Source: Saprospiraceae bacterium
GTDB lineage: Bacteria; Bacteroidota; Bacteroidia; Chitinophagales; Saprospiraceae
Assembly: GCA_029263015.1 (NCBI GenBank)
Contig: JAJCYI010000184.1
Coordinates: forward strand, 1,266-65,265
DNA length: 64,000 bases
Reading direction: 5' to 3'
Part shown: positions 1 to 64,000 of the stretch, piece after piece
How the letters are laid out: the number at the start of each line of letters is the position of its first letter
Numbering within the stretch: position 1 is the first letter of the stretch
Made by a program: the position numbers and the translations under genes
Notes under the pieces: model-generated
Told to the model about the DNA's origin: nothing
Databases searched by the model: none
Seen by the model: only the letters and a program-made list of their open reading frames with translations

Positions 1-449
1 TTGGCATAAAATAGTCGGAATGTACTTTTGGGTTCAGCGAGTAGGTGCGTTTTTATGATCGAAAAAATAGGCGTAATGCCACTTCCCGCTGCGAATGCAA
101 CATAGTTTTTCTGTTTCTCCTTATCAATCTTAACGAAAAAACGCCCATTGGGCGGCATCACTTCAACAGTGTCTCCTTTTTGTAAAACCTCATTGGCAAA
201 AGTCGAAAACCTGCCATCTTCTACTTTTTTTACCGCCACCCTCCATTCCTTATCGAATGGGGAAGAACACAACGAATAAGTACGCCGGATTTCTTCGCCA
301 TTGATGGTGGCTTTCAAGGTGAGGTGCTGCCCTTGCGAATACTGGAAATCATCCTGCCACTCGTCTTTTATGTCAAAGGTGATCAACGCACAATCGGAAG
401 TGGTTTTATGGATTCCCTTTATGGGTAGTGGATAAAATTTAGTGGCCAT
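1..449 (-). CDS. PaaE/PaaK-type phenylacetate-CoA oxygenase reductase subunit (FNR-like), N-terminal part; the rest lies outside the window
   Basis: Open at the window edge, so absent from the ORF track. Hand translation from ATG (447-449, minus) gives MATKFYPLPIKGIHKTTSDCALITFDIKDEW...GEEIRRTYSLCSSP...VAVKKVEDGRFSTFAN...GDTVEVMPPNGRF...AFAAGSGITPIFSIIK. This carries the RxYS FAD-binding motif and the GSGITP NAD(P)-binding motif. Confidence 0.75.
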   Translation of the reverse strand, partial: MATKFYPLPIKGIHKTTSDCALITFDIKDEWQDDFQYSQGQHLTLKATINGEEIRRTYSLCSSPFDKEWRVAVKKVEDGRFSTFANEVLQKGDTVEVMPPNGRFFVKIDKEKQKNYVAFAAGSGITPIFSIIKTHLLAEPKSTFRLFYA

Positions 450-477
450 GAAGTGAAGATAACTTTTGTTTCCGCAA

Positions 478-495
478 AACTAACACTTGTTAGTT
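478..495. promoter_or_regulatory. Perfect palindrome AACTAACA-CT-TGTTAGTT about 30 nt upstream of the PaaE-like start; candidate operator
   Basis: 8-bp arms with a 2-nt spacer, read directly from the sequence. Position is consistent with a repressor site. Confidence 0.3.
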
Positions 496-564
496 AGAAC
501 GCCAAAAGCACGGTTTGGTTTAACAATGGACGGGACTTCGGTACTGTATCAATAGGGTTTCTAT

Positions 565-1083
565 TTATCTCGACATCTCGTCGTATTTCCGGATGACATT
601 TTCTGTGATGTTGACCTTGTCGTTCATGTATACGATATTAGAATTAGGGCCATAATTGAGCACCAAATCCAAGCCCATTTCTAAGGCGACCTGCCTGATC
701 AATGGAGCAAGTTCTTTTTGCATTTGTTCCAATCCATCATTTATTTTCATTTGGCTTTCACGCTCGGCATCTTCCTGGCTTCGCTTGATTTGGGTCTGCA
801 TATTTTGCAACTCCAGCGCAACTTCCTGGCGTTTGGTTTCGCTCATACTGGCAGCTTTCGCTTGGGCGTCTTTGCTTTTGTCCTGATATTGCGTTACCAT
901 AGCATCAAGTTTGTTTCTCTTTGCCAGTTGAAATGCATTGATTTCATCGAAAAAAGCCTTTCCTTTAATCGATTTCTGAACGACAGCATCGGCATCGACT
1001 ACACCAATTATTGTTCCTTGGGCTTTCAAATCATTGGCGCTGAATGCTAACCATACCAACAAACCAAAAAACAGATTTTTCAT
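565..1083 (-). CDS. OmpH/Skp family periplasmic chaperone
   Basis: 172-aa ORF with a signal peptide (MKNLFFGLLVWLAFSANDLKAQ) followed by a long K/Q/E-rich coiled-coil region typical of Skp. Confidence 0.85.
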   Translation of the reverse strand: MKNLFFGLLVWLAFSANDLKAQGTIIGVVDADAVVQKSIKGKAFFDEINAFQLAKRNKLDAMVTQYQDKSKDAQAKAASMSETKRQEVALELQNMQTQIKRSQEDAERESQMKINDGLEQMQKELAPLIRQVALEMGLDLVLNYGPNSNIVYMNDKVNITENVIRKYDEMSR

Positions 1084-1283
1084 AATTTTTCTTTTTGATT
1101 TATTATAAAAATAATAGGCAAACTTTAATGCGAACTGGCGCTACCAAATACCCGAAATAGCATCAGTGGCACAATATAGTAATATAGTTCCATTCGACCG
1201 CTCAAGCAAGTGCGGCAGTGTTTTAACTTCGCTTCCTCACCGCATTTATCTGCATCCTCGTAATCAATCCTTCCAATTTCAAC

Positions 1284-2375
1284 TTATTTATGGCTTTTCA
1301 CTAAGGTTTTTTCTATTTGAGGGATCAAACCTTTTGCAATTAGAAAATGGCCATGTTCATTCCAATGATAGCCATCACCTGCAAATGGCGTTGTCCCTTT
1401 ATTTTTCGAAAATGTACAAAGCCGTGAGGGCTCTTCTGCAAATGGGATTTTATATTTTGAAAAAATATTCCTGAATATCACAATCTGCGGGCTGAAACTA
1501 TCAGCTGAGAAAGCGAGCATTTTGGTATTTTCAGGCAACCTGTTTTTTATTTTGACAATAATATCCTCCGTAATTTTTGCCGACCTGACCAGTGGTGGAT
1601 ATTTCATTTTCAGATTGGAAACATAATATTCAGCTGGATGCCATTCTTTTCCTTTTAATTTTCCGGTCAGCACTTTCCATTTTACATCCAGCCATTTGAA
1701 AAATAATATTTTTTTCTGCAATTCTTCCCACTGGCTAATAGGCCGTTCATAAAAAATTTGCCCCAAAGAATCGAGATAGGGACGACGTTCGCTGACTTTA
1801 TATGCAGCCAGCCGCTCCATCTCGGGCGTGTTGTCAATAAAATCATTATTGCAAACTTCCAGCACCAAAAGGTCTGGACTTATGGTGTCGATCCACCTAT
1901 CCATTGTCAAATATTCCTGCAAAGTGCCATAGCCGCCAGCCGCCAAAACAAACACCTCTACATCCAGGCTGTCCTTTATTAAATTGAAAAAAGATTTTTC
2001 ATTGGATACCTCTATGCTTGCTGTATAAGAATCGCCGATGAAAAATATTTTAGGTTTATCCGAATCTATATTGCCGAATTCTTTAAACCCATTTTCATCG
2101 TATTTTACATTTATTCCATATTCCTCCCCAGCCTTGTCCTTGGCTTTTTTCTTCATTGAAAAAGCTGGTTTTATTTTCCAGCCAAGCACATCGTCCTTTT
2201 CTGAATAGAAAACCTGGGTCATGGCTCTGGGTAGTGGGCCATATTCCTTTTTAAAAAAATTACGGATAATTGTTTCACCAATTAGTAAAATGAGAAAAAG
2301 GAAAGTAGAAAAGATAATAATTGTAAACAAGAATTTCCGGCGAGAAGACAGGAGAGGTTTTGATGTTGACACCAT
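1284..2375 (-). CDS. SGNH/GDSL-type hydrolase with N-terminal membrane anchor
   Basis: 363-aa ORF. Block I is FFIGDSYT, the C-terminal block is GDGYHWNEHGH (DxxH-like), and there is a single N-terminal TM helix. Confidence 0.7.
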   Translation of the reverse strand: MVSTSKPLLSSRRKFLFTIIIFSTFLFLILLIGETIIRNFFKKEYGPLPRAMTQVFYSEKDDVLGWKIKPAFSMKKKAKDKAGEEYGINVKYDENGFKEFGNIDSDKPKIFFIGDSYTASIEVSNEKSFFNLIKDSLDVEVFVLAAGGYGTLQEYLTMDRWIDTISPDLLVLEVCNNDFIDNTPEMERLAAYKVSERRPYLDSLGQIFYERPISQWEELQKKILFFKWLDVKWKVLTGKLKGKEWHPAEYYVSNLKMKYPPLVRSAKITEDIIVKIKNRLPENTKMLAFSADSFSPQIVIFRNIFSKYKIPFAEEPSRLCTFSKNKGTTPFAGDGYHWNEHGHFLIAKGLIPQIEKTLVKSHK

Positions 2376-2523
2376 TTTTGGAAAATAATAATTACGTGAT
2401 TCCTAATTGTAGCTTTTTTGACAGTCCTGCACCAGCAGCGTGGTCACAGGACCTAACTTTTGTTTATGCACTAATGTACGATTCGAACACCACCGAATCT
2501 GGGGATTCGGTGTACATTGTACC

Positions 2524-3090
2524 TCACTTCCTCAAGCCAACGATCAGCACCCTCTTAATCTGTCCTTCCAATTTCAACTGGTTGATTTCCTTATGTTTAG
2601 AATACCATGAGTAGAGCCACCGCAGTGTGGAAAGGGTAGAGAAAAGGGCGATGTCCACGTCTATTTTGTTGAAATGGCCAGCATCCATGCAGTCGGTGAG
2701 TATTTGGCGAAAGCCGTCTTCATAATTGTCTCGGAGGGTTAGGAATTCTTGCTTGGGTCGTTCATCCAAATGCACCCACTCGCCGGTGAGCAGGGAGATG
2801 GCATCGGTGTGCTCGACCGTGTAGCCGACATAATCGGCAATGAGGCGTTCCAGTTTTTCCACTGGGCCGAGCGGGGCGTTTTGCACTTCTTCCATGCTTT
2901 GGGTGAACAGGCGGGCCATGTCCATCAACAGTTCCCGGAGCAGTTCTTCTTTGCTGGAAATGTGGTTGTAGAGACTGGCAGCCTTCACGCCAACAGCATC
3001 GGCGAGCAACCGCATGTTGGTGGCCTTGTAGCCCTGCTTGCGGAATAAGCGGGCGGCGTGGTCTTTTATTTGTTGGCGTTTAGATTTCAA
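2524..3090 (-). CDS. TetR/AcrR family transcriptional regulator (apparent TTG start)
   Basis: 188-aa ORF with an N-terminal HTH (AARLFRKQGYKATNMRLLADAVGVKAASLYNHISSKEELL). The first in-frame ATG would cut the HTH, so the TTG at 3088-3090 is the likely start. Confidence 0.9.
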   Translation of the reverse strand: MKSKRQQIKDHAARLFRKQGYKATNMRLLADAVGVKAASLYNHISSKEELLRELLMDMARLFTQSMEEVQNAPLGPVEKLERLIADYVGYTVEHTDAISLLTGEWVHLDERPKQEFLTLRDNYEDGFRQILTDCMDAGHFNKIDVDIALFSTLSTLRWLYSWYSKHKEINQLKLEGQIKRVLIVGLRK

Positions 3091-3113
3091 GGGACAAAAG
3101 TAGAGAGAATCCA

Positions 3114-3144
3114 GGTATCGGACACCTCAAAGGTGTCCGATACC
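3114..3144. repeat. REP-A hairpin GGTATCGGACACCT-CAA-AGGTGTCCGATACC
   Basis: Perfect 14-bp stem with a 3-nt loop, immediately 3' of the RayT gene. Confidence 0.9.
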
Positions 3145-3153
3145 TAAACGCAC

Positions 3154-3786
3154 TTAATGCTCGAAATTATCCTTGAACTCCTGATGTGCTTTCACGAATG
3201 ATTCCAAATTGGCGTAGGTCCTCAGCACGGGCAACGTTGAAAGGTCCTTCAATTTTTTTTCGTTGATGAAATATAGATAGGAACTTTGTGGCCAATCTTC
3301 AAACGAAGCACAAAACCCATGGTGGATGGGATTGTGATGAATATACTCAATGAAAAACTTGAACCGGGAGAGGTCACCTGCCAATGTACGCTTGAATTTG
3401 GCCTTAAAAAGGCTTCCCCGCCGTTCCTCTTGCTTGTTGATGGCATTGGAAAAACTGGTAAAGAACCGCTTGAACTGGCTTTCGTAAAAGGTGTTTGGTG
3501 CAATTTTACCAGCCAGAAATGCAATGGCTTTTTTGGTATTTTCCTTTTCAACGAGCGCCATGATTTCGTGGGTTAAATCCTTTGCCTTACTCAGCATGTG
3601 GAAATGATTTGGCATTAAGCAAAAAGCGTAATTGGTGAAATAGGGAGAAATGTACTTGTTCCATTGTTGCCAAAAGAAATCGTAATTGCGAGGTTGGATG
3701 AAGAGGTTCTCGTCGCCGACAGCTTGGTTGTAAATGTGGTAACAGTGGTTAGGTTTGAGCGTTGCCCAGAAGTTAGTTTTCGCCAT
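3154..3786 (-). CDS. REP-associated tyrosine transposase (RayT, IS200/IS605-like Y1 HUH protein)
   Basis: HUH motif in LMPNHFHML and the catalytic-Tyr region FFIEYIHHNPIHHGF. The track ORF extends to 3831, but that extension runs through a REP hairpin, so ATG at 3784-3786 (MAKTNFW...) is preferred. Confidence 0.8.
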   Translation of the reverse strand: MAKTNFWATLKPNHCYHIYNQAVGDENLFIQPRNYDFFWQQWNKYISPYFTNYAFCLMPNHFHMLSKAKDLTHEIMALVEKENTKKAIAFLAGKIAPNTFYESQFKRFFTSFSNAINKQEERRGSLFKAKFKRTLAGDLSRFKFFIEYIHHNPIHHGFCASFEDWPQSSYLYFINEKKLKDLSTLPVLRTYANLESFVKAHQEFKDNFEH

Positions 3787-3801
3787 CGTGTTTGGTTTTA
3801 A

Positions 3802-3832
3802 AGTGTCGGACACCTCTGAGGTGTCCGACACT
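3802..3832. repeat. REP-A variant hairpin AGTGTCGGACACCT-CTG-AGGTGTCCGACACT
   Basis: Perfect 14-bp stem with a 3-nt loop, directly 5' of the RayT start. Confidence 0.9.
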
Positions 3833-3876
3833 TGGGTTTCGAAGATGGCCTAAGATAATAAAAAGTTGAGATTTTA

Positions 3877-3907
3877 GGTATCGGACACCTTCAAGGTGTC
3901 CGATACC
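3877..3907. repeat. REP-A hairpin GGTATCGGACACCT-TCA-AGGTGTCCGATACC
   Basis: Perfect 14-bp stem with a 3-nt loop. Stem is identical to the copy at 3114. Confidence 0.9.
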
Positions 3908-3915
3908 TTTGGCAA

Positions 3916-6270
3916 TCACTCGATCCACAACCGCACACCCACATATCCTCTCGCACCTACCAGCGGTGCATAAACCTGCATGGCATCGAAATACTCACCG
4001 AATGGGTTCTGTGGATCTATGATAGCGTTTTCCTGCGTATAATTGGTCAGGTTCTCGCCACCCATATAGATTTCCCACTTTTTGAAACGGCGGGTGACCT
4101 GGGCATTGACCAAAACATAAGCTGGAGAAGATCCTTCAAAATGTTCTGCATTTGGAACTGAAGCATTTAAATGGCCCTGATGGGCAAATTGCATGCTCCC
4201 CACAAATTGCATGTTGGTGTTGAACATCCAGTTATCGTCTTTGGTCTTGTAATCAATAGCCGCTAATCCCCGATGGGTCGTTGTAAGAGGTCGTTGCTGC
4301 AGGCGTTCACTCCTATTCAGATAAGGTGGATGGTAAGTTGTCTGAACATCGTTGTATTTATAGGCCAGTTTGATGTTGAAACCATCAAATGCTTCCCAGG
4401 TGGTCAGGAGCAACATGCTGTTGGAATAACTGCGACCGTTCAAATTGTAAAAGACGATCTCTTTGTGCTCGGTTTCCCGGTCGGCAACGATCTGGTTTTG
4501 GAAATCGGTCCGGTAGAAGTCGGCAACAAACCCTGCTTTGCGCCCTAGGAACTGGAAGTTTTTGGTTAAATTTAAACCCACATTCCAGGCATCTTCCATT
4601 TCCAGTTTTTCCAGTATAACAAAGGGTTGGTTGGTGGCTAACATGCTTAAATTTTCAGCCAAGACCTGCGCTGAACGAACACCCCTGCCCCCACTCACTC
4701 TTATGATGCTGTTCTCATTGAAATTGTATTTCAAATTTACCCTTGGCGTAACAAATGTGCCAAATTGGTTGTGATGATCAGCACGTAATCCAGCGATCAG
4801 GCCGAACCCAGATGGGCCAGCATAAACATATTCTGCATAAACTCCCGGCATGATTTCCTTTCTACTAAAATCAGCCTCGTCCAAAAATTCTTCAACATCA
4901 TCGTATTGGTAGTTGACGCCGAGGTTCAGTTTGTGGTCGGTCGTTCCCAAAATGGTTGCGTACATCAAATGGGCGTATAGCCGCTGTTGCTCACCCCTGT
5001 AATAAGTCCTGCCAAAAACATTGTCCGTTTCGTGCCAAGAAGCATTGTAAATAAAACCAATGGAAGTTCCTGGTTTGTCGAAGCCAAGAAAGCCAATTTT
5101 ACCAAAAAGATCAGCCCGGCGGTTGAATTGGCGGATGCGGTAGTAATCAGAAGGATCCTGGATGTCGCTGGGGAGTAATTGCCCGCTTTCCCGCTCATCC
5201 CGAATTACCTGAAGGTTGATTTGCGAACGGATATTTTCTCCACGGTAAAATGTGCGGAACAAGCCGTTCAGGGTTTCCTTTGTTGGCTGATCCTGAAAAG
5301 AATCGTTGTTTTTGTCAAACTCGCCCTGGGTCGTGCTGCCGTGCAGCAGTACGCCACTGCTCCACTTTTCGTCCCATTCTTTATTAGCATGCAAATTGAT
5401 TTCCCCCCGCTCCACGGTCGATCCAAATAGGTTTAGGAAAAATGGCTTGTCCTGAAATGGCTTTACCAGCTCCGTATTGATCTGTCCGGTCATTGCCTGA
5501 GGGCCATTCTGTACGGTGCTGGTGCCTTTTGATATCTGGATGCCGGAGACCCAGGTACCTGGAATGTAGTCGAGGGCCAAAGGCTGCGCCAATCCTGTGT
5601 ATGTGGGCCGTTTTTCCATCAACAATTGGGAATAAACGCCACGCAGGCCGAGCATTTGGATTTCCTTGGCGCTGGTAATGGCATCCTGCTGCATCACATC
5701 AATGGCGCCGTTGGTTTCAAAACTTTCGGCGAGGCTGCAACAAGCTGCTTTTTTTAGTTCCCCGCTACCTATGCGCTCCAGATTGATGGGGTCGAGCGTG
5801 GAGGTGTAATTGTCAGTCCCTTGACCGGTGATTTCTACTTCTACCAAATCAGTGATGCCTTCTATTTTAATATAAGCGGTGTCCTCGTGCGGGAACATTT
5901 CAATCAATACAGGATCGAAACCGACATAGCTTATTTCGAGGTTGGCCGTGGCCTCCATTTTGGGCAACCAAAAATCCCCGTTCATGTCAGTGATGGTGCC
6001 GATGGTAGTGCCTTCCCATTGAACAGTGGCAGCGATGAGGTTTTCGCCATCCTGGTTGAAGACGTTGCCGTAGAGCAGTTTTTGAGTACTGGTTTGGGCT
6101 TGACTGGTGGTGTGAAGTAAAAAATAAAAAGTAAAAAATAAAAAATGGAGGATTGGGTGGTTGTGGAATTGGGTTGATCGCCTTCTACTCGACTGAAAAC
6201 CAGTGTCTTGTCGAGCACATGATTTTTGTGTTGAGAAAAACGATAATGTGTAATTTATTAGCACTTTCAT
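3916..6270 (-). CDS. TonB-dependent receptor with N-terminal carboxypeptidase-regulatory-like domain
   Basis: 784-aa ORF. LYGNVFNQDGENLIAATVQWEG... matches a CarbopepD_reg-like fold, followed by plug and barrel, and the ORF ends in an aromatic-rich terminal strand (YVGVRLWIE). The start is uncertain because of a long N-terminal extension. Confidence 0.85.
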   Translation of the reverse strand: MKVLINYTLSFFSTQKSCARQDTGFQSSRRRSTQFHNHPILHFLFFTFYFLLHTTSQAQTSTQKLLYGNVFNQDGENLIAATVQWEGTTIGTITDMNGDFWLPKMEATANLEISYVGFDPVLIEMFPHEDTAYIKIEGITDLVEVEITGQGTDNYTSTLDPINLERIGSGELKKAACCSLAESFETNGAIDVMQQDAITSAKEIQMLGLRGVYSQLLMEKRPTYTGLAQPLALDYIPGTWVSGIQISKGTSTVQNGPQAMTGQINTELVKPFQDKPFFLNLFGSTVERGEINLHANKEWDEKWSSGVLLHGSTTQGEFDKNNDSFQDQPTKETLNGLFRTFYRGENIRSQINLQVIRDERESGQLLPSDIQDPSDYYRIRQFNRRADLFGKIGFLGFDKPGTSIGFIYNASWHETDNVFGRTYYRGEQQRLYAHLMYATILGTTDHKLNLGVNYQYDDVEEFLDEADFSRKEIMPGVYAEYVYAGPSGFGLIAGLRADHHNQFGTFVTPRVNLKYNFNENSIIRVSGGRGVRSAQVLAENLSMLATNQPFVILEKLEMEDAWNVGLNLTKNFQFLGRKAGFVADFYRTDFQNQIVADRETEHKEIVFYNLNGRSYSNSMLLLTTWEAFDGFNIKLAYKYNDVQTTYHPPYLNRSERLQQRPLTTTHRGLAAIDYKTKDDNWMFNTNMQFVGSMQFAHQGHLNASVPNAEHFEGSSPAYVLVNAQVTRRFKKWEIYMGGENLTNYTQENAIIDPQNPFGEYFDAMQVYAPLVGARGYVGVRLWIE

Positions 6271-6355
6271 GGATTACCTGAATTAATATGTCGTTCACAA
6301 ATGAAGCGTACACATGTTTTACAAAATGAATTTGAATAGAAATCCTATTGAAAGA

Positions 6356-6799
6356 CTAACAGCGGTAAGTTCCGATCCAGGGCAGTAGTTCTTTGCCAAA
6401 GGGTGGGGGAGGGAGATTAAATTCCCAAAGAAGGATCGTTGTACGAGTTGTTTTTAAATCAGAAAAAGAAAAAAGTGAATGGGTGTGAGCAGTTGCTGGG
6501 ATGTTGATTTTGAAGTTAAAACATGAAGAAAGATAATCAACATCGAGGTTAACATATTCTTCGGTACAATTGGGGCAATCCTTAGTATTTTGTTCAGATA
6601 GGGTATCGCAAATTTCAATATTACAACAAGATGCAGTTGTATCTATTTCGGAACCCCCATGACAACCAAACAGGCAGCAGGCACTAAAACCAATTGAAGC
6701 AATCACCACGATTGCGGTCAAAAAGGCTATAGTTATATGACGTGTTGTTTTGTTCAAGAAAGAAAATTTATGCAAAGATAATCGCAAAGCGAATGCCAA
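6356..6799 (-). CDS. Small Cys-rich membrane-anchored protein (possibly HYC_CC_PP-like); start uncertain (TTG)
   Basis: 147-aa ORF with one TM helix, then CC..GCHGG...SCCNIEIC...CPNC and a PPPP motif near the C-terminus. It lies directly downstream of the TonB-dependent receptor. The family name is from memory only. Confidence 0.5.
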   Translation of the reverse strand: MAFALRLSLHKFSFLNKTTRHITIAFLTAIVVIASIGFSACCLFGCHGGSEIDTTASCCNIEICDTLSEQNTKDCPNCTEEYVNLDVDYLSSCFNFKINIPATAHTHSLFSFSDLKTTRTTILLWEFNLPPPPFGKELLPWIGTYRC

Positions 6800-6837
6800 G
6801 GAGATGAAAAGGGGTAATTTGTATGGTATTAACAGAA

Positions 6838-7401
6838 TTAGAGGCCGAAGATGTCTGTTACAGGAATGGTCAAGTCAGGAATACTTGATACTTCAATTTG
6901 GTCACCAGGAAAATAGAGCCGTTTTGTGAGATACCCTTTTAGAGACGGATCGGTAAAAACGAATATTTTAGAATTGTTTAAATCTACAACCCAAGATTCG
7001 GCAATGCCGGCTTTGGCATAAAGGGGCATTTTTAATTCCTGATCTTTTTCTAGGGTTGTATCTGAAACTTCGATAATGAGCGGTATATCAGTTGGAGTAG
7101 GTTTTTTATTGTCGTAAAAATTCTTTTTATAATTCAAAACAGCAATGTCAGGTTCAGGTTCAGAATAGTCATTGATACACACAGGGTTTTGGATACTGAG
7201 GATGTAATCGTCTGATAGCATTTTCTTGAAAATCCAAGTAAAACGATTAACTGTTGCGAGGTGTTTAATTCCGATGGGGCTCATGGTAATGATATTTCCA
7301 CTGATCAATTCTACTTTTTCATCTTCGGCAAGTACACCAGCCTTCACCATTCGGTGATAATCTTCTCTAGTGAATAGCTTTTGATCTATGTGCAGGGTCA
7401 T
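6838..7401 (-). CDS. Uma2 family endonuclease (DUF820)
   Basis: Motifs KVELISGNIITMSP, EPEPDIAV, LIIEVSD and AKAGIAESWVVD. The ATG at 7399-7401 is preferred over the TTG-extended track ORF. Confidence 0.85.
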   Translation of the reverse strand: MTLHIDQKLFTREDYHRMVKAGVLAEDEKVELISGNIITMSPIGIKHLATVNRFTWIFKKMLSDDYILSIQNPVCINDYSEPEPDIAVLNYKKNFYDNKKPTPTDIPLIIEVSDTTLEKDQELKMPLYAKAGIAESWVVDLNNSKIFVFTDPSLKGYLTKRLYFPGDQIEVSSIPDLTIPVTDIFGL

Positions 7402-7455
7402 GCAAATTGTTTTATCAAAGATACATGAATTAAGAATGTAGAACAACGCAACGGA

Positions 7456-9882
7456 TTAGCCCCTCACACTACTAAGTGTGAATTTCTTCACGACTGAAAC
7501 CGTCAAGTGCAATGCCACACCAAACAATGCCCAAAAAATCATTCTCGCCCGGCGGATGAGGCCGAACGTGATTCCCAATGCAGCAGTGTAGCCAAGAATA
7601 TCCAATGCAGCGCTGATTCCCAATTCGTTTACGCCCAATCCTTGGGGGATAACAAAGAAAAGGGATGCGCTGGTTGCGATAAATCCAGCTACTGCGGTAA
7701 GGTCGAAAATATCGGGAGCAAGGCCAAAGATCATGAACATGAGGTAGATTTCGACGAGGTTGAACGAACGGCCAAGGAATTTAAAGAAAAATGCCTGGAC
7801 AAACATCTTTGGCGGTACGGGATCATTGCGGTATTCCCCAACAATTTTCAGTTTTTTCAAAATAAACCCAGCAATCTTGGAAGGTGCTGAAGAAAGGGAG
7901 AGCCATACCATTCCCACTGCACTGACCATGAAAAGGCTAGCCGCAATTGTAAGGGGTACAAAAAAGACGGTGTCCAGCTCAATCGTGTACAATGTGACGC
8001 CCACGCAAAGTGCCGAGAACAGGAGTCCCGTAGTAGCATGGATCAACCGATCAACGACGATGGCCTGGCTGGCGGTGTGCCAGTCCAGCCACTGGGTAAG
8101 GTGCTTTAGTTTATGGGGTTCGCCACCAAGTCCGGCCAAGGGGATGATGGTGTTGTAAGCGTCACCGGTCAACTGGTTGTACATGAGGTCGGGGAAAGAA
8201 ACTTTTCCGTTCACAAGGATTCGCAGGCACATCGTGTTCGCCAAGATCCAGAGGATGGCCACACTGAACACGAGGAACAGTTTATTGCCTACGGCAGCCA
8301 ATGACTCAGCCACTACGCCTATTTCCATATTGAAAATGAGGGCACAAAGGATGACCACGCCAAACAGGTAAAAGTAGATTGGATTTATTTTACCAAAGAT
8401 GGTAGAGCCCGCACCTTCTTTTTGCATGGCTGATGCAGTTACTGACTTCGAGACCATGATCGCCGTTGCAGTAGTACCTAATAAAGCCAGCCAAAACATG
8501 GCTTGGTAGAGAAATACAATGCAAAACAAAAAAGTGACGAATGCCAACATATCTTGTTTGTGAAGTTCCCGCCAAAAATTGAAAAACCCGTCCAACAGCG
8601 AGGATGTATTGGCTGGTATTTCATTTTCTGGAATAAGGTTGGTAGGGTTGATCTCGTGGCGTTGGTTATAGGCCATAGAACCCATTTGCGCCAACATGTA
8701 AATGGCTAGGGCGGCCAGCATGACTACCGCGAACAGGTAAACTTGAGAACCGGTCGCATGCCAGGCACTGATGCCCAGCGCTTCAAAAAAAATGATGTAC
8801 CGCAGGTTGCTGGCAAACTGTTCGAACCATGCCCCAACGCGGGAAGTCCGCAAGGTCAGGCGGGCGAGCTCACCGTCACAACCATCAAATATGGAAGCAA
8901 GTTGGAAGATAAGTGCGCCGATGGCTATTTGTTGGTAAATGCCTGAAGAAGCAAACCATGCACCAACCATCGTCAATAAGAATACGAGTGCGGTAACAAT
9001 ATTTGGACTGACGTTGAACCTAGCCAGCCAAAAGCTGATACGAGTTGAGAAATAGCGGTTGATTTTCCGGCTTACCCAACCATCACTGGGACGGACTATC
9101 TGTTGCATCAGGCGGCGTTCTGCTTCCTTTTTCATGCTTGGGTTGTCCACATCTTGCCACATGGGCTTTTCAAGTGAAACTGCCCTGACCCCACTTTCAT
9201 CAATAAATTCCTGGATGATATTGCTGACGGAATTGGTGCCGTTTTTTGCGAGGTTGCCCACTCGCTTACCATAGTTCTTCGGAAAATAAAAAAGGCCAGT
9301 ATCTACTAGGTCGTATTCGGTGATCTCTTTCCCAATATTGTTGATGAACCCTTCTTTTGAAGCCACTTTGGTCGCATCATCCATATCAAAAACATCGTGG
9401 AGTTCAGGATCACAGGCAAGTGCTGGGAGGTGGGGCTGCTCTGTTGTTTCTTGAATAAAATCCTGAATGGTCGCCGGAGAAAAAATATGATCGGACATAG
9501 TCAATAAAAACGGCTCATCAAATCCCGCGGCCCCTGCTCCGAACGAAACCCCGTTCCCTTTTTCAAAATCTTCGCATACGACATATTCCACATCAATGTC
9601 TTTCAACCGGTTCAGCTTTTGCATTTCCGGTACGACCTGATCGCGGTACGCGCCTACCACGATACGGAAATGCTCCACACCAGCTTTGTTCAAAGTGAGG
9701 ATAGCCCGTTCCAGTAATCGGAGGCCACCGACTTTCATCAAGACCTTGGGTTTAAGAACCCCACTTTCCCTAAACCGGGAACTTTTGCCAGCTGCCAGGA
9801 TGACAGCATTTTTGACGGATATTAGAGCATTTGCGCCGGACAATAATTGCGTAGCTGGAGTAGCCACCGTTGTTGGTTTCAT
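7456..9882 (-). CDS. Tri-domain membrane protein: nucleotidyltransferase + CDP-alcohol phosphatidyltransferase-like + flippase-like (LPG-synthase-TM type) domain
   Basis: 808 aa. The N-terminus has VILAAGKSSRF (NTP-transferase loop). The middle has DGELARx8GAWFEQFAS, a CDP-OH-P motif with the last two Asp replaced by E and S. The C-terminal third is polytopic and contains NTIIPLAGLGGEPHKLKHL. Confidence 0.75.
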   Translation of the reverse strand: MKPTTVATPATQLLSGANALISVKNAVILAAGKSSRFRESGVLKPKVLMKVGGLRLLERAILTLNKAGVEHFRIVVGAYRDQVVPEMQKLNRLKDIDVEYVVCEDFEKGNGVSFGAGAAGFDEPFLLTMSDHIFSPATIQDFIQETTEQPHLPALACDPELHDVFDMDDATKVASKEGFINNIGKEITEYDLVDTGLFYFPKNYGKRVGNLAKNGTNSVSNIIQEFIDESGVRAVSLEKPMWQDVDNPSMKKEAERRLMQQIVRPSDGWVSRKINRYFSTRISFWLARFNVSPNIVTALVFLLTMVGAWFASSGIYQQIAIGALIFQLASIFDGCDGELARLTLRTSRVGAWFEQFASNLRYIIFFEALGISAWHATGSQVYLFAVVMLAALAIYMLAQMGSMAYNQRHEINPTNLIPENEIPANTSSLLDGFFNFWRELHKQDMLAFVTFLFCIVFLYQAMFWLALLGTTATAIMVSKSVTASAMQKEGAGSTIFGKINPIYFYLFGVVILCALIFNMEIGVVAESLAAVGNKLFLVFSVAILWILANTMCLRILVNGKVSFPDLMYNQLTGDAYNTIIPLAGLGGEPHKLKHLTQWLDWHTASQAIVVDRLIHATTGLLFSALCVGVTLYTIELDTVFFVPLTIAASLFMVSAVGMVWLSLSSAPSKIAGFILKKLKIVGEYRNDPVPPKMFVQAFFFKFLGRSFNLVEIYLMFMIFGLAPDIFDLTAVAGFIATSASLFFVIPQGLGVNELGISAALDILGYTAALGITFGLIRRARMIFWALFGVALHLTVSVVKKFTLSSVRG

Positions 9883-10178
9883 TCTAAAATATTGTACGTA
9901 GTTATTTTCAAAAAAATACTTTAGGACTAAATACCCTTTATTAATTGGTCAAACAAAAAAAAGTTGCATCAAAATGAGATCATTTGCAACCAATTTTTGG
10001 TTTGGGTGAAGTCCTTGTTAAAGCTTGACTATCAGTCTTTTTGGCTATAATGTGGATTTTGGCGCAAAGGTATATACAATGTTGTGGAAAATGAAAAGAA
10101 CGTTGTACTGATTATTGACAGGTAGAAGTTTGGGCGGGAATAATAGATGAATGAGTAATTGAGCGAATTTATTTTTTT

Positions 10179-10263
10179 GATTTAAGATTACATGATTTAT
10201 GGTTTTTGATTTAAGATTTGGTGCTCCCAGAATCAAAAACCTAAAATCATGTAGTCTTAAATC
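10179..10263. repeat. HP-F hairpin repeat, copy 1 (33-bp imperfect inverted arms)
   Basis: GATTTAAGATTACATGATTTATGGTTTTTGATT ... AATCAAAAACCTAAAATCATGTAGTCTTAAATC with 3 mismatches. Shares the 18-mer GATTTAAGATTACATGAT with the copy at 52121-52188. Confidence 0.75.
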
Positions 10264-10276
10264 TCAAGTTTGGACT

Positions 10277-10411
10277 CATACTACTGGACATTAGACGATA
10301 GATTTTTAGACATTAGACTATTTCAAACGTATAAATTTATAATAACCAATGACCTATGGATTTTACAGCGTCTAATGTCTATCGTCTAATTGTCTAATGT
10401 CCGGTAGTATG
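10277..10411. mobile_element. MITE (135 bp) with the termini of the IS4-family element at 42756
   Basis: Ends are CATACTACTGGACAT... and ...ATGTCCGGTAGTATG. Flanked by GTTTGGACT / GTTTGGATT, an 8/9-matching 9-bp target duplication. No ORF. Confidence 0.8.
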
Positions 10412-10436
10412 GTTTGGATTTTCGATTTTGTTGTAA

Positions 10437-12107
10437 TTATCTTGCTATCAGTAGTTTGCTCGCCTCTTGTTGATTGATTCGGACGAAATACATGCCGTTG
10501 GTGAGTGATGAAACATCAAGGTATTTGCGCCCACCAGTGAGGCGCATCAAAGCGATCACTTGACGCCCCATAATATCCACCACGTCAACATCCACCCAAA
10601 CGCCACCTTCCCATTCGATGGTGATCCTGTCAGTAGCAGGGTTTGGATAAAGAGCCAGCTGGAAATTGTCGAATTGGGTAAACACGGGAAGTATTTCATC
10701 ACAGAAATTGGTGTCAGGGTTCAATTCGAGCCAACCTTTTGGTGAAAGATCCCTGCCATTGAAACCTTCAAAATCAGCAGGATAACGTTCTGCCCGATAG
10801 GTCAAATTATTATTGATTTGGAGGGTGTCGCCTTGTGAAACCGATTGCCCCATTTTTAGTGGTGTCACGTATTCCCAGGCCAGATCGTTGTTGGGCGTAA
10901 GCTCAAAAATATAACCCTGTCTGCCAGCACAAACGAGGAAGTTGCCATTGTCTAACACTTGCAAACTTGATAGGCCGGTGGAAAAAACATCAGTAGGAGT
11001 CGGATGCGTGAGGTCAAGGTCATAAGTAGTGGGTCCCCAAACACCATTGGTCTGCGTATAACGCCATTCGTACATGTCCCAAGGCGGAGTGAAAACGTTA
11101 AAAGATGAAAAATCAGCACCAGCTCTGTTGTTGAAAAATGACATTTTTCCATATAGTGGGTGTGTCGGACTGACAAAATCATCGACCCATCGAACATCAT
11201 GGTTAAAAAACATGGTCTGATCGTCGGAGGTGCCTTGGTTGTATGCTAGAAGGTTGCCCCAGCGGTACATGAAATCACCGCCATCGCCACTCAATCCACC
11301 CGAATGGCTTGCTGCCTGAGCGGTTGTGGTGGAATGGTCAATGATGTAGGCTTCATTCATGAAAGGGGAACTGAACACAATTTGATTGAGGAGTGGGTTG
11401 AAATCGAGGGCGTTGGAATGCAACCAGTCACGCCCCCCGTCGTTCGTCGTGAAGTTGATATTGAGGAGTTCAGGGCTGTCGGCCACCACTCCAAAATTGT
11501 CTTTTGTCTGATCAAAATCCTGCACCATATGATCCCATAAATGCCATTCCCAAATGATGTCATTGGTATTGGGGTCAATTTCGAAAACCCATTCTGACCA
11601 AACCTCACCGTCTGGAATAAGTGCAGTGTCCCGACCAGCTTGCAAAGCTTCGGCCATAGTTTTGTTTTCCCATGCCAGCGCCAACACATTGCCATTTTCT
11701 GCTATCGAAAAATCGTGGTGCAGCCGGTTGAGGGAGTCGTTCATTTCAAAACTCCAAATAAGGTCATTGTCCCAGGAACGGATTTCAATGATGGCCCCGC
11801 CACCGCCAGCCCAAATGGCATCGTTGCCAATTGCTGAGTGGCGTTTGGCTTTATATAAATCGCCATTGGGCATAATATAAGCTGTATTTCCAGGTCGGAA
11901 ATCAGAGGAATCCTCCCACACGTGAGCTATTTCACCACAGTTGTCCAACAAGTAAACATTGGGCTGATTGTGCGGAAAAATGAGGTTGAAACCTTCATAA
12001 GCTTGGCCGGGGTTATATGAAAGAAGCCCCACGGTGTTGTCCTGTGCAATAGCTGCAGAAAGGAGGAAGGAAAAAATGATGTAGGTAGAGAGTAATTGTT
12101 TTTTCAT
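10437..12107 (-). CDS. Arylsulfotransferase-like beta-propeller protein with T9SS C-terminal sorting domain
   Basis: Signal peptide starts at ATG 12105-12107 (MKKQLLSTYIIFSFLLSAAIAQ). Has WEWHLWDH and HHD motifs. The C-terminus LYPNPATDRITIEW...NGMYFVRINQ is a type-A T9SS CTD. The family call is from memory of ASST-like proteins. Confidence 0.65.
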   Translation of the reverse strand: MKKQLLSTYIIFSFLLSAAIAQDNTVGLLSYNPGQAYEGFNLIFPHNQPNVYLLDNCGEIAHVWEDSSDFRPGNTAYIMPNGDLYKAKRHSAIGNDAIWAGGGGAIIEIRSWDNDLIWSFEMNDSLNRLHHDFSIAENGNVLALAWENKTMAEALQAGRDTALIPDGEVWSEWVFEIDPNTNDIIWEWHLWDHMVQDFDQTKDNFGVVADSPELLNINFTTNDGGRDWLHSNALDFNPLLNQIVFSSPFMNEAYIIDHSTTTAQAASHSGGLSGDGGDFMYRWGNLLAYNQGTSDDQTMFFNHDVRWVDDFVSPTHPLYGKMSFFNNRAGADFSSFNVFTPPWDMYEWRYTQTNGVWGPTTYDLDLTHPTPTDVFSTGLSSLQVLDNGNFLVCAGRQGYIFELTPNNDLAWEYVTPLKMGQSVSQGDTLQINNNLTYRAERYPADFEGFNGRDLSPKGWLELNPDTNFCDEILPVFTQFDNFQLALYPNPATDRITIEWEGGVWVDVDVVDIMGRQVIALMRLTGGRKYLDVSSLTNGMYFVRINQQEASKLLIAR

Positions 12108-12162
12108 GAAAACATTGATTGTCAAAATTGAGAATTGAGATATTACTCATCAATTCAAAAAC

Positions 12163-13833
12163 TTATTCTTTTATAAATTTCTGTGTTAAAAACTGCGTCT
12201 GTCTTTCATTGGACAAGCGAAGTAAATATAATCCTGGCACCCAGCCACTGACATTCATGTGTATTTGATAATTCGCTGACGTTTCTGACCTGATCAATTT
12301 TCCGGTTAAATCCCAGATTTCAATATTGACAGGTTTACCGGTTTCATTTTCGATCAGCATTGTTTCGCCAACAGGGTTATTTCTCAACCAGGTAGCTAGG
12401 GGGGCTGTGGGAGCTGAGGTTGACAGTGGGTTTTCATCGTAGATAATACAATCTGATGGCCACGGGTCTAATTCCACGGGATTTCCTAGAGTGAGGTCTT
12501 TTCCCTCAAAAGCAGGATAATCGGCAGGGTAGCGGGTGGCTCGGAAAGTATTATTGTTGTTGGGCTGGAGACCCTGTACCACTGGGCCGCTTATTCCTGA
12601 GACGGGGTTGATGTATTCCCAGACTACTTCTCCGTCTAATGATACTTCGAACATCTGCCCAGAAGTGCCTTCACAAATAAATTGGTTGCCATTGGGCAGG
12701 CAATGCGCCCCTGAGATATTGGCTGAATAAAAACCTGGTTCTTCATATGTCCAATCAAGATCGGTTGGGCCAAAAGGTTCATTGTCATTGATGAAGTAAC
12801 TCCCATTACTATTAGTTGGTGGAGTCCAAATATCAATAGAAGAAAAATTGCCACTGGGTCGACCTTGACCATTATTAAATACCATCAATTTACCAAAGTG
12901 GGGGTGGTTTTCAGCTAATATCCAAGTAACGTTGTGCTGGCCATAGAGGGTCTGCTCCGAATCGCCACCCCTATCATACACGCTGGGGTTTCCCCAGCGG
13001 TAGAGTAGGTCGCCACCTTTACCAGAATTACCTCCAGAATGACCAGTCGCTTCAGCCGTAGTAGTGCTGTGGTCAATGATCCATATTTCACTTAAATGCC
13101 TACTGCTCAGTACAATTTGATCAAGCTCGGGGTGATAGTCCACTGCGTTTACATGCACCCAGTCAACGCTACCACCGGGGAATCCACCGTTAGGGCCTCC
13201 ATAATTAATATCAACAAGTTCAGGGTGGTCGGCCACTGTGCCATAATTCACTCTGGTGCTGTCAAAGTCCTGTACCAGATGGTCCCACAAATGCCATTCC
13301 CACACCGCGTTGATGTCGCTGTCGCCCACCATTTCTATCTCCATGATTTGTTCCGGCCAGATGCCGTTGTTGCTGATGGCGCTGGGATCCCTGCCAGCTT
13401 CGATTGCTTCGATTTGGGTGCGGGCTTCCCAAGCGATGAGCAGGAAATTGCCATTTGGCAGGGGTTCAATATCGTGGTGTTGGTGGTAGTTTGGCGTTGC
13501 ATAATTATGAAACCAAAGCAGTTCGCTTTCCCAGTTGAACAGTTCAATGCGGCCAGCAATACCTCCTCCTGTGAAAGCACCTCCGATCCTGCAGGTCCTG
13601 AGCAGGTCACCATTTTCAAGAAGGTAAATAGCGGTGTTGCTGGTAAAATTGCTTTCCCAGGTATTGACCACAAAACCACAATTATCGATCAGATAAGTCG
13701 TATTGCCGTTGCCAAACAAAGTATAGCCATTTACCGAAAGGGAATCGTTCAAGAACAAGCCAACGGTTTGCTGGGCTTGGATTTGGGTAGAAATGAATAA
13801 AGAAAGGAAAGAGAGAAGTATGAGTTTTTTCAT
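12163..13833 (-). CDS. Arylsulfotransferase-like beta-propeller protein with T9SS CTD (tandem paralog)
   Basis: 556 aa, collinear with the neighbour (WEWHLWDHLVQDFD, IIDHSTTTA, YRWGNP conserved). CTD is ...GLYLLRLSNERQTQFLTQKFIKE. Confidence 0.65.
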   Translation of the reverse strand: MKKLILLSFLSLFISTQIQAQQTVGLFLNDSLSVNGYTLFGNGNTTYLIDNCGFVVNTWESNFTSNTAIYLLENGDLLRTCRIGGAFTGGGIAGRIELFNWESELLWFHNYATPNYHQHHDIEPLPNGNFLLIAWEARTQIEAIEAGRDPSAISNNGIWPEQIMEIEMVGDSDINAVWEWHLWDHLVQDFDSTRVNYGTVADHPELVDINYGGPNGGFPGGSVDWVHVNAVDYHPELDQIVLSSRHLSEIWIIDHSTTTAEATGHSGGNSGKGGDLLYRWGNPSVYDRGGDSEQTLYGQHNVTWILAENHPHFGKLMVFNNGQGRPSGNFSSIDIWTPPTNSNGSYFINDNEPFGPTDLDWTYEEPGFYSANISGAHCLPNGNQFICEGTSGQMFEVSLDGEVVWEYINPVSGISGPVVQGLQPNNNNTFRATRYPADYPAFEGKDLTLGNPVELDPWPSDCIIYDENPLSTSAPTAPLATWLRNNPVGETMLIENETGKPVNIEIWDLTGKLIRSETSANYQIHMNVSGWVPGLYLLRLSNERQTQFLTQKFIKE

Positions 13834-13994
13834 GCAAAAGCGATTTTGTAAATACTGAATTTACCAAATTCAGGTGTCATGCTCTACTTTGTCGGTTGCA
13901 TATTTAAACGGTTTATTGGAGTTTTTGTAGATAAAACTGAGTCCTGCCAACTGACGACTTTAAAAATGTGCGAATCTGGAGATTTGCACTACTT

Positions 13995-14453
13995 CTACAT
14001 ATCCATCAATACCACATCGGTGAGGATGAAATTCAGCTGGTCGAAATCCTCGTCGTTCAGCATCAGTGTTCCTTTGAATACATAAGGCCGGTCAATGTCA
14101 AAATCAGGTGCTTCCTCCTTGAGGCGAAGTTCTGCCACGCTTTCAGCGCCAGCCTCACCGCAAAAGAAACACATGGCGTATGGGAATTTCGATAAAATGA
14201 CCCCAGTAAATCCAGGAGCATCTGCGGTAGGGATGATATATCCTACCAACATGATTTCTTTTCCTTCCCATGCCAACACCTCGGGTGTGAATCCTGGCCA
14301 GGTCACGAACATGCCATATTCTTTGACAAAGGTTTTTTTGAATTCTGTTTTTTCGAAAACCTCCCAACCGTTTTGGTGTTGGGAAAAGACTGGAATAGAA
14401 GCGAGAATGGCTATGGTAAGAATGAGGCTTTTTATATACGTTTTTGATTTCAT
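13995..14453 (-). CDS. Small secreted protein of unknown function
   Basis: 152-aa ORF with a signal peptide (MKSKTYIKSLILTIAILASIPVFSQ). No motif recognised. Confidence 0.6.
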   Translation of the reverse strand: MKSKTYIKSLILTIAILASIPVFSQHQNGWEVFEKTEFKKTFVKEYGMFVTWPGFTPEVLAWEGKEIMLVGYIIPTADAPGFTGVILSKFPYAMCFFCGEAGAESVAELRLKEEAPDFDIDRPYVFKGTLMLNDEDFDQLNFILTDVVLMDM

Positions 14454-14565
14454 TAAAAAACGGGTTCAGTGATTTCTTTGAAAATGAGTGGTTTGTTTCC
14501 TCTTCCTAACAAAATTAGGGTTTTGCTCCTCAATATTCCAAATGCGTGATGATGCCATCGAGTTC

Positions 14566-14598
14566 AAAAGCGATGCTTTTCAAAAAAGCGTCGCTTTT
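14566..14598 (-). terminator. Hairpin with flanking A/T tracts downstream of the DUF4465 gene
   Basis: AAAAGCGATGC - loop - GCGTCGCTTTT (one mismatch). Bidirectional intrinsic-terminator shape. Confidence 0.5.
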
Positions 14599-14613
14599 AC
14601 AAATCAGGCCAAT

Positions 14614-15567
14614 TTATCGTTTCACAAACCGCTGGCTCATCCAGCCTTCTTCTGTCTGGATTTTAAGCACATAAATGCCCAGTGGCAATGTATTCACTTG
14701 GAAGGACTGGCGACCTGGTTGGATCGCGGTACGGGCAACTAATATTCCGTTCATGTCAAAAACGACAGCTTGTGCAGCCAATGGTTCGTTCCATTCAACG
14801 GTAAGGTAGTCAGTCGTTGGATTTGGGAATGTCTCCACGGCAAAGTCAACAACCTGCTCGTTCAGTCCATCAATAATCACTGTTTCCACATTGTCGATAC
14901 AAAAGTAAGCAGGGGTGTTCATGCCGAATTGGCCGATATCACTGGAACTGAGAAAAAAAGACAAGCTGTCCACATCGCCCAGTGTTGACAGATCAACAGT
15001 TTGCCAATCATTCACAATGTAGTCCATGTTGTTGTCATCGAACCGGTAGTCTGCCAAGTAAAATTCCACGCTGTCGCTGGTCAATTGGCCGCCTTTCCAA
15101 CTTTTGATGGTGAGCAGGAAAAAATCGGGGTCGTTGCCATCTTCGCCGCCGAATTTTTTTGCGAATGCGTCGCCGTCTAACATGCTCAGGTAAGCATAAG
15201 TGGCGTTGGTCACTTGTAGTTTATAAACATCCACAGCGCCGGTTTTGATCTGGGTGCTCCCCAAAACAAAAGAAACGGCATAAGTGGTTGAGCCATCGGC
15301 TCCGCTTCCTGCGATGGCACTGTACTGGTTTGTAAATCCTGGGGTTTGGGTATCGGTGGTTGCAGAGATCGCCCATCCCGACCAGGATGCCCAAGTGTCG
15401 TTATAAGAATTTGGGAAAAAGAGCCCTTCCGAGTCAAAGCCCTCGTTGCCGTCGCTGCCGTTCAAAAATTCACCAGCCGTTAAATTGAATTCTTCAAAAT
15501 CTACAAGCTGTGCGAATAATCCGCTGAATGTCAAGAGTGCAAAACAAAGAGTAATTGTTTTTTTCAT
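14614..15567 (-). CDS. DUF4465-like secreted protein with T9SS CTD
   Basis: 317 aa with a signal peptide. N-terminus is FEEFNLTAGEFLNGSDGNEGF...WSGWAISATTD...NQYSAIAG. C-terminus is FPNPTTDYLTVEW...GIYVLKIQT. Second gene of the riboswitch-controlled operon. Confidence 0.7.
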   Translation of the reverse strand: MKKTITLCFALLTFSGLFAQLVDFEEFNLTAGEFLNGSDGNEGFDSEGLFFPNSYNDTWASWSGWAISATTDTQTPGFTNQYSAIAGSGADGSTTYAVSFVLGSTQIKTGAVDVYKLQVTNATYAYLSMLDGDAFAKKFGGEDGNDPDFFLLTIKSWKGGQLTSDSVEFYLADYRFDDNNMDYIVNDWQTVDLSTLGDVDSLSFFLSSSDIGQFGMNTPAYFCIDNVETVIIDGLNEQVVDFAVETFPNPTTDYLTVEWNEPLAAQAVVFDMNGILVARTAIQPGRQSFQVNTLPLGIYVLKIQTEEGWMSQRFVKR

Positions 15568-15625
15568 TGTTGTATTGTGTTAGTGATTTGTAAATAGTGA
15601 TTAAGTGATTCTCAATTCTCAATTT

Positions 15626-17632
15626 TTAATTTTCAATTCTCAGCTTAACCCCCATCCTAAAATACCGCCCCGGCATGGCTCGCCGCTCAATGACTCGGTA
15701 TTTGGTGTTCCAGAGGTTTTCTATTTTGAAAAATAGGCGGGCGTTCCAATCGCCTTTTTGCCAGTCATTTTCAATCCGCAAAGCTCCGACCTGATAGTTG
15801 GGCATGACGCCAACATTTTGGGTGTTCACTGATCCGGTAAAATGATGTTGGTAGCTCATTGAGAATGTATTCAATTTTAATTGAAAATTTCCAAATGCCT
15901 GATGTTCAGGCGTGTATATCAGTTGCTCCCCTCTGTCAAAACTTGGATTTTCGATTGCTTCCTGATAGGTTGACTTGATGAAATCGTACCCGCCTTTGAA
16001 TCTTATTGCCGTTTTTTTGAAATGAAATTTCAGTTCCAATCGCTGCTCGATGCCCCTGCTCCAGACTGCCGTTATATTGCTCGGTGAATAAAAGGACTCC
16101 CCCTCACGGATGCTCCATTGGATCCAATTTTCGATGTTGCGGTTGAATGCGGTGATGGAGTAAGTGAGTTTATTTGATTGACAGACTTTCAATCCAAGCT
16201 CCTCGCTCCACCCTTTTTCAGGCTTTAGGTTTTTATTGCCACCTGGATTCCAATAACGGTCGTTCAGCGAGGGTAGGCGGAAATTACGGGTCAGTTTGCC
16301 CTCTAGGATAAGCCAGTCGGACAATGCACCTTGAATGCCAAGGCCAGGTATGAAAGGTGACAGGTTGCCGTCAACCAATTCTTGGCGGGTGTTCAGTTGG
16401 GCTTCCCAATTACCAAATTCTTGGCGGTACAGTGCAAAAACCGCCGTGCGGTTTTCTTGGCGTGGCTGTCCATAGCTTTTAGAATCCGATTCGATCCAAG
16501 TGTTGCTGAAACCGATCTGGAGTTTTTGTTTTTCGGTGAAATGCCATTGTTGCTGCACTTCGCCCATGGCTTTCCAAAAGTCATTTTCCGCCAGTAGGTT
16601 TATCAATGGGTCGAGGTATTCCTGTCTTTCCCTGAACAGGCCGGCCCTTACTGACAGGAACCCTTTTTTACCTGCACGTTTCCAATTCAAAACAGTCCTG
16701 AAAAAACCGTCTTTTTGCTCTGCCTCGCTGTGATTTTGCACCGTGGTGGGAGGTATTTCCCGGTTGGTCTTTTGCAGCCAGGTATGGATGGAAAATTGTT
16801 CGTTGGATTTTGGGTTCCAGTACAGATCATGTAGCAGGCCGTTCTGCTGTATCGCTGCGTTTTCTTGTTTTCTATCTGGTAAAACAGGGCTAACGGGATA
16901 AGAGAAATCATTCTCGGCTTGTTGGTGAAAATACCGCAGGTTCTGTTGCCATTTGCCTTTCCCGAATTGCAGTTTCACCTGCTGGTGCCACCAACCAAAA
17001 CTGCCTATTTCACTTTGAGAGGATATGGAAAAGCCTTCTCTGTCAACTGGTTTGTTGTTCAAAAAAACCGTTCCGCCGATAGCACCGCTGCCCCATGGGG
17101 CGCTGTTACCACCAAAAGCAACACTCATTTCGTCGACAAAACCAACGGGCATGAGGGAAAAATCGAGTTGCCCCAGCATAGGGTTTTCGACTGGTAAGCC
17201 ATTCCAGATTACTTGGGTATGCCCGGCACTGCCGCCTCGGATCGAGGTGGTGGCCGAACTGCCAAGGCCATAACTTTTCACGAATACGCCACTTTCGGTT
17301 GCCAGTAGTTCACCGAGGTGATTGGTGTTGTGGTTTTGCAGATCGGCAGGTTGCCAGGATACTCGTCTTTCTCCAATGGTTTGTTCGCGAATGGGGGAGG
17401 CAGTTATTTCGATGGTCTGGAGCTGGCGAGTGGAGTCTATTGATTGGTGATTGCTGGTTGATGATTGTTGGGTGTGGAGCAATAAGGGCCAAGCCATTGC
17501 TATTGCGAAGCAAAAGGTGGTTGTTGAAAAAATATATTTTCCGAAGGAAAGCAAAATTCTGCTTAAATGTTTGCGAAGCAAAAAAGAAAAAGACAGGCAG
17601 AAACGCAGGTAAGGAACAGCCAATGCCGACAA
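15626..17632 (-). CDS. TonB-dependent receptor, BtuB-like (cobalamin riboswitch controlled); start codon uncertain
   Basis: 668-aa ORF with plug (IEITASP...GGSAGHTQVIWNGLPV) and barrel, ending ...RYFRMGVKLRIEN. The track start is a TTG. A TTG near 17581 would give a cleaner signal peptide. Confidence 0.85.
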   Translation of the reverse strand: MSALAVPYLRFCLSFSFLLRKHLSRILLSFGKYIFSTTTFCFAIAMAWPLLLHTQQSSTSNHQSIDSTRQLQTIEITASPIREQTIGERRVSWQPADLQNHNTNHLGELLATESGVFVKSYGLGSSATTSIRGGSAGHTQVIWNGLPVENPMLGQLDFSLMPVGFVDEMSVAFGGNSAPWGSGAIGGTVFLNNKPVDREGFSISSQSEIGSFGWWHQQVKLQFGKGKWQQNLRYFHQQAENDFSYPVSPVLPDRKQENAAIQQNGLLHDLYWNPKSNEQFSIHTWLQKTNREIPPTTVQNHSEAEQKDGFFRTVLNWKRAGKKGFLSVRAGLFRERQEYLDPLINLLAENDFWKAMGEVQQQWHFTEKQKLQIGFSNTWIESDSKSYGQPRQENRTAVFALYRQEFGNWEAQLNTRQELVDGNLSPFIPGLGIQGALSDWLILEGKLTRNFRLPSLNDRYWNPGGNKNLKPEKGWSEELGLKVCQSNKLTYSITAFNRNIENWIQWSIREGESFYSPSNITAVWSRGIEQRLELKFHFKKTAIRFKGGYDFIKSTYQEAIENPSFDRGEQLIYTPEHQAFGNFQLKLNTFSMSYQHHFTGSVNTQNVGVMPNYQVGALRIENDWQKGDWNARLFFKIENLWNTKYRVIERRAMPGRYFRMGVKLRIEN

Positions 17633-17699
17633 GCCATTTTACAAAAAAATAAAACGATGCCTGCCAGCTACGTTTCATCCTGGCCTTTCACCCGAAAGC

Positions 17700-17975
17700 C
17701 TCTGTGAATGATAAAATTGGCAGGTCTTCTGGCTCACTCCATTTTTTGACGCCTTCCCCGGTTCAGTTGGCAGTATGCAGTAAGCAGACTGGACTTTCCC
17801 AAGTGGCATTATATCAAAAAATATCAATGAATCACGACCAAGAACTAAGAACTAAAAACCAAGAACTAATCACCAGTCACGAATCACCAAAGAAGCTTAC
17901 AGCAGCGGGGACTGCCCCGGATTTTCACCGGGTTCCCTATTAAGGCTGGCAACGGTTTGCCTACCACCAATTTTG
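17700..17975 (-). promoter_or_regulatory. Cobalamin (B12) riboswitch
   Basis: The minus strand reads AATAGGGAACCCGGTGAAAATCCGGGGCAGTCCCCGCTGCTGTAAGC ... GCCACTTGGGAAAG ... CCGGGGAAGGCG ... B12 box GAGCCAGAAGACCTGCC (17719-17734). It lies directly 5' of the receptor gene. Confidence 0.85.
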
Positions 17976-18000
17976 CGGGGCGAAGATAAAGAAGAATAAT

Positions 18001-18042
18001 GGAGAATGGGGAATTGAAAATTAATTTCCCATTCTTCAAAAT
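18001..18042 (-). terminator. Heptamer-built hairpin downstream of the porin-like gene
   Basis: GGAGAAT GGGGAAT TGAAAAT TAATTTC CCATTCT TCAAAAT; GAATGGGGAATT pairs with AATTTCCCATTC. Confidence 0.4.
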
Positions 18043-18065
18043 GCGGTAACCCGTGGCAATTGGGC

Positions 18066-19247
18066 TCAATAATAATAACTCATGCCGAATTGTAGCCTGA
18101 ACATTCTACTGCTTGGGAACCGGCCGTTTTCAAAAAAGAAAAGGGGTATGCTGTCACCGTGGATATTATAATATGCGATTGGCCTGATCGCTAATTTTTC
18201 AGAGATGAAAAATTCAGCGGAAAGGAATAAATTAGAAGTGGTGACTACATCATTGTATGAGGAAAAGGAGTCGAAGACGTAGAAGGTAATACCTGTGCTT
18301 AAGATTGAATTATCGAAAAAGTAATTCAATCCAGCCTGGGCTGTGCCTCCCCAACCAAAACTAGAGGAATCAAACACATCGAAGAAGGCCAAGGATTGGC
18401 CAAGCCCAGCCGAAGGGGCGAAAAATAATCGGTCGCCTAAAGGAATATATTTTTCCAATGAAGGCAAATAGAGACCTATGCCCGCTTTTCTTACATCTTT
18501 TCCGAATGACCCAAAACCAAAAAACCGGTGAACTAACCGGAGGCCATGTCCGATGAATTTTGATTGTTCGAAAGAACCTAAAAAGCCAATGTTTTTATAG
18601 TCTATCTGGCCTGAGAGATGCAGGTACCGGTTTCCTTTTTTCAGGTATCGCTCCGCAAGGGGAAGGCGCTCAGGTTTGAATGTTTTTTCAGGATTTGATG
18701 GCAGGAAAAAATTCACTCCAAGGGAAATGTCCAATCCGGTGGGTTTATTTTTTGTGTCGAAAATCGGGTCGCCCTGCGAGCCGGGAAAACCAACCTGGAT
18801 AAGCGTTTTGTTATAATAGTTGTAGTTGAACCGCAGCTCTAATGCGGCATTTTGGGACAAGAAGCGAGCAATCCCAGCACTAATATTTCCATCACTTAGC
18901 CCAACTGAGCTTGCGCCAATCGATTGGTTGAAATCCGTTTGGAGGTAAATCCGGTTTTTGTTTTTAAAAAAATAATACCTTGAAAAAATACCGTAAGCGG
19001 GGATGTTGAACCTGCTTTTTTCAGAGAAATCAATAATATAGGTGGGGCTGTATTTTACCCCGAAAAAGAAGTTGTCAAAAAAGGCATAACCTGCCTGTAC
19101 ATCCATAGTGCCAATAAAATTATTGGATTCCTGAAAGTTATTGTGGGTTAGCCAGCCATTTAAATTAAGCAGCAAGCTGCCTTTTTCCGTTTGGGAATAG
19201 GAAGTGGAAATATAAAAGGAAAGGAATATGGTAAATAGGAGGCGCAT
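18066..19247 (-). CDS. Putative outer-membrane beta-barrel protein (uncharacterised)
   Basis: 393 aa with a signal peptide (MRLLFTIFLSFYISTSYSQ), alternating aromatic/Gly-rich strands and a C-terminal ...FGMSYYY. Confidence 0.55.
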   Translation of the reverse strand: MRLLFTIFLSFYISTSYSQTEKGSLLLNLNGWLTHNNFQESNNFIGTMDVQAGYAFFDNFFFGVKYSPTYIIDFSEKSRFNIPAYGIFSRYYFFKNKNRIYLQTDFNQSIGASSVGLSDGNISAGIARFLSQNAALELRFNYNYYNKTLIQVGFPGSQGDPIFDTKNKPTGLDISLGVNFFLPSNPEKTFKPERLPLAERYLKKGNRYLHLSGQIDYKNIGFLGSFEQSKFIGHGLRLVHRFFGFGSFGKDVRKAGIGLYLPSLEKYIPLGDRLFFAPSAGLGQSLAFFDVFDSSSFGWGGTAQAGLNYFFDNSILSTGITFYVFDSFSSYNDVVTTSNLFLSAEFFISEKLAIRPIAYYNIHGDSIPLFFFENGRFPSSRMFRLQFGMSYYY

Positions 19248-19269
19248 ATTTTTGGAACTATTAAGGCAA

Positions 19270-19301
19270 GGTATCGGATGCCTCCAAAGGCGTCCGACAC
19301 C
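19270..19301. repeat. Degenerate REP-A hairpin GGTATCGGATGCCT-CCAA-AGGCGTCCGACACC
   Basis: Same design and core as REP-A, but with mismatches. Confidence 0.7.
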
Positions 19302-19308
19302 TTAAGTT

Positions 19309-21648
19309 TCAAGGCTTCACTTTCTTCCCCATTGCTTTCTGCATTGGGTTGAGCACTTCTTCAGCTTCATCTTCTTTGTAAACCTTGAACAGCTTGGGGG
19401 TTTCAGGCATTGGCATTGAATTGTTTCTCTCGTTCAAATCTGCTGTTTCGCGGTAAGGATCAAGTTTTACATGTGTAACGACCTTGTCTTTTACAAAAAC
19501 CTTCTTCACCTCATTCTCATCCTTCCGCCAGATTTCGGCTGCCAGTCGCTGCACTTCTTTGGTTCCGTCCTCGAACGTCCATTCGAGGATAACAGGCATG
19601 ACGAGGCCGTGGTTGGTGAACTTGATTTCATAATAATTTTTCTCATTGTATTTCTCTTTCTTTTCCTTTTTGGAAAAAACTATTTTTTCAGCCTTTTTCG
19701 TCTGCACGGAATCTTCCGTTTCCCAAGGTCGGTAGGAGGTGTAGAAATCGACCAGTTCCGAGTCCTTGTCCACGTCGAAAGCCATGCCCGATTCTTTGTT
19801 CCTTATTTTCGAAATATCATCAAAAGGCTTCTCTTTTATTATGGTATCAACGACCGTCAATTCAGCTGGGTCGTTTTCCAGATCGGCTTTGTACCAGCTG
19901 ATGCTGTCCATTGAAATGTCAACGGCATCAATGCCATAAAACCAGCCACGCCAAAACCAATCAAGGTCCATCGCAGAGGCATCCTCCATGGTCCGGAAGA
20001 AGTCAGCAGGCGTGGGGTGTTTGAAAGCCCAGCGTTCGCAATACTCTTTGAATGCCATGTCAAAAAGCTCCCGCCCCATGATGGTTTCACGTAAAATATT
20101 GAGGCCCGTGGCAGGTTTTGCATACGCGTTCATACCGAATGAGATGATGTTGTCACTATTGGTCATGATCGGTTCCAATTGATTGGGGGCTTCGCCCATG
20201 TAGTCGGTGATCTTGTTTGCTGGGCCGCGTCGGTGGTTCCAATTATTGTCAAATTCCGAGAGGGCGAGGAACTGCACAAATGTGTTGATGCCTTCGTCCA
20301 TCCACGACCATTTGCGCTCATCGCTGTTGATTATCATGGGAAAATAGTTGTGCCCGACCTCATGGACGATGACCGAGATCGCACCCAGTTTTGCCCTTTC
20401 GGTATAGGTGCCGTCCTCTTCCGCCCTTCCAAAATTGAAACAGATCATCGGGTATTCCATGCCACTGGATGCCTCTACAGAAATGGCTACGGGATAAGGG
20501 TAGGGGATCGAGTACTTGGAATAAGTACGCAACGTATGTGCTACTGCCTTGGTAGAATATCGGCTGTAAATCGGATAAGATTCTTTTGGATAATAGCTCA
20601 TGCACATCACCCGTTTGCCGTTGGCATTGTAATGAGGCAAGGCATCCCAGATGTATTTGCGGCTGGCCGTCCAGGCGAAGTCACGGACGTTATCGGCTTT
20701 GTAAATCCAGGTTCTGGATTTTGTGCTTTTTTTGCTGTCAGCATTTGCTTTTGCCTCGTCGAGCGTGATGATCTGTAAAGGCTCTTTGGCAGATTTGGCC
20801 TGCTCCCAGCGTTGCAGTTGGGTTGGGGTGAGCAGGGTGGAGTAGTTGAGGCATTCGCCAGTGGAGCCGACAACATAATCGTCGGGAAGGGTCATTTTTA
20901 CCACATAATTTCCGAAGGTAAGTGCAAATTCCCCTCGTCCGGTAAATTGTTTGTTTTGCCAACCTTCTACATCTGAATAAACGCAAAGCCTTGGAAACCA
21001 CTGCGTTATGGTGTAAATGTAGTTGTCTTCATCAGGAAAATATTCATATCCACCTCGACCCCAAAATCCATCTACCCGATCGATGATGTTGTAATGCCAT
21101 TTGATGTTAAAAGAAATCTGTTTGTTCGGCTTCAACCTTTCCGTTAAGTCGATCCGCATCATCGTTCCGTTAATAATATAATTGAGTGGCTTGTCATTTT
21201 CATCCGTTACGGCCTCAATGATGTGTCCGTACTTGTTTTTGTCCTTCCATGATTCCAGCATGTACAGCGCCTTTTCGTTCATCTCTTCTTTCATACTGCT
21301 GGCGTTGAAATGATGATGGTCGAGGTGGCCTTGATGTTCATTTTCATCCAGTTGCAACCACAGGTATTTTAGTGTGTGCGGTGATTGGTTGTAATAAGTG
21401 ATTTTTTCGTTTCCGTTAAGTCGTTGTACCTCGGTGTCGAGGGTGCATTCAATGTCATAGTCGGCACGTTGTTGCCAATAGTCAGGGCCGGGTGCGCCGT
21501 CGATTCCCCGGTATGGGGTGGCGCTTGGCAGCACAGCGTCGAGCTGTTCGAATGCCTTGCCGTGGTTGGAAGTGTTTTGTGAAACGATAACCGCATTTGT
21601 TAAGAGCAAAAGCGCAAACGAGGAGAGGAATAATTTAGGTGAATACAT
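19309..21648 (-). CDS. M1 family metallopeptidase (aminopeptidase N-like), secreted
   Basis: 779 aa with VIVHEVGHNYF...WMDEGINTF (HEXXH-18-E) and a signal peptide. Confidence 0.9.
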   Translation of the reverse strand: MYSPKLFLSSFALLLLTNAVIVSQNTSNHGKAFEQLDAVLPSATPYRGIDGAPGPDYWQQRADYDIECTLDTEVQRLNGNEKITYYNQSPHTLKYLWLQLDENEHQGHLDHHHFNASSMKEEMNEKALYMLESWKDKNKYGHIIEAVTDENDKPLNYIINGTMMRIDLTERLKPNKQISFNIKWHYNIIDRVDGFWGRGGYEYFPDEDNYIYTITQWFPRLCVYSDVEGWQNKQFTGRGEFALTFGNYVVKMTLPDDYVVGSTGECLNYSTLLTPTQLQRWEQAKSAKEPLQIITLDEAKANADSKKSTKSRTWIYKADNVRDFAWTASRKYIWDALPHYNANGKRVMCMSYYPKESYPIYSRYSTKAVAHTLRTYSKYSIPYPYPVAISVEASSGMEYPMICFNFGRAEEDGTYTERAKLGAISVIVHEVGHNYFPMIINSDERKWSWMDEGINTFVQFLALSEFDNNWNHRRGPANKITDYMGEAPNQLEPIMTNSDNIISFGMNAYAKPATGLNILRETIMGRELFDMAFKEYCERWAFKHPTPADFFRTMEDASAMDLDWFWRGWFYGIDAVDISMDSISWYKADLENDPAELTVVDTIIKEKPFDDISKIRNKESGMAFDVDKDSELVDFYTSYRPWETEDSVQTKKAEKIVFSKKEKKEKYNEKNYYEIKFTNHGLVMPVILEWTFEDGTKEVQRLAAEIWRKDENEVKKVFVKDKVVTHVKLDPYRETADLNERNNSMPMPETPKLFKVYKEDEAEEVLNPMQKAMGKKVKP

Positions 21649-22025
21649 TCAGTGTTTTTTTGTTTTGAAATAAGGAACGATGAAAAGATGAATCTACATT
21701 ATTGGGTTTTGGGTAGGCAAAGATAAAAACTGGAATCAAACGGAATGGTTGCTTTTTGAGAAGAATGTTTGAATAGGAGGGAAATGTCCAGCGGGGTACT
21801 TATAAAATAAAATAATCGTTTTGGACAAAAAAAGGCGGGAGGGTCCTACCCACTCCCACCAAATAACAGAATGCTTTTGCATTCCTGATTATTTATTTGG
21901 ACTCCTCATTACTTACTGAACCTCATGTTCATCCTCTAAATTTTTGTCTGGTAAATGGTGGAGTAAAACCAACGAAATAATGGCTGTGGCAAGAAGTATT
22001 AAATCGTTCATGGCTCATTTTGGAT

Positions 22026-22412
22026 TTATTTAGGTGTTGTGTTTTTTTGTCGGAATATATTTGACTTTCGGAAAAAAAGTCCTTTCCAGTCCCATGTTCT
22101 TTTTGGTGCTTCAATTCTTAAAGATCGGTGTGTCCGGTATGTGCCGGATATTATCGAAAAATCATATTTGCCGGGTGGCAACTTTGAAAGATCCATTTCA
22201 ATGGTCCTTCCTGATTCAGGGAGGCAATGAACAGTTTGAAATACAACATCTCCCTCCATTGTCCGCACGATCACTGCAACCGGTTTTATTATAGTGCCTG
22301 CGCAAGCAAGGAACACCTTTCCGTCATCCAGCGGTGGATTTGGGAAAAGTTCACCGATGAGTATGTCATGATAGCTGTTCATCGTTCCTGAATTCTTTTG
22401 GGCATGGTGCAT
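22026..22412 (-). CDS. Doubtful ORF resembling an isolated T9SS C-terminal sorting domain (probable gene remnant)
   Basis: LFPNPPLDDGKVFL...VIVRTMEGDVVFQT...DLSKLPPGKYDFSIISG has the CTD pattern. It has no N-terminal passenger domain or signal peptide. Confidence 0.35.
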   Translation of the reverse strand: MHHAQKNSGTMNSYHDILIGELFPNPPLDDGKVFLACAGTIIKPVAVIVRTMEGDVVFQTVHCLPESGRTIEMDLSKLPPGKYDFSIISGTYRTHRSLRIEAPKRTWDWKGLFFRKSNIFRQKNTTPK

Positions 22413-22471
22413 AGAGTTGTTTTCATAAATTTGGTCTTTCTATTTCGTAGCGATTAGAGTTGGTGGAACTG

Positions 22472-22638
22472 TAAGTAACAAAGCCTAATTAATCGGGTAT
22501 TTTGAGAATACCTTTTTCTGCTACCTGCCTGCCTACAGGTTTTCCTCGAAAAAATAAGTCCGAAACTTGGCTATGCACTAATTTTTTCAAGAAAACTATC
22601 GAAAAAATCTTACCCTCAAAATTTACCTTTGTTACTTA
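22472..22638. repeat. Foldback element FB-D (167 bp)
   Basis: Termini are TAAGTAACAAAG / CTTTGTTACTTA. The core ...CTTGGCTATGCACTAATTTTTT...CTATCGAAAAAATC is collinear with FB-C. Confidence 0.7.
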
Positions 22639-22673
22639 ACATATTCTGCTGTGCACAAAGTTAAGGCAGGGCA

Positions 22674-22714
22674 GGGGGGACAAATCGGACATATTGGGGG
22701 GACAAATTGGACAT
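22674..22714. repeat. Two direct 19-nt repeats GGGGGGACAAAT(C/T)GGACAT with 22-nt phasing
   Basis: Read directly; 18/19 identical. Confidence 0.8.
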
Positions 22715-22889
22715 TTTAGTTAAAATGAAGCAATTATCAGGTTGAAATTAGAATAGACTTGCCTGGAAGGAAGATTGAAGAATGAGATGTGGGAACTTGC
22801 CAAAATACTCTAAGATGTCATTTTATTAAGAATCAAGGCACTGTAAGAAGTCCGCTATTAGGTGAGATTTTAACTTAAAATGGGATTAG

Positions 22890-22923
22890 AAGAAGCATCG
22901 CTTTTCAAAAAGCGATGCTTCTT
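22890..22923. repeat. Perfect hairpin AAGAAGCATCGCTTT-loop-AAAGCGATGCTTCTT, 3' of the tail-collar gene (terminator or REP-like)
   Basis: 15-16 bp perfect stem. Confidence 0.7.
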
Positions 22924-22937
22924 AAGGGATGGTCTCC

Positions 22938-23417
22938 TCAATTCCTTGAAGGATAAATTCCTTGCAGGCAAATGCAATATGTCAAACCCAAGTTTGGATT
23001 GTTGACAGCAGTTTTTTGACCAGGCTGGACGGTAGTTACCGATTGAGTTCCACCTTTCTGCCCTAATTTGACCTCAGGTAAGCCGACGCCATAGCCATTC
23101 CCAATAGGAGCACGTCCGCGCAAATCCGGCAGGCCAAAAGTGGTTCGTCCGTCGCCTCCATAGGTGGTACCCAACAGGGAGAACAAGGCGTTGTTTTGGG
23201 AAATTGGCAACAGTTGCCCATCGCAACGTGCCCAAAATCGAGGGCAGAAATTTCCTCCAAACATCATAATCTCTCCGAAAAATGGGTTTTCACTCACAGC
23301 GACTGTGGTTTCCCCGGCAGGACTGTTGGGACTACTGGATGTGGTGGCCATAACACCAAGGAAAAAGATGCCTCCAGCAACGAAAGCAAGGATTGAGTTG
23401 GTAGTGATTTTTGACAT
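22938..23417 (-). CDS. Phage tail collar domain protein (MdpB-like)
   Basis: GEIMMFGGNFCPRFWARCDGQLLPISQNNALFSLLGTTYGGDGRTTFGLPDLRGRAPIG. ATG at 23415-23417 gives MSKITTNSILAFVAGG... with a TM anchor. Confidence 0.85.
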   Translation of the reverse strand: MSKITTNSILAFVAGGIFFLGVMATTSSSPNSPAGETTVAVSENPFFGEIMMFGGNFCPRFWARCDGQLLPISQNNALFSLLGTTYGGDGRTTFGLPDLRGRAPIGNGYGVGLPEVKLGQKGGTQSVTTVQPGQKTAVNNPNLGLTYCICLQGIYPSRN

Positions 23418-23485
23418 GGTGGATAAGTTTTGTTTATGATAATTGACAAATTTAACCAATTTGAAGAAATGCACCCTATTTCAAA

Positions 23486-23892
23486 GCTAAATGTTATCAA
23501 TAATCAAATCACTCAAAATCCTGACCTCCGTTTTTTCAATAGCATGTTCAACCCCTTTAAAAACAATTAATTTTCCGCTCATTAATTTTCCCGCAGCTTC
23601 TTTTGCTTCTTTTATCAGCTTTTTCAGGATGATTTTTTGCAAATTTCAAAGCAGCATATCCACCCATGCTTTATCCAAAAATATGGGGACTGCTAATTTT
23701 GTTTTCGGAAATGAAATCGGCAATGTTTTCTGCAAATAAATCTATTGAGAAATCATTCTTGGAAGGTCGACCTCCATGTCCTTCAAAATTAAAATTGTGT
23801 ACCTCGAATTTATTGGAAAACCTATTTTTAAGTTCACTAAATTGTTCTTTGCTGCCCAATGCTCCATGTAATAAAATAATGTCCCCTTTCAT
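23486..23892 (-). pseudogene. Alpha/beta hydrolase pseudogene (nonsense codon in the nucleophile elbow, internal loss, frame change)
   Basis: The ORF reads MKGDIILLHGALGS...SSPHIFG then TAA, followed in frame by SMGGYAALKFAKNHPEK. This is G-[stop]-S-M-G-G where GYSMGG is expected. The C-terminal piece ...LIVFKGVEHAIEKTEV... is in another frame, and the total is too short for the fold. Confidence 0.7.
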
Positions 23893-23893
23893 A

Positions 23894-23942
23894 TTTTTAC
23901 TTTTTACTTTTTACTTTTTACTTTTTACTTTTTACTTTTTAC
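23894..23942. repeat. (TTTTTAC)x7 perfect heptamer array
   Basis: Read directly. Starts 1 nt beyond the pseudogene ATG. Confidence 0.95.
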
Positions 23943-23972
23943 TTTTCTGCCTGCCTGCCGGCAGGTTACTTT

Positions 23973-24446
23973 TTACTTGACCTCAAACGTCCCCTCTGTT
24001 TTCTTTACGTCCAATATCTGTGTGAGCTTCGATCTGCCAGGCATTTCCACAAAAACCATGTTGGTTTGCTTGCTGAATTTTTCGATCAGCAATTGGTCGG
24101 AAACCAATATGTTGGAGATATTGGAATGAATGTGTTTAGGAGTTGAAAAAGTGACCTGGACTTGGTCATTTTTATTTTGTATGGACTGGAATATCAATGG
24201 TTGTTCTTGTCTATTCACGCTCAATTTTACTTTTTGTAAAATATAATTTCTTACGGAGTCGGCCTCTAAATTGCCAGCCTTAGGATCACCATATATTGCT
24301 TCTTTCAGGTCGTCCTGAAATAAATAAAATTTTACATCGAATATTTCTTTTTCTTCAGAATAAACGATTTCGCACACGCTCATTTTAAATTCGTGGGTGG
24401 CAAAACTGCTGCACAACAAAAAGGATAAGAAAAAGTGAACGACCAT
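23973..24446 (-). CDS. Small secreted protein co-encoded with HupE/UreJ (DUF6702-like, from memory)
   Basis: The ATG at 24444-24446 overlaps the upstream TGA by 1 nt. Begins MVVHFFLSFLLCSSFATHEFKMSVCEIVY... Confidence 0.6.
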   Translation of the reverse strand: MVVHFFLSFLLCSSFATHEFKMSVCEIVYSEEKEIFDVKFYLFQDDLKEAIYGDPKAGNLEADSVRNYILQKVKLSVNRQEQPLIFQSIQNKNDQVQVTFSTPKHIHSNISNILVSDQLLIEKFSKQTNMVFVEMPGRSKLTQILDVKKTEGTFEVK

Positions 24447-25051
24447 CAGCTCAAAATTTTTTCTAAAATTAAAATAACTGACACGCCGGCACCAGCACCA
24501 GAAATGAACACGTTCCATTCACGGTGTTTGATCTTCCAAATTTGCAAAAGCAAAAAATAGAATCCAAACAACAAGGAAACGATCATTATCTGTCCCAGCT
24601 CGATGCCAATATTAAAAGCGAATAGTGGCTTCAAAATACTGCCCATTTCACCGAACAAACTCCGAAAGTAATTCGCAAACCCCATCCCGTGGATCAGTCC
24701 AAAAAACAAGGCAAGAAAATAATTAATCGAAATGTTTTCAAAAATGCCCTGAGTGCCTTTTTCTCTAATGTTATTCAAACTGGTCAGCAGGATGGTGATG
24801 GGGATGAGCAGTTCTACCAAGTCGGCTGGCACTCTAATAATATCCAATGCTGACAAGGCCAACGTAACGGAATGTCCAATCGTAAATGCAGTCACTAAGA
24901 TCAATACTTTTTTCCATTCTTTAAGTTTGTAAACGGCACAAAGGGTAATGATGAACAGAAGGTGGTCATATGCCTGTAAGTCGCTGATGTGGTCGAAACC
25001 GAGTTGGAGGAAGGCGGAAAATTCGGACATGGTGTGAAAGTAAAAAGGCAA
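24446..25051 (-). CDS. HupE/UreJ family membrane protein
   Basis: LQLGFDHISDLQAYDHLLFIITL...AFTIGHSVTLALS, multi-TM. The start is at 25051 or at M8 (25030). Confidence 0.85.
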   Translation of the reverse strand: MPFYFHTMSEFSAFLQLGFDHISDLQAYDHLLFIITLCAVYKLKEWKKVLILVTAFTIGHSVTLALSALDIIRVPADLVELLIPITILLTSLNNIREKGTQGIFENISINYFLALFFGLIHGMGFANYFRSLFGEMGSILKPLFAFNIGIELGQIMIVSLLFGFYFLLLQIWKIKHREWNVFISGAGAGVSVILILEKILS

Positions 25052-25069
25052 AAGTAATAAGTTAAGCCA

Positions 25070-25077
25070 TACATTTG
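25070..25077 (+). promoter_or_regulatory. TACATTTG, a match to the Bacteroidota -7 box TAnnTTTG, upstream of modA
   Basis: Motif match only, 7 nt before the ATG. Confidence 0.3.
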
Positions 25078-25084
25078 CTCTTCA

Positions 25085-25843
25085 ATGAACAAAGCAATTT
25101 TTTATTTTGCAATTTTTATTTTACATACAGCCTGCCATCAAGCCCGCAGTCCCCACCTCACCATTGCTACCGCCGCCAATGTCCAATTTGCCATGTTAGA
25201 AATAGCGCAGGCATTTACCAATAAAACAGGTATCGAATGCGACATCATTTTAAGTTCGTCGGGAAAACTGACAGCACAGATCAATGAGGGGGCGCCCTAT
25301 GATGTCTTTGTTTCAGCGGACATGAAGTACCCTGAAGAATTGTACCGATCTGGAAATACCACAGCACCGCCGGAGGTTTATGCTTTTGGAAAATTGGTGC
25401 TCTGGACGATGCGGGAAAACATGCAGTTAGACATGCAAATGTTGGTAGAGGAAAAGACCCACCACATTGCCATTGCCAACCCGAAAACAGCACCCTATGG
25501 CCGAGCGGCGGTTGAAGTCCTAAACCATTTCAAACTATATGGCCCTGTGCAGCATAAACTGGTATTTGGCGAAAGCATCGCGCAGACCAATCAGTTTGTG
25601 GTTTCAAGGACAGCTGATTTTGGCTTCACCGCCAAGTCGGTTGTTTCATCAAAAAAAATGATCGGGAAAGGGCAGTGGATAGAATTGCCAGATGAAGCTT
25701 ATTCCCAAATAGCACAGGGTGCAGTGATACTGAAAAATGGAGATGTCGAAAAGGCTGGCCAGTTTTATGAATATTTGTTTTCGGAAGAGGCAAAAGGGAT
25801 TTTGCAGAGGTTTGGATATGGGGGAATTGAGAATGAAAAATGA
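25085..25843 (+). CDS. modA: Molybdate ABC transporter substrate-binding protein
   Basis: 252 aa with TIATAANVQFAM...SSSGKLTAQI..GAPYDVFVSAD...IANPKTAPYGRAA. No modB or modC follows. Confidence 0.88.
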   Translation: MNKAIFYFAIFILHTACHQARSPHLTIATAANVQFAMLEIAQAFTNKTGIECDIILSSSGKLTAQINEGAPYDVFVSADMKYPEELYRSGNTTAPPEVYAFGKLVLWTMRENMQLDMQMLVEEKTHHIAIANPKTAPYGRAAVEVLNHFKLYGPVQHKLVFGESIAQTNQFVVSRTADFGFTAKSVVSSKKMIGKGQWIELPDEAYSQIAQGAVILKNGDVEKAGQFYEYLFSEEAKGILQRFGYGGIENEK

Positions 25844-25848
25844 AAAAC

Positions 25849-25968
25849 CATACTACTGGACATTAGACTGTAGACAATTTAGAACGTATAACTTTCTAAA
25901 AATCAACCACCTATGAACCTGCCGTCGTCTAATATCTATCGTCTAAATGTCTAATGTCCAGTAGCTTG
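25849..25968. mobile_element. MITE (120 bp), second copy, inserted at the modA stop codon
   Basis: Ends are CATACTACTGGACAT... and ...ATGTCCAGTAGCTTG. Perfect 9-bp duplication ATGAAAAAC at 25840-25848 and 25969-25977. Confidence 0.85.
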
Positions 25969-26027
25969 ATGAAAAACACAATATCATTCACAAAACACTG
26001 ATGATGATTTAATTATAAAAGAATTTA

Positions 26028-26189
26028 AGGGAGTTGGAAACAAATAACCTACCCGTTATGGCGAAGCTATTTTTTCTTGTAAAGGTGTTTGAAAAATTAA
26101 GCATAGCTGGGTTACGGTTCATTCTTAAAGCATCTTTAGAAGGGAAAAGAGCGAGTCAGAATGGGTAGGTTATTTGTTTCCAACTCCCT
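26028..26189. repeat. Foldback element FB-B (162 bp)
   Basis: 27-bp perfect terminal inverted arms AGGGAGTTGGAAACAAATAACCTACCC. Core is AAGCATAGCTGGGTTACGG. Ends 16 nt before the ykgJ-like ATG. Confidence 0.85.
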
Positions 26190-26204
26190 AACTCATAACT
26201 CAAA

Positions 26205-26690
26205 ATGAACTTTATTGAAGATTGGAAAAGAAAAAAGGAACAGGCTGGGCAGAGGGATCGGGAACTTGTCAAAAAGCTGAAAAGGAAAAAAGGAAAGCAA
26301 CTCGACGAGGCAGCCGATGGTGTTCATGAACAGGTTTTTAAAGATATTGATTGTTTGGAATGCGCAAGCTGTTGCACCAGTATCCCTCCAATTGTTAATA
26401 AAACAGATGCTGTAAGAATTTCCAAAAAATTGGGAATGAAGACCGTCGAGTTCGAGAAAGAATATTTAGTTGTGGATGAGGATGGTGATACGGTAATGAA
26501 TGTTTCGCCATGTCCGTTTTTGCAAACTGACAATGCCTGTCTTATTTATGAAATACGTCCAAAAGCTTGCCGCCAGTTCCCGCATACTGACAATATGGAT
26601 TTTTCAAAAAACATGAAACTGCATGTGATGAATGCAACCATCTGCCCAGGGGTGTTCCATATTTTGCGGAGGCTGGAATCGGTTGTTTGA
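26205..26690 (+). CDS. YkgJ family cysteine-cluster protein (CxxCxxCC)
   Basis: CLECASCCTS ... CPFL...CLIYEIRPKACRQFP. Confidence 0.8.
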   Translation: MNFIEDWKRKKEQAGQRDRELVKKLKRKKGKQLDEAADGVHEQVFKDIDCLECASCCTSIPPIVNKTDAVRISKKLGMKTVEFEKEYLVVDEDGDTVMNVSPCPFLQTDNACLIYEIRPKACRQFPHTDNMDFSKNMKLHVMNATICPGVFHILRRLESVV

Positions 26691-26700
26691 GAGTTTGTTT

Positions 26701-27765
26701 TTACCGTCTGGAAATATTCCCCTCCGAAGAAATTACCAATTTCCCATCAGGGAAATCAGTGGATGTCAGCGCTTTGATTTTTGAAATGGCCCTTTTCTCC
26801 GGGTCAATTTTAGGCCCATGTGTTTTCTGTTGATAGATAGGTGTAATCGCTCCGCTAACGAAGGTGCCATCTTTCTGAGTGGTTAGCTTTATGATCGGGG
26901 CGATACCTGTAGATCCTCTTAAGTTGAAACGGCCATAGGTGCAGAAATTGCCAAGGCTGTAAGTTATAAAACGGTCTTTGTACAGTTCAATGGAACGGGT
27001 AACGTGTGGGCCGTGACCGAATACGACATCTGCCCCAGCATCAATAACAGCATGGGCAAATTTGTGAACGTTTCCTCTGTTTTCTCCAAGGTAGGTTTCT
27101 GTTTTCTTAGGTACATTTTGGTGGCTTGAACCCTCTGCACCTCCGTGGAAGGAGACGATCACGATGTCGCATTTAGATTCCAAAGAAGCAACGATTTCCT
27201 TTGCCCTGGTTATGTTGCGCACATCACAAGTACCCACATTTGGAGCGAAAGCAGCGAAGCCATAGGAAGTTCCACTTCTTTCAAAAATAGTGGTCTCGTC
27301 AGTTCCAGCCAAACCGGCGTATGCTATCCCTGCATTCTTGAGAACCGCTTTTGTGCCCGTTTGTCCGGCTACACCAAAATCGCGAGAGTGGTTGTTGGCC
27401 AAGCTGACCACATCAAACCCAGCGTTGGAAAGATGTTTAACATAGCTTGCTGGCGAGCGGAACACATAACATTTGCTCATGTCCCTGCATCTTTTGGCAG
27501 TCCCGCCCCCGTCGTACATCGTTCCTTCCAGGTTGCCGAAAGTGACGTCTGCATTTTTCAAGATGCTGTTTACCTCTTTGAACAGGTTGTCGCCGCCATT
27601 GGTCGGCAGGTAACTTTTTGAGGGGTAATTGGTGCCCAACATCATATCGCCAACACCAACGATGGTTACATTTTGTCCAAAAGTAAAAGGACTATGAAGG
27701 ATAAAAACCGCAATAAAAAAAAGACTTCCACAACGGAAGCCTTTTAGTGTATTTTTTAAATGCAT
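26701..27765 (-). CDS. CapA family (PGA_cap metallophosphatase-like) protein, secreted
   Basis: VGDMMLGT, ANNHSRDFG and SFHGGAEG motifs. Signal peptide starts at MHLKNTLKGF... (the track ORF begins at an upstream TTG). Confidence 0.85.
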   Translation of the reverse strand: MHLKNTLKGFRCGSLFFIAVFILHSPFTFGQNVTIVGVGDMMLGTNYPSKSYLPTNGGDNLFKEVNSILKNADVTFGNLEGTMYDGGGTAKRCRDMSKCYVFRSPASYVKHLSNAGFDVVSLANNHSRDFGVAGQTGTKAVLKNAGIAYAGLAGTDETTIFERSGTSYGFAAFAPNVGTCDVRNITRAKEIVASLESKCDIVIVSFHGGAEGSSHQNVPKKTETYLGENRGNVHKFAHAVIDAGADVVFGHGPHVTRSIELYKDRFITYSLGNFCTYGRFNLRGSTGIAPIIKLTTQKDGTFVSGAITPIYQQKTHGPKIDPEKRAISKIKALTSTDFPDGKLVISSEGNISRR

Positions 27766-27785
27766 AAATTTTATTTCATAAATCA

Positions 27786-28772
27786 TCAATCAAACGATTG
27801 GTTCTCTAATTCTGCCAAACGGACCAGTTCTTGGTATTCTTTTGGCGAAAGTCCGTCCAGCACATAATCAATTGGGTTTATTGCTTTGCCTTTATAATGG
27901 ACTTCGTAGTGGCAATGAGGCGCAGTGGAAGCACCGGTGCTGCCGACTTTTCCTATTTCTTGTCCTTTTTTGATGACCTGTCCAACCTTTACGTCAGCAG
28001 ATGACATATGGCCGTACAATGTCTGATAACCATAGCCGTGGTCGATAATGACGTGGAGGCCGTAGCTCCTTCTGCCGCTGTTCTTTACCTTGACAACTTT
28101 GCCGTCTCCAGTGGACTGAATGGGTGTGCCGGATTTTGCACTGAAATCTATGCCGGCATGCATTTTTCTGATTTTGTAGATTGGATGGATCCTGTAACCA
28201 AAGCCAGAGAGCAGTTGCACCCTCCTGTTGAGTTTGTCAGCACGGATAGGCTTGATGGATGGAATGGAAGCGAGCATGTTCTCTTTGTCGGCAGCCATTT
28301 TTTCAATTTCGTCAAGCGACTTGGACTGGACGACCATCTGGCGTTTGAGCTTCTCAGCTTTCTGGCGCAGTTGTGCCATCATTTTACCAGACTGTCGGAA
28401 ATTCTGAAGTTCAGCATAAGGTTCGTGTCCACCGACACCACCTTCCCAAATGTTTTCATCAATCGGGTCCATTTCCAGAACCATGCGGTGAACCCACCGG
28501 TCACGTTCCTGAATGTTAGTTAATGCGCTGGACATATGATTGAGCAACTCTTGCATTTCCATGTTTTCGGAAACCAAGTGGGAAATCTCATCATCTTTTA
28601 GCTGAATCTGTGGAGAGGGGAAAAAACGCCACAGTAAAGAACCGAAAAGGATACCTGAAATGAGCATGGCAGATGCGATCCCGAAGATGCGGCCAGTCTT
28701 TTCTTTTGTAGTGAGCTTGACCTTTTCGTACTGTAGTGTTTGCTTATTATAAAAGTATTTTTCTCGTCTCAT
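27786..28772 (-). CDS. M23 family metallopeptidase with N-terminal TM and coiled coil
   Basis: HAGIDF ... GSTGASTAPHCHYEV. Confidence 0.9.
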   Translation of the reverse strand: MRREKYFYNKQTLQYEKVKLTTKEKTGRIFGIASAMLISGILFGSLLWRFFPSPQIQLKDDEISHLVSENMEMQELLNHMSSALTNIQERDRWVHRMVLEMDPIDENIWEGGVGGHEPYAELQNFRQSGKMMAQLRQKAEKLKRQMVVQSKSLDEIEKMAADKENMLASIPSIKPIRADKLNRRVQLLSGFGYRIHPIYKIRKMHAGIDFSAKSGTPIQSTGDGKVVKVKNSGRRSYGLHVIIDHGYGYQTLYGHMSSADVKVGQVIKKGQEIGKVGSTGASTAPHCHYEVHYKGKAINPIDYVLDGLSPKEYQELVRLAELENQSFD

Positions 28773-29300
28773 ATTGTTCTGTTGTTAGCCAATATCCTAA
28801 CTTTGCCGTCTTTCTGAATGACCGCTAAAAGAAGCGGGCGTTGCAAAAAAAGCAAAGCTGGGGCGTTTCCCTCCATTAGGAAACAGTGAAACTGAAAATG
28901 TTCACGTGTTTTGGACTAAGACGAACGACTAGTTTGTTTTTCTAAGAACTTAAAATAAACGCAAAATCCTTTCTATATATCAGTAAGTTGGAATCTTCTC
29001 TTTGTGTATGCTTTCTTCTCGTGTCCTTCGTCCCGGTTATAACGGCATCGTTCTTAAAAGCGACGGCAAAGATGGAAAATAATTTTCTAATGAGGAAAAC
29101 ATGTTGATAACTTTTCATTTGAGCAAACGTTTAACGAAGCTATCATTTCCAAATGTTATTGCCTTTCAGATAGTTACGAAAAAATAATAAAAACATTTGT
29201 TAAAATATAATATTTAAATATCTGGGAAAAAGTAATTTAATTTAGCAAAATTTCCTATCTCACATCTCCTCAAAATCCAAATTTTCGAACATTAAACAAT

Positions 29301-31943
29301 ATGACAGCAAAAGAAATAAGGCGCACTTTCCTCGATTTTTTCCAATCAAAACAACATAAAATAGTCCCTTCTGCACCCATCGTGAACAAGGATGACCCGA
29401 CGTTGATGTTCACAAATGCAGGGATGAACCAGTTCAAAGACTTTTTCCTCGGCAACCAAGTTCCCGACGTCCGTCGGATAGCAGACACACAAAAATGCCT
29501 CCGTGTTTCGGGCAAACACAACGACCTGGAGGAAGTTGGTCGAGATGGCACCCACCACACTATGTTCGAAATGTTGGGCAACTGGTCGATCGGGGATTAT
29601 TTCAAGAAAGAGGCAATCGAATGGTCGTGGGAATTATTGACCAAAGTCTATGGCCTGCCTGCTGACCGGTTGTATGCCACAATATTTGAAGGTGACAACA
29701 GCGAGAACTTAGAGACTGATAATGAAGCCAGGGGACATTGGCGGGAATGGCTGCCGGATTCCCACATTATCAATGGGAATAAAAAGGACAACTTTTGGGA
29801 AATGGGCGAACAAGGCCCCTGTGGCCCCTGCTCGGAAATCCATATAGACATGCGCTCTGAGGCGGAGCGGGCAAAACTCGACGGCGCAACATTGGTCAAC
29901 AAAGACCACCCAGAAGTAGTGGAGATTTGGAATAATGTGTTTATCCAGTTCAACCGCAAAGCTGATGGCTCGTTGGAAGAATTGCCCGAAAAACACGTGG
30001 ACACCGGCATGGGGTTCGAACGCCTGACGATGGTGATCCAGGGCAAGACTGCCACTTATGATACGGACATTTTTACACCTATCATTGAATATGTAGAAAA
30101 ATCCAGCGGAATTAAATATACTGGCAAATACCCTGAATCACCGTCAGTCGCTGACCATCAGCCGTCAGCCCTCTTAACCGACATAGCCATGCGGGTGGTG
30201 GCCGACCATATCAGAGCAGTAACTTTTGCCGTGGCCGATGGGCAGTTGCCAGGGAATACTGGGGCTGGATATGTGATACGCCGCATACTTCGCCGGGCAG
30301 TCCGTTATTATTATTCTTTCTTAAATATCAAAGAGCCATTCCTCTACAAGCTGGTTCCGATGTTGGCTGAAATGTTCGGGGAGGTTTTCCCAGAGGTAAA
30401 AGCACAGGAAACGCAATTGGCGAAAATCATACAAGGTGAGGAGAAGGCATTCTTGAACACCCTTGAAACTGGCTTAAAGCGTTTTGCCGAATTGAAAGTA
30501 ACTAACAATACCATCAATGGTGAAGACGCATTTGAGTTATACGATACATTCGGCTTTCCGATTGATCTTACGAGGTTGATGGCCGAGGAAAAGGGTTGGA
30601 AGGTCGATGAGGCAGGATTCAATAAATCGATGCAAGGACAGAAAGAACGTGCCCGTGCTGCTGCTGCCAAAGAAACGAGCGACTGGCAAACCTTGTCAGA
30701 TGGGGAAGTGGAATTTGTTGGTTATGATGATTTGGTGGTCTCGGATGCAAAAGTCCTTCGCTACCGCACTGTAACCACTAAAAAAAGCAAACGCTTTGAG
30801 GTGGTGTTGGACCGCACACCTTTTTATGCTGAAAGCGGAGGCCAGCACGGTGATAAAGGTTGGCTGGTGATCGATGGCGAGCAAGTGAAAGTAGTGGACA
30901 CGCAAAAGGAAAACGATTTGATCATTCATGTGCTCGATAAACTTCCGTCCAACCTTACCGAGAAATTAGAAGCGAAAGTGGATGTCAGAAAACGCCAGGC
31001 TGTCTCCAGCAACCATTCTGCAGTACATCTCATGCATGCAGCACTCCATAAGGTTATTGGAAAGAACGCATTGCAAAAAGGCCAGGATGTGGACGATAAG
31101 CGTTTGCGTTTTGATTTCTCCCATTTCCAGAAAGTTACGGATGAAGAATTGCGCGAAGTCGAGCAAATGGTGAATGAGAAAATCCGCCAGAATATCCAAT
31201 TGGAAGAGGTGCGCCACATGCCCATCGAGGAGGCAAAACAGACTGGCGCCATGATGCTTTTTGGTGAAAAATACGGCGAGACCGTTCGGGTGGTCACATT
31301 TGATAAAAACTTTAGCCAGGAACTTTGTGGGGGCACACATGTGCAGGCGACAGGCGAGATCGGACTTTTCAAAATACTCAGTGAGAGTGGCGTAGCGGCA
31401 GGTATTCGGCGCATGGAGGCAGTGACTGCTGACCATGCTGAGGCATATCTGCTCGGCCAGCTCGACGAGTTGAATAATGTTCGAGACCTTTTTAAAGGGG
31501 CGCAAGATGCGGTGAAGGCTGTCACCACCCTGCAAGAGGAAAACAAAAGCCTGAAAAAGCAGGTCGAAAAATTACTGGCAGCTCAAGCAGGCTCATTAAA
31601 AGATGACCTCAAGAACAAAGTAGTACAAGTCAACGGCATTAATTTCATAGCGGCCAAACTGCCTTTACAAGATGCCAACGCCATCAAGACCTTGGCCTAC
31701 CAACTGGAAAGTGAACTCGGTGACGCTTGCCTTGTCTTTGCTGCTGAGGTAAAAGAAAAACCGCTCATTTCCATCCGCATCAGTGAGTCGCTCACCGACA
31801 AACTGAATGCTGGCAGCATGGTGCGGGAACTGGCCAAAGAAATAAAAGGCGGTGGCGGCGGACAAGCCTTTTTCGCTACAGCGGGAGGGAAGGATGTGAG
31901 TGGTTTGGATAGGGTGGTGGAGAAGGCAAAGGAGATGGTGTGA
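29301..31943 (+). CDS. alaS: Alanine--tRNA ligase
   Basis: 880 aa with FTNAGMNQFKD, HHTMFEMLGNWS, GFERL and the editing-domain HSAVHLMH...CGGTH. Confidence 0.97.
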   Translation: MTAKEIRRTFLDFFQSKQHKIVPSAPIVNKDDPTLMFTNAGMNQFKDFFLGNQVPDVRRIADTQKCLRVSGKHNDLEEVGRDGTHHTMFEMLGNWSIGDYFKKEAIEWSWELLTKVYGLPADRLYATIFEGDNSENLETDNEARGHWREWLPDSHIINGNKKDNFWEMGEQGPCGPCSEIHIDMRSEAERAKLDGATLVNKDHPEVVEIWNNVFIQFNRKADGSLEELPEKHVDTGMGFERLTMVIQGKTATYDTDIFTPIIEYVEKSSGIKYTGKYPESPSVADHQPSALLTDIAMRVVADHIRAVTFAVADGQLPGNTGAGYVIRRILRRAVRYYYSFLNIKEPFLYKLVPMLAEMFGEVFPEVKAQETQLAKIIQGEEKAFLNTLETGLKRFAELKVTNNTINGEDAFELYDTFGFPIDLTRLMAEEKGWKVDEAGFNKSMQGQKERARAAAAKETSDWQTLSDGEVEFVGYDDLVVSDAKVLRYRTVTTKKSKRFEVVLDRTPFYAESGGQHGDKGWLVIDGEQVKVVDTQKENDLIIHVLDKLPSNLTEKLEAKVDVRKRQAVSSNHSAVHLMHAALHKVIGKNALQKGQDVDDKRLRFDFSHFQKVTDEELREVEQMVNEKIRQNIQLEEVRHMPIEEAKQTGAMMLFGEKYGETVRVVTFDKNFSQELCGGTHVQATGEIGLFKILSESGVAAGIRRMEAVTADHAEAYLLGQLDELNNVRDLFKGAQDAVKAVTTLQEENKSLKKQVEKLLAAQAGSLKDDLKNKVVQVNGINFIAAKLPLQDANAIKTLAYQLESELGDACLVFAAEVKEKPLISIRISESLTDKLNAGSMVRELAKEIKGGGGGQAFFATAGGKDVSGLDRVVEKAKEMV

Positions 31944-31971
31944 CAGGCGTAACCGGAAGTTGTACTTCTGG

Positions 31972-33243
31972 CTACGTGCCCCACAGCCTCGCCGCTCTCG
32001 CATGTGCCTGAAACGAAAACAGCAAGACACCTGCAGCCACCACACATACATAAATCAGTGCCCATTCCATTTTTCCGATTATCGCTAAGGCGAAAAAAAG
32101 CAGGGCAAACCATTCCCGTTTTCCGAGCAGTTCAGCTGTTTGCATCAGGCGGTCGAACCAACCACTTCCTTCCCGGAATCCGTATTCCACAGTCAGCAGT
32201 TTTCCGTCCTTGTTGAAGCGTTTGTAATAAAGGATAATGCTCCCCATCATACAAAGGGACAGCACCAAAGCAGCTATACTGGCCATTTTCTCAAATGGTG
32301 AAATGCCATCTCGGAACAGCCCAATCAGGAATCCTACCAAGGCTGCCAGATATGCGAGGTTATCGCACATAAAGTCAAGCCATTTTCCATAGAGCGAACT
32401 TTTGAATTTGAGCCGCGCCAGTTCACCGTCTACCCCGTCGAGTATGGAGGTGAGGTGAAACAATGCCCCGCCGACCAGAAACCCCCAATAGCCACCTTGT
32501 GCAAATATGTACGCGGTGATCAAACTTGGTATGACCAGCACCAAAGTTACCTGATTGGGCGTGATGTGGGTTTGCGAAAGCAAGCGGCTGAACAAGGTGG
32601 AGACGGGGCGGTTTAAATTACGGGAAACCCAGCCGTCGTTGGGTTTGGTGAGGTTTCGGATAAGTGATTTCTCAATTTTTTGCACATCAGCCTGACTATT
32701 GACTGCGTGGCAAAGTAGAGAGGAGGAATACGAGCGTAAAAATCTGTTTTTAGAGAGCGTGTTTTCGCCGGACAGTATCGTTGTAATTTTGGTTTTACTC
32801 AGAAATTTAGGGCCGAACAATACCAGTTTTTGGTTTTTAATGGTGAGAAGCTGGTGAGGATTTCGGAGGTTTTTGTCCAGCATCTTTTTCAGTAACAAGG
32901 GGTCAATGACCAATGGCTCGGAAAGAAAGAACAAGCCATTGCTGGGGGGCAGTTTGAGGTAACTTTGGAATACTTTTTCCAGATTGCTATTTTCAACAAT
33001 GGAAAAAGTAAGCGACCAGGACGGGGCATTTTTTATCAAGCAGCGAAGCTTTTCTGCATCTTCGTTCGCTAAAACGGTGATATGTTCCACCCCAGCTTTT
33101 TCGAGGGCACGAAAGCTGCGTTCCATGATGGTCAAGCCTAGGATTTCATATTTGATGGGGTTGAAAGAACGGTTGGAGTTTGAGGGAGGAGAGAGGGCGA
33201 TGATTGCTTCGAGTCGAGAGAGGCTTGTGTTTTGCATGGACAA
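31972..33243 (-). CDS. Degenerate nucleotidyltransferase-like domain fused to an intact CDP-alcohol phosphatidyltransferase
   Basis: 423 aa with DGELARx8GKWLDFMCD (complete DGx2ARx8Gx3Dx3D). The N-terminal domain aligns to the 808-aa paralog, but the G-rich loop is replaced by IIALSPPSNSNRSF. Confidence 0.75.
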   Translation of the reverse strand: MSMQNTSLSRLEAIIALSPPSNSNRSFNPIKYEILGLTIMERSFRALEKAGVEHITVLANEDAEKLRCLIKNAPSWSLTFSIVENSNLEKVFQSYLKLPPSNGLFFLSEPLVIDPLLLKKMLDKNLRNPHQLLTIKNQKLVLFGPKFLSKTKITTILSGENTLSKNRFLRSYSSSLLCHAVNSQADVQKIEKSLIRNLTKPNDGWVSRNLNRPVSTLFSRLLSQTHITPNQVTLVLVIPSLITAYIFAQGGYWGFLVGGALFHLTSILDGVDGELARLKFKSSLYGKWLDFMCDNLAYLAALVGFLIGLFRDGISPFEKMASIAALVLSLCMMGSIILYYKRFNKDGKLLTVEYGFREGSGWFDRLMQTAELLGKREWFALLFFALAIIGKMEWALIYVCVVAAGVLLFSFQAHARAARLWGT

Positions 33244-33461
33244 ACAGGATTTGGTTAATTGATTTTACCTTTTTCCTGAATTGTCTTTGCGAAGAACTTA
33301 TTTATGACTTGTCACTTAAAGAGCAGCCTTCTTGATTTTGCGTTGGTTATAAGTTGTCAACTTTATCATAGTTATGAGGTTTGCCGAAGAATAATAATTC
33401 AGAACAAGGTCGCCCCGATTGGATCGTCCGATAGGGAATAAAAAACATCTTTACCACTCCA

Positions 33462-33469
33462 TACCTTTG
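33462..33469 (+). promoter_or_regulatory. TACCTTTG, a match to the -7 box TAnnTTTG, upstream of the TlpA-like gene
   Basis: Motif match 15 nt before the ATG. Confidence 0.3.
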
Positions 33470-33484
33470 CATCAATTTTAGACT

Positions 33485-34039
33485 ATGAAAAATAATGTAA
33501 TACTCGCTTTCTCTGCATTTATGCTGTTTGTGGCATCCAGTTGCGGTATGCTCCAACGTAGCGTTGATAAACCCCAGGCTGAAAAGGAGATAGGCATTAA
33601 AGTCGGTGACATAGCTCCCAACATTGACCTCGATGACTCCGAGGGTTTCAACCGACAACTAAAAGATTTGCGGGGGAAAATGGTGCTGATCGATTTTTGG
33701 GCCAGTTGGTGTGCGCCATGCAGGGCAGAAAACCGATTGATCGTGAGCGTTTATCATCAGTTCAAAGACACCGTTTTCAAAAATGGCGATGGCTTTGAAG
33801 TGTTCAGTGTTTCATTGGACGGGAAAAAGGACAAGTGGGTAAGGGCCATCGAAAAGGATGGTTTAGCTTGGCCTAACCATGTATCAGAACTGGACGGGTT
33901 CAATTCATATATTATGCCGTTGTACGAGCTAAAGTCCATTCCCGCAACCTGGCTGATTGATGGGAATGGCGTGATCCTGAAAGTTGATCCTGGTGCAAAT
34001 GACCTGAAGAGGCTGCTTAATAAATGGACTGTGGAGTAG
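33485..34039 (+). CDS. TlpA/ResA-like thiol:disulfide oxidoreductase (thioredoxin fold lipoprotein)
   Basis: 184 aa with WASWCAPC and a lipoprotein-like signal peptide (...VASSCG). Confidence 0.85.
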   Translation: MKNNVILAFSAFMLFVASSCGMLQRSVDKPQAEKEIGIKVGDIAPNIDLDDSEGFNRQLKDLRGKMVLIDFWASWCAPCRAENRLIVSVYHQFKDTVFKNGDGFEVFSVSLDGKKDKWVRAIEKDGLAWPNHVSELDGFNSYIMPLYELKSIPATWLIDGNGVILKVDPGANDLKRLLNKWTVE

Positions 34040-34043
34040 CAGG

Positions 34044-34120
<77 letters not shown>

Positions 34121-34130
34121 GTCTTCAATC

Positions 34131-35363
34131 ATGAAAGTATTCAAATTAGCAGCCCTTTTTATCCTCCTTTTTGCCTATCAGCACGGCAATGCCCAGTTGG
34201 GCTGCACCGATCCACAGGCCTCCAATTACGACTCTCAGGCTGCTGAAAATGATGGTTCATGCGTTTATGCGACCACCACCTACTTTCCTCCGATTGTGAC
34301 GGAATTGGCGGCTAATTTGGCTGAATGCTCGGGGTTGGCTTTTTTTGACAACCGTTTATGGACGCACCTTGATGGCGGCAATCCAGATCAATTGCATGAG
34401 CTGGATACCCTGTTGGGCATAATCAACGAAACGGTCACCATCAGCAATGCAGACAACCAGGATTGGGAGGACCTGGCCGAAGATGCAGACCATATATATA
34501 TAGGTGATTTTGGGAACAACTTTGGCAACCGCACTGATCTCCGCATTTATAAGATAAAAAAAACAGACCTGATTGCTGGCACGTCTTCGCCAGAGCTTAT
34601 TGAGTTTTCTTTCAGCGATCAGACTGACTTTACATCCCTGCAAAACGCACATGATTTTGATTGCGAAGCATTTTTTTATTGGCAGGATTCCCTCCACCTT
34701 TTTTCTAAAAACTGGGTGGATTTCAAAACCCGTCATTATGTACTGCCTGCCACCCCAGGTGTCCATGTGGCAACACTCCGGGATAGTTTGAACGCGCAGG
34801 GGCAGATTACGGCTGCCGATATTTCGGAAGAAGGTGTTGTTGTTCTGTTGGGGTACAATACTGCGACTATCGAAACTTTCCTTTGGTTGTTATTTGATTT
34901 TCAAGGAAACGATTTTTTCACTGGAAACAAAAGGAGGGTTTCCTTGGGTAGTGCGGTATTAAATGGGCAGGTCGAAGGGTTGGCATTCCGTGATGCCACA
35001 AGTGGTTACATCTGCTCGGAAGACTTAACGTCGTTTGTATCGGGTAAACTTTTAACCTTTGATATTGCCCAGTGGCTGGGCGACCCCGTACCGATTTTCT
35101 CAACATACGATCCGTTTTCAATTGTGATTTCTCCAAACCCTGTTTCAGACAAATTGAATGTTAGTCTGGATATTGGATTTCTGCAAAATGCTCATTTTCA
35201 AATAGTTGGGATGGATGGCAAAACGGTATTGGAAAAGAAAATAGAATCATCTTCATCTCAGCGGCAACTCTCCTTCGATACATCGCAGCTAAATTCTGGG
35301 ATGTATTTTTTGGTATTAGAAAACAAAGGCGAGATGTTGACCAGGGTATTTGTCAAAAAATAA
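34131..35363 (+). CDS. Secreted protein of unknown function with T9SS CTD
   Basis: 410 aa with a signal peptide. C-terminus is ISPNPVSDKLNVSL...SGMYFLVLENKGEMLTRVFVKK. Confidence 0.7.
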   Translation: MKVFKLAALFILLFAYQHGNAQLGCTDPQASNYDSQAAENDGSCVYATTTYFPPIVTELAANLAECSGLAFFDNRLWTHLDGGNPDQLHELDTLLGIINETVTISNADNQDWEDLAEDADHIYIGDFGNNFGNRTDLRIYKIKKTDLIAGTSSPELIEFSFSDQTDFTSLQNAHDFDCEAFFYWQDSLHLFSKNWVDFKTRHYVLPATPGVHVATLRDSLNAQGQITAADISEEGVVVLLGYNTATIETFLWLLFDFQGNDFFTGNKRRVSLGSAVLNGQVEGLAFRDATSGYICSEDLTSFVSGKLLTFDIAQWLGDPVPIFSTYDPFSIVISPNPVSDKLNVSLDIGFLQNAHFQIVGMDGKTVLEKKIESSSSQRQLSFDTSQLNSGMYFLVLENKGEMLTRVFVKK

Positions 35364-35421
35364 GGGTATGTAGCGATGAAAAAGAAACAGTCAAGAATGA
35401 TAATTTATTTTTGAACTGTTC
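35360..35421. repeat. Truncated foldback element (apex plus one arm, related to FB-A)
   Basis: GAAAAAGAAACAGTCAAGAATGATAATTTATTTTTGAACTGTTC matches about 40/44 nt of 60519-60565. Confidence 0.75.
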
Positions 35422-35427
35422 TTAAAA

Positions 35428-36063
35428 TCAATTCATATTTTCCTCCTCTGTAAAAATCTCTTCCAAAGGGATTCCCAATCCTTTGAATACATTGGAAGTC
35501 AAAATATCTTTGTCCGTAAATGTGGGAAGAATGCCAATAAATTTATGGGTGGTTTCATCCAATATATAAACATGTGCCACTCGGTGTTCTGGGTCAACCA
35601 CCCAATATTCCAAAACGCCCGCTTCTTGGTACAGTTCAAACTTATCCTTCATCTCCAGTCTAGAATTGCCTGGCGATAATATTTCAACCACCAAATCGGG
35701 AGCGCCCACGCAGCCCTGTTTGTCGAGTTTGCTTTGGTCGCAGACCACGCATAAATCGGGTTGCACAACCGTATCAATTTTGTTGCCTTTCATTTTGTGT
35801 TTTGGCAAAGGCAAACGCACATCGAACGGGGCGGAAAAAAGGTCGCAATTTTTTTTGGAGAAATAAATACCTATTGATGTATGTAAATAGCTCGATACTC
35901 TCTGGTGCTGCACATTTGGTGCTGCCATAGGAAACAAGCGCCCTTTCAGCAGTTCAACCCTTTCTTTGAAATGCCAGAGGAGGTAGTCTCCGTAATTGTA
36001 ATGCTGTTTGGGATCCAGCTGTTGGAGTGAATTTATCATAATTTCTTTTGTTGAAGACCCCAT
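35428..36063 (-). CDS. Uma2 family endonuclease (start uncertain: 36063 or 36039)
   Basis: RVELLKGRLFPMAAP, VQPDLCVV, PDLVVEILSPGN and EAGVLEYWVVDP. Confidence 0.85.
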   Translation of the reverse strand: MGSSTKEIMINSLQQLDPKQHYNYGDYLLWHFKERVELLKGRLFPMAAPNVQHQRVSSYLHTSIGIYFSKKNCDLFSAPFDVRLPLPKHKMKGNKIDTVVQPDLCVVCDQSKLDKQGCVGAPDLVVEILSPGNSRLEMKDKFELYQEAGVLEYWVVDPEHRVAHVYILDETTHKFIGILPTFTDKDILTSNVFKGLGIPLEEIFTEEENMN

Positions 36064-36539
36064 GAGGATAATGTCTTGTTTTGAAATCCATTTCAAAGAT
36101 AGGCAAATGATTGTTTATGTATGGGCAATATTATAGGAAACAGCATTGGAAACAGAGGAAAGACAATGAAGCCAGCTAAAGGGCAATCTACATCTGATCT
36201 ATCCGAGGTGAATCCTTTGGGGGAAGGAGGCCAAGGTGATTATGGGGAAAACTCCCTTCCCAATAGGGCAACACCAGCCCAAAAGGGTCGTTAACCATTG
36301 CGATAAACAAGCTTTGACTCGAGCCTCAAAAACTCAAAACTCAAAATTCCATCATAAGCACCTCCCTTTCTTTTGCCGCACACTGAACTAAACGTGCGAA
36401 AACACCTAGCCACCAGCCTATTTCTAATTAGATTTGCCGTTTTAAAAAATACCAAGAGCCGGATCAATTCATTGACCAAAATAGAATCCATAAAACATGG
36501 ACATGCGGCGATTGGGTATGAAATTTCAATATAGATAAA

Positions 36540-39500
36540 ATGTTTTACCGATTATTCCCATTTACTTTCTTGATGCTGTTGGCCACTGTGGCTTTCGGCC
36601 AATTTCCTCAAAACATACAATTGGACAAAAACGGGCTGACTGGTGCTGACAAGGCTTTTGCCTGCCCAGATCAGTTTGCTGGTACTATTTCTTTTTCCAA
36701 TTTTATGGGACAGAGCAACGACACCATTCCAGACACGATTTACATGTGTTTGAACGATGCATTTGATATTGTTCACAATGGTGATTCGGACTTGACGGGC
36801 GATCCCAATAATGCAACCACGCCAGGTATCACTTATGCATGGTTCGATTGTCCGCCAGCAACCAATGGTCCAAATTTGACGACCATCCTGACCGATCCCT
36901 GCATTTTTATTGGGCCACCGCCTCCGGCAAATGGCATTTATGTAACGGCAAGTGGCAATTTTAATGGCAATATCAATTTCAATAATTCTGGAGCCTTGCA
37001 AAGTACTTTCAATGGGGGAGACCCAATCCTGTTTTGGTTTGCACCGATCACGATTGACAACTTCTCTTTGAAATTGTATGAAAACGATGCTAACACTGGC
37101 GAAACAGGCCCTTGTGTCAACCTGAATACTGCCGAAGCATTTGCGGTTGTTTATCTGAATGAGGTGGAACTGACAAACTTTAACGCAAATACAGGCGTGA
37201 GTGGGTGCGAAGGATCGATCACGGTTTCGGGAGGTTTGCCTGAATTTGACGGAAGCGATTACGACGTATCTATCACATTGGTTGGGAATCCATCTGTCAT
37301 GGGTACAGTCACCAGTGGGGCGGTCACTCATGGTGACGACATTACGTTCCAAGTGCCGGCTCCAGGACTGTATGAAATTGTTGTGGAAGATGGAAAAAGC
37401 TGTGGCGGTACTTTTTTGGCCAATATGACCTCCTGTGTCAATATGACTCAAAGCATTGGTAGCACCATAGTCGCACCGGGCGATAACATTTGCATAGATG
37501 TGACTAGTGAAAATGGTTTTGTGGATGTTCAATCTATTCAATATGCCATTACTTGGGACGGTTCTATTTTACAATACAGTGGCGTGACCAATTTTACACC
37601 CCTGTTGACCAGTCTGACCCAAAGTGCATTCAACAATCAAGGTGATACGCTGAGGATGGTGTGGTTTGAGAGTATCGGTGGCGCTACTGTGCCAGATGGA
37701 ACGGTGCTTTTCCAGGTTTGCTTTGATATAGTGGGAATGGATGGAGAATGCACAGATGTTTCATTTGTTGATCTTGGCCCGCTCACTAGTATTGAAATAA
37801 TTAACGATATGGGCAATGAACTAGGTTTCAGTGGGATTCCTGGTTTGCTGTGCGTCTCCAATTCAGCACTTCAGACGATGGCTGTCCAGGATAGTGTCAC
37901 TTGCCCTGGAGGAATGGATGGTGGTTTTACGATAACAGTGAGCGGTGGCAGCCCACCCTATAATATAACTTGGCAAGATGCTTCTGGTGGCCCAGTTAAT
38001 GGCCCTGGGGTCATCAATGTGGATGGGGGTTCGTTCACTGCTTCCAGCCTTTCAGCAGGTATGTACATCATCACCATCATGGACAGTTCAGGAACGCCAT
38101 TGGTGGGGATCGAACAAGTAGAAGTGTTTGGGCCACCGATGCTCAACGTTTTGTTTTCGACCAATATCCCCCTCTGTAATGGCGACCCAGGTAGCATCAC
38201 TGCCACGCTTGTGCTGGACAGCGTCATCGTAACCAATCCAACCCAAGACTATGCTTTTGACTGGTCAAATGGGGGTGCAACACCTACCATTTCTGGCATT
38301 ACCTCTGGTGGCTATTCCTTGATAGTTACTGAAAATGCAACTGGATGTACTATTGAAGAAGACGTTTTTTTACCGCAACCCTTGCCATTAGCTGTTGATA
38401 TTCAACTTGATACGGCATCCTGCTCGGGCTTGGCAGATGGTGTCATCAGCGTAACAGTATCTGGGGGAACACCTGATATGAACGGTGATTATACTATTCA
38501 ATTGGCCGCAATAAATGTAACGGGGACGGTTGCCAATGTTATGCTTCAATCAGGTAAATATGACTTGTTCATAGAGGACGCCAACGGCTGCACCATTCAG
38601 CAGGACATCTTTTTACCTTCGGTTAAAATTTTGGCTGTTACCCCTACCATTACGAATGTTGATTGCAGTGGCGATTGCAATGGGAATATTTTTGCACAAG
38701 GAACAACCACGGGTGGTGTGCCCGCATTGCCTTATACCTTTAATTGGTCGGGCATGCCAAACCCACCGCCATCTATTGACATGCCGAGCAATTCCACTTT
38801 GAACAATTTATGTGTCGGTACTTATTTCATTCAAATGCAAGACATAGATGGTTGTGAAATAATGGACACCTTTACCATAGTCCAACCTACGCCGTTGGAT
38901 GTTACATTGGTTGATGTGGTGGACGAAACATGTATGCCGGGCATGGACGGCAGTATTACAATAGCTGTGGTTGGGGGAGAATTTCCGTTCACTTATGATT
39001 GGGGCATCACGCCTTCAACAGATTCTATTGCAACTGGCTTGTCAGCAGGACTTTATTCAGTTGTAGTAACAGACGCTGTTGGTTGTTTTGATACGTTGTC
39101 AGCACAGGTAACAGTGCCCCTCCCACCTGAAATCCAATCCCTCAACGATGATATGATACTTTGTGCCGATGGCAATAATGGTTCCCTGACCGTAGTACCG
39201 GTCAACGCTACCGATATTATCAGCTACGATTGGTCAGGCAGTTTGATAGGGTCAACCATTTCTAATTTATTGCCAGGTGAATACATCGTCACGATCACCG
39301 ACATCAACAATTGTACTGCGGTGGACACAGGCTATGTGACAGCGCCGCCGCCGTTGGTACTCGACAGTATATCTTTGACAAGTCCGTCGTGTGTAGGTGG
39401 CCCTGATGGGGCGATTATTGTATTTGTATCTGGGGGGACTGGGCCTTATGATTTCGTATGGTCAGATCCAACAGCACCCAATGGCAGTGTATTTGGCTTT

Positions 39501-41111
39501 GCTTCGGCAGGGGATTATTCCATTGAAGTTTCTGATGCAAATAACTGCCCCCAACTGATGATTGCCCTCACGTTGGATGATCCACCAGGAATTGTGGCTG
39601 ATTTTATAGCCATTGATTCGGTGAGTTGTGCCAACACGGGTATGTCCTGTGATGGTACAGCTACGGCGAACGCTATGTACAGTGATGGCTCGACCGGAGA
39701 TTTTAACTTCATTTGGTTGGGTAGTGGTGAAACTACCAGTAATAGCCCAACGAGTACAGCGGTCCAGCTTTGTGCAGGCCCACAGCAGGTTAGCGTTGCT
39801 GCTCTTATATGTGTAGATACTTTTACAGTTAATATCCCTGCCCCTCCCGCACTGATTTCAACAAATCCAACTATTGAAAATGTCTCTTGCAATGGCTTGT
39901 CTGACGGTACCATTACCTTGGTCCCATCTGGAGGAAGCCCGCCTTATGATATTGCATGGGCAGGAGGGGTCAATGGGCCAACTATTACAGATTTACCTGT
40001 TGGGACTTATGTGGCAACCATTACTGACTCAAAAGGATGTTCGTTCCAGCATACGGTCACAGTACTTGAGCCAGATCCACTGGTTGTTTCTTTGGATAAT
40101 ACATTGACGAATGATGTAAGCTGCGCAGGACTCGAAGATGGAATGATAGCTGTGATTGTCGAAGGTGGCAACTCGTTATCGGGCGTGACCTATTTATGGC
40201 AAAATGGGATTGCTGCTTCCGATTCCAGGGAAGCCTTTGATTTGCCAGCAGGCACTTATTTTGTAACTGTGGTGGATGCTAAAGGCTGTTTGGATTCTTT
40301 GGAACACTCCATTTCAGCACCACTACCAATTCAATTCCAGTTAGGTGCGATACCAGATATCAACTGCTTTGGCGGAAATACGACCATAACAGTTGATTCA
40401 GCCTGGGGTGGCAATCCTGGCCAGTTTCGATTCCAAGTGGACAATGGCCCATTGCAGATAACAGGACAGGCCATCGGTGGCTTTATTGCAGGTGACCATA
40501 CCATAACAGTGGTGGATGTGAATGGCTGCGAGGCCAATACAACTATCAACATTGCCCAACCAATCGAAATTATTGTTGACCTGCCAAGTATGGTGGAAAT
40601 CGAACTGGGCGATTCGCTCACCCAGCTCGACCCGGTCATCATCTCCTCCGTCCCGATTGATTCGTTTATCTGGTCGCCATCGAACCAACTTTCGTGTGCC
40701 GACTGCAAAAATCCAAGAGTAACTGCCATAGACGACCAACTTTATACCTTGGTGGTGATCGACATAAATGGCTGTACTGGGTCAGCCTCCGTGCTGGTTG
40801 ATTTAGATCGCAACAGGAACGTATACATCCCCAATATTTTTTCACCGAATGGCGACGGGATCAATGACAACTTCAAGGTTTTTACCGGCCCTGGTGTTTC
40901 CCGTATCAGCTTTGTCCGATTGTATGACCGCTGGGGTGAGTTGATACATGAAGTGAACGAACCGACACCCAGTCCTGATGGGACCGGCACTTGGGATGGC
41001 ACTTTCAATGGCGAAGAAATGGATCCTGCGGTGTTCCTCTACCTGATCGAAGTGGAATTCTTGGATGGGCAGGTATTGCTTTACCGAGGGGATATTAGTT
41101 TGATAAAATAG
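36540..41111 (+). CDS. Giant SprB-repeat cell-surface adhesin with type-B T9SS (gliding-motility-associated) C-terminal domain
   Basis: 1523 aa with about 11 repeats of the C.G..DG.I.V.V.GG..PY...W type. C-terminus is VYIPNIFSPNGDGINDNFKVF. Confidence 0.85.
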   Translation: MFYRLFPFTFLMLLATVAFGQFPQNIQLDKNGLTGADKAFACPDQFAGTISFSNFMGQSNDTIPDTIYMCLNDAFDIVHNGDSDLTGDPNNATTPGITYAWFDCPPATNGPNLTTILTDPCIFIGPPPPANGIYVTASGNFNGNINFNNSGALQSTFNGGDPILFWFAPITIDNFSLKLYENDANTGETGPCVNLNTAEAFAVVYLNEVELTNFNANTGVSGCEGSITVSGGLPEFDGSDYDVSITLVGNPSVMGTVTSGAVTHGDDITFQVPAPGLYEIVVEDGKSCGGTFLANMTSCVNMTQSIGSTIVAPGDNICIDVTSENGFVDVQSIQYAITWDGSILQYSGVTNFTPLLTSLTQSAFNNQGDTLRMVWFESIGGATVPDGTVLFQVCFDIVGMDGECTDVSFVDLGPLTSIEIINDMGNELGFSGIPGLLCVSNSALQTMAVQDSVTCPGGMDGGFTITVSGGSPPYNITWQDASGGPVNGPGVINVDGGSFTASSLSAGMYIITIMDSSGTPLVGIEQVEVFGPPMLNVLFSTNIPLCNGDPGSITATLVLDSVIVTNPTQDYAFDWSNGGATPTISGITSGGYSLIVTENATGCTIEEDVFLPQPLPLAVDIQLDTASCSGLADGVISVTVSGGTPDMNGDYTIQLAAINVTGTVANVMLQSGKYDLFIEDANGCTIQQDIFLPSVKILAVTPTITNVDCSGDCNGNIFAQGTTTGGVPALPYTFNWSGMPNPPPSIDMPSNSTLNNLCVGTYFIQMQDIDGCEIMDTFTIVQPTPLDVTLVDVVDETCMPGMDGSITIAVVGGEFPFTYDWGITPSTDSIATGLSAGLYSVVVTDAVGCFDTLSAQVTVPLPPEIQSLNDDMILCADGNNGSLTVVPVNATDIISYDWSGSLIGSTISNLLPGEYIVTITDINNCTAVDTGYVTAPPPLVLDSISLTSPSCVGGPDGAIIVFVSGGTGPYDFVWSDPTAPNGSVFGFASAGDYSIEVSDANNCPQLMIALTLDDPPGIVADFIAIDSVSCANTGMSCDGTATANAMYSDGSTGDFNFIWLGSGETTSNSPTSTAVQLCAGPQQVSVAALICVDTFTVNIPAPPALISTNPTIENVSCNGLSDGTITLVPSGGSPPYDIAWAGGVNGPTITDLPVGTYVATITDSKGCSFQHTVTVLEPDPLVVSLDNTLTNDVSCAGLEDGMIAVIVEGGNSLSGVTYLWQNGIAASDSREAFDLPAGTYFVTVVDAKGCLDSLEHSISAPLPIQFQLGAIPDINCFGGNTTITVDSAWGGNPGQFRFQVDNGPLQITGQAIGGFIAGDHTITVVDVNGCEANTTINIAQPIEIIVDLPSMVEIELGDSLTQLDPVIISSVPIDSFIWSPSNQLSCADCKNPRVTAIDDQLYTLVVIDINGCTGSASVLVDLDRNRNVYIPNIFSPNGDGINDNFKVFTGPGVSRISFVRLYDRWGELIHEVNEPTPSPDGTGTWDGTFNGEEMDPAVFLYLIEVEFLDGQVLLYRGDISLIK

Positions 41112-41129
41112 ATGATTTTTTATAAATGG

Positions 41130-41166
41130 AAAAGCCCTGTGGATCAAGTGTTCACAGGGCTTTTTG
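41130..41166 (+). terminator. Intrinsic terminator after the adhesin gene
   Basis: AAAAGCCCTGTG - loop - CACAGGGCTTTTT. Confidence 0.65.
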
Positions 41167-41220
41167 CATTCAACGTGACGATGCTGGTGCAGGAATGCGT
41201 CCTGTGCCCACTGTATACCC

Positions 41221-41964
41221 TCACCCATCATCCCCCAAAAACACCTCATCAATCACATCCCGCTCCAACCTAATAATAAAATCAAATACTTTTTGCTGGT
41301 CGTCCTTGGATAACTGGTCAAATAGTAAATCCCCTTTGGTTACCAAATCAAGACCGATTTCCAAGCCTTTTATTTCTTCAGGGGAATAACTGCCGGGGTG
41401 CATTTTCATTTTAACAATCAACTGCTCCAGTATTGCGATGATTTTTTTGATCAATACCCGGTCGTGCAGCGTATGGAACAACGTATAGCTGCTCTCCATA
41501 AAATGGTCAATCTCGTTACGGGGTAATGACCGCAGCAAAGTATTTATTTCAGACTTTTGAAAAGGAGGTTGAAGTTGGAGGGAAATTGCTTTTTTGACGA
41601 GGTTGCTTTCAAACTTACTGGCGTCCCGAAAAGACCGGAAAGCATTGATTCCGGCTTTTAATATTTTTGGTAAATGCCTGCCATATTTAATTAGGAGCAT
41701 GCTTGAGTCAACCAGAATTCGAAACAGTTTTTCGGGATGTTTGATGTAGTTGTCGAGACTATGAAAAGCATCATTGAGTTCCTCTCTTTTGTGCGGGGGA
41801 GGATAGATATAGTTTAAAAAATAATTCCTGAGCTGAGCTATTTTACGTTCATCAAAAGAAGCTGGCAGTTCGTACTTCTTTTTAATATTATCATATTGAT
41901 ACCTCTGGTTGATGACATTTCGGTAACCAATGATGACTTCATGTTGGGTTTCTTTTTCTGACAT
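41221..41964 (-). CDS. Hypothetical cytoplasmic, probably helical, protein
   Basis: 247-aa ORF with clean ATG and stop. No motif recognised. Confidence 0.6.
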   Translation of the reverse strand: MSEKETQHEVIIGYRNVINQRYQYDNIKKKYELPASFDERKIAQLRNYFLNYIYPPPHKREELNDAFHSLDNYIKHPEKLFRILVDSSMLLIKYGRHLPKILKAGINAFRSFRDASKFESNLVKKAISLQLQPPFQKSEINTLLRSLPRNEIDHFMESSYTLFHTLHDRVLIKKIIAILEQLIVKMKMHPGSYSPEEIKGLEIGLDLVTKGDLLFDQLSKDDQQKVFDFIIRLERDVIDEVFLGDDG

Positions 41965-42266
41965 TTATTAATTGGCTGTGTGATATATGTTGTTCCAGTA
42001 CTGGTATTCTATATGTGACGTAACCAGAAGTTGAACTTATGGATTTAGAACATTCAAAAGTACAGTTTTCGGTTCTGCCAATAGCACAATACTCCAAGTG
42101 GCCAGACTTGTCCGTAAAATCGCTGGCGTATGACTTTGTGCTGTATAAAGCAGAATGCACCTATTCATTAACAAGCTGGTTTAATGCATATTTTACTAAC
42201 TTGGCTTCTCTTTTGGCGGTTTTATTAAATCCAAACAAATCACATAAACGACCGAAACCTTTCATT

Positions 42267-42635
42267 ATGTCGAATAATAATACATTCTTTCTTCTATCTT
42301 TTTTCTTGTTGTCCATCTTTGCTTGCACACCTGAAAGCAATAATCAAAAAGTCGTCGGTAACTGGCAAGGGGCTTCCTGGAAAGTAAAGGGAGAAGAATC
42401 AGGAAGGAACGCGGCCGATGTGTTGTTTGAGTTTAATGCTGACAACACTTATTTCGCAGCTTTTGGGCAACAAAAGGAAGAAGGGACTTTCCGCTTGGTC
42501 GAAAACAAGCTTTATACCACAGCCGAAGGGAAAGCTGAAAAAATGGTGCAGGTCTCTCTTTACAGCATCGATACATTGGTCATGGATATGAACCGAGTTG
42601 GAATCTTGGAGCAGCTTATTTTGGTGAAAAAGTGA
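42267..42635 (+). CDS. Small lipoprotein (lipocalin-like)
   Basis: The internal ATG gives MSNNNTFFLLSFFLLSIFAC (lipobox), followed by VVGNWQGASWKVKGEE. Confidence 0.6.
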   Translation: MSNNNTFFLLSFFLLSIFACTPESNNQKVVGNWQGASWKVKGEESGRNAADVLFEFNADNTYFAAFGQQKEEGTFRLVENKLYTTAEGKAEKMVQVSLYSIDTLVMDMNRVGILEQLILVKK

Positions 42636-42755
42636 TTCATTGTTTCATAGGTCCATTGATTAAACCATGTTCCGTCCCTAACGGGACAATCAAAGGACAG
42701 AAACCGCCATAAGCTCTTGATTGTCAAAGATTATTATCCAGAACTCACGTTAAAT

Positions 42756-44008
42756 CATACTACTGGACATGAAGAAGGAAATGGAAGAAATTCATTAAGA
42801 TTGTGATGACCAAACCATAATCAAAATGAGTCTTCCACTTCCACACGAAATTACATCCTTTTTTGATGAACAGCCTGCCCATGTTGTCAGGAATTTATTG
42901 GTCACGGCCGAAGGGATATATTCTGCAAAGAGTACCAACCTCAATGTTGTAAAGGATGAACTGGGCAACATTTTAGGGGATCAGGGAACGACCAAGCCCG
43001 AATCGAACTATAAACGGCTGCTCCGGTTTTTTCAACTGGGCGACGAAGAAAAACAAAGCCTGACCAGGTCGCTTTTGTGTGTCGGGGTCTGTGTCCTGGG
43101 CCTGAAAGGCCGCAGGCCGAGGTACCTGACCCTGGACGGTACGAGCTGGGAACTGGGCACGAAAAAGGTCCACCTCCCCACTTTGGGGGTCGTGGTCAAC
43201 GGGGTGAGCATCCCGATATGTTGGGAGGACCTGGACAAAAAAGGGACCAGCAACTGCACCGAGCGGAAGGCCCTGTTCGATAAAGCCTGCCAGTGGTACG
43301 ACCTGAAGGGGATGGTATTGTTGGCAGACCGGGAATACATAGGCGAAGAATGGTTCAGGTGCCTCACAGGCAAGGGGCTGCAGTTTGTGATCAGGCTCAA
43401 AAAGAAAACCTATAAAGAATATGTGGACGGGCAGAGGACTGGTGTGGACAAAGCCTTCAAACACCAAAAGTGGCGGTATATCGGGATGGAACGGGGGGCA
43501 AAAAAACAGATCTACAAAAACAGCGGGGTCGCCAAACAGATCCGGATACTCGATGAGAAATATACTTTTGTAGTGTTCAAAAACCCCAAAAAGGAAGCAG
43601 AAGAACCCTTGATCTATTTTATATCAAGCTTAAGGAAAAAGCAGAAGATCGTAGGGGCCTATCCGATAAGGTGGAAGATCGAATGTTGCTTCAGGCACCT
43701 CAAGTCAAATGGGTTTAACCTGGAAGACCTGAATTTCAGGGCCAGGGAAAAAATAAAGCTGATGATGGCAATAGTGTCTTTTTTATATGTGCTCTGTATT
43801 CAACAAGGGGTCTTGGCCTATTCGGAATTCAAAAAAAGCGATTTCAAAAAATACCGGGACGGGACAGCGACCTTGGCGGTCTCGATTTTCCGGAAAGGAA
43901 AATCAATAATGGCTGGCAAGTTCCACAACCTGAAATCTTTCATCAAATTTTTGATGTCGATTTTAAAAGGAAAAAACCTCCCATTTTGGGTTCATGTCCA
44001 GTAGTATG
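42756..44008 (+). mobile_element. IS4-family insertion sequence (1253 bp) with 18-bp perfect terminal inverted repeats CATACTACTGGACATGAA
   Basis: TIRs at 42756-42773 and 43991-44008. Single transposase ORF. No convincing target duplication. Confidence 0.85.
42826..44004 (+). CDS. IS4 family DDE transposase
   Basis: 392 aa with LDGTSWELG, LLADREYIG and YPIRWKIECCFRHLK, matching the Y(2)R(3)E(6)K signature. Confidence 0.9.
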   Translation: MSLPLPHEITSFFDEQPAHVVRNLLVTAEGIYSAKSTNLNVVKDELGNILGDQGTTKPESNYKRLLRFFQLGDEEKQSLTRSLLCVGVCVLGLKGRRPRYLTLDGTSWELGTKKVHLPTLGVVVNGVSIPICWEDLDKKGTSNCTERKALFDKACQWYDLKGMVLLADREYIGEEWFRCLTGKGLQFVIRLKKKTYKEYVDGQRTGVDKAFKHQKWRYIGMERGAKKQIYKNSGVAKQIRILDEKYTFVVFKNPKKEAEEPLIYFISSLRKKQKIVGAYPIRWKIECCFRHLKSNGFNLEDLNFRAREKIKLMMAIVSFLYVLCIQQGVLAYSEFKKSDFKKYRDGTATLAVSIFRKGKSIMAGKFHNLKSFIKFLMSILKGKNLPFWVHVQ

Positions 44009-44041
44009 CGTTTTGATATTGAAATGTAAGTCGTATGGAAT

Positions 44042-44114
44042 GGAGAATTGAAAATTGTTGAGGCAACCGCTAATTCACCATTCTCCATTTTCAATTCTCC
44101 ATTTTCAATTCACT
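44042..44114. repeat. Heptamer array (ATTCACC ATTCTCC ATTTTCA ATTCTCC ATTTTCA ATTCACT) with an upstream inverted partner; hairpin at the acs stop
   Basis: GGAGAATTGAAAAT (44042-44055) is the perfect complement of ATTTTCAATTCTCC (44087-44100). Confidence 0.85.
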
Positions 44115-46008
44115 TCGCCCCTTCCTTAATCGCTTCCACTATTTCTGGGTTCAACAAGGTAGATACGTCCCCTAAATTGGATACATCGCCAGAAGCAACT
44201 TTCCGAAGTATGCGCCGCATGATCTTGCCCGAACGGGTCTTTGGCAGTCCAGGGACGACCTGAACCTCGTCGGGTTTGGCAATTGGGCCGATCACTTTAG
44301 CGACCACCTTGCGGATTTCTTTAATAAATGCTTGCTCGTCCGCCACAGATTGGTTGGGTATCACATAAGCATAAATGCCCTGTCCTTTGATTTCATGTGG
44401 AAAGCCGACAACTGCACTTTCCACCACGTTGGGGTGTTCGTTGATCGCATTTTCAACTTCTGCGGTGCCCATGCGGTGCCCTGACACATTGATAACATCG
44501 TCCACCCGACCAATGATGCGGTAGCGGCCATCACCGTCCCGGCGAGCGCCATCGCCTGTGAAATACATGTTTTCAAAAGAAGAAAAATAAACTTGGCGGC
44601 AACGTTCGTGGTCGCCATATGTGGTGCGGATGATTGATGGCCAGGGAAATTTAACACAAAGCAATCCTTCCACGCCGTTGCCCTCCACTTCATTGCCATC
44701 GGCATCCATCAGTACGAGCTGCACGCCTGGCATAGGGTAGGAGGCATAACAGGGTTTGGTATCGGTAATGCCAGGGAGAGGTGTGATAAGAATGCCGCCA
44801 GTTTCGGTCTGCCACCAAGTGTCCACGATGGGGGCATTGCCTTTGCCGACCTTTTCATTGTACCAGTTCCATGCTTCTTCGTTGATCGGTTCGCCCACTG
44901 AACCGATGACTTTCAACGTGCTCAGATCATATTTTTCGACCCATTCGTCGCCTTTTGCCATGAGGGCACGGATGGCGGTAGGGGCAGTATAAAACTGGTT
45001 GACTTTGTGCTTGTCGCAGACTTCCCAAAAGCGTCCCGCATCGGGGTAGGTCGGTATACCTTCGAACATCATCGTTGTTGCTCCGGCAAGTAAAGGCCCA
45101 TACACAATATAACTGTGCCCAGTGATCCAGCCGATGTCAGCGGTACACCAATATACGTCGCCATCCTGGTATTGGAAAACATTGCGGAAGCTGAAACAAG
45201 TGTAAACCATGTAGCCACCACAAGTATGCACCACACCTTTTGGTTTGCCTGTCGAGCCAGAGGTATAAAGGATGAAAAGCATGTCCTCGCTGTCCATTTC
45301 TTCCGCTTCGCAATGGGTCGGTTGGTCGTAAAGTGCCTCGTGCCACCAGACGTCGAGATCCTTGTTCCAAGCAATTTCACCACCCGTATTTTTGTGTGCC
45401 AACACAGTTTTTACACTGTCGCAACCCATTGCCAGGGCATCGTCCACCACCTTCTTTACAGGAATGTTTTTGGCGCCTCGACTATTGTAATCCGAGCAGA
45501 TGACGATGTTACAAGTTGCATCTTTTATGCGGTCGGCCAAGGCAGAGGCAGAGAACCCCGCAAACACCACAGAATGAATGGCGCCGATGCGGGCACACGC
45601 CAGTACACCAATGGCCAGTTCGGTCACCATCGGCATATAAAAACAGACCCGGTCACCTTTCTTGATACCCAGTGATTTCAGGGCATTAGCGGCACGGCAC
45701 ACCTCAGCATGCAATTCTTTATAAGTATAGGAAATGACGTCGTTGGCAGGGTTGTTCGGTTCCCAGAGTATGGCGGTTTGATCCCCTCGTGTTTCGAGGT
45801 GGCGGTCGAGGCAGTTCTCCGTGATGTTGAGTTTGCCGCCTTTGAACCACTTAATGTCAGGCGTTTTGAAGTCCCATTCGAGGGTCTTGTCCCATTGCTT
45901 TTTCCAGGTAAATGTTTCAGCCTGCTCTGCCCAGAATGCTTCGGGGTTTTCCACGCTGTTTTGGTAAGCTTCTTTGTATTGGGCGAGGGTTTTTATTTGA
46001 AGTGTCAT
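44110..46008 (-). CDS. acs: Acetyl-CoA synthetase
   Basis: 632 aa with YTSGSTGKPKGV, YWCTADIGWITGHSY and PKTRSGKIMRR. Confidence 0.97.
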   Translation of the reverse strand: MTLQIKTLAQYKEAYQNSVENPEAFWAEQAETFTWKKQWDKTLEWDFKTPDIKWFKGGKLNITENCLDRHLETRGDQTAILWEPNNPANDVISYTYKELHAEVCRAANALKSLGIKKGDRVCFYMPMVTELAIGVLACARIGAIHSVVFAGFSASALADRIKDATCNIVICSDYNSRGAKNIPVKKVVDDALAMGCDSVKTVLAHKNTGGEIAWNKDLDVWWHEALYDQPTHCEAEEMDSEDMLFILYTSGSTGKPKGVVHTCGGYMVYTCFSFRNVFQYQDGDVYWCTADIGWITGHSYIVYGPLLAGATTMMFEGIPTYPDAGRFWEVCDKHKVNQFYTAPTAIRALMAKGDEWVEKYDLSTLKVIGSVGEPINEEAWNWYNEKVGKGNAPIVDTWWQTETGGILITPLPGITDTKPCYASYPMPGVQLVLMDADGNEVEGNGVEGLLCVKFPWPSIIRTTYGDHERCRQVYFSSFENMYFTGDGARRDGDGRYRIIGRVDDVINVSGHRMGTAEVENAINEHPNVVESAVVGFPHEIKGQGIYAYVIPNQSVADEQAFIKEIRKVVAKVIGPIAKPDEVQVVPGLPKTRSGKIMRRILRKVASGDVSNLGDVSTLLNPEIVEAIKEGAK

Positions 46009-46126
46009 TGATGGTAATTAGTAATTTGTGACTTGTGATCAGTGTATTTCAGTAAGAGGCCAAAAGTAGTTGTTCTTATGGAAAATGGAAATGAACCGCT
46101 CTCGAATTTCACCCAAGAAGCACCCC

Positions 46127-46159
46127 AGAGGTGACACCTTTCTAAAAGGTGTCACCTCT
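46127..46159. repeat. REP-B hairpin AGAGGTGACACCTTT-CTA-AAAGGTGTCACCTCT
   Basis: Perfect 15-bp stem with a 3-nt loop, 3' of the second RayT gene. Confidence 0.9.
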
Positions 46160-46181
46160 TCAACCTATGCGTATCATTCGT

Positions 46182-46859
46182 TTATTCAATAATCAAATCC
46201 TGAATGTCCATCCAATTTTCTGCTTGTTGATGAAACTGTTCAAATGCCAATTTTCCTCCAAACCAGTATAGAACAGTTTGTCTTTCCAATTTCGTTGTTC
46301 CATCAGACAAGATTGTTTGATATGAAGACCAAGGATACATTCTATATGCTGTCTGCAATTTATGTTTCTTGGGATTGGCGTGGATGTAAAAAATCAGCCA
46401 GCGCAAGTGGTTTTCACTTTCTACCGATACGCGTTGGAAAGGACGGTGGAATAAGTTGCCTTTTCTTCCCCATTGTTTGTTTGCCGCCATGGCATAACTA
46501 GTGAAAAACCGTTGGAATTGGCTTGCTAACACTTTGTGCCATGTTCTTAAATCGGGGGATTGGTCAAGCTCTCGTTTTTGCAGAATCGAGCGTTTTCCCA
46601 TAGGCAGTTGAAGCAAGTGTTTTTCAAGTTTTGCAGCATTCTGGACTTTGATTAGAAAGTGAAAGTGAGTGTCCAAAAGGCAATAGGAATAAACAGCCAA
46701 AAAGGGCAAGAGATATTCTTGAAATTTCATCAAAAAATATTGTCTGTTCTCATCGCTTCGATACAATGCCTCTTTGTTATTTGTTCGATTGTAAATGTGG
46801 TAGTATCCGTCAGGTACAAGTTGACATTCGTAGTTGCCCGGATGAGGTATTTTTGTCAT
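46182..46859 (-). CDS. REP-associated tyrosine transposase (RayT), second divergent copy
   Basis: HUH motif in LLDTHFHFL and the Tyr region LIFYIHANPKKH. ATG at 46857-46859 is preferred because the upstream extension crosses a REP-B hairpin. Confidence 0.8.
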   Translation of the reverse strand: MTKIPHPGNYECQLVPDGYYHIYNRTNNKEALYRSDENRQYFLMKFQEYLLPFLAVYSYCLLDTHFHFLIKVQNAAKLEKHLLQLPMGKRSILQKRELDQSPDLRTWHKVLASQFQRFFTSYAMAANKQWGRKGNLFHRPFQRVSVESENHLRWLIFYIHANPKKHKLQTAYRMYPWSSYQTILSDGTTKLERQTVLYWFGGKLAFEQFHQQAENWMDIQDLIIE

Positions 46860-46881
46860 GATTTGGTTTTTTTGGTAATGA

Positions 46882-46914
46882 AGAGGTGACACCTTTTTAA
46901 AAGGTGTCACCTCT
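46882..46914. repeat. REP-B hairpin AGAGGTGACACCTTT-TTA-AAAGGTGTCACCTCT
   Basis: Perfect 15-bp stem with a 3-nt loop, 5' of the second RayT gene. Confidence 0.9.
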
Positions 46915-46925
46915 GGCGTTTTATT

Positions 46926-48653
46926 TCATACTTGCACATCATGTGCCTCCCCCGCATCCCTTGGAATCCTGATATTTTCCACCATTTCCTGCACATCAAC
47001 GGGTGGGGCAGGAGTGAAACGGGAAACCGTCAGCGCCACGGCGAAATTGAACAACATGCCCAAAGTGCCGATGCCTTCGGGGCTGATGCCATACCAATAT
47101 TGTTCAGGTGTGCCGCTGCCATATTTGAAATACCAAATGTAAGCTCCTGTGAAAACCAACCCCGTAATCATGCCGGCCACTGCTCCTTCTTTGTTCATTT
47201 TTTTGGTGAAAATGCCGAGCAAGATAGCCGGAAAAAAAGATGCGGCTGCCAAGCCAAATGCCCAAGCCACCACCTGTGCCACAAAGCCCGGCGGGTTGAT
47301 GCCGAAATAGCCAGCAACGAAAACGGCTACAGCAATAGCAGCCCTTGCTGCTTTTAATTCTCCTTTTTCTGAAATTTTCGGGTGGAGCCATTTTTTCAAA
47401 AGATCGTGGGAAATAGATGTGGAAATGACCAAAAGCAATCCTGCAGCGGTGGACAATGCCGCTGCTAAGCCACCAGCCACCACCAGCGCAATGACCCAAG
47501 CTGGCAATTTTGCGATTTCAGGATTGGCAAGTACCATGATATCGCGGTCAACGGTCAGTTCGTTGCCTTTCCAGCCATTGGTATTTGCGACAGCAGAAAC
47601 ATACTCCTCGTTCTCGTCATTATAATACTGAATGATGCCGTCCCCGTTTTTATCTTCGTATGTCAACAATCCTGTTTTCTCCCAATTGCCGAACCAGGCT
47701 GGCATTTCAGAATAAGGTTTGTTATTGACGGTGTTCACTAGGTTGGTGCGTGCAAAGGCAGCGATGGCTGGTGCTGTGGTATAAAGTATGGCAATGAAGA
47801 CCAGCGCATAACCTGCCGATTTGCGAGCATCTGAAACTTTGGGAACGGTGAAAAACCTGACAATGACATGTGGCAATCCTGCCGTGCCAAGCATCAGGGC
47901 TGCGGTCACAAAAAACAGGTCAACCTTGCCTTGGTGGGAAGTCGTGTATTCATTGAAGCCCAAGTCCACGCACAAAGCATCCAGTTTGGCCAAAAGATAA
48001 GTGCCGTCGGACATCGTACTGCCTAGCCCAAGTTGCGGAATCGGATTGCCAACCATGATGACCGAGATAAAAATAGCTGGGACGAGATAGGCAAATATCA
48101 GCACACAATATTGCACCACCTGCGTATAAGTGATGCCTTTCATCCCTCCCAACACCGCATAAAAGAACACGATGCCAACTCCAATAACAACTCCCCATTC
48201 AAATGGCACTTCGAGAAACCGGGAAAATGCCACGCCCACTCCTTTCATTTGACCGACCACATAAGTAAAAGAAACGAACAAGGCACAAATCACAGCCACC
48301 AATCGGGCAGTTTGGGAATAATATCGCTCGCCGATGAAATCGGGTACGGTGTACTTTCCAAATTTCCTTAAGTAGGGAGCTAATAAGAAGGCCAACAGGA
48401 CATATCCGCCAGTCCAGCCCATCAAATATTGCGCTCCCTGGTAGCCCATGAAAGAGATCAAGCCAGCCATCGAAATGAATGAGGCTGCCGACATCCAATC
48501 AGCCGCGGTGGCCATGCCGTTTATCACAGGTGGGATACCACCTCCCGCAACATAAAATTCTGAGGTAGTCCCTGCCCTCGACCACCAGGCCACGCCGATG
48601 TACAGAGCGAATGTAATTCCGACGATGATATAGGTCCACGTTGTTAGGTCCAT
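46926..48653 (-). CDS. Sodium:solute symporter family protein, ActP-like cation/acetate symporter
   Basis: About 575 aa from ATG 48651-48653 (MDLTTWTYIIVGITF...). Polytopic SSS pattern, paired with a DUF4212 small subunit and next to acs. Confidence 0.85.
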   Translation of the reverse strand: MDLTTWTYIIVGITFALYIGVAWWSRAGTTSEFYVAGGGIPPVINGMATAADWMSAASFISMAGLISFMGYQGAQYLMGWTGGYVLLAFLLAPYLRKFGKYTVPDFIGERYYSQTARLVAVICALFVSFTYVVGQMKGVGVAFSRFLEVPFEWGVVIGVGIVFFYAVLGGMKGITYTQVVQYCVLIFAYLVPAIFISVIMVGNPIPQLGLGSTMSDGTYLLAKLDALCVDLGFNEYTTSHQGKVDLFFVTAALMLGTAGLPHVIVRFFTVPKVSDARKSAGYALVFIAILYTTAPAIAAFARTNLVNTVNNKPYSEMPAWFGNWEKTGLLTYEDKNGDGIIQYYNDENEEYVSAVANTNGWKGNELTVDRDIMVLANPEIAKLPAWVIALVVAGGLAAALSTAAGLLLVISTSISHDLLKKWLHPKISEKGELKAARAAIAVAVFVAGYFGINPPGFVAQVVAWAFGLAAASFFPAILLGIFTKKMNKEGAVAGMITGLVFTGAYIWYFKYGSGTPEQYWYGISPEGIGTLGMLFNFAVALTVSRFTPAPPVDVQEMVENIRIPRDAGEAHDVQV

Positions 48654-48658
48654 ATTCA

Positions 48659-48745
48659 ACGAGTGAATGAGTGAATGAGTGAATGGAGGGATTGTGAACA
48701 GCAATTTCTATTCACTCATTCCTGCATTCACTCCTTCACTCATTT
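48659..48745. repeat. Opposed 8-nt arrays: (GAGTGAAT)x3... and ...ATTCACTC-type units forming an inverted repeat
   Basis: Read directly. Fills the spacer between the DUF4212 stop and the symporter start. Confidence 0.9.
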
Positions 48746-49006
48746 GATTTCCTTCTCCTCCACCCCATATTCCTTATCCAATTTATTCATGAGGAAAATG
48801 TAGATAAAAATAAGTGCTACGAACACATAGATGGCCCCCTGTTGGGCAAACCAAAAACCCAGTTTAAAGCCACCGATCTGAATGCTGTTAAGTTGATCGG
48901 CGAAGAGGATGCCACAGCCGAAAGAGGCAATAAACCAGATTGATAGAAGGATGGCCAGGTAACGGAGGTTCTTTTGCCAATAGGCTCGATGCTGTTTGTT
49001 TGCCAT
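48740..49006 (-). CDS. DUF4212 small membrane subunit of the solute:sodium symporter
   Basis: 88 aa from ATG 49004-49006: MANKQHRAYWQKNLRYLAILLSIWF..., with two TM helices. Confidence 0.8.
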   Translation of the reverse strand: MANKQHRAYWQKNLRYLAILLSIWFIASFGCGILFADQLNSIQIGGFKLGFWFAQQGAIYVFVALIFIYIFLMNKLDKEYGVEEKEIK

Positions 49007-49241
49007 TTTTTTCGATTTGGCGACAAAGTAAAAAATCATTTGAAAATGGAAAGAATTGAGATGGGTTTTATTAAAATGATTACATAACGGACTATCTGAA
49101 CAAGCCTTAATTAATTTGAATGGTTTGAGGCAACGCCTATCCTCCCGCTCTTTCAGCTCAAAGGCGTTACCTCAACTTTGGCTGAATTTCCCCTCCTTTT
49201 GTACCTTCGCCAATCACCAACCAATCACCAGTCAACCACTT

Positions 49242-51431
49242 TTGAAAAAGAAAACCCTTTTCATCACGCCGCCATTTACGCAGTTGAACACGCCCTATCC
49301 GGCCACTGCTTACCTCAAGGGCTTCCTCAATACAAAAGGCTTCCCTTCCCACCAAGTGGATTTGGGCATTGAAGTCATTCTGGGGCTGTTTTCTTCAAAA
49401 GGATTACAATCGTTGTTCGCCGACCTTGAAAACAACGAGACCGAACTTTCCGACAATGCCGAACGCATCATCGCACTACAAGCCGACTACATTGCAACCA
49501 TCGGTCCCGTCATTCTTTTTTTACAAAACAAAAACGCCACACTGGCACACCACATTTGCGACCGCAGTTATTTGCCAGAGGCATCCCGTTTTGCTGCTTT
49601 GGAAGACCTTGATTGGGCATTTGGCACAATGGGCCTCCACGACAAGGCACGCCACCTCGCCACCCTCTACCTCGAAGACCTCGGCGACCTTGTCACAGAG
49701 GCCGTTGACCCACACTTTGGTTTTAGCCGTTATGCTGAGCGGCTGGGCAGTACGGCTTCCCATTTTGATGAAATAAATGAAAATTTGCAATTGCCCAATA
49801 CGCTCGTCTTCAATATTTTATGTGATATTTTAGAACAAAAAATCCAAAGATGGCAACCGGATGTGGTTTGTCTATCGGTGCCATTTCCCGGCAATTTGTT
49901 CAGTGCTTTTAAGTGTGGGCAATATTTGAAAAAAAACCATGCAAATGTCGCCATCGCAATGGGAGGGGGTTATGTAAATACCGAACTCCGCCGCCTTGCC
50001 GACGAGCGGATTTTCGACTACATAGACTATGTCTGTCTCGACGATGGAGAAGCGCCCTTGCTCCACCTTCTTGAATACCTTTCGGACGAGCGACCTGATA
50101 GGCTGCTCAAGCGTACCTTTACGCGCACGGCGGGTGTGGTCAGCTATCACAATACCAGCCCCAAACTCGACATTCCCCAGCAAGAAATAGGCACACCCGA
50201 CTACGCCGACCTCCTCCTGCACGACTACCTCTCCGTCATTGAAATAGTGAACCCCATGCACCGACTTTGGAGCGATGGTCGCTGGAACAAGCTCACCCTC
50301 GCTCACGGCTGCTACTGGGGCAAGTGCAGTTTTTGTGACGTGAGCCTCGACTATATTCAGCGGTACGAACCCGTGACGGCTGCTTTGCTCTGTGACCGCA
50401 TTGAGGCCATCATCGCACAGACCGGACAGCATGGTTTTCACTTCGTAGATGAGGCTGCCCCACCTGCTCTGATGCGTGATCTGGCACTCGAAATCCTGCG
50501 CCGCCGCCTTACCGTTACTTGGTGGACAAACATCCGTTTTGAAAAAAGTTTTACCGCTGATCTCTGCACCTTGCTCAAACTGTCAGGTTGCATAGCGGTG
50601 TCTGGTGGATTGGAAGTAGCCTCCGATCGGCTGCTCAAACAGATGAAAAAAGGAGTAACCGTTTCACAGGTGGCGCAGGTGGCGCACCACTTCACCGAGG
50701 CTGGCATTATGGTACATGCATATCTCATGTACGGCTTTCCCACACAGACGGCTCAGGAGACCATTGATTCCCTGGAGATGGTGCGGCAGCTCTTTGAAAA
50801 TGGCGTGGTACAGTCTGGTTTTTGGCATCGCTTTGCAATGACAGCGCACAGCCCTGTTGGCCTTGACCCCGCAGCTTTTGGTGCGGTGGAAACAGGTCCT
50901 AAATTCGGAGGCTTCGCTGACAACGACCGGCACCACGATGACCCTAAAGGTGCTGATCACGACCTATTTGCCGAAGGGTTGCGCAAGTCGCTGTTCAATT
51001 TTATGCACGGTGTTTGTCTTGATTTTCCGCTGGCGCAATGGTTCAATTTCAAAACGACAAAGCCCTCCGTTCCAAAAGGTTTTATCAAAAAAAGCATCGA
51101 TCATGCTCCCGAAAAATCCCTCCTTCCGAATGCCCTTGTAATATGGACTGGCCCGCTGCCAGTTGCCGCCCTCGTAGAGGATGAATCAGGGCAAGAATCT
51201 GCTGAACTGGTATTTCACCATAAACAACATGAGTGGACGCTGGAAACCACTTCCGGTCTCGGGCAATGGCTCGTGGACCTGCTGCCGATGCTACAAATCG
51301 GCGTCCGTGAGGTGCTGACAATCAAGTCATTAAAAAAGGATTTTGAGGAGGCAGGCATGGGTGGATTTGAAGTCTTTTTGGAATCGGAAGAATGGAGGGG
51401 ATTGCGGGAGAATGGGCTATTGGTGCTGTGA
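49242..51431 (+). CDS. B12-binding-domain radical SAM protein with a long C-terminal extension; probable TTG start
   Basis: N-terminus is KKKTLFITPPFTQLNTPYPATAYLKGFL (B12-binding-like Rossmann start). Cluster motif is GCYWGKCSFCD. The track ORF starts at an arbitrary upstream TTG at 49116. Confidence 0.75.
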   Translation: MKKKTLFITPPFTQLNTPYPATAYLKGFLNTKGFPSHQVDLGIEVILGLFSSKGLQSLFADLENNETELSDNAERIIALQADYIATIGPVILFLQNKNATLAHHICDRSYLPEASRFAALEDLDWAFGTMGLHDKARHLATLYLEDLGDLVTEAVDPHFGFSRYAERLGSTASHFDEINENLQLPNTLVFNILCDILEQKIQRWQPDVVCLSVPFPGNLFSAFKCGQYLKKNHANVAIAMGGGYVNTELRRLADERIFDYIDYVCLDDGEAPLLHLLEYLSDERPDRLLKRTFTRTAGVVSYHNTSPKLDIPQQEIGTPDYADLLLHDYLSVIEIVNPMHRLWSDGRWNKLTLAHGCYWGKCSFCDVSLDYIQRYEPVTAALLCDRIEAIIAQTGQHGFHFVDEAAPPALMRDLALEILRRRLTVTWWTNIRFEKSFTADLCTLLKLSGCIAVSGGLEVASDRLLKQMKKGVTVSQVAQVAHHFTEAGIMVHAYLMYGFPTQTAQETIDSLEMVRQLFENGVVQSGFWHRFAMTAHSPVGLDPAAFGAVETGPKFGGFADNDRHHDDPKGADHDLFAEGLRKSLFNFMHGVCLDFPLAQWFNFKTTKPSVPKGFIKKSIDHAPEKSLLPNALVIWTGPLPVAALVEDESGQESAELVFHHKQHEWTLETTSGLGQWLVDLLPMLQIGVREVLTIKSLKKDFEEAGMGGFEVFLESEEWRGLRENGLLVL

Positions 51432-51534
51432 TGGTTATAGAAGCCAAGTTGAGATTCTGATAGCACCTGCAAGTGATTTGCAGGTTGTTGGCATAACGAT
51501 ATTTCCTTACCTTTGTACAGTAAAAAATCCAGCC

Positions 51535-52047
51535 ATGATGAAAGAAGATGTTTTGACCGAAGATATGACTCAACCTTTTGAAGAGGAGGACTACGTAACA
51601 GAACGCCATAAACCAATGCCTAATAAAATCCACGGAACCCTGCAAGCGCAAATTATTTTTTTATTAAAATCAATTTACGGAAATAAATATAATCCTCCTG
51701 GAGAGGTAACTCTCAAGACCGAGCCTCAAACTTCTACTCCTGACATTTGTATTTATACGAAATCAAAATTGGATATTAGAACAGTCACTGCCAAAGAAGA
51801 GGAAGCCCCCATCACCACCATCGAAATCCAGTCTCCCAGCCAATCCATTGACGAACTGCAAAAAAAGGCGTGGGAACTCTACTTCCCTTTTGGTGTAAAG
51901 TCTGCCTGGATAGTCATCCCAGCACTCAAGGCCGTACAGGTACTCACCAACGACGATCAGCAGTTTTTCTTCAACTCAGGCAAACTGAGCGACCCGATAA
52001 CGGGTATCGAACTTTCCATCGAAAAGATTTTTGAAGATTTGTTGTGA
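51535..52047 (+). CDS. Uma2 family endonuclease (third copy)
   Basis: 170 aa from ATG 51535 with TPDICIY, TTIEIQSPSQ and FGVKSAWIVIP. Confidence 0.75.
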   Translation: MMKEDVLTEDMTQPFEEEDYVTERHKPMPNKIHGTLQAQIIFLLKSIYGNKYNPPGEVTLKTEPQTSTPDICIYTKSKLDIRTVTAKEEEAPITTIEIQSPSQSIDELQKKAWELYFPFGVKSAWIVIPALKAVQVLTNDDQQFFFNSGKLSDPITGIELSIEKIFEDLL

Positions 52048-52120
52048 AAAGGGATTTGACGCAATGGGGCGGATAATGAGGTGAATAGCCAAATTATTTG
52101 CTGATGCAGGGCTGACGTCA

Positions 52121-52188
52121 AAATCAAACATCATGTAATCTGGAATCGTACATCAGAGTTGGATTTAAGATTACATGATGTTTGATTG
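52121..52188. repeat. HP-F hairpin repeat, copy 2
   Basis: AATCAAACATCATGTAATCT ... AGATTACATGATGTTTGATT (20-bp perfect arms). Confidence 0.8.
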
Positions 52189-52224
52189 CTGCGCCGTTGG
52201 ACAACTATCAATTTTTCATACGGA

Positions 52225-52255
52225 GACATTCCAAGTTTCCAAAACTTGGAATGTC
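52225..52255. repeat. Orphan REP-like hairpin GACATTCCAAGTTT-CCA-AAACTTGGAATGTC
   Basis: Perfect 14-bp stem with a 3-nt loop, the same geometry as REP-A. Confidence 0.85.
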
Positions 52256-52336
52256 TAACATCCTAGAAAACCCAAACTTCTGAGTAGATTTAAAATCCCA
52301 TCTTTGCGATTCAATCAACTTAATAATCACTTACCC

Positions 52337-55300
52337 ATGTTTCAACGCACCACTTATATCTTTTCATTTTTGCTGATCCTCCTTATTTCTTTCGGTAAAT
52401 CAAACGCCCAGACCGAGCGCCCGCACCCATCTGCTGCAGACATCGCCGATGCTCCCTGGTGGGCGCAGGAGATGTATGCCGAGCAACCAAATGTGCTCCA
52501 AGTGGACAGTGCCTATATGATGTGGAGAAAGGACCACGCAATCGGTAGGACCTATCATACGCAGTTCTATAAGCACTGGCGAAGAGCGATCGGTAGTCAG
52601 GTTTCTGAGGAGGGTTTTTGGATACCTATTCCGCCAGCACAGGAATTGGATATATTCCGTAACTGGCTGAAAAACAGAAAGGTAGGGGCCGGCCGCAATG
52701 CCCAGTGGGAGAGCTTGGGACCATTCCGCACATTTGCCGAAGGCGATGATACAGAAGTCTCGTGGCAGGTGAATATTTATAGCCTCGATCAATCGGTCTC
52801 CGATCCAAATGTGGTGTATGCCGGAACCGAGAACGGGATTGTTTTTAAAAGTACGGATGGAGCAGATAACTGGACTGCTGTCACGCACGATCTCAATTTG
52901 GGAGGCATCAGAGCAGTGAAAGTTGATCCAACTGATCCAGGTACAGTCTTTTTTGGTGATCGCCACAACGTGTATAAATCAACAGATGGAGGAGGTACGT
53001 GGGAACTCTCGCTCAATCTCACCGATATTCGAGTGAATGATATTTCCATCAACCCTGAAGACCCCGAAATTGTAATGTTGGCTACAGATAAAGGATTGCA
53101 TAGATCGACTGATGGAGGGGCAACTTGGTCGCAGGATTTTACGGAAAAATGCTGGGACATGGAGATCAAAGTTGATGACGCGAATACCGTGTTTTTGCTG
53201 AAAACAAATCCAATTACCAAGCTCTGTGAGTTTTTTAAATCAAACGATAAAGGGGAGACGTGGGTGAAAAAAGACAGCGGTTGGATTGATGCGACGGCCA
53301 ATGGTACTTCTGACAATTCCGACAATGGTGCCCGTCTTGCCGTCACCAATGCTGACCCCGATCGCCTGTATGCTGTGCTGATCGGCCACTACAACGAGGG
53401 CGTGAACGACAACAACTTCCTCGGTGTCTATCGCAGCGACGATGCTGGCGAAAACTGGGCACTGCCAAATGCCAATACCAATGGCGGCCCCGGCGGCCCT
53501 TATGCTGGCAACCATTCCTGTCTGGTAACTTTCTGGTTCAACGATGCACAGCGCTACCCAAATGCTAGTTCGGAATACAATCAGGGTTTTTACAACCTCG
53601 CCCTCGATGCTTCTGATACCGATCCTGATAAATTCCTGGTGGGTTTTCTGAATCTATTTAAATCAGAAAACGGTGGCGCTACCTTCGAGCGCTGGGGCGG
53701 CTATGGCGGAGGATCAGGCTGGCAACATCCTGATATTCAGGATATTGACATAGTTGGTGATGATGTGTGGGTCAGTTCCGATGGAGGGTTGAATAAATAT
53801 GATATTGATTTTAGCAGTCACCAATCCAAAGCTGGTGGTATTGCCGGTTCTGACTTTTGGGGTTTTGATGGCGGTTGGAATGAGGATGTGATGACGGGTG
53901 GCCGTTATCACAATGGAAACACCGCCACCATCTATGGCACTTATGCCGATGGTGAGTTCATCCGGTTGGGTGGGGCAGAGGCCACGACTGGCTATGTACA
54001 CCCTGCTGGCGGTCGGAAAGTGATGCATTCGGACATCAATCCAAAGGTGCTGCCGCTCACGGTGAATGGACCGACTTCAGGTTTTAGTTTTACCACTTAC
54101 CCAAATGAAGGCTATGCGGGCAACAATGAAAATACCTCTGAAATAGAGCCGGATCCACGTTGTTATAATCACCTCTATATCGGCACCGATAACACTTTGC
54201 AGAAGTCTGAGGATGGTGGAATCTCATGGAGCGTGATGGCTTCTTTTGGAGTGGATGCTACTGCTGTCGTTACAGGTATTGAAGTGAGCCGAAGTAATTC
54301 TGATGTTATTTATTTGATTCAAAACAACAGCCCTTCCCGTTTATGGAAATCCACTGATGGCGGTTTGAATTTCACCCAAACCAATTCTCCTCCGAGTGCT
54401 GCCAATGGTGCTTTTATTAGCCTCGACCCCCTAAACGAAGACCATATCTGGCTGGCCTGGAACAGAGGTGGTAACAACGGGAACAAGGTATTCGAAAGCA
54501 ATGACGGTGGCAACTCCTGGATAAATCTCACTTCCACTATTCTCAATGGCCATCATGTAGAACAACTCCTCCATATTGGCGGCACGGATGGTGGAATTTA
54601 CCTCGCTACCAACCTCGGCGTATTTTACCGGAGTGAAAGTGAAAACGACTGGATACCCTGCTCGGAAGGCTTGCCAGCGAGGGCAGCGGTAAATCGTATG
54701 GTGCCATTTTATGCCAAACTAAAAATACGTATCGCCACTTATGGGCGGGGCATTTGGCAGTCTGATTTTTATGAAACGCCGACCGAAACCATCGTGCAGC
54801 CAACAGTGGATAAATTGGTGGCGAACTGCGCACGGGACACTTTCTATTTTGATGATTACAGCATGGTCGATCACAACGGGGCTACTTGGGAATGGTCGTT
54901 CGACCCTGCTCCGCAATACGTTAGTGCAACGGATGTGCGCAATCCAAAAGTAGTTTTTGGAAATGCTGGTGACTATACGGCCAACATGACATTGAATGGC
55001 AATTTTACGAAAAGCCTAATTCTCACGGTCAACTCGGCCTGCGATGCGGAGACTATTCCGGGCAATGCCCTCAGTCTCGATGGAAATGGCCATGCAGCGG
55101 CTTTAAACAACCTCAATTTGAACTCCAATACGTTGACTATGACATGTTGGGTGAAAGCAGATGCAGTGCAGAAAGACAGGGCAGTTATTGTGTTTGCCAG
55201 GGGAGGCTCAACGGTGGCGGGGATTGGTTTCGATACTGGCCTTAAACTCAGCTATCATTGGGATGGCTCGCAGTGGTGGTGGGACTCTGGGACAAGCATT

Positions 55301-56659
55301 CCCGCAGACACCTGGACGCATGTGGCGTTGGTGGTGACCCCTGATGCAGCGACCATTTACATGAACGGCGTTGGCGTGACGAATACCGTTCCTCATGCTG
55401 CCGAAGCTTTCGACACGCCCCTCCTTATTGGCTGGGACCCCAATAGCAACCAACGCCGTTTCACTGGCCTCGTGGATGAGGTGACGGTTTGGGACAAAGC
55501 ACTTTCACAGGACGAGGTGCGGGAGTTGATGCACCTGACCAAGGTGCCGGCAGATCAGCCCAACCTTGTCAGCTATTATCAATTTAATGAAATGGACGGT
55601 CAGGTGATGGATCGCACAGGCGTTCGACATTTATCATTGGCGAATACGGCCAGCCGTACCACTTCCACGGCGCCCCTCGGCGGTGGGGTGAGCCACCGTT
55701 TGACTGTGGATGCTGGTGGTGAATATGTTTTTGGCGAAACGGGTGTAATTGTTATGTTAGATGACAACGATTTGCTCCCTGATGGTGAGGTCGTTATCAG
55801 CCGCATCAATCTTTCGCCCGACCAATTGCCCAACGCTGCGCCTCATAGTCAGGCTTATTGGGCCATCAATAATTATGGCGAAAATTTCCTGTTCGACTTT
55901 CCGATTTCCATTGAATTTGGAGAATATGGAGATATTCCTATTGGTGGCACTGACCCCAGTGATTATCGACTTTATACCCGCAGTGCTTTCGATGATGGCG
56001 ACACCTGGTGGGGGCCTATAGATGAGGGTGATGAATTGGTGGAAGGCGTAGATGGTACAGTCATTTTCTCAGATGGCAATGAGGTTGAAACTTTTGGCCA
56101 GTTTGTCATCATGCAGGAAGATGTAACTCCTGTGGAATGGCAGGACTTTCAAGTTGCCCTGCAGCCTGACAAAACCGTGCGGCTCTACTGGACGGTGCAA
56201 CAGACGCCTGATGTTTCTCATTTTATCATCGAAAAAAGTCCAGATGGTGTTGATTTTCAACCTTTTAAAACAATAAACGCCGTGATGGGCAGCGAGGTGA
56301 AAAGCTATCAATCTATTGATGAAAAACCCTTCCGTGGTTTGAACTTTTACCGCCTCCGGCAAATAGATATGGATGGTAAAATGGTTTATTCTGCCGTGCG
56401 TTCATTGTTGTTTGATGCCTTGCCCAGCGAGTGGAATGTATTTCCAAACCCTATTTCATCAAATGAGACTTTGCAAATCAGAACGGATAACCTTTTCCCA
56501 TACCGTTTCCGGCTGTTTGGTGCAAGTGGAAAATTGATTTTGCAGGATGATGTAAAAGGGGATGCGGTGATTGCATTGCCGGAATTGACCAATGGGGCCT
56601 ATTTGTACGAAGTGGTTTCGGATCGGGGGAGGTCGAAAGGGAAGCTGGTGGTTGAGTAG
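52337..56659 (+). CDS. Large secreted BNR/sortilin-like beta-propeller + LamG (concanavalin-like) protein with T9SS CTD
   Basis: Signal peptide from ATG 52337 (MFQRTTYIFSFLLILLISFGKSNAQ). Multiple S.DGG.TW BNR repeats. LamG-like region LSLDGNGHAA...TMTCWVKAD...IYMNGV. CTD is FPNPISSNETLQIR...GAYLYEVVS. Confidence 0.8.
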   Translation: MFQRTTYIFSFLLILLISFGKSNAQTERPHPSAADIADAPWWAQEMYAEQPNVLQVDSAYMMWRKDHAIGRTYHTQFYKHWRRAIGSQVSEEGFWIPIPPAQELDIFRNWLKNRKVGAGRNAQWESLGPFRTFAEGDDTEVSWQVNIYSLDQSVSDPNVVYAGTENGIVFKSTDGADNWTAVTHDLNLGGIRAVKVDPTDPGTVFFGDRHNVYKSTDGGGTWELSLNLTDIRVNDISINPEDPEIVMLATDKGLHRSTDGGATWSQDFTEKCWDMEIKVDDANTVFLLKTNPITKLCEFFKSNDKGETWVKKDSGWIDATANGTSDNSDNGARLAVTNADPDRLYAVLIGHYNEGVNDNNFLGVYRSDDAGENWALPNANTNGGPGGPYAGNHSCLVTFWFNDAQRYPNASSEYNQGFYNLALDASDTDPDKFLVGFLNLFKSENGGATFERWGGYGGGSGWQHPDIQDIDIVGDDVWVSSDGGLNKYDIDFSSHQSKAGGIAGSDFWGFDGGWNEDVMTGGRYHNGNTATIYGTYADGEFIRLGGAEATTGYVHPAGGRKVMHSDINPKVLPLTVNGPTSGFSFTTYPNEGYAGNNENTSEIEPDPRCYNHLYIGTDNTLQKSEDGGISWSVMASFGVDATAVVTGIEVSRSNSDVIYLIQNNSPSRLWKSTDGGLNFTQTNSPPSAANGAFISLDPLNEDHIWLAWNRGGNNGNKVFESNDGGNSWINLTSTILNGHHVEQLLHIGGTDGGIYLATNLGVFYRSESENDWIPCSEGLPARAAVNRMVPFYAKLKIRIATYGRGIWQSDFYETPTETIVQPTVDKLVANCARDTFYFDDYSMVDHNGATWEWSFDPAPQYVSATDVRNPKVVFGNAGDYTANMTLNGNFTKSLILTVNSACDAETIPGNALSLDGNGHAAALNNLNLNSNTLTMTCWVKADAVQKDRAVIVFARGGSTVAGIGFDTGLKLSYHWDGSQWWWDSGTSIPADTWTHVALVVTPDAATIYMNGVGVTNTVPHAAEAFDTPLLIGWDPNSNQRRFTGLVDEVTVWDKALSQDEVRELMHLTKVPADQPNLVSYYQFNEMDGQVMDRTGVRHLSLANTASRTTSTAPLGGGVSHRLTVDAGGEYVFGETGVIVMLDDNDLLPDGEVVISRINLSPDQLPNAAPHSQAYWAINNYGENFLFDFPISIEFGEYGDIPIGGTDPSDYRLYTRSAFDDGDTWWGPIDEGDELVEGVDGTVIFSDGNEVETFGQFVIMQEDVTPVEWQDFQVALQPDKTVRLYWTVQQTPDVSHFIIEKSPDGVDFQPFKTINAVMGSEVKSYQSIDEKPFRGLNFYRLRQIDMDGKMVYSAVRSLLFDALPSEWNVFPNPISSNETLQIRTDNLFPYRFRLFGASGKLILQDDVKGDAVIALPELTNGAYLYEVVSDRGRSKGKLVVE

Positions 56660-56728
56660 GCCGAGCTCCTATTTAACTATGGCTGAGTTTACCTTTTATC
56701 TACGAATTTTTCATTCTGCTATTATAAG

Positions 56729-56786
56729 ATGGCATTATTTTATATTTTTGCAATTATAAAATTGCATTTTTTTAAAATAATGCCAT
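56729..56786. promoter_or_regulatory. Nested palindrome (outer 14-bp arms ATGGCATTATTTTA/TAAAATAATGCCAT, inner TGCAATT-ATAA-AATTGCA) just upstream of the ATPase gene
   Basis: Both palindromes share the same centre (about 56757.5). The motif ATTATAAAATTGCA recurs at 56787-56800, touching the ATG. Confidence 0.4.
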
Positions 56787-56800
56787 TATAAAATTGCAAA

Positions 56801-57994
56801 ATGGATAAAATATTAAGCCGTGGCCTTCAACGTGCCGCCAATATTGATACCCGATTTGTCCGGGATTTCATGGGACAAATCAATTGGAAGAACCGCTTGA
56901 TAGCCATCAAAGGAGCAAGGGGAGTAGGCAAGACCACACTTTTGCTGCAACATCTGCAACTGAACCGGAAACTGAACCAGGAGGTAGCTTTTGTCAATTT
57001 GGATGATTTGTATTTTTCAGATAACGGCCTACTGGATTTTATCGAAGACTTTGTGCAACGTGGTGGAAAATGGTTGTACTTAGATGAAGTCCACAAATAC
57101 CCCGGCTGGTCTGTTGAAATAAAAAATGCTTACGATTATTTCCCTGATTTGTCCATTGCTTTGACAGGTTCGTCCATTACGGAAATATTGAATGCGAGTG
57201 CCGACCTGAGCCGCAGAGCAGTTGTTTATGACATGCAGGGCTTATCGTTCCGTGAATACTTAAACCTCAGTCTTCAACTCCAATTTAAAAAAATTGAATT
57301 AGGGGATTTACTTGAAAATCATACAGCACTGGCTGCAACGATTGTTAAAGAGGTGAAACCAATTGCCCATTTTTCTGAGTATCTTAAAAAGGGCTATTAT
57401 CCTTATTTTTTGGAAGGCAAAGAAGACTATTGGACTAAAATTAACCAGACGATAAAATTGACCCTCGAAGTTGACTTGGCGAGCTTGAAAGGTTATAATT
57501 TACAGCATGTCCATAAAATCAACAAGTTGTTATATACCGTTGCAACGTCTGTACCTTTCAAGCCCAATATCTCAAAACTCAGCGAACGGATAGGACTAAA
57601 TAGGAACCTCTTGAGCCAGTATTTTCATTACCTCGAGCAAGCAAGGTTGCTCAACCTTCTTTCCACTGACCGCAAGGGCTTACTTTATTTGCAAAAGCCA
57701 GAAAAAGTATATCTTGAAAACACCAACCTCCAATATGCCATAGCCCCTGCCAATGTGGACAAGGGCAATCTCAGAGAGACGTTTTTCTTCAACCAGTTGA
57801 GGCATGTTGCACAGGTTCGGTTCCCCGCTGTGGGAGATTTTATTATCGACAATGAACTACTTTTTGAAGTGGGCGGAAGAAATAAAAAGGCTACGCAAGT
57901 AAAAAATAAATCCAATTACTATCTGGCTGTTGACGACGTAGAAATAGGCATCGGCACACAATTGCCATTATGGCTGTTCGGGTTTCTTTATTGA
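56801..57994 (+). CDS. AAA family ATPase (AAA_14 / DUF4143-type)
   Basis: 397 aa with Walker A GARGVGKTT and Walker B WLYLDEVH. Confidence 0.8.
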   Translation: MDKILSRGLQRAANIDTRFVRDFMGQINWKNRLIAIKGARGVGKTTLLLQHLQLNRKLNQEVAFVNLDDLYFSDNGLLDFIEDFVQRGGKWLYLDEVHKYPGWSVEIKNAYDYFPDLSIALTGSSITEILNASADLSRRAVVYDMQGLSFREYLNLSLQLQFKKIELGDLLENHTALAATIVKEVKPIAHFSEYLKKGYYPYFLEGKEDYWTKINQTIKLTLEVDLASLKGYNLQHVHKINKLLYTVATSVPFKPNISKLSERIGLNRNLLSQYFHYLEQARLLNLLSTDRKGLLYLQKPEKVYLENTNLQYAIAPANVDKGNLRETFFFNQLRHVAQVRFPAVGDFIIDNELLFEVGGRNKKATQVKNKSNYYLAVDDVEIGIGTQLPLWLFGFLY

Positions 57995-58129
57995 TTCAAA
58001 ACAAGCCACTCCAAGCTGGGACGCTATTCCTGCTCGCCAAATAGAATGGTTGGATGGTTTTTCTATCTTTGGAAATTCTTTACCTTAAATAACTGTCGGA
58101 CCACCTAACCATCTGGCCATACACCTCAT

Positions 58130-60337
58130 ATGAAAAAACTTGAACGAAGTCTTACCTTGCCCTATGTTGTTGCTATTGGTGTTGGTGGGATGCTGGGAAG
58201 TGGAATTTTTGTGTTGCCGGGCCTGGCCGCTGCCAAGACAGGGCCTTCCGTTTGGATAGCCTATTTGCTGGCTGCGGTATGCGTATTACCAGCCGCACTT
58301 TCCAAAGCCGAACTGGCCACTTCCATGCCCACTTCTGGTGGGACTTATGTTTATGTGGAGCGTACTTTGGGTCCCATATTCGGTACAATTTCAGGCATTG
58401 GCCTGTGGTTGTCACTGTTGCTGAAGAGTTCTTTTGCACTGGTTGGTTTTGGGGCTTACTTGCTGGTGTTGGCAGCAGTACCATTGAAGGCGACTGCCAT
58501 ATCTTTTCTGGGGCTTATCATGTTATTGAATATTTTTGGTGTAAAAAAAGTGGGCAAATTCCAATTGGTCGTTGTTACCCTCAGCGTCATTGGACTGCTA
58601 CTCCTGTTGGTATTTGGCCTTCCATCTGTTGCTCCTAAAAATTTAAGCCCAGCCTTCCTTTATGGAAATGGTGGCTTGTTTACGGCAACAGCATTTGTAT
58701 TCGTTTCCTATGCTGGAGTGACCAAAGTGGCAGCCATTGCTGAGGAAATAAAAAACCCGAACCGAAACCTACCCTTGGCCATACTTATTGCCTTGGCGCT
58801 TGTTACAGTTATCTATGTTTCAGTGACTTTTGCCCTTGTTGGCAATCTGCCAGTTGCTCAGTTGGGTCAAGACATCCGACCCATTTTTACTTTGTCTGAG
58901 CATTTAGGGGGTAAAATTGCAGGTATTGCCGCAGCCATCTTGGGAGTAATCACGCTTATTTCAATGGCCAATTCAGGAGTTTTGGCAGCGTCCCGTTTTC
59001 CATTTGCCATGAGTAGGGATCGGCTTTTGCCAGAAGGTTTAAAGAAACTCCACCCCAAGTATTTGACGCCTGTAGTTTCGATAGTGCTCACTTGTTTGAT
59101 GATGGCGCTTGTTATCCTGACCTTGGATGTGGAAAAGATTGCCAAACTGGCCAGTGCCTTCATGGTGATGATGTTTGTTTCGGTCAATGTCAGTGTCATT
59201 GTATTGCGTGAAACCGGGGTGCAGTGGTACGATCCGCCTTTCCGTTCCCCTTTTTATCCATACATGCAACTGTTCGGTATTGTCTCAGGCATAGCGCTGC
59301 TTGTATATTTAGGTTTAATGCCCATGCTGGCCATACTCGCTATTTCTGTGATCGGTGCTTTGATATACATTTTTTATGGAAACAAACAATCTTCGCGCAG
59401 CGGTGTGCTGAAACTGTACGGCCACCGGCCAGCACTTTTCCTGTTGTACAAAAGAAAAGAGACAGTGAAGACCAAAGCTGTCAATTGGGAAGATGAAAAA
59501 ATAAAAGCAGCCAACCTGGATGGTGCTTTGGCCGACAACGCTTCTGTCGTAGTACCTTTATTTGGCAAGGAAAGGTCTCCAGAGATGTTGGTTGAAATGG
59601 GTGCGGCACTTTCAGAGAACAGCAAAATTCAGGTCGTTAACATCACTGAAGTGCCAGATCAAATCATGTTAGATGCCCTTTTGGAAGATGATAAAGTAAC
59701 CACTTCATTGAACCGGAGGATCAGGGCCATGGCAGAAGACCGCTCCCTTGATGTTGATTTTGATGCAGCAGTGACGCATGAATTGGTGGAAACGATCCAT
59801 GCCATCAGTGACCAGACTCATTGCCGTTGGCTAGTGATGGGCTGGGATGGACGTGCCGGCGAAGGCATTTTTGTTCGCAATCCAATCGGTTGGCTGGTGA
59901 CGCATGTCAACAGCAATTTTGCGCTGTTCAAAGATAGGGGGATCAGGTACGTCAGGCGCATCCTTGTGGCCCGCCACCCTGATAAAAATGATGCGGAATT
60001 CATTCGTTATGTCGATAGGATTGCCCGCTTCCACGGAGCTGAGGTCACGCTGATGAGCGTTTTGCCCGAAGACATTACAGATAAAGATTTTGAAGAAACA
60101 AAAAACAACTCAGAAGCATTGCTCAAGCATTTTGAATCGTCCGCCGAATTAGTTTTGATAAAAGGAAAAAGCCCTGTGAAACTGGTCAGCGAAGCCTCTG
60201 CGGGATTTGACCTACTTGTTACAGGAAGGCCAAGGGAAGGTAGTTGGCGCAGGATCCTTTTTGGGAACAAAGATCAATTTGTTGAATCGGCGGTGTGTTC
60301 GGTTTTAAGGCTGACGGTGCAAAGGAAAGAGGAGTAG
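58130..60337 (+). CDS. APC family amino acid permease fused to C-terminal tandem universal stress protein (Usp) domains
   Basis: 735 aa. About 12 TM helices (GSGIFVLPG...) are followed by two Usp-like modules (...VVPLFGKE..., ...ILVARHPDKND...LLVTG). Confidence 0.8.
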   Translation: MKKLERSLTLPYVVAIGVGGMLGSGIFVLPGLAAAKTGPSVWIAYLLAAVCVLPAALSKAELATSMPTSGGTYVYVERTLGPIFGTISGIGLWLSLLLKSSFALVGFGAYLLVLAAVPLKATAISFLGLIMLLNIFGVKKVGKFQLVVVTLSVIGLLLLLVFGLPSVAPKNLSPAFLYGNGGLFTATAFVFVSYAGVTKVAAIAEEIKNPNRNLPLAILIALALVTVIYVSVTFALVGNLPVAQLGQDIRPIFTLSEHLGGKIAGIAAAILGVITLISMANSGVLAASRFPFAMSRDRLLPEGLKKLHPKYLTPVVSIVLTCLMMALVILTLDVEKIAKLASAFMVMMFVSVNVSVIVLRETGVQWYDPPFRSPFYPYMQLFGIVSGIALLVYLGLMPMLAILAISVIGALIYIFYGNKQSSRSGVLKLYGHRPALFLLYKRKETVKTKAVNWEDEKIKAANLDGALADNASVVVPLFGKERSPEMLVEMGAALSENSKIQVVNITEVPDQIMLDALLEDDKVTTSLNRRIRAMAEDRSLDVDFDAAVTHELVETIHAISDQTHCRWLVMGWDGRAGEGIFVRNPIGWLVTHVNSNFALFKDRGIRYVRRILVARHPDKNDAEFIRYVDRIARFHGAEVTLMSVLPEDITDKDFEETKNNSEALLKHFESSAELVLIKGKSPVKLVSEASAGFDLLVTGRPREGSWRRILFGNKDQFVESAVCSVLRLTVQRKEE

Positions 60338-60387
60338 GGAATTAGGGAATTGTAAAACATTGAAAAGGAGATTGTTCAAATAAATCC

Positions 60388-60567
60388 GGGGAACAGTGCA
60401 TAAATAAATTGACGTTCTTGGGTGAATTATTTTTTTCTCTAACAAGGCGAAAAACGCAGGCATAGCAGGGCTATGACGAGCCTGCCTGCCGGTAGGCAGG
60501 TATTTTCAACAAAGTTAGAGAGGAAAAGAAGCAGTCAAGAATGATAATTTATTTATGCACTGTTCCC
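60388..60567. repeat. Foldback element FB-A (180 bp)
   Basis: 22-bp perfect terminal arms GGGAACAGTGCATAAATAAATT. Inner arms are imperfect. The asymmetric core is GCAGGCATAGCAGGGCTATGACGAGCCTGCCTGCCGGTAGGCAGG. Confidence 0.85.
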
Positions 60568-60601
60568 GATAGGGTGGGAATTTAATTCCCACCCTATCGG
60601 G
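60565..60601. repeat. Perfect hairpin CCCGATAGGGTGGGAAT-TTA-ATTCCCACCCTATCGGG (REP-like; probable terminator of convergent genes)
   Basis: 17-bp stem with a 3-nt loop, 14 nt from the stop of the 795-aa gene. Confidence 0.85.
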
Positions 60602-60614
60602 AGGCGTTTCATTC

Positions 60615-63002
60615 TCATATTTTTGCATCCGCCAGCTCTGCCTTTTTGCCATTCAAATTCTTCATTTTCTTTTGCCCGCGTTTGTTCTTATAGAGGACTT
60701 TTAATCGGATCGCTTTCAGCCCTGACACCCCTTGTAAATCTTCCAATTCAAGCATTTCCACTTCTCCGTACTTCTTTTTGGCCTGTAGGTATTCGATGTA
60801 TTTCAGGTATTCGTGGGCGTCGCTGTCCTGAGAATAGACAATGGCAATTTTACCTGGTTGGGTCAGTCGTTCGTCGGTGTTTTTGATATAGGATTTGTCG
60901 ATACGTTTTTTGATGATCTCGTACCGGGCGTTATAAGCACCATCGACGTCGAACTGCTTTTCGTCCATTTTGAACTTGATGGCCAAAGAGGTGCTGTGGA
61001 TCAGCACTAGGGAAGCGACTTGCAAAGGAAATGGCAGTTCTTCAAAAAGTTCGTGCGCTCTTTGTTCTATGTCCCACATGGTTTCCAGTTGCCATAGGCG
61101 GAGGTTGTGGAGGTACATGAGGTCGAATTTTTGGTTTTCCAACAGGGAAGCACCGATGTACATATTGTATTCCACCCCGTCGGTATTGTATCGTTGGAAA
61201 TAGTGTGGAAACATTTCTTGTGCCTCCTCCTGCCGTTGGTCGAGCACGGCAGATAGCTTTTCGTTCAAAATGGTGACACTGTTTTCATAGTCCTTCCGCT
61301 TCTTGTAAACCACGTTGAGTTCTGGGTCGATATGGGCCATGTATTCTTGGACGGCCTGCTGGAACGCTGGGCCGAGGGTTTCCAAATGATTGAAGACAGG
61401 ATAGATTTCCTTCTTCAAAAATTCCAAAATCCTCACTTCATCTCCTGCTTTCAATCCTTCTTTTACATTGATGAGAAAATTGTTGACCCTGAAAACCATT
61501 TTCTTATAAATGGGCATAGGTTTGATCTGCATCACTTTCTTAAAGGTGTCGATCACCAGATTAAGTTGAAGTTCGAGGTCGGCCTTGATCGCCTCGTTCC
61601 TAGCCACGGAGGAGCCTTTGATGTCGCTTTGACCGTACAGTGGATAGATTTTATTGAACACAATTTCCTCCAGCACTGGCATTTCCACGCCTTCTGATTT
61701 TTGCTTGTTGAAATTGGTGGCGGCTTGATTGAAACGCCATTTCACCGAGGGGTGTATGGAAGTATAGTTTTCCTGTATGATCCTTTCCAACAAGTTTTCC
61801 CTTTCTTCCAAAAAGCGCTTTGCAGCAATTTTGACAAAAGGCAATATGCTTTTGAGCTTAGAAGCGTTGATGGCGTTGAGGGCATTTTTACGGGACGATG
61901 CGAGTTCGAGTAGTTGGAGGTGGCATCGGTCTAATTGGATGGGAGCTAAAATGATGCTCTCGATCCCTTTTGCCTTCATTTTTTTATAAAAGTCATTATT
62001 GTTTGAGTTTTTACCATACAACTGTACATCGGGAATTGCCATGGTTTTATTTTCTTCCATGATCATGCACGTCACACCGTTGCAGAATATACTGCGATAA
62101 TCCCCTTTATCGGAAGGCGACAAAAAAAGGCTGTTCGACTCTTTGTTCAAAAAAGTGTTGAGGACCTGGTTGGTCTTTGTGTTGTATGCTGAATAGCCAA
62201 CCTTGAGATCATTGATGCCAAACAAGGTCCGCAGGTTGTCTTGAAATTCATTGAACACTTTATCATCGTTGCGGAGGAATAGTGCACGTATTTTGGAAAT
62301 GGTGACATCTGACGTCGCATCATAGAGGTTCATGATGCTGAACCCTTTGAAAATATAACTCTCTGGAGGAAATTTTGACTTCCATAGTTCGAGGTCCTCG
62401 CCATGTCGCAGCAATTCATCAATGTCGTCCTGCGTCAGTTCGGGAGCTTTATCCGTTTTTATTATTTCCGTAAAATCAGCATTGAACATTATGCGGTAAT
62501 GTCGAAGGATGCCCGTAGTTGTATCAGGTATATCGGTGTACAGCGGGCTGCCGAGGTTGAACGGTACCTGGTAGTATTTACCTAATATGAACCAGCACGA
62601 CATAAAGTAGACAATGTCTTCATCGAATCCCTGAATGGAAAGTTGAAAACCCTTGCCCGCATTTTCCAATATTTTGGTAAATCGGGTGGTAGGGCGAAAG
62701 GAGATGTACCGGAAGGGGATCATCACCGCCTTAATTTCGTTGGACTGCAAGGGACTGGGGAACAGTGGTTCAGTAATCAAATTGATGGCCTCCTTGTACT
62801 TTTCCAATTGGCTAAAATCTTCGATCCCTGTCCTTAACTCAGGAAATTGATTCACTTTGTCCAAAACCACTTTACTTGATTTGTGGTAAGGATGCTCCTT
62901 GTCCTCCGCATAATCCTCTAGCTGTTTATACAATTGCTTAAAGCTGAGCATGACCTTAAGTGGCAGTTCAGATGTAGGTGTATTGATTTTTATGATTTTC
63001 AT
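60615..63002 (-). CDS. Large uncharacterised cytoplasmic protein (possibly GAF-domain containing)
   Basis: 795-aa ORF, clean, with no TM helix or signal peptide. The GAF assignment is only a recollection of how similar Bacteroidota proteins are annotated. Confidence 0.5.
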   Translation of the reverse strand: MKIIKINTPTSELPLKVMLSFKQLYKQLEDYAEDKEHPYHKSSKVVLDKVNQFPELRTGIEDFSQLEKYKEAINLITEPLFPSPLQSNEIKAVMIPFRYISFRPTTRFTKILENAGKGFQLSIQGFDEDIVYFMSCWFILGKYYQVPFNLGSPLYTDIPDTTTGILRHYRIMFNADFTEIIKTDKAPELTQDDIDELLRHGEDLELWKSKFPPESYIFKGFSIMNLYDATSDVTISKIRALFLRNDDKVFNEFQDNLRTLFGINDLKVGYSAYNTKTNQVLNTFLNKESNSLFLSPSDKGDYRSIFCNGVTCMIMEENKTMAIPDVQLYGKNSNNNDFYKKMKAKGIESIILAPIQLDRCHLQLLELASSRKNALNAINASKLKSILPFVKIAAKRFLEERENLLERIIQENYTSIHPSVKWRFNQAATNFNKQKSEGVEMPVLEEIVFNKIYPLYGQSDIKGSSVARNEAIKADLELQLNLVIDTFKKVMQIKPMPIYKKMVFRVNNFLINVKEGLKAGDEVRILEFLKKEIYPVFNHLETLGPAFQQAVQEYMAHIDPELNVVYKKRKDYENSVTILNEKLSAVLDQRQEEAQEMFPHYFQRYNTDGVEYNMYIGASLLENQKFDLMYLHNLRLWQLETMWDIEQRAHELFEELPFPLQVASLVLIHSTSLAIKFKMDEKQFDVDGAYNARYEIIKKRIDKSYIKNTDERLTQPGKIAIVYSQDSDAHEYLKYIEYLQAKKKYGEVEMLELEDLQGVSGLKAIRLKVLYKNKRGQKKMKNLNGKKAELADAKI

Positions 63003-63173
63003 AATAGTAGTAGTATAATTGTTGCATGGTATAACGGTTTTTTGGTGTAATGGTTTTATAGTCTAGTATCGGAAGGTGAATCACTCAAGATGTTTGTGTG
63101 TTTTAACCTGAATGTCTATTTGCAGCTTTACTGATAACCGTCTATTTTGAACTTTCTTTTTCCCTTTCCATTT

Positions 63174-63334
63174 AAGTAATCGAGCCTAAATACTTTCCGT
63201 TTTTATCGGCTGCTTTTTCCATATAGCTGCGTTAATAAAAAGTTCACGTAGCCAGGCTATGCTCACTTTTTTTGCCTTGCTATACGAAAAAATCAACTCG
63301 CTAAAATTCGGAAATTATTTAATCTCGACTACTT
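63174..63334. repeat. Foldback element FB-C (161 bp)
   Basis: Arms are AAGTAATCGAGCCTAAATACTTTCCG / CGGAAATTATTTAATCTCGACTACTT. Core is CGTAGCCAGGCTATGCTCACTTTTTTT. Collinear with FB-D and with the reverse complement of FB-A. Confidence 0.8.
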
Positions 63335-63380
63335 ACTTGCTTTTATAAACACTATTTTTGCGGCCTTTTTTAAGAATATA

Positions 63381-63476
63381 GAAATTTGAAATTTAGAAAT
63401 TTGAAATTTATTTTCCGAAAGGGAATCGCCCAAACAGATAGAATTTCCAATTTCCAATTTCCAATTTCCAATTTCT
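63381..63476. repeat. Opposed heptamer arrays (GAAATTT)x4 ... (AATTTCC)x4-5 directly upstream of lysS
   Basis: Read directly. The right array ends 7 nt before the ATG. Confidence 0.9.
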
Positions 63477-63483
63477 CATCCAA

Positions 63484-64000
63484 ATGCAACTCACCGAACA
63501 AGAAATGGTCCGCAGGGACAACTTACAGAAAATCAAAGAGTTAGGAATTGATCCTTATCCGCCGGAAGCGTTTCCAGTAAATGTGACGGCAGCTGAAATT
63601 ACAGAAAAATACGAAGAGGAAGAATTGGAAGATGGGACTAAAAACCGTCTCAACTACCAAGATGTGAGTATCGCCGGACGGGTGATGGCCACCCGTGGCA
63701 AGGGCAAAGCTTTATTCTGGAACATCCAGGATTCAACGGGGCGTATCCAACTTTATATCCGTCGGGATGAAGTGTGCGAGGGAGAGGACTTTACTTTTTA
63801 TGACGAGGTCATCCGCCGATACCTTGACATTGGCGACTATATAGGCGTGACGGGACACGTTTTTACAACCAGAACTGGCGAGACCTCCATCCGGGTGAAG
63901 ACCTTTAAGTTGCTTGCCAAATCCCTGCGCCCCCTGCCCATCGTGAAAATAGATGCAGAGGGCAACGAACACGATAAATTTGTGGATCCTGAACTGCGCT
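63484..64000 (+). CDS. lysS: Lysine--tRNA ligase (class II), N-terminal part; continues beyond the window
   Basis: Hand translation gives MQLTEQEMVRRDNLQKIKELGIDPYP...VSIAGRVMATRGKGKALFWNIQDSTGRIQLYI...IGVTGHVFTTRTGETSIRV (OB-fold anticodon-binding domain). Confidence 0.93.
   Translation, partial: MQLTEQEMVRRDNLQKIKELGIDPYPPEAFPVNVTAAEITEKYEEEELEDGTKNRLNYQDVSIAGRVMATRGKGKALFWNIQDSTGRIQLYIRRDEVCEGEDFTFYDEVIRRYLDIGDYIGVTGHVFTTRTGETSIRVKTFKLLAKSLRPLPIVKIDAEGNEHDKFVDPELR

What the first reader, a model, noticed from the sequence alone, without database searches (positions are those of the whole stretch)
7456..9882. Tri-domain lipid-headgroup enzyme: cytidylyltransferase + CDP-alcohol transferase-like + flippase-like domain in one 808-aa polypeptide
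The first two domains match the architecture of archaeal/thermophile IPCT-DIPPS (nucleotidyltransferase fused to CDP-alcohol phosphatidyltransferase). To my recollection they also match a proposed alternative CDP-inositol-dependent route to inositol lipids in some Bacteroidota. Here a C-terminal LPG-synthase-TM/flippase-like domain is added, which would couple headgroup activation, transfer and possibly translocation. The transferase motif reads DGELAR-x8-G-x3-E-x3-S, so the last two canonical Asp, which are essential in solved CDP-alcohol transferase structures, are E and S. The substrate is unknown, and no inositol-phosphate synthase lies in the window.
Basis: partly seen in the sequence, partly recalled or inferred. 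Interest (0 to 1): 0.7.

Follow-up and report, generated by a model that had tools for sequence, protein, structure and literature searches.

The report
Lipid-headgroup fusion enzyme with dead transferase
This Saprospiraceae-type bacterium encodes a three-part membrane protein that looks like an all-in-one lipid-headgroup factory, but its middle (transferase) part has lost its catalytic residues, and a separate gene 22 kb away, carrying the opposite defect, most likely does that step.

Summary
An intact 808-aa ORF lies at 7456-9882, on the minus strand. It has three significant domains: an IPCT-like cytidylyltransferase, a DIPPS-like CDP-alcohol phosphotransferase (CDP-AP), and LPG_synthase_TM. 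Ungapped alignment to solved structures puts E354 and S358 where the last two signature Asp (D3, D4) should be.

The "one polypeptide does everything" reading is probably wrong for this protein.
- Relatives at 50% identity or less keep D3 and D4.
- The query's clade forms one group that has lost D4 everywhere (S/G/A/N/K/Q) and usually D3.
- That clade's CDP-AP domain evolves about 1.35x faster than its neighbour domains.
- A nested subclade has deleted the CDP-AP domain entirely (595-aa NTase-LPG_TM proteins).
- The cytidylyltransferase residues R36, K46 and D131 are invariant.

The window also encodes an AF2299-like protein at 31972-33237 (minus strand). It has an intact signature but a gutted cytidylyltransferase-like domain. 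Such a protein co-occurs in five genomes carrying degenerate or domain-less versions.

Best model: a split pathway. The fusion activates the headgroup and probably translocates the product; the AF2299-like partner transfers it. A conserved lipoprotein and an outer-membrane barrel gene lie downstream. The headgroup alcohol is unknown, and no MIPS lies in the window. I rate this a new variant of a known kind, of moderate interest.

The parts
7456..9882 (-). Tri-domain ORF, 808 aa: cytidylyltransferase + degenerate CDP-alcohol phosphotransferase + LPG_synthase_TM
   Evidence: ORF list and translation. Pfam and NCBIfam hits. AF2 model with pLDDT 84.3. About 100 homologues in Saprospiraceae/Bacteroidota MAGs.
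9097..9813 (-). IPCT-like (COG1213-type) cytidylyltransferase domain, aa 24-262, predicted active
   Evidence: Pfam NTP_transf_3. PDB 4jd0 (E 3e-18) and 2xme (E 2e-17) by sequence, and TM 0.82-0.85 by fold. The signature KNAVILAAGKSSRFRESGVLKPKVL lies at 9739-9813. R36, K46, D131 and the DxxDATK, DTG and WQDVD motifs are invariant in 59 homologues.
8473..9087 (-). Six-helix CDP-alcohol phosphotransferase-like domain, aa 266-470, predicted catalytically dead but possibly still CDP-binding
   Evidence: Pfam PF01066, 41.6 bits. Aligns to 4mnd and 4o6m. PNxxT, D1xxD2GxxAR and G2 are kept; D3 and D4 are lost. The domain diverges 1.35x faster than its neighbour domains in this clade, against 0.96x in the DD clade.
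8809..8886 (-). Degenerate signature DGCDGELARLTLRTSRVGAWFEQFAS (D3 to E354, D4 to S358)
   Evidence: Translation. Ungapped alignment to solved structures. State of this position across 59 homologues.
7537..8364 (-). LPG_synthase_TM (MprF-flippase-like / UPF0104) domain, aa 507-782
   Evidence: Pfam PF03706, E 1.2e-19, 71.3 bits against a cutoff of 33.4. HpnL subfamily E 2e-15. 42-44% identical to stand-alone LPG_synthase_TM genes that follow split NTase-CDP-AP genes in L002, L016 and L039.
31972..33237 (-). AF2299-like partner candidate, 421 aa: cytidylyltransferase-like domain without catalytic residues + CDP-alcohol phosphotransferase with an intact signature
   Evidence: Pfam PF01066 only. 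NCBIfam IPCT/DIPPS E 3e-27 over aa 174-403. AF2 pLDDT 89.6, pTM 0.84. Foldseek top hits are AF2299 entries 4q7c/4o6n (E 1e-13, TM 0.76 over both domains). In the aligned homologues shown the family lacks the LAAGxxxR..K signature and the DATK/DTG segment, and Pro replaces the catalytic Asp.
32362..32439 (-). Intact signature DGVDGELARLKFKSSLYGKWLDFMCD (all eight conserved residues)
   Evidence: Translation. D3 and D4 are kept in all 63 closest Bacteroidota homologues, P0121-P0183.
6356..6799 (-). Small Cys-rich lipoprotein-like ORF (147 aa), conserved downstream partner of the tri-domain/595-aa gene
   Evidence: Homologues (28-33% identity, E down to 1e-21) sit at the same position in L003, L004, L005 and L086-L088. 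No Pfam or NCBIfam hit. Sequence.
3916..6270 (-). CarbopepD_reg_2 + TonB-dependent-receptor-like outer-membrane barrel (784 aa), conserved downstream partner
   Evidence: Pfam CarbopepD_reg_2. SusC/RagA N-terminal and weak TonB-receptor hits. Orthologues at 57-71% identity follow the tri-domain/595-aa gene in L003-L005 and L086-L091, and none was found at the DD-type loci held at that point (Pfam context).

Best explanation
The ORF encodes an inner-membrane protein of a Saprospiraceae-type Bacteroidota lineage with three parts in three different states.

(1) The N-terminal IPCT-like cytidylyltransferase is intact. It most likely makes a CDP-activated polar alcohol from CTP and a phospho-alcohol. 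The activity is inferred. The substrate is unknown; inositol-1-phosphate is the leading candidate but is not established.

(2) The DIPPS-like CDP-alcohol phosphotransferase domain keeps its fold and the nucleotide-binding half of the signature (PNxxT, DxxDGxxAR, G). It has lost D3 and the catalytic base D4. It is best read as a catalytically dead scaffold or CDP-binding module.

(3) The C-terminal LPG_synthase_TM domain, homologous to the MprF flippase domain, handles or translocates the lipid-linked product (inferred).

The missing phosphotransfer step is most likely done in trans by the AF2299-like protein at 31972-33237. That protein has the converse pattern: a dead cytidylyltransferase-like domain and an intact signature. 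CDP-APs are TM3/TM4 dimers, so a heterodimer with the dead domain is possible, but this is speculative.

The conserved downstream lipoprotein and CarbopepD_reg/TonB-like outer-membrane barrel probably belong to the same envelope pathway.

Evolutionary order: a fully active tri-domain enzyme, then loss of D4, then motif decay, then deletion of the domain, always in genomes that hold an AF2299-like transferase.
For: SHOWN
- Domains and motif are as described.
- Of 59 full-length homologues, the 20 most distant (50% identity or less) keep D3 and D4. The other 39 lack D4 (S/G/A/N/K/Q) and show E/G/A/S/N/Q/D/R at D3. Some also lose D2, G1, A or G2.
- In an NJ tree of the NTase domain the degenerate sequences form one clade. 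The 595-aa NTase-LPG_TM class, in which the CDP-AP domain is precisely excised, nests inside it.
- The CDP-AP domain diverges 1.35x faster than the flanking domains in the degenerate clade, against 0.96x in the DD clade.
- NTase catalytic residues are invariant.
- Literature: D1-D4 bind the di-metal site and D4 is the catalytic base (PMC6506517). D4N nearly abolishes activity without loss of substrate binding, and the eight signature residues are 'absolutely conserved' (PMC4634129).
- The partner has an intact signature and a degenerate NTase-like domain, and it resembles AF2299 by fold.
- Same-genome co-occurrence in five genomes:
  - the window itself
  - Kow0027 (P0030 'AG' + P0152)
  - D6714 (P0049 'DG' + P0164)
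  - CAZDSU01 (590-aa P0076 + L022)
  - WGNL01 (595-aa P0085 + L036)
  - A sixth, syntenic pair sits on two contigs of one metagenome.
- The complete 6.19-Mb genome with a DD-type protein (P0057 / OZ244935.1) yielded no AF2299-like gene in the genome scan or the protein search.
- One Cyclobacteriaceae cluster (L039) holds a stand-alone NTase, an AF2299-like gene, two LPG_synthase_TM genes, a CarbopepD_reg gene, a GT4 and a GMC oxidoreductase.
- The GMC / GFO-IDH-MocA / 276-aa membrane-protein trio sits beside the AF2299-like gene in about 11 genomes (the 276-aa gene alone in about 20), and beside the active NT-CAP gene in L002.
Against: - No biochemical data exist for any family member.
- The CDP-AP tree places the partner with AF2299-like proteins of other phyla, not with the tri-domain clade. 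It is an old paralogue that may have its own separate function, not a recent reciprocal duplicate.
- In this window the two genes are 22 kb apart and are not co-transcribed.
- The ES subclade conserves E354 and S358, so a non-canonical chemistry cannot be formally excluded. E at D3 occurs in apparently conserved 'ED' CDP-AP genes of other phyla.
- IPCT-like fold does not fix the substrate. CpgD, whose top structural hit is also 4JD0, uses phosphoglycerate (PMC12275187).
- The residue after D4 is N here. It is R in AF0263 and AF2299 and always R or K in PIP synthases (PMC6506517). This argues against an inositol-phosphate acceptor.
Confidence: 0.55

Rival explanations
1. First reader's model. 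The single polypeptide is a fully active tri-functional enzyme. Its transferase uses a non-canonical E...S active site to move the activated headgroup onto an acceptor, and the C-terminal domain flips the product.
For: The fold and the nucleotide-binding half of the signature are kept. E354 and S358 are conserved within the closest 'ES' subclade. Glu at D3 occurs in other, apparently conserved CDP-AP genes. DD-type relatives with the same architecture probably do work this way.
Against: D4 is the catalytic base, and even D4N nearly abolishes activity (PMC4634129). Across the clade the two positions take many chemically unrelated residues (G, A, S, N, K, Q), the motif decays further in some members, and the domain is deleted in a nested subclade. 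The domain also evolves faster than its neighbours.
Confidence: 0.08
2. The functional core is NTase + LPG_synthase_TM alone, as in the 595-aa class. The CDP-activated alcohol is used by the LPG_synthase_TM domain itself (a transferase rather than a flippase) or by an unrelated enzyme. The AF2299-like gene serves a different pathway, and its co-occurrence is phylogenetic coincidence.
For: The NTase-LPG_TM fusion without any CDP-AP domain is a stable, conserved architecture (P0065-P0088). The partner belongs to an old lineage distinct from the tri-domain clade. It sits in its own operon with GMC, GFO, GT4 and epimerase genes in most genomes. The function of stand-alone PF03706 proteins is not known, as far as I am aware.
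Against: L039 clusters a stand-alone NTase directly with an AF2299-like gene and with LPG_synthase_TM and CarbopepD_reg genes. The same GMC/GFO/276-aa trio accompanies whichever gene carries the live CDP-AP domain (L002 against L036). The 595-aa-class genomes checked (2 of 2) carry the partner.
Confidence: 0.22
3. The system makes a soluble phosphodiester solute (like di-myo-inositol phosphate or glycerophosphoinositol), as the archaeal IPCT-DIPPS does, and the LPG_synthase_TM domain exports it.
For: The closest characterised relatives, AF0263 and AF2299, do not process lipids. The six-TM architecture is typical of CDP-APs with soluble acceptors (PMC4634129). The best NCBIfam model is IPCT/DIPPS.
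Against: - The score is far below the equivalog cutoff (226 against 580).
- The Arg after D4 that binds the acceptor phosphate is absent.
- The neighbours are envelope and lipid genes: an OM barrel, a lipoprotein, and in relatives Lipid_DES desaturase, an acyltransferase and a GT4.
- From general knowledge, DIP is a marker of hyperthermophiles, and these are environmental Saprospiraceae MAGs.
Confidence: 0.05
4. The whole gene is decaying and no longer functional.
For: Loss of catalytic residues in one domain. A Uma2 gene is inserted directly downstream where relatives carry a TM2-domain gene.
Against: The 808-codon ORF is intact. NTase catalytic residues and many LPG_synthase_TM positions are invariant across 59 homologues. 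Mean pairwise identity is 70% in the NTase domain and 61% in the LPG_TM domain within the clade. Synteny with two partner genes is conserved.
Confidence: 0.03

Closest known systems
Archaeoglobus fulgidus AF0263 IPCT-DIPPS (PDB 4MND), bifunctional CTP:inositol-1-phosphate cytidylyltransferase / CDP-inositol:inositol-1-phosphate transferase
   Same: Same order of an N-terminal cytidylyltransferase and a six-TM CDP-AP domain. Sequence E 2.8e-40. Best fold match, E 1e-20, TM 0.78. NTase catalytic residues are conserved.
   Different: D3 and D4 are replaced by E and S. The Arg after D4 is replaced by N. A roughly 300-aa LPG_synthase_TM domain is appended. NCBIfam score is 226 against a cutoff of 580. 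The host is a mesophile-type Bacteroidota MAG lineage. Substrate is unproven.
A. fulgidus AF2299 (PDB 4O6M/4O6N/4Q7C), a CDP-alcohol phosphotransferase with an N-terminal cytidylyltransferase-like domain whose physiological role is, to my knowledge, unknown
   Same: The window's second gene (31972-33237) has this architecture. Foldseek E 1e-13, TM 0.76 over both domains. The signature is intact. The N-terminal domain has the fold but not the catalytic residues.
   Different: About 22% identity only. Bacterial. N rather than R follows D4. In Saprospiraceae it sits in an operon with GMC and GFO/IDH/MocA oxidoreductases, a duplicated 276-aa membrane protein and a GT4 glycosyltransferase.
Putative alternative (CDP-inositol, Kennedy-like) inositol-lipid cluster of Bacteroides vulgatus / Prevotella (Heaver et al. 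2022, PMC9246714)
   Same: An NTP-transferase plus a CDP-alcohol phosphatidyltransferase in Bacteroidota. Genes annotated 'lysylphosphatidylglycerol synthase' (BT_1521-like) and CarboxypepD_reg-like (BT_1527-like) lie nearby. Here the former is fused and the latter lies downstream.
   Different: No MIPS and no HAD hydrolase in the window. The parts are fused here, whereas they are separate genes there. The transferase domain is dead. That pathway is itself unconfirmed.
MprF flippase domain (Pfam PF03706 LPG_synthase_TM)
   Same: The C-terminal domain matches the family (E 1e-19).
   Different: No lysyl-PG synthase catalytic domain is present. It is fused to headgroup-activation modules instead. 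Flippase activity is untested.
Caulobacter CpgD, CTP:phosphoglycerate cytidylyltransferase for ceramide diphosphoglycerate (PMC12275187)
   Same: An IPCT-like (COG1213) cytidylyltransferase that feeds an envelope-lipid headgroup. Its top structural hit is also 4JD0.
   Different: CpgD is a stand-alone soluble enzyme. No sequence comparison was done here. It is cited to show that IPCT-likeness does not fix the substrate.

Membership tests
Bifunctional IPCT/DIPPS (NCBIfam NF041135; AF0263 type) | N-terminal cytidylyltransferase with G-x-x-x-R...K signature and catalytic Asp | tested here: met
   LAAGKSSR36...PK46 and D131 are present and invariant in 59 homologues. Pfam hit, plus PDB 4jd0/2xme by sequence and by fold.
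Bifunctional IPCT/DIPPS (NCBIfam NF041135; AF0263 type) | CDP-AP signature D1xxD2GxxAR...GxxxD3xxxD4 complete | tested here: not met
   E354 and S358 stand at D3 and D4 in ungapped alignments to 4mnd and 4o6m.
Bifunctional IPCT/DIPPS (NCBIfam NF041135; AF0263 type) | Score at or above the curated equivalog cutoff | tested here: not met
   226 bits against a cutoff of 580.
Bifunctional IPCT/DIPPS (NCBIfam NF041135; AF0263 type) | Basic residue directly after D4 that binds the phosphate of the inositol-phosphate acceptor | tested here: not met
   N359 here. AF0263 and AF2299 have R. This position is always K or R, and essential, in PIP synthase (PMC6506517).
Bifunctional IPCT/DIPPS (NCBIfam NF041135; AF0263 type) | Substrate is L-myo-inositol-1-phosphate, with a MIPS (ino1) in the genome | not testable with these tools
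   No MIPS domain in the 64-kb window. None lies next to any relative examined.
CDP-alcohol phosphotransferase superfamily (Pfam PF01066) | Homology and fold of the six-TM domain | tested here: met
   41.6 bits against a cutoff of 22. Helical model aligned to 4mnd and 4o6n.
CDP-alcohol phosphotransferase superfamily (Pfam PF01066) | Catalytic competence (eight absolutely conserved signature residues) | tested here: not met
   Six of eight are kept; D3 and D4 are lost. The domain is therefore filed as a pseudoenzyme member.
MprF (lysyl-phosphatidylglycerol synthase/flippase) | LPG_synthase_TM flippase-type domain | tested here: met
   PF03706, 71.3 bits against a cutoff of 33.4, aa 507-782.
MprF (lysyl-phosphatidylglycerol synthase/flippase) | C-terminal aminoacyl-PG synthase domain | tested here: not met
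   No such Pfam or NCBIfam hit. The protein ends about 26 aa after the TM domain.
Bacteroides/Prevotella alternative inositol-lipid cluster (Heaver 2022) | NTP transferase + CDP-alcohol phosphatidyltransferase + HAD hydrolase clustered with MIPS | tested here: not met
   NTase and CDP-AP are present (fused). HAD and MIPS are absent from the window. The LPG-synthase-like and CarbopepD_reg-like accessory genes are present.
AF2299-like CDP-AP (applies to the partner gene 31972-33237) | Cytidylyltransferase-like N-domain without catalytic residues + intact CDP-AP signature | tested here: met
   Foldseek 4q7c/4o6n E 1e-13, TM 0.76. Signature intact. No NTase Pfam hit, and the catalytic R, K and D are absent.

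The most novel reading that the evidence does not exclude
The dead CDP-AP domain is a pseudoenzyme scaffold. It heterodimerises through the TM3/TM4 interface with the AF2299-like live transferase. This places the only active transferase site between a membrane-tethered cytidylyltransferase and a flippase-like domain, forming a two-protein assembly line for a so-far undescribed Bacteroidota envelope lipid. That lipid would carry a polyol or inositol-type phospho-headgroup, be further glycosylated by the linked GT4, and be handed to a dedicated outer-membrane barrel. If true, this would give AF2299-like proteins, whose structure is solved but whose physiological role is to my knowledge unknown, their first physiological context. 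It would also document a natural series from active to dead to deleted domain in a membrane enzyme.
Probability: 0.25. Interest if true: 0.75.

Novelty: new variant of a known kind. Interest (0 to 1): 0.55.

Why it matters
Fusions of IPCT-DIPPS-like modules with an MprF-type flippase-like domain sit in databases under automatic names such as 'CDP-L-myo-inositol myo-inositolphosphotransferase' or 'lysylphosphatidylglycerol synthase domain-containing protein'. The literature searches run here found no paper describing them.

This locus warns that the annotation over-reads the protein, because the transferase domain lacks its catalytic base.

It also offers a clean evolutionary series: active, then inactivated, then decayed, then deleted, with a complementary AF2299-like enzyme present in the same genomes.

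It links four gene families of unknown role: LPG_synthase_TM stand-alone proteins, AF2299-like transferases, CarbopepD_reg outer-membrane barrels (the BT_1521 and BT_1527 types noted beside Bacteroides inositol-lipid clusters) and a duplicated 276-aa membrane protein. Together they form one testable envelope-lipid pathway in a large environmental family (Saprospiraceae).

Tried and rejected
Degenerate tri-domain genes were therefore not retrieved, and absence calls are weak. Co-occurrence had to be pieced together from locus tags and WGS prefixes.
- Foldseek of the whole model was dominated by nucleotidyltransferases, and no MprF entry appeared in the 50 rows shown. The flippase-like assignment therefore rests on Pfam and NCBIfam only.
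- The search for MIPS and HAD in the window was negative. MIPS in the rest of the genome could not be checked.
- A 'recent duplication with reciprocal degeneration' scenario was considered and rejected. The CDP-AP tree groups the partner with NT-dead proteins of other phyla, not with the tri-domain clade.
- Promoter and terminator scans were at background level.
- The 276-aa operon protein and the small 147-aa ORF have no significant Pfam, NCBIfam or PDB match (weakest hits E 0.08 and 0.24).
- NCBIfam hits of the operon's GFO and GT4 genes are generic, with IolG, levoglucosan dehydrogenase, MshA and BshA all far below cutoff. They do not identify the headgroup.
- Look-up of the window's own protein gave only a short Logan contig, so the source assembly is not identified.


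Full report
**1. Observation**

The ORF lies on the minus strand at 7456..9882 (ATG start, 808 aa).
- NTP_transf_3, aa 26-152, E 2e-15
- CDP-OH_P_transf, aa 292-398, E 2e-10
- LPG_synthase_TM, aa 507-782, E 1e-19

The best NCBIfam model is the Thermococcales IPCT/DIPPS equivalog (E 8e-67 over aa 25-471). It scores 226 bits against a cutoff of 580, so the protein is related but not an equivalog.

phmmer against PDB sequences gives AF0263 IPCT-DIPPS (4mnd, E 2.8e-40), AF2299 (4o6m), and the stand-alone IPCTs 4jd0 and 2xme. Across the signature the alignments are ungapped: query ...DGCDGELARLTLRTSRVGAWFEQFAS... against 4mnd ...DGCDGEIARASLKMSKKGGYVDSILD.... E354 and S358 therefore occupy D3 and D4.

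An AlphaFold2 model built on 59 homologues has mean pLDDT 84.3. Its best PDB fold match is 4mnd (E 1e-20, TM 0.78 on the target), followed by the IPCT structures (TM 0.82-0.85).

No MIPS or HAD domain occurs in any plausible ORF of the window.

**2. The family and the state of the transferase motif**

A search of the 5.8-billion-protein collection returns about 100 full-length relatives, almost all from Saprospiraceae/Bacteroidota MAGs. Three architectures appear:
- tri-domain, about 800 aa
- NTase + CDP-AP, about 495 aa
- NTase + LPG_synthase_TM, about 595 aa

In a 59-sequence alignment, the 20 sequences at 50% identity or less to the query keep D3 and D4. The other 39 lack D4 (S, G, A, N, K or Q) and carry E, G, A, S, N, Q, R or occasionally D at D3. 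Several have decayed further: DGIDRQVSR in P0013/P0015; EGSEKDLAR (P0035) and EGSEQDLAR (P0036); also P0024 and P0027.

The 595-aa proteins are a precise excision of the whole CDP-AP domain, with the NTase joined to the first helix of the LPG_synthase_TM domain.

A neighbour-joining tree of the NTase domain puts all degenerate sequences in one clade, with the 595-aa class nested inside it. DD-type tri-domain proteins and split NT-CAP proteins are basal or sister to that clade.

Within the degenerate clade the CDP-AP domain diverges 1.35x faster than the mean of the two flanking domains. In the DD clade the ratio is 0.96x. Column conservation at D3/D4 is 0.33/0.62 against 1.0/1.0.

By contrast, the NTase signature (A26-G32, R36, K46), D131, DxxDATK, DTG and WQDVD are invariant in all 59 sequences. 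The nucleotide-binding elements of the CDP-AP domain (P293-N-x-x-T297, D333, D336, G337, A340, R341, G350) are mostly retained.

In a profile-free scan of 1.84 billion representatives:
- Only about 15 clusters at 50% identity have the full tri-domain span.
- Of those, only the query's own clusters carry a degenerate motif.
- One NTase-less CAP-LPG_TM representative (P0257) is also degenerate.

**3. What the literature says about D3 and D4**

The four Asp coordinate the di-metal site, and D4 is the presumed catalytic base (M. tuberculosis PgsA1, PMC6506517). In MtPIPS 'even a conservative D to N mutation' at D4 gave 'near complete abrogation' of activity 'without compromising substrate binding'. 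The eight signature residues are described as absolutely conserved (PMC4634129).

Taken together with the drift, decay and deletion in section 2, the middle domain of the window protein is best read as catalytically dead. It may still be able to bind CDP.

**4. A second, complementary gene in the same window**

ORF 31972..33243 (minus strand; the likely start at 33237 gives 421 aa) hits PF01066 only and the IPCT/DIPPS model over its C-terminal half (E 3e-27).

Its signature DGVDGELARLKFKSSLYGKWLDFMCD is complete. All 63 closest Bacteroidota homologues (P0121-P0183) keep D3 and D4.

Its N-terminal 200 aa align to the NTase domain, but in the homologues aligned:
- they lack the LAAGxxxR...K signature,
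- they lack the whole DATK...IGKE...VDTG segment,
- a Pro stands where D131 should be.

The AF2 model (pLDDT 89.6, pTM 0.84) matches AF2299 best (4q7c/4o6n, E 1e-13, TM 0.76 across both domains). AF2299 is the archaeal CDP-AP with an N-terminal 'cytidylyltransferase-like domain' (PMC4634129).

So the window encodes two converse proteins:
- a live NTase with a dead transferase (plus the flippase-like domain)
- a dead NTase-like domain with a live transferase

**5. Do the two go together?**

Same-genome pairs were found in five genomes:
- the window itself
- Kow0027 (P0030 'AG' with P0152)
- D6714 (P0049 'DG' with P0164), both by locus-tag prefix
- CAZDSU01 / GCA_964508135.1 (590-aa P0076 with L022)
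- WGNL01 / GCA_016124585.1 (595-aa P0085 with L036)

A sixth probable pair (P0004 'ES' and P0126) lies on two contigs of similar coverage in one metagenome, each syntenic with the window.

The one complete DD-type genome (OZ244935.1, 6.19 Mb, P0057) gave only the tri-domain locus in the genome scan. No protein from a 6.19-Mb contig appears in the partner's homologue list.

Gene-context evidence:
- In a Cyclobacteriaceae contig (L039) one cluster holds a GMC oxidoreductase, a stand-alone NTase (269 aa) overlapping an AF2299-like gene (400 aa), two LPG_synthase_TM genes, a GT4 glycosyltransferase and a CarbopepD_reg gene.
- Around the AF2299-like gene there is a conserved operon: GMC oxidoreductase, GFO/IDH/MocA oxidoreductase, a 276-aa duplicated membrane protein, the AF2299-like gene itself, a GT4, and an epimerase-like gene. 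The full GMC/GFO/276-aa trio is present in about 11 Saprospiraceae/Lewinellaceae genomes, and the 276-aa gene and/or the GT4 flank the gene in about 20.
- The same GMC/GFO/276-aa trio lies next to the active NT-CAP gene P0112, which is itself flanked by two LPG_synthase_TM genes.
- The accessory genes thus follow whichever gene carries the live transferase.

A caveat on history: the CDP-AP tree groups the partner with NT-dead proteins of Myxococcota and other phyla, apart from the tri-domain clade. This is complementation by an old paralogue, not reciprocal decay after a recent duplication.

**6. Neighbourhood of the tri-domain gene**

Downstream on the same strand lie:
- a Uma2 gene (6838-7446),
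- a 147-aa Cys-rich lipoprotein-like ORF (6356-6799),
- a 784-aa CarbopepD_reg_2 / TonB-receptor-like barrel (3916-6270).

Orthologues of the last two (28-33% and 57-71% identity) follow the tri-domain or 595-aa gene in every degenerate-clade locus examined. None was found at the DD-type loci held at that point. Relatives have a TM2-domain gene where the window has Uma2.

Heaver et al. note that LPG-synthase-annotated (BT_1521-like) and CarboxypepD_reg-like (BT_1527-like) genes accompany both Bacteroides inositol-lipid clusters (PMC9246714). The same pair of families recurs here.

**7. Mechanism proposed**

Each step carries its evidence status.
- Step 1, inferred from conserved catalytic residues: the NTase domain makes a CDP-alcohol at the cytoplasmic face.
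- Step 2, inferred from motif states, co-occurrence and gene context: the AF2299-like protein transfers the phospho-alcohol to an acceptor. The dead domain may serve as scaffold or CDP-binding hand-off. A heterodimer is speculative. It is prompted by the TM3/TM4 dimers of all solved CDP-APs and by second-protomer residues lining the acceptor site in PgsA1.
- Step 3, inferred from homology and from recurrent fusion/fission: the LPG_synthase_TM domain handles or flips the lipid product.
- Step 4, conjectural: the lipoprotein and outer-membrane barrel act downstream.

The alcohol is unknown.
- For inositol-1-phosphate: the IPCT likeness and the Bacteroides parallel.
- Against it: no MIPS was seen, N rather than R/K follows D4, and CpgD shows that an IPCT-like enzyme can use phosphoglycerate (PMC12275187).
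- Solved six-TM CDP-APs use soluble acceptors, and lipid-acceptor enzymes carry extra C-terminal helices. The fused LPG_synthase_TM helices might fill that role in DD-type proteins.

**8. Comparison and novelty**

The protein works like an IPCT-DIPPS front end bolted to an MprF-type flippase domain. It fails membership tests for a functional DIPPS on three counts: the signature, the equivalog score and the acceptor Arg. It is not MprF, because it has no synthase domain.

The architecture is in databases under automatic names, but the literature searches run here returned no paper describing it. The pseudoenzyme state, the domain-loss series and the AF2299-like complement are new observations.

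I rate it a new variant of a known kind, with interest 0.55. Confidence in each claim:
- about 0.8 that the transferase domain is inactive
- about 0.55 for the in-trans model as a whole
- about 0.35 for inositol as the headgroup

Noticed in passing
window 9883-10440: The 558-nt intergenic region upstream of the tri-domain gene holds two long inverted repeats: 10179-10211 / 10231-10263 (33-nt arms, 91% complementary) and 10277-10299 / 10389-10411, with a nested pair at 10307-10327 / 10361-10381. They look like REP or terminator-type hairpins downstream of the arylsulfotransferase gene.
   Followed up: no
window 6838-7446 (-), 35428-36096 (-), 51343-52047 (+): Three Uma2-family (PF05685, putative restriction endonuclease) genes lie in one 64-kb window. 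One is wedged 9 nt after the tri-domain gene, where relatives carry a TM2-domain gene on the opposite strand.
   Followed up: partly
L036:9034-9861 (also L002:5292-6071 and about 20 other loci): A highly conserved 276-aa polytopic membrane protein with an internal duplication. The motif W/G-x-Y/W-KD-x-P-x-EGF-x-W-x-x-F-RS occurs twice. It has no significant Pfam, NCBIfam or PDB match. It always lies directly upstream of the AF2299-like transferase, and also near the active NT-CAP gene of L002. It is a candidate new family in this pathway.
   Followed up: partly
L005, L086, L088 (595-aa-class loci): Upstream of the NTase-LPG_TM gene lie a Lipid_DES/FA_desaturase (sphingolipid-desaturase-like) gene, a second CarbopepD_reg + OMP_b-brl_3 protein (about 945 aa) and, in L086/L088 but not L005, a DUF4890 protein. 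A PF01553 acyltransferase also lies upstream in L086 and L088. This hints at a sphingolipid or acyl-lipid context.
   Followed up: no
window 9739-9882: Public gene calls for this protein (P0001, 760 aa; P0002, 753 aa) start at an internal Met. That removes the cytidylyltransferase G-x-x-x-R...K signature. The longer 808-aa ORF is the conserved one.
   Followed up: yes
L044, L047, L049-L051, L053-L055, L057, L058, L060, L063, L068: In Latescibacterota, Zixiibacteriota and unclassified 'bacterium' complete genomes, a 483-486-aa NTase-CDP-AP gene is followed about 2.4 kb downstream by a second CDP-AP gene (417-567 aa) whose signature reads E at D3 and D at D4. This is a conserved 'ED' variant.
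   Followed up: no
L020, L022, L026, L036: Many Saprospiraceae genomes carry a second AF2299-like gene (385-426 aa, signature intact, about 36-40% identical to the first) within 2-5 kb of the first.
   Followed up: no
window 10437-13833 (-), 14614-15567 (-), 15626-17632 (-): Two tandem arylsulfotransferase (ASST) genes carry T9SS C-terminal sorting domains. Beyond them lie a 152-aa ORF with no Pfam hit, then a DUF4465 T9SS protein and a TonB-dependent receptor. The ASST genes are syntenic with the relative in L092.
   Followed up: no
window 42826-44004 (+), 49116-51431 (+): A DDE_Tnp_1 transposase gene (an insertion sequence) and a large B12-binding radical SAM protein (771 aa).
   Followed up: no
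L090:17567-18406: An MptA/B-family (mycobacterial lipomannan-type) mannosyltransferase gene lies 7 kb downstream of the degenerate tri-domain gene P0040. It may be coincidental, but it is notable given the inositol-lipid/PIM analogy.
   Followed up: no

What the first reader, a model, noticed from the sequence alone, without database searches (positions are those of the whole stretch)
60388..60567. Diverged family of 160-180 bp foldback elements with an asymmetric conserved core
There are four full copies: FB-A 60388-60567, FB-B 26028-26189, FB-C 63174-63334 and FB-D 22472-22638. A half copy lies at 35360-35421. All are collinear; C and D are in the opposite orientation to A and B. Shared blocks include GCATAGC[ACT][AGT]GG at the apex, CTAT(A)CGAAAAAATC, and GAAAAGA[AG][GC][CG]AGTCA(A)GAATG. 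Between copies the terminal arms differ strongly (GGGAACAGTGCATAAATAAATT versus AGGGAGTTGGAAACAAATAACCTACCC versus AAGTAATCGAGCCTAAATAC). Within a copy the two arms stay perfectly complementary over 22-27 bp in A and B. That pattern looks like compensatory change. It fits either a structured RNA or DNA under selection, or old foldback MITEs homogenised by intra-element conversion. All copies are intergenic.
Basis: seen in the sequence. Interest (0 to 1): 0.65.

Follow-up and report, generated by a model that had tools for sequence, protein, structure and literature searches.

The report
Widespread Bacteroidota foldback MITE family
The four 160-180 bp hairpin repeats are copies of a small mobile DNA element with no gene of its own (a MITE) that inserts at TTA/TAA sites and is common in Bacteroidota; its whole hairpin, on one strand only, has been kept by compensatory mutations.

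Summary
There are four full copies and one 3' half copy, all intergenic and all strong rod-like folds. No further copies lie in the window.

These are not private to this genome. A strict core pattern found more than 113 loci in Bacteroidota genomes, in Saprospiraceae, Flavobacteriaceae, Lacihabitans and Chitinophagales.

The copies are mobile DNA:
- Flanking trinucleotides are direct TTA/TTA or TAA/TAA repeats, in 33 of 38 metagenome copies and about 38 versus 5 in the genome set.
- One filled/empty pair shows a 3-bp TTA duplication.
- Copies break assemblies, and FB-B has about 20 times the depth of its flanks.
- Orientation relative to neighbouring genes is random.

So this is a MITE family with a TWA target, as made by IS5/ISL2-type or PIF-Harbinger-type DDE transposases. 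No parent transposase was found.

The compensatory pattern is also real:
- 88% of cells pair, against 62% when shuffled.
- 33 of 44 pairs show double changes, including pairs deep inside the element.
- Mismatches are mostly G·T on one strand (153 versus 35 A·C).
- That strand folds more stably in 66-68 of 68 copies.

This points to a single-stranded phase, but whether it is ssDNA or RNA is unresolved. I found no Rfam family and no paper describing it. It is a new member of a known kind, of moderate interest.

The parts
60389..60567 (+). FB-A, a full copy of 179 bp. Arms are 60389-60420 and 60536-60567. It has no TWA flanks (5' CCG, 3' GAT), so it is probably an old copy. Its last 4 nt overlap a 19-bp perfect palindrome at 60564-60602.
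60481..60500 (+). A small GC-rich hairpin, CCTGCCTGCC/GGTAGGCAGG, nested inside FB-A. It is absent from other family members at this position.
26029..26188 (+). FB-B, a full copy of 160 bp with 27-bp perfect arms. Its subfamily is a repeat of about 20 times the flank depth in the source metagenome.
26026..26028 (+). Left copy of the TAA target-site duplication of FB-B.
   Evidence: In one search the contigs' loose ends start at 26024/26026.
26189..26191 (+). Right copy of the TAA target-site duplication of FB-B.
   Evidence: In one search the loose ends lie behind 26191/26193.
63173..63335 (-). FB-C, a full copy of the AGTA-tip subfamily. The unit is TA|AGTA...TACT|TA, so the element proper is 63175-63333.
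22472..22638 (-). FB-D, a full copy of the AGTA-tip subfamily. The unit is TA|AGTAAC...GTTACT|TA. It has an internal deletion in the 5' arm and carries a nested CCTGCCTGCCTACAGG insert at 22524-22539.
35372..35421 (+). A 5'-truncated copy holding the 3' core and 3' arm of an FB-A-type element. It is followed by TTA at 35422-35424.

Best explanation
The repeats are copies of a non-autonomous foldback transposon (a MITE) that is widespread in Bacteroidota.

Shown:
- The element proper is about 160 bp.
- It inserts at T-W-A (TNA/NTA) sites and duplicates 3 bp. In the AGTA-tip subfamily that includes C and D, the flank is a TA.
- It sits in intergenic DNA in either orientation.
- It exists as many lineages. 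Their 25-40-bp terminal arms differ, but their about 100-bp core is shared: ATTTTTTC..AAAAA..GCATAGC-NNN-GCTACGG..ATTTTTT..GGAAAAAGAAC.

Inferred:
- The element is cut and pasted in trans by a DDE-type transposase that makes 3-nt staggered cuts. IS5-family ISL2/IS1031/IS427-type or PIF-Harbinger-type enzymes are the known ones with this target.
- The arms are that enzyme's recognition sites, because the same arms also bound several other foldback MITEs.

Shown but not mechanistically explained:
- The whole rod-like hairpin of the strand read as in copies A and B is under purifying selection. Pairs covary along its whole length.
- G·T is tolerated while A·C is not.

My reading is that the lineages which keep spreading pass through, or act as, a folded single strand of that polarity. 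Most likely this is ssDNA at the transposition step, in which the paired arms offer one double-stranded end. Less likely it is an RNA.
For: Spread:
- 113 or more loci in Bacteroidota genomes, many at contig ends.
- Depth of 234-258 over FB-B against 10.7 in its flanks.

Target-site duplications:
- Five near-identical copies in one MAG are flanked by TTA/TTA, TAA/TAA, TTA/TTA, TAA/TAA and TTA/TAA.
- In the genome set, direct flanks outnumber inverted ones by about 38 to 5 outside the AGTA subfamily, including one TCA/TCA.
- In the independent metagenome set, 33 of 38 are direct.
- L101 (empty) and L045 (filled) show ...GGTCA TTA GTAC... against ...GGTCA TTA [element] TTA GTAC....

Orientation to genes: 15 (+,+), 15 (-,-), 16 divergent and 9 convergent. 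Only 2 of 57 lie in ORFs.

Shared arms: the same TIR bounds at least 8 other core types.

Structure:
- 88.0% of cells pair against 62.1% shuffled; the covariation score is 0.62 against 0.18; slid partners score 0.10-0.24; helices 4-6 deep inside the element covary too.
- G·T outnumbers A·C 153 to 35 in paired columns.
- Per arm cluster the count is 65 to 26, p = 5e-5.
- The forward strand is more stable in 66/68 copies with RNA parameters and 68/68 with DNA parameters.
- Core identity is 57-63% against 40-42% for the arms.
Against: - No autonomous element or cognate transposase was found in the window, in 113 genome loci or in 120 metagenome loci.
- The IS5-type assignment rests only on TSD length and target, and on GG/GA tips. 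It draws on established knowledge of IS families, not on a test made here.
- No known DDE pathway needs a strand-specific single-strand hairpin.
- FB-A lacks TWA flanks.
- For the AGTA subfamily, TA...TA cannot be told apart from part of the inverted repeat.
- Sequences in the covariation set share ancestry, so shuffle controls overstate significance.
- 'Private' mismatches show the same G·T bias (25 to 5). A strand-biased mutation process could also produce that.
Confidence: 0.75

Rival explanations
1. An ordinary MITE whose palindromy is maintained neutrally. Intra-element template switching (quasi-palindrome correction) or gene conversion copies one arm onto the other, so the 'compensatory' changes need no selection on a folded strand.
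For: - Young copies have perfect 22-27-bp arms.
- All elements sharing the TIR are whole-length foldbacks, whatever their core.
- This suggests the palindrome comes from how such elements arise.
Against: - Conversion is blind to strand, yet mismatches are G·T on one strand 65 to 26 (p = 5e-5), or 153 to 35 in paired columns. That strand is more stable in 66-68 of 68 copies.
- Asymmetric features persist across classes of Bacteroidota instead of being erased. Examples are the apex A·C, the GTTATGGCG / AGTCAGAATGG internal loop, and GGAAAAAGAAC opposite GTTATTTTTTC.
Confidence: 0.15
2. The constraint acts on RNA. The element is, or carries, a structured about 160-nt RNA made from its own promoter or by read-through. 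Candidate roles are a bidirectional terminator or insulator, an RNase III substrate, or a regulator of its transposase. Mobility is secondary.
For: - Strong covariation and G·U tolerance on one strand.
- The apex hairpin is preceded by an A-run and followed by a T-run, as in an intrinsic terminator.
- ERIC elements are a precedent for RNA-level effects. This is established knowledge, not tested here.
Against: - No Rfam family matches.
- No conserved Bacteroidota -7 box TAnnTTTG at any fixed column.
- Orientation relative to flanking genes is random.
- The commonest site is between divergent genes, where nothing reads in.
- A and C, 3 kb apart, have opposite orientations.
- No RNA data could be found.
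Confidence: 0.1
3. A REPIN-like or IS200/IS605-type element moved as single-stranded DNA by an HUH tyrosine transposase (RAYT or TnpA).
For: - It forms hairpins and is strand-asymmetric.
- Y1_Tnp genes occur in two of the loci.
Against: - Such elements make no target duplication and carry a fixed right-end cleavage site.
- Here the flanking trinucleotide varies (TTA, TAA, TCA, ATA, GTA) and matches on both sides within near-identical copies.
- The RAYT-like gene in L043 is flanked by its own, different REPs, GTTGCAAGTT..AACTTGCAAC.
- The IS200 in L027 is an insertion into a copy.
Confidence: 0.03

Closest known systems
ERIC/IRU (127 bp) and YPAL/RU-2 (about 168 bp) repeats of Enterobacteriaceae and Vibrio
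   Same: - Intergenic, whole-length imperfect palindromes of similar size.
- Multi-copy and conserved across genera.
- MITE-like, with no known transposase.
- The hairpin differs between the two orientations because of G·U pairs.

These properties are recalled from the literature; no sequence comparison was made here.
   Different: - Different phylum, and no sequence relation was tested.
- The 3-bp TWA duplication is documented here with a filled/empty pair.
- Many lineages have different terminal arms around one conserved core.
Correia/NEMIS elements of Neisseria
   Same: - A bacterial MITE of 100-155 bp at TA-containing targets.
- Hundreds of copies and no identified parent.
- A functional centre (an IHF site, promoters, RNase III hairpins). 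This is established knowledge.
   Different: - Correia has conserved 26-bp TIRs and a non-palindromic interior.
- Here the TIRs are the variable part, and the whole length pairs and covaries.
Tourist-type MITEs of PIF/Harbinger, and MITEs of IS5-family ISL2/IS1031/IS427 groups
   Same: - A 3-bp TWA/TNA (or 2-bp TA) target duplication.
- G-rich tips.
- Small size and trans-mobilisation.
- IS5 ISL2/IS1031/IS427-group ISs are abundant in at least one member of Bacteroidota, Amoebophilus (PMC3196728).
   Different: - No IS5-type element with matching TIRs was found.
- In classical members the TIRs, not the interior, are the conserved part.
The other MITE of this same window: foldbacks at 10277-10411 and 25850-25966, with parent IS at 42756-44009
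   Same: Same genome, intergenic foldbacks of similar size.
   Different: - That family has an identifiable parent: a DDE_Tnp_1 transposase with shared 15-18-bp tips CATACTACTGGACAT.
- It has a 9-bp TSD.
- The FB family has neither.
REPINs mobilised by RAYTs
   Same: Hairpin-forming, non-autonomous and intergenic, with a presumed single-strand phase.
   Different: - REPINs have conserved REP ends, no TSD, and flank their RAYT.
- None of these holds here.

Membership tests
Bacterial MITE (non-autonomous class II element) | Small size (under about 500 bp) and no transposase gene | tested here: met
   The elements are 151-186 bp. The only ORF seen, 37 codons in FB-B, is interrupted in sister subfamilies (reading).
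Bacterial MITE (non-autonomous class II element) | Terminal inverted repeats | tested here: met
Bacterial MITE (non-autonomous class II element) | Target-site duplication, with a matching empty site | tested here: met
   Direct TWA flanks number about 38 against 5 and 33 of 38. The filled/empty pair is L045/L101. FB-A itself lacks them.
Bacterial MITE (non-autonomous class II element) | Many dispersed copies at unrelated sites | tested here: met
Bacterial MITE (non-autonomous class II element) | A cognate autonomous IS with the same TIRs | tested here: inconclusive
   None was found in the window or in 233 loci. Whole genomes could not be searched.
IS5-family (ISL2/IS1031/IS427) or PIF-Harbinger derived | A 2-3-bp duplication of a TA/TWA/TNA target | tested here: met
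IS5-family (ISL2/IS1031/IS427) or PIF-Harbinger derived | TIRs matching those of a member that encodes a DDE_Tnp_1 or DDE_Tnp_4 transposase | not tested
   No ISfinder-type library was available. The only DDE_Tnp_1 element in the window has unrelated TIRs.
REPIN / RAYT system | No TSD, conserved REP heads, and a RAYT gene flanked by the repeats | tested here: not met
IS200/IS605-derived PATE | Insertion 3' of a fixed tetra- or pentanucleotide, no duplication, and asymmetric subterminal hairpins | tested here: not met
   The flanking trinucleotide varies and matches on both sides.
Structured ncRNA or cis-regulatory RNA family | Covariation supporting a conserved secondary structure | tested here: met
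   Inverted repeats of a transposon would also satisfy this feature.
Structured ncRNA or cis-regulatory RNA family | Constant genomic context or orientation, own promoter or terminator, and a match to a curated family | tested here: not met
Structured ncRNA or cis-regulatory RNA family | A discrete transcript | not testable with these tools
   Only DNA runs hold the window. The RNA-labelled runs found via the F. branchiophilum copy (coded organism C, 0.00 of the query's words) laid no contig on it.

The most novel reading that the evidence does not exclude
The family, and the other foldback MITEs that share its arms, may be moved by a structure-specific mechanism. In it, one defined strand folds into a hairpin whose paired arms form the single double-stranded 'end' that the enzyme cuts and inserts, with a 3-nt stagger. 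That would be a transposition pathway through a folded single strand that still makes target duplications, carried out by an enzyme not encoded between the repeats. It would explain the whole-length covariation, the strand-specific G·T tolerance, the missing parent IS, and why every element with these arms is a complete foldback.
Probability: 0.15. Interest if true: 0.8.

Novelty: new member of a known kind. Interest (0 to 1): 0.42.

Why it matters
**Practical value**
- The family breaks assemblies of Saprospiraceae and Flavobacteriaceae genomes.
- It can be mistaken for structured RNAs in covariation screens.
- The profile and boundaries given here allow it to be masked or annotated.

**Biological value**
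- It is a natural data set of dozens of lineages and hundreds of copies.
- In it, a bacterial MITE shows selection on its fold, and on one strand of it, rather than only on its terminal repeats.
- The same question has stayed open for ERIC-like elements for decades.
- Because cultured carriers exist, the question becomes testable by mutating stems in a transposition assay.

Tried and rejected
**Known RNA families:** Rfam gave no match at the gathering threshold on the window, or at permissive E-values on A and B. The only hits were chance miRNA/snoRNA ones.

**Leader or riboswitch reading:** B, C and D lie upstream of genes in the same orientation. I rejected this reading because the downstream genes are unrelated and orientation is random over 55 copies.

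**Coding:** a 37-codon ORF spans FB-B and some relatives, but it carries stops in sister subfamilies.

**Promoter:** there is no conserved TAnnTTTG.

**Search for a parent IS:**
- Arm BLAST against all loci.
- ORF clustering of 736 ORFs.
- A search for split halves.
- A brute-force search for inverted repeats, which was too noisy.
- A metagenome scan with the FB-B-type tip.

These yielded only other MITEs with the same arms, an IS110-family insertion into one of them (L140) and an IS200 insertion into an FB copy (L027).

**REPIN/RAYT link:** rejected.

**Other collections:** no copies in plasmids, phages or viral contigs.

**Empty site in the source community:** Logan contigs do not bridge the repeat. 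One read-laying run failed on a filter.

**RNA evidence:** none is available.

**Literature:** no description of this family was found. The Cardinium MITE (PMC9769881) is IS982-derived and unrelated. The 2024 MITE census (PMC11602168) treats Bacteroidota in bulk.

Full report
**1. Observation**

- The inverted-repeat scan ranks the arms of FB-B (33 nt, 94%) and FB-A (32 nt, 91%) among the four longest inverted repeats of the window. It also finds FB-D (28 nt, 75%).
- Each copy folds as one long rod, far below shuffled controls, with z = -12.4, -14.5, -9.2 and -5.6.
- A 22-base pattern of the shared core matches exactly these four places, against 0.00 expected.
- Profile searches with 4 or 46 sequences add only the half copy at 35372-35421.
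- All copies lie between ORFs.
- The window is from a Bacteroidota MAG of a biofilm metagenome. This follows from T9SS sorting domains and SprB and from the sequencing runs.

**2. The family is large and widespread**

The strict pattern was scanned over one genome per species.
- mostly Saprospiraceae MAGs;
- Flavobacteriaceae, namely Aquimarina, Flavobacterium (including F. branchiophilum and F. omnivorum), Maribacter, Winogradskyella and Flavivirga;
- Lacihabitans and Chitinophagales.

Many matches sit at contig ends, as assembly-breaking repeats do. In the source community, the contig word depth over FB-B is 234-258 against 10.7 in the flanks. Contigs diverge exactly at 26024/26026 and 26191/26193. 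No copies were found in plasmid, phage or viral collections.

**3. It is mobile DNA with a target-site duplication**

When copies are anchored on the apex, all arms are collinear: T-W-A, then G, then about 12 variable bases, then an AATAA box. In Flavobacteriaceae the tip is TACCA...TGGTA.
- Five near-identical copies of one MAG are bounded by TTA..TTA (twice), TAA..TAA (twice) and TTA..TAA. The middle base varies between copies but matches within a copy.
- Over the genome set, direct flanks outnumber inverted ones by about 38 to 5 once the AGTA-tip subfamily is set aside. These include one TCA/TCA.
- The GACTTGTTACCC subfamily reads [NTA]GAC...GTCTA[NTA], with ATA, GTA or TTA matching in 9 of 10 (reading).
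- The AGTA subfamily, to which FB-C and FB-D belong, always reads TA|AGTA...TACT|TA (12 of 12). This is either a TA duplication or part of the repeat.
- In an independent metagenome set, 33 of 38 core-bearing elements have direct flanks, 31 of them TWA, against 1 inverted.
- One filled/empty pair was found within a MAG. L101 reads ...GAGTTGGTCA TTA GTACTT.... L045 reads ...GAGTTGGTCA TTA [GTGAAG...CTTCAC] TTA GTACTT....

Orientation relative to the neighbouring genes is random: 15 co-directional forward, 15 reverse, 16 between divergent genes and 9 between convergent genes. Only 2 of 57 lie in ORFs. In the window, B, C and D lie upstream of same-strand genes, so this is coincidence. Those genes are also unrelated.

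**4. What moves it**

A 3-bp duplication of TWA/TNA (or 2 bp of TA) is the signature of staggered cuts. Among known enzymes it is made by IS5-family ISL2/IS1031/IS427-type and PIF/Harbinger-type DDE transposases. That is established knowledge of IS families. Such ISs are abundant in at least one member of Bacteroidota (PMC3196728).

I could not find the enzyme.
- The window's only transposase (42826-44004, DDE_Tnp_1) belongs to an IS with unrelated 18-bp TIRs. That IS is the evident parent of a different foldback family in the window, at 10277-10411 and 25850-25966, with a 9-bp TSD.
- The 233 fetched loci gave no element in which FB-type arms enclose a transposase of their own.
- The two apparent cases are insertions into MITEs: an IS200 in L027, and an IS110-family IS in L140.

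The metagenome scan with the FB-B-type tip was still informative. The same arms, with the same TWA duplications, bound at least eight other internal sequences of 56-390 bp. All of them are whole-length foldbacks. The arms therefore behave as the recognition module, and the FB core as one of several interiors.

**5. The compensatory pattern is real and goes beyond terminal repeats**

The analysis used a 46-sequence alignment covering 27 arm lineages. The consensus is a single rod of 44 pairs, and 33 of them show double changes that keep the pair.
- 88.0% of cells pair, against 62.1% after shuffling partners (0 of 500 shuffles reach it).
- The covariation score is 0.62 against 0.18. Sliding the partners by 1-3 columns gives 0.10-0.24.
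- Helices 55-75 nt from the tips covary as well (columns 58-60/132-134, 63-70/121-128, 75-76/94-95). The need for two identical transposase sites cannot explain the whole pattern.
- The core is more conserved than the arms, at 57-63% against 40-42% mean pairwise identity.

**6. The fold belongs to one strand**
- Aligning each left half to the reverse complement of its right half gives 333 mismatches that are G·T on the A/B-orientation strand. Only 145 are G·T on the other strand.
- In the arms alone, counted once per lineage, the figures are 65 against 26 (p = 5e-5).
- In the paired columns they are 153 G·T against 35 A·C.
- The forward strand folds better in 66 of 68 copies with RNA parameters (-64.8 against -49.6 kcal/mol). 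With DNA parameters it does so in 68 of 68 (-37.3 against -29.7).

Several explanations fail to predict this:
- A cruciform or a duplex-level constraint.
- Strand-blind conversion.
- An in-situ effect. Orientation is random with respect to genes, and A and C, 3 kb apart, are opposite.

The constraint therefore seems to act on the propagating lineage, that is, on a single-stranded form of defined polarity. I cannot tell ssDNA from RNA.
- Against RNA: there is no conserved Bacteroidota -7 box, no Rfam family, and many copies lie between divergent genes.
- No RNA data exist for a carrier.
- A strand-biased mutation process is not excluded, since 'private' mismatches show the same bias (25 against 5).

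**7. Rivals**
- Neutral homogenisation explains the perfect arms of young copies. It does not explain the strand bias or the asymmetric core features kept across classes.
- An RNA function, for example a bidirectional terminator built from A-run, apex hairpin and T-run, remains possible as an added layer.
- HUH/RAYT-type single-strand transposition is contradicted by the variable, matching flanks. The RAYT-like gene in L043 also has its own different REPs.

**8. Comparison and novelty**

In behaviour the family is closest to ERIC/YPAL and Correia elements. These are hairpin-forming bacterial MITEs at TA-type targets with no known transposase. By target it is closest to Tourist/IS5-type MITEs. 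I found no paper describing it, and it is not in Rfam.

It is a new member of a known kind. The unusual points are a conserved core with fast-evolving arms, covariation over the whole length, and strand-specific wobble tolerance. The most novel reading still open is a structure-specific, single-strand transposition route. I give it about 15%.

Noticed in passing
window 42756-44009; also 10277-10411 and 25850-25966: An IS of 1254 bp with perfect 18-bp TIRs CATACTACTGGACATGAA, encoding a 392-aa DDE_Tnp_1 transposase (42826-44004). Two intergenic foldbacks share its tips (CATACTACTGGACATTAGAC...). The one at 10277-10411 is flanked by a 9-bp repeat GTTTGGAYT. This is a classical IS and MITE pair, unrelated to the FB family.
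   Followed up: partly
window 60481-60500, 22524-22539, 23946-23966; L081 about 1134-1160; L033 2113-2140; L097 1946-1972: A tiny GC-rich palindrome, CCTGCCTGC(C/G)..4-8 nt..GGCAGGCAGG, occurs free-standing in intergenic DNA and nested at different positions inside four FB copies. It looks like a second, REP-sized insertion-prone element.
   Followed up: partly
L001, L031 and L041 (genome loci), after TTTTT(G)TAAC in the 3' half of the core: A homologous module of about 62 nt is present at the same site in FB copies of two different arm lineages and MAGs, but absent from their sister copies (L019, L035, L083). It has a 15-bp hairpin plus GTGAACCGCTTGCGGATGGGAT. It is either an optional domain or another nested mini-element.
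   Followed up: no
L027 4330-4890; L140 about 510-1830: An IS200-type element (Y1_Tnp, E = 6.9e-43) sits inside an FB core. An IS110-family element (DEDD_Tnp_IS110 plus Transposase_20) sits inside a related MITE with the same arms. Both IS families are known to favour single-stranded or palindromic targets.
   Followed up: partly
window 17702-17986 (-): A cobalamin riboswitch (RF00174, 78.3 bits) lies upstream of a TonB-dependent receptor gene (15626-17632, - strand).
   Followed up: no
window 10179-10263 and 52122-52187: A third foldback family, GATTTAAGATTACATGAT...ATCATGTA(A/G)TCTTAAATC, with 26-33-nt arms and 14-19 nt between them.
   Followed up: no
window 23891-23947: A tandem heptamer array (CTTTTTA)n of about 8 units, directly abutting a CCTGCCTGCC hairpin.
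   Followed up: no
window 3112-3141, 3800-3833 and 3876-3909; 46124-46158 and 46882-46914: Near-identical palindromes bracket two small genes with no Pfam match (3154-3831 and 46182-46910). One gene has AAGGTGTCCGA(C/T)AC-type hairpins on both sides; the other has AGAGGTGACACCTTTT/AAAAGGTGTCACCTCT.
   Followed up: no
window 6838-7446, 35428-36096, 51343-52047: Three paralogous Uma2-family (PF05685) putative endonuclease genes lie within 64 kb. One of them directly abuts the truncated FB copy.
   Followed up: no
L043 278-321, 959-1009, 1156-1199: A RAYT-like Y1 transposase gene (340-966, - strand) is flanked by its own REP hairpins, GTTGCAAGTT..AACTTGCAAC and GTGGCAAGTG..CACTTGCCAC. This is a separate REP/RAYT system in a Saprospiraceae MAG.
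   Followed up: partly
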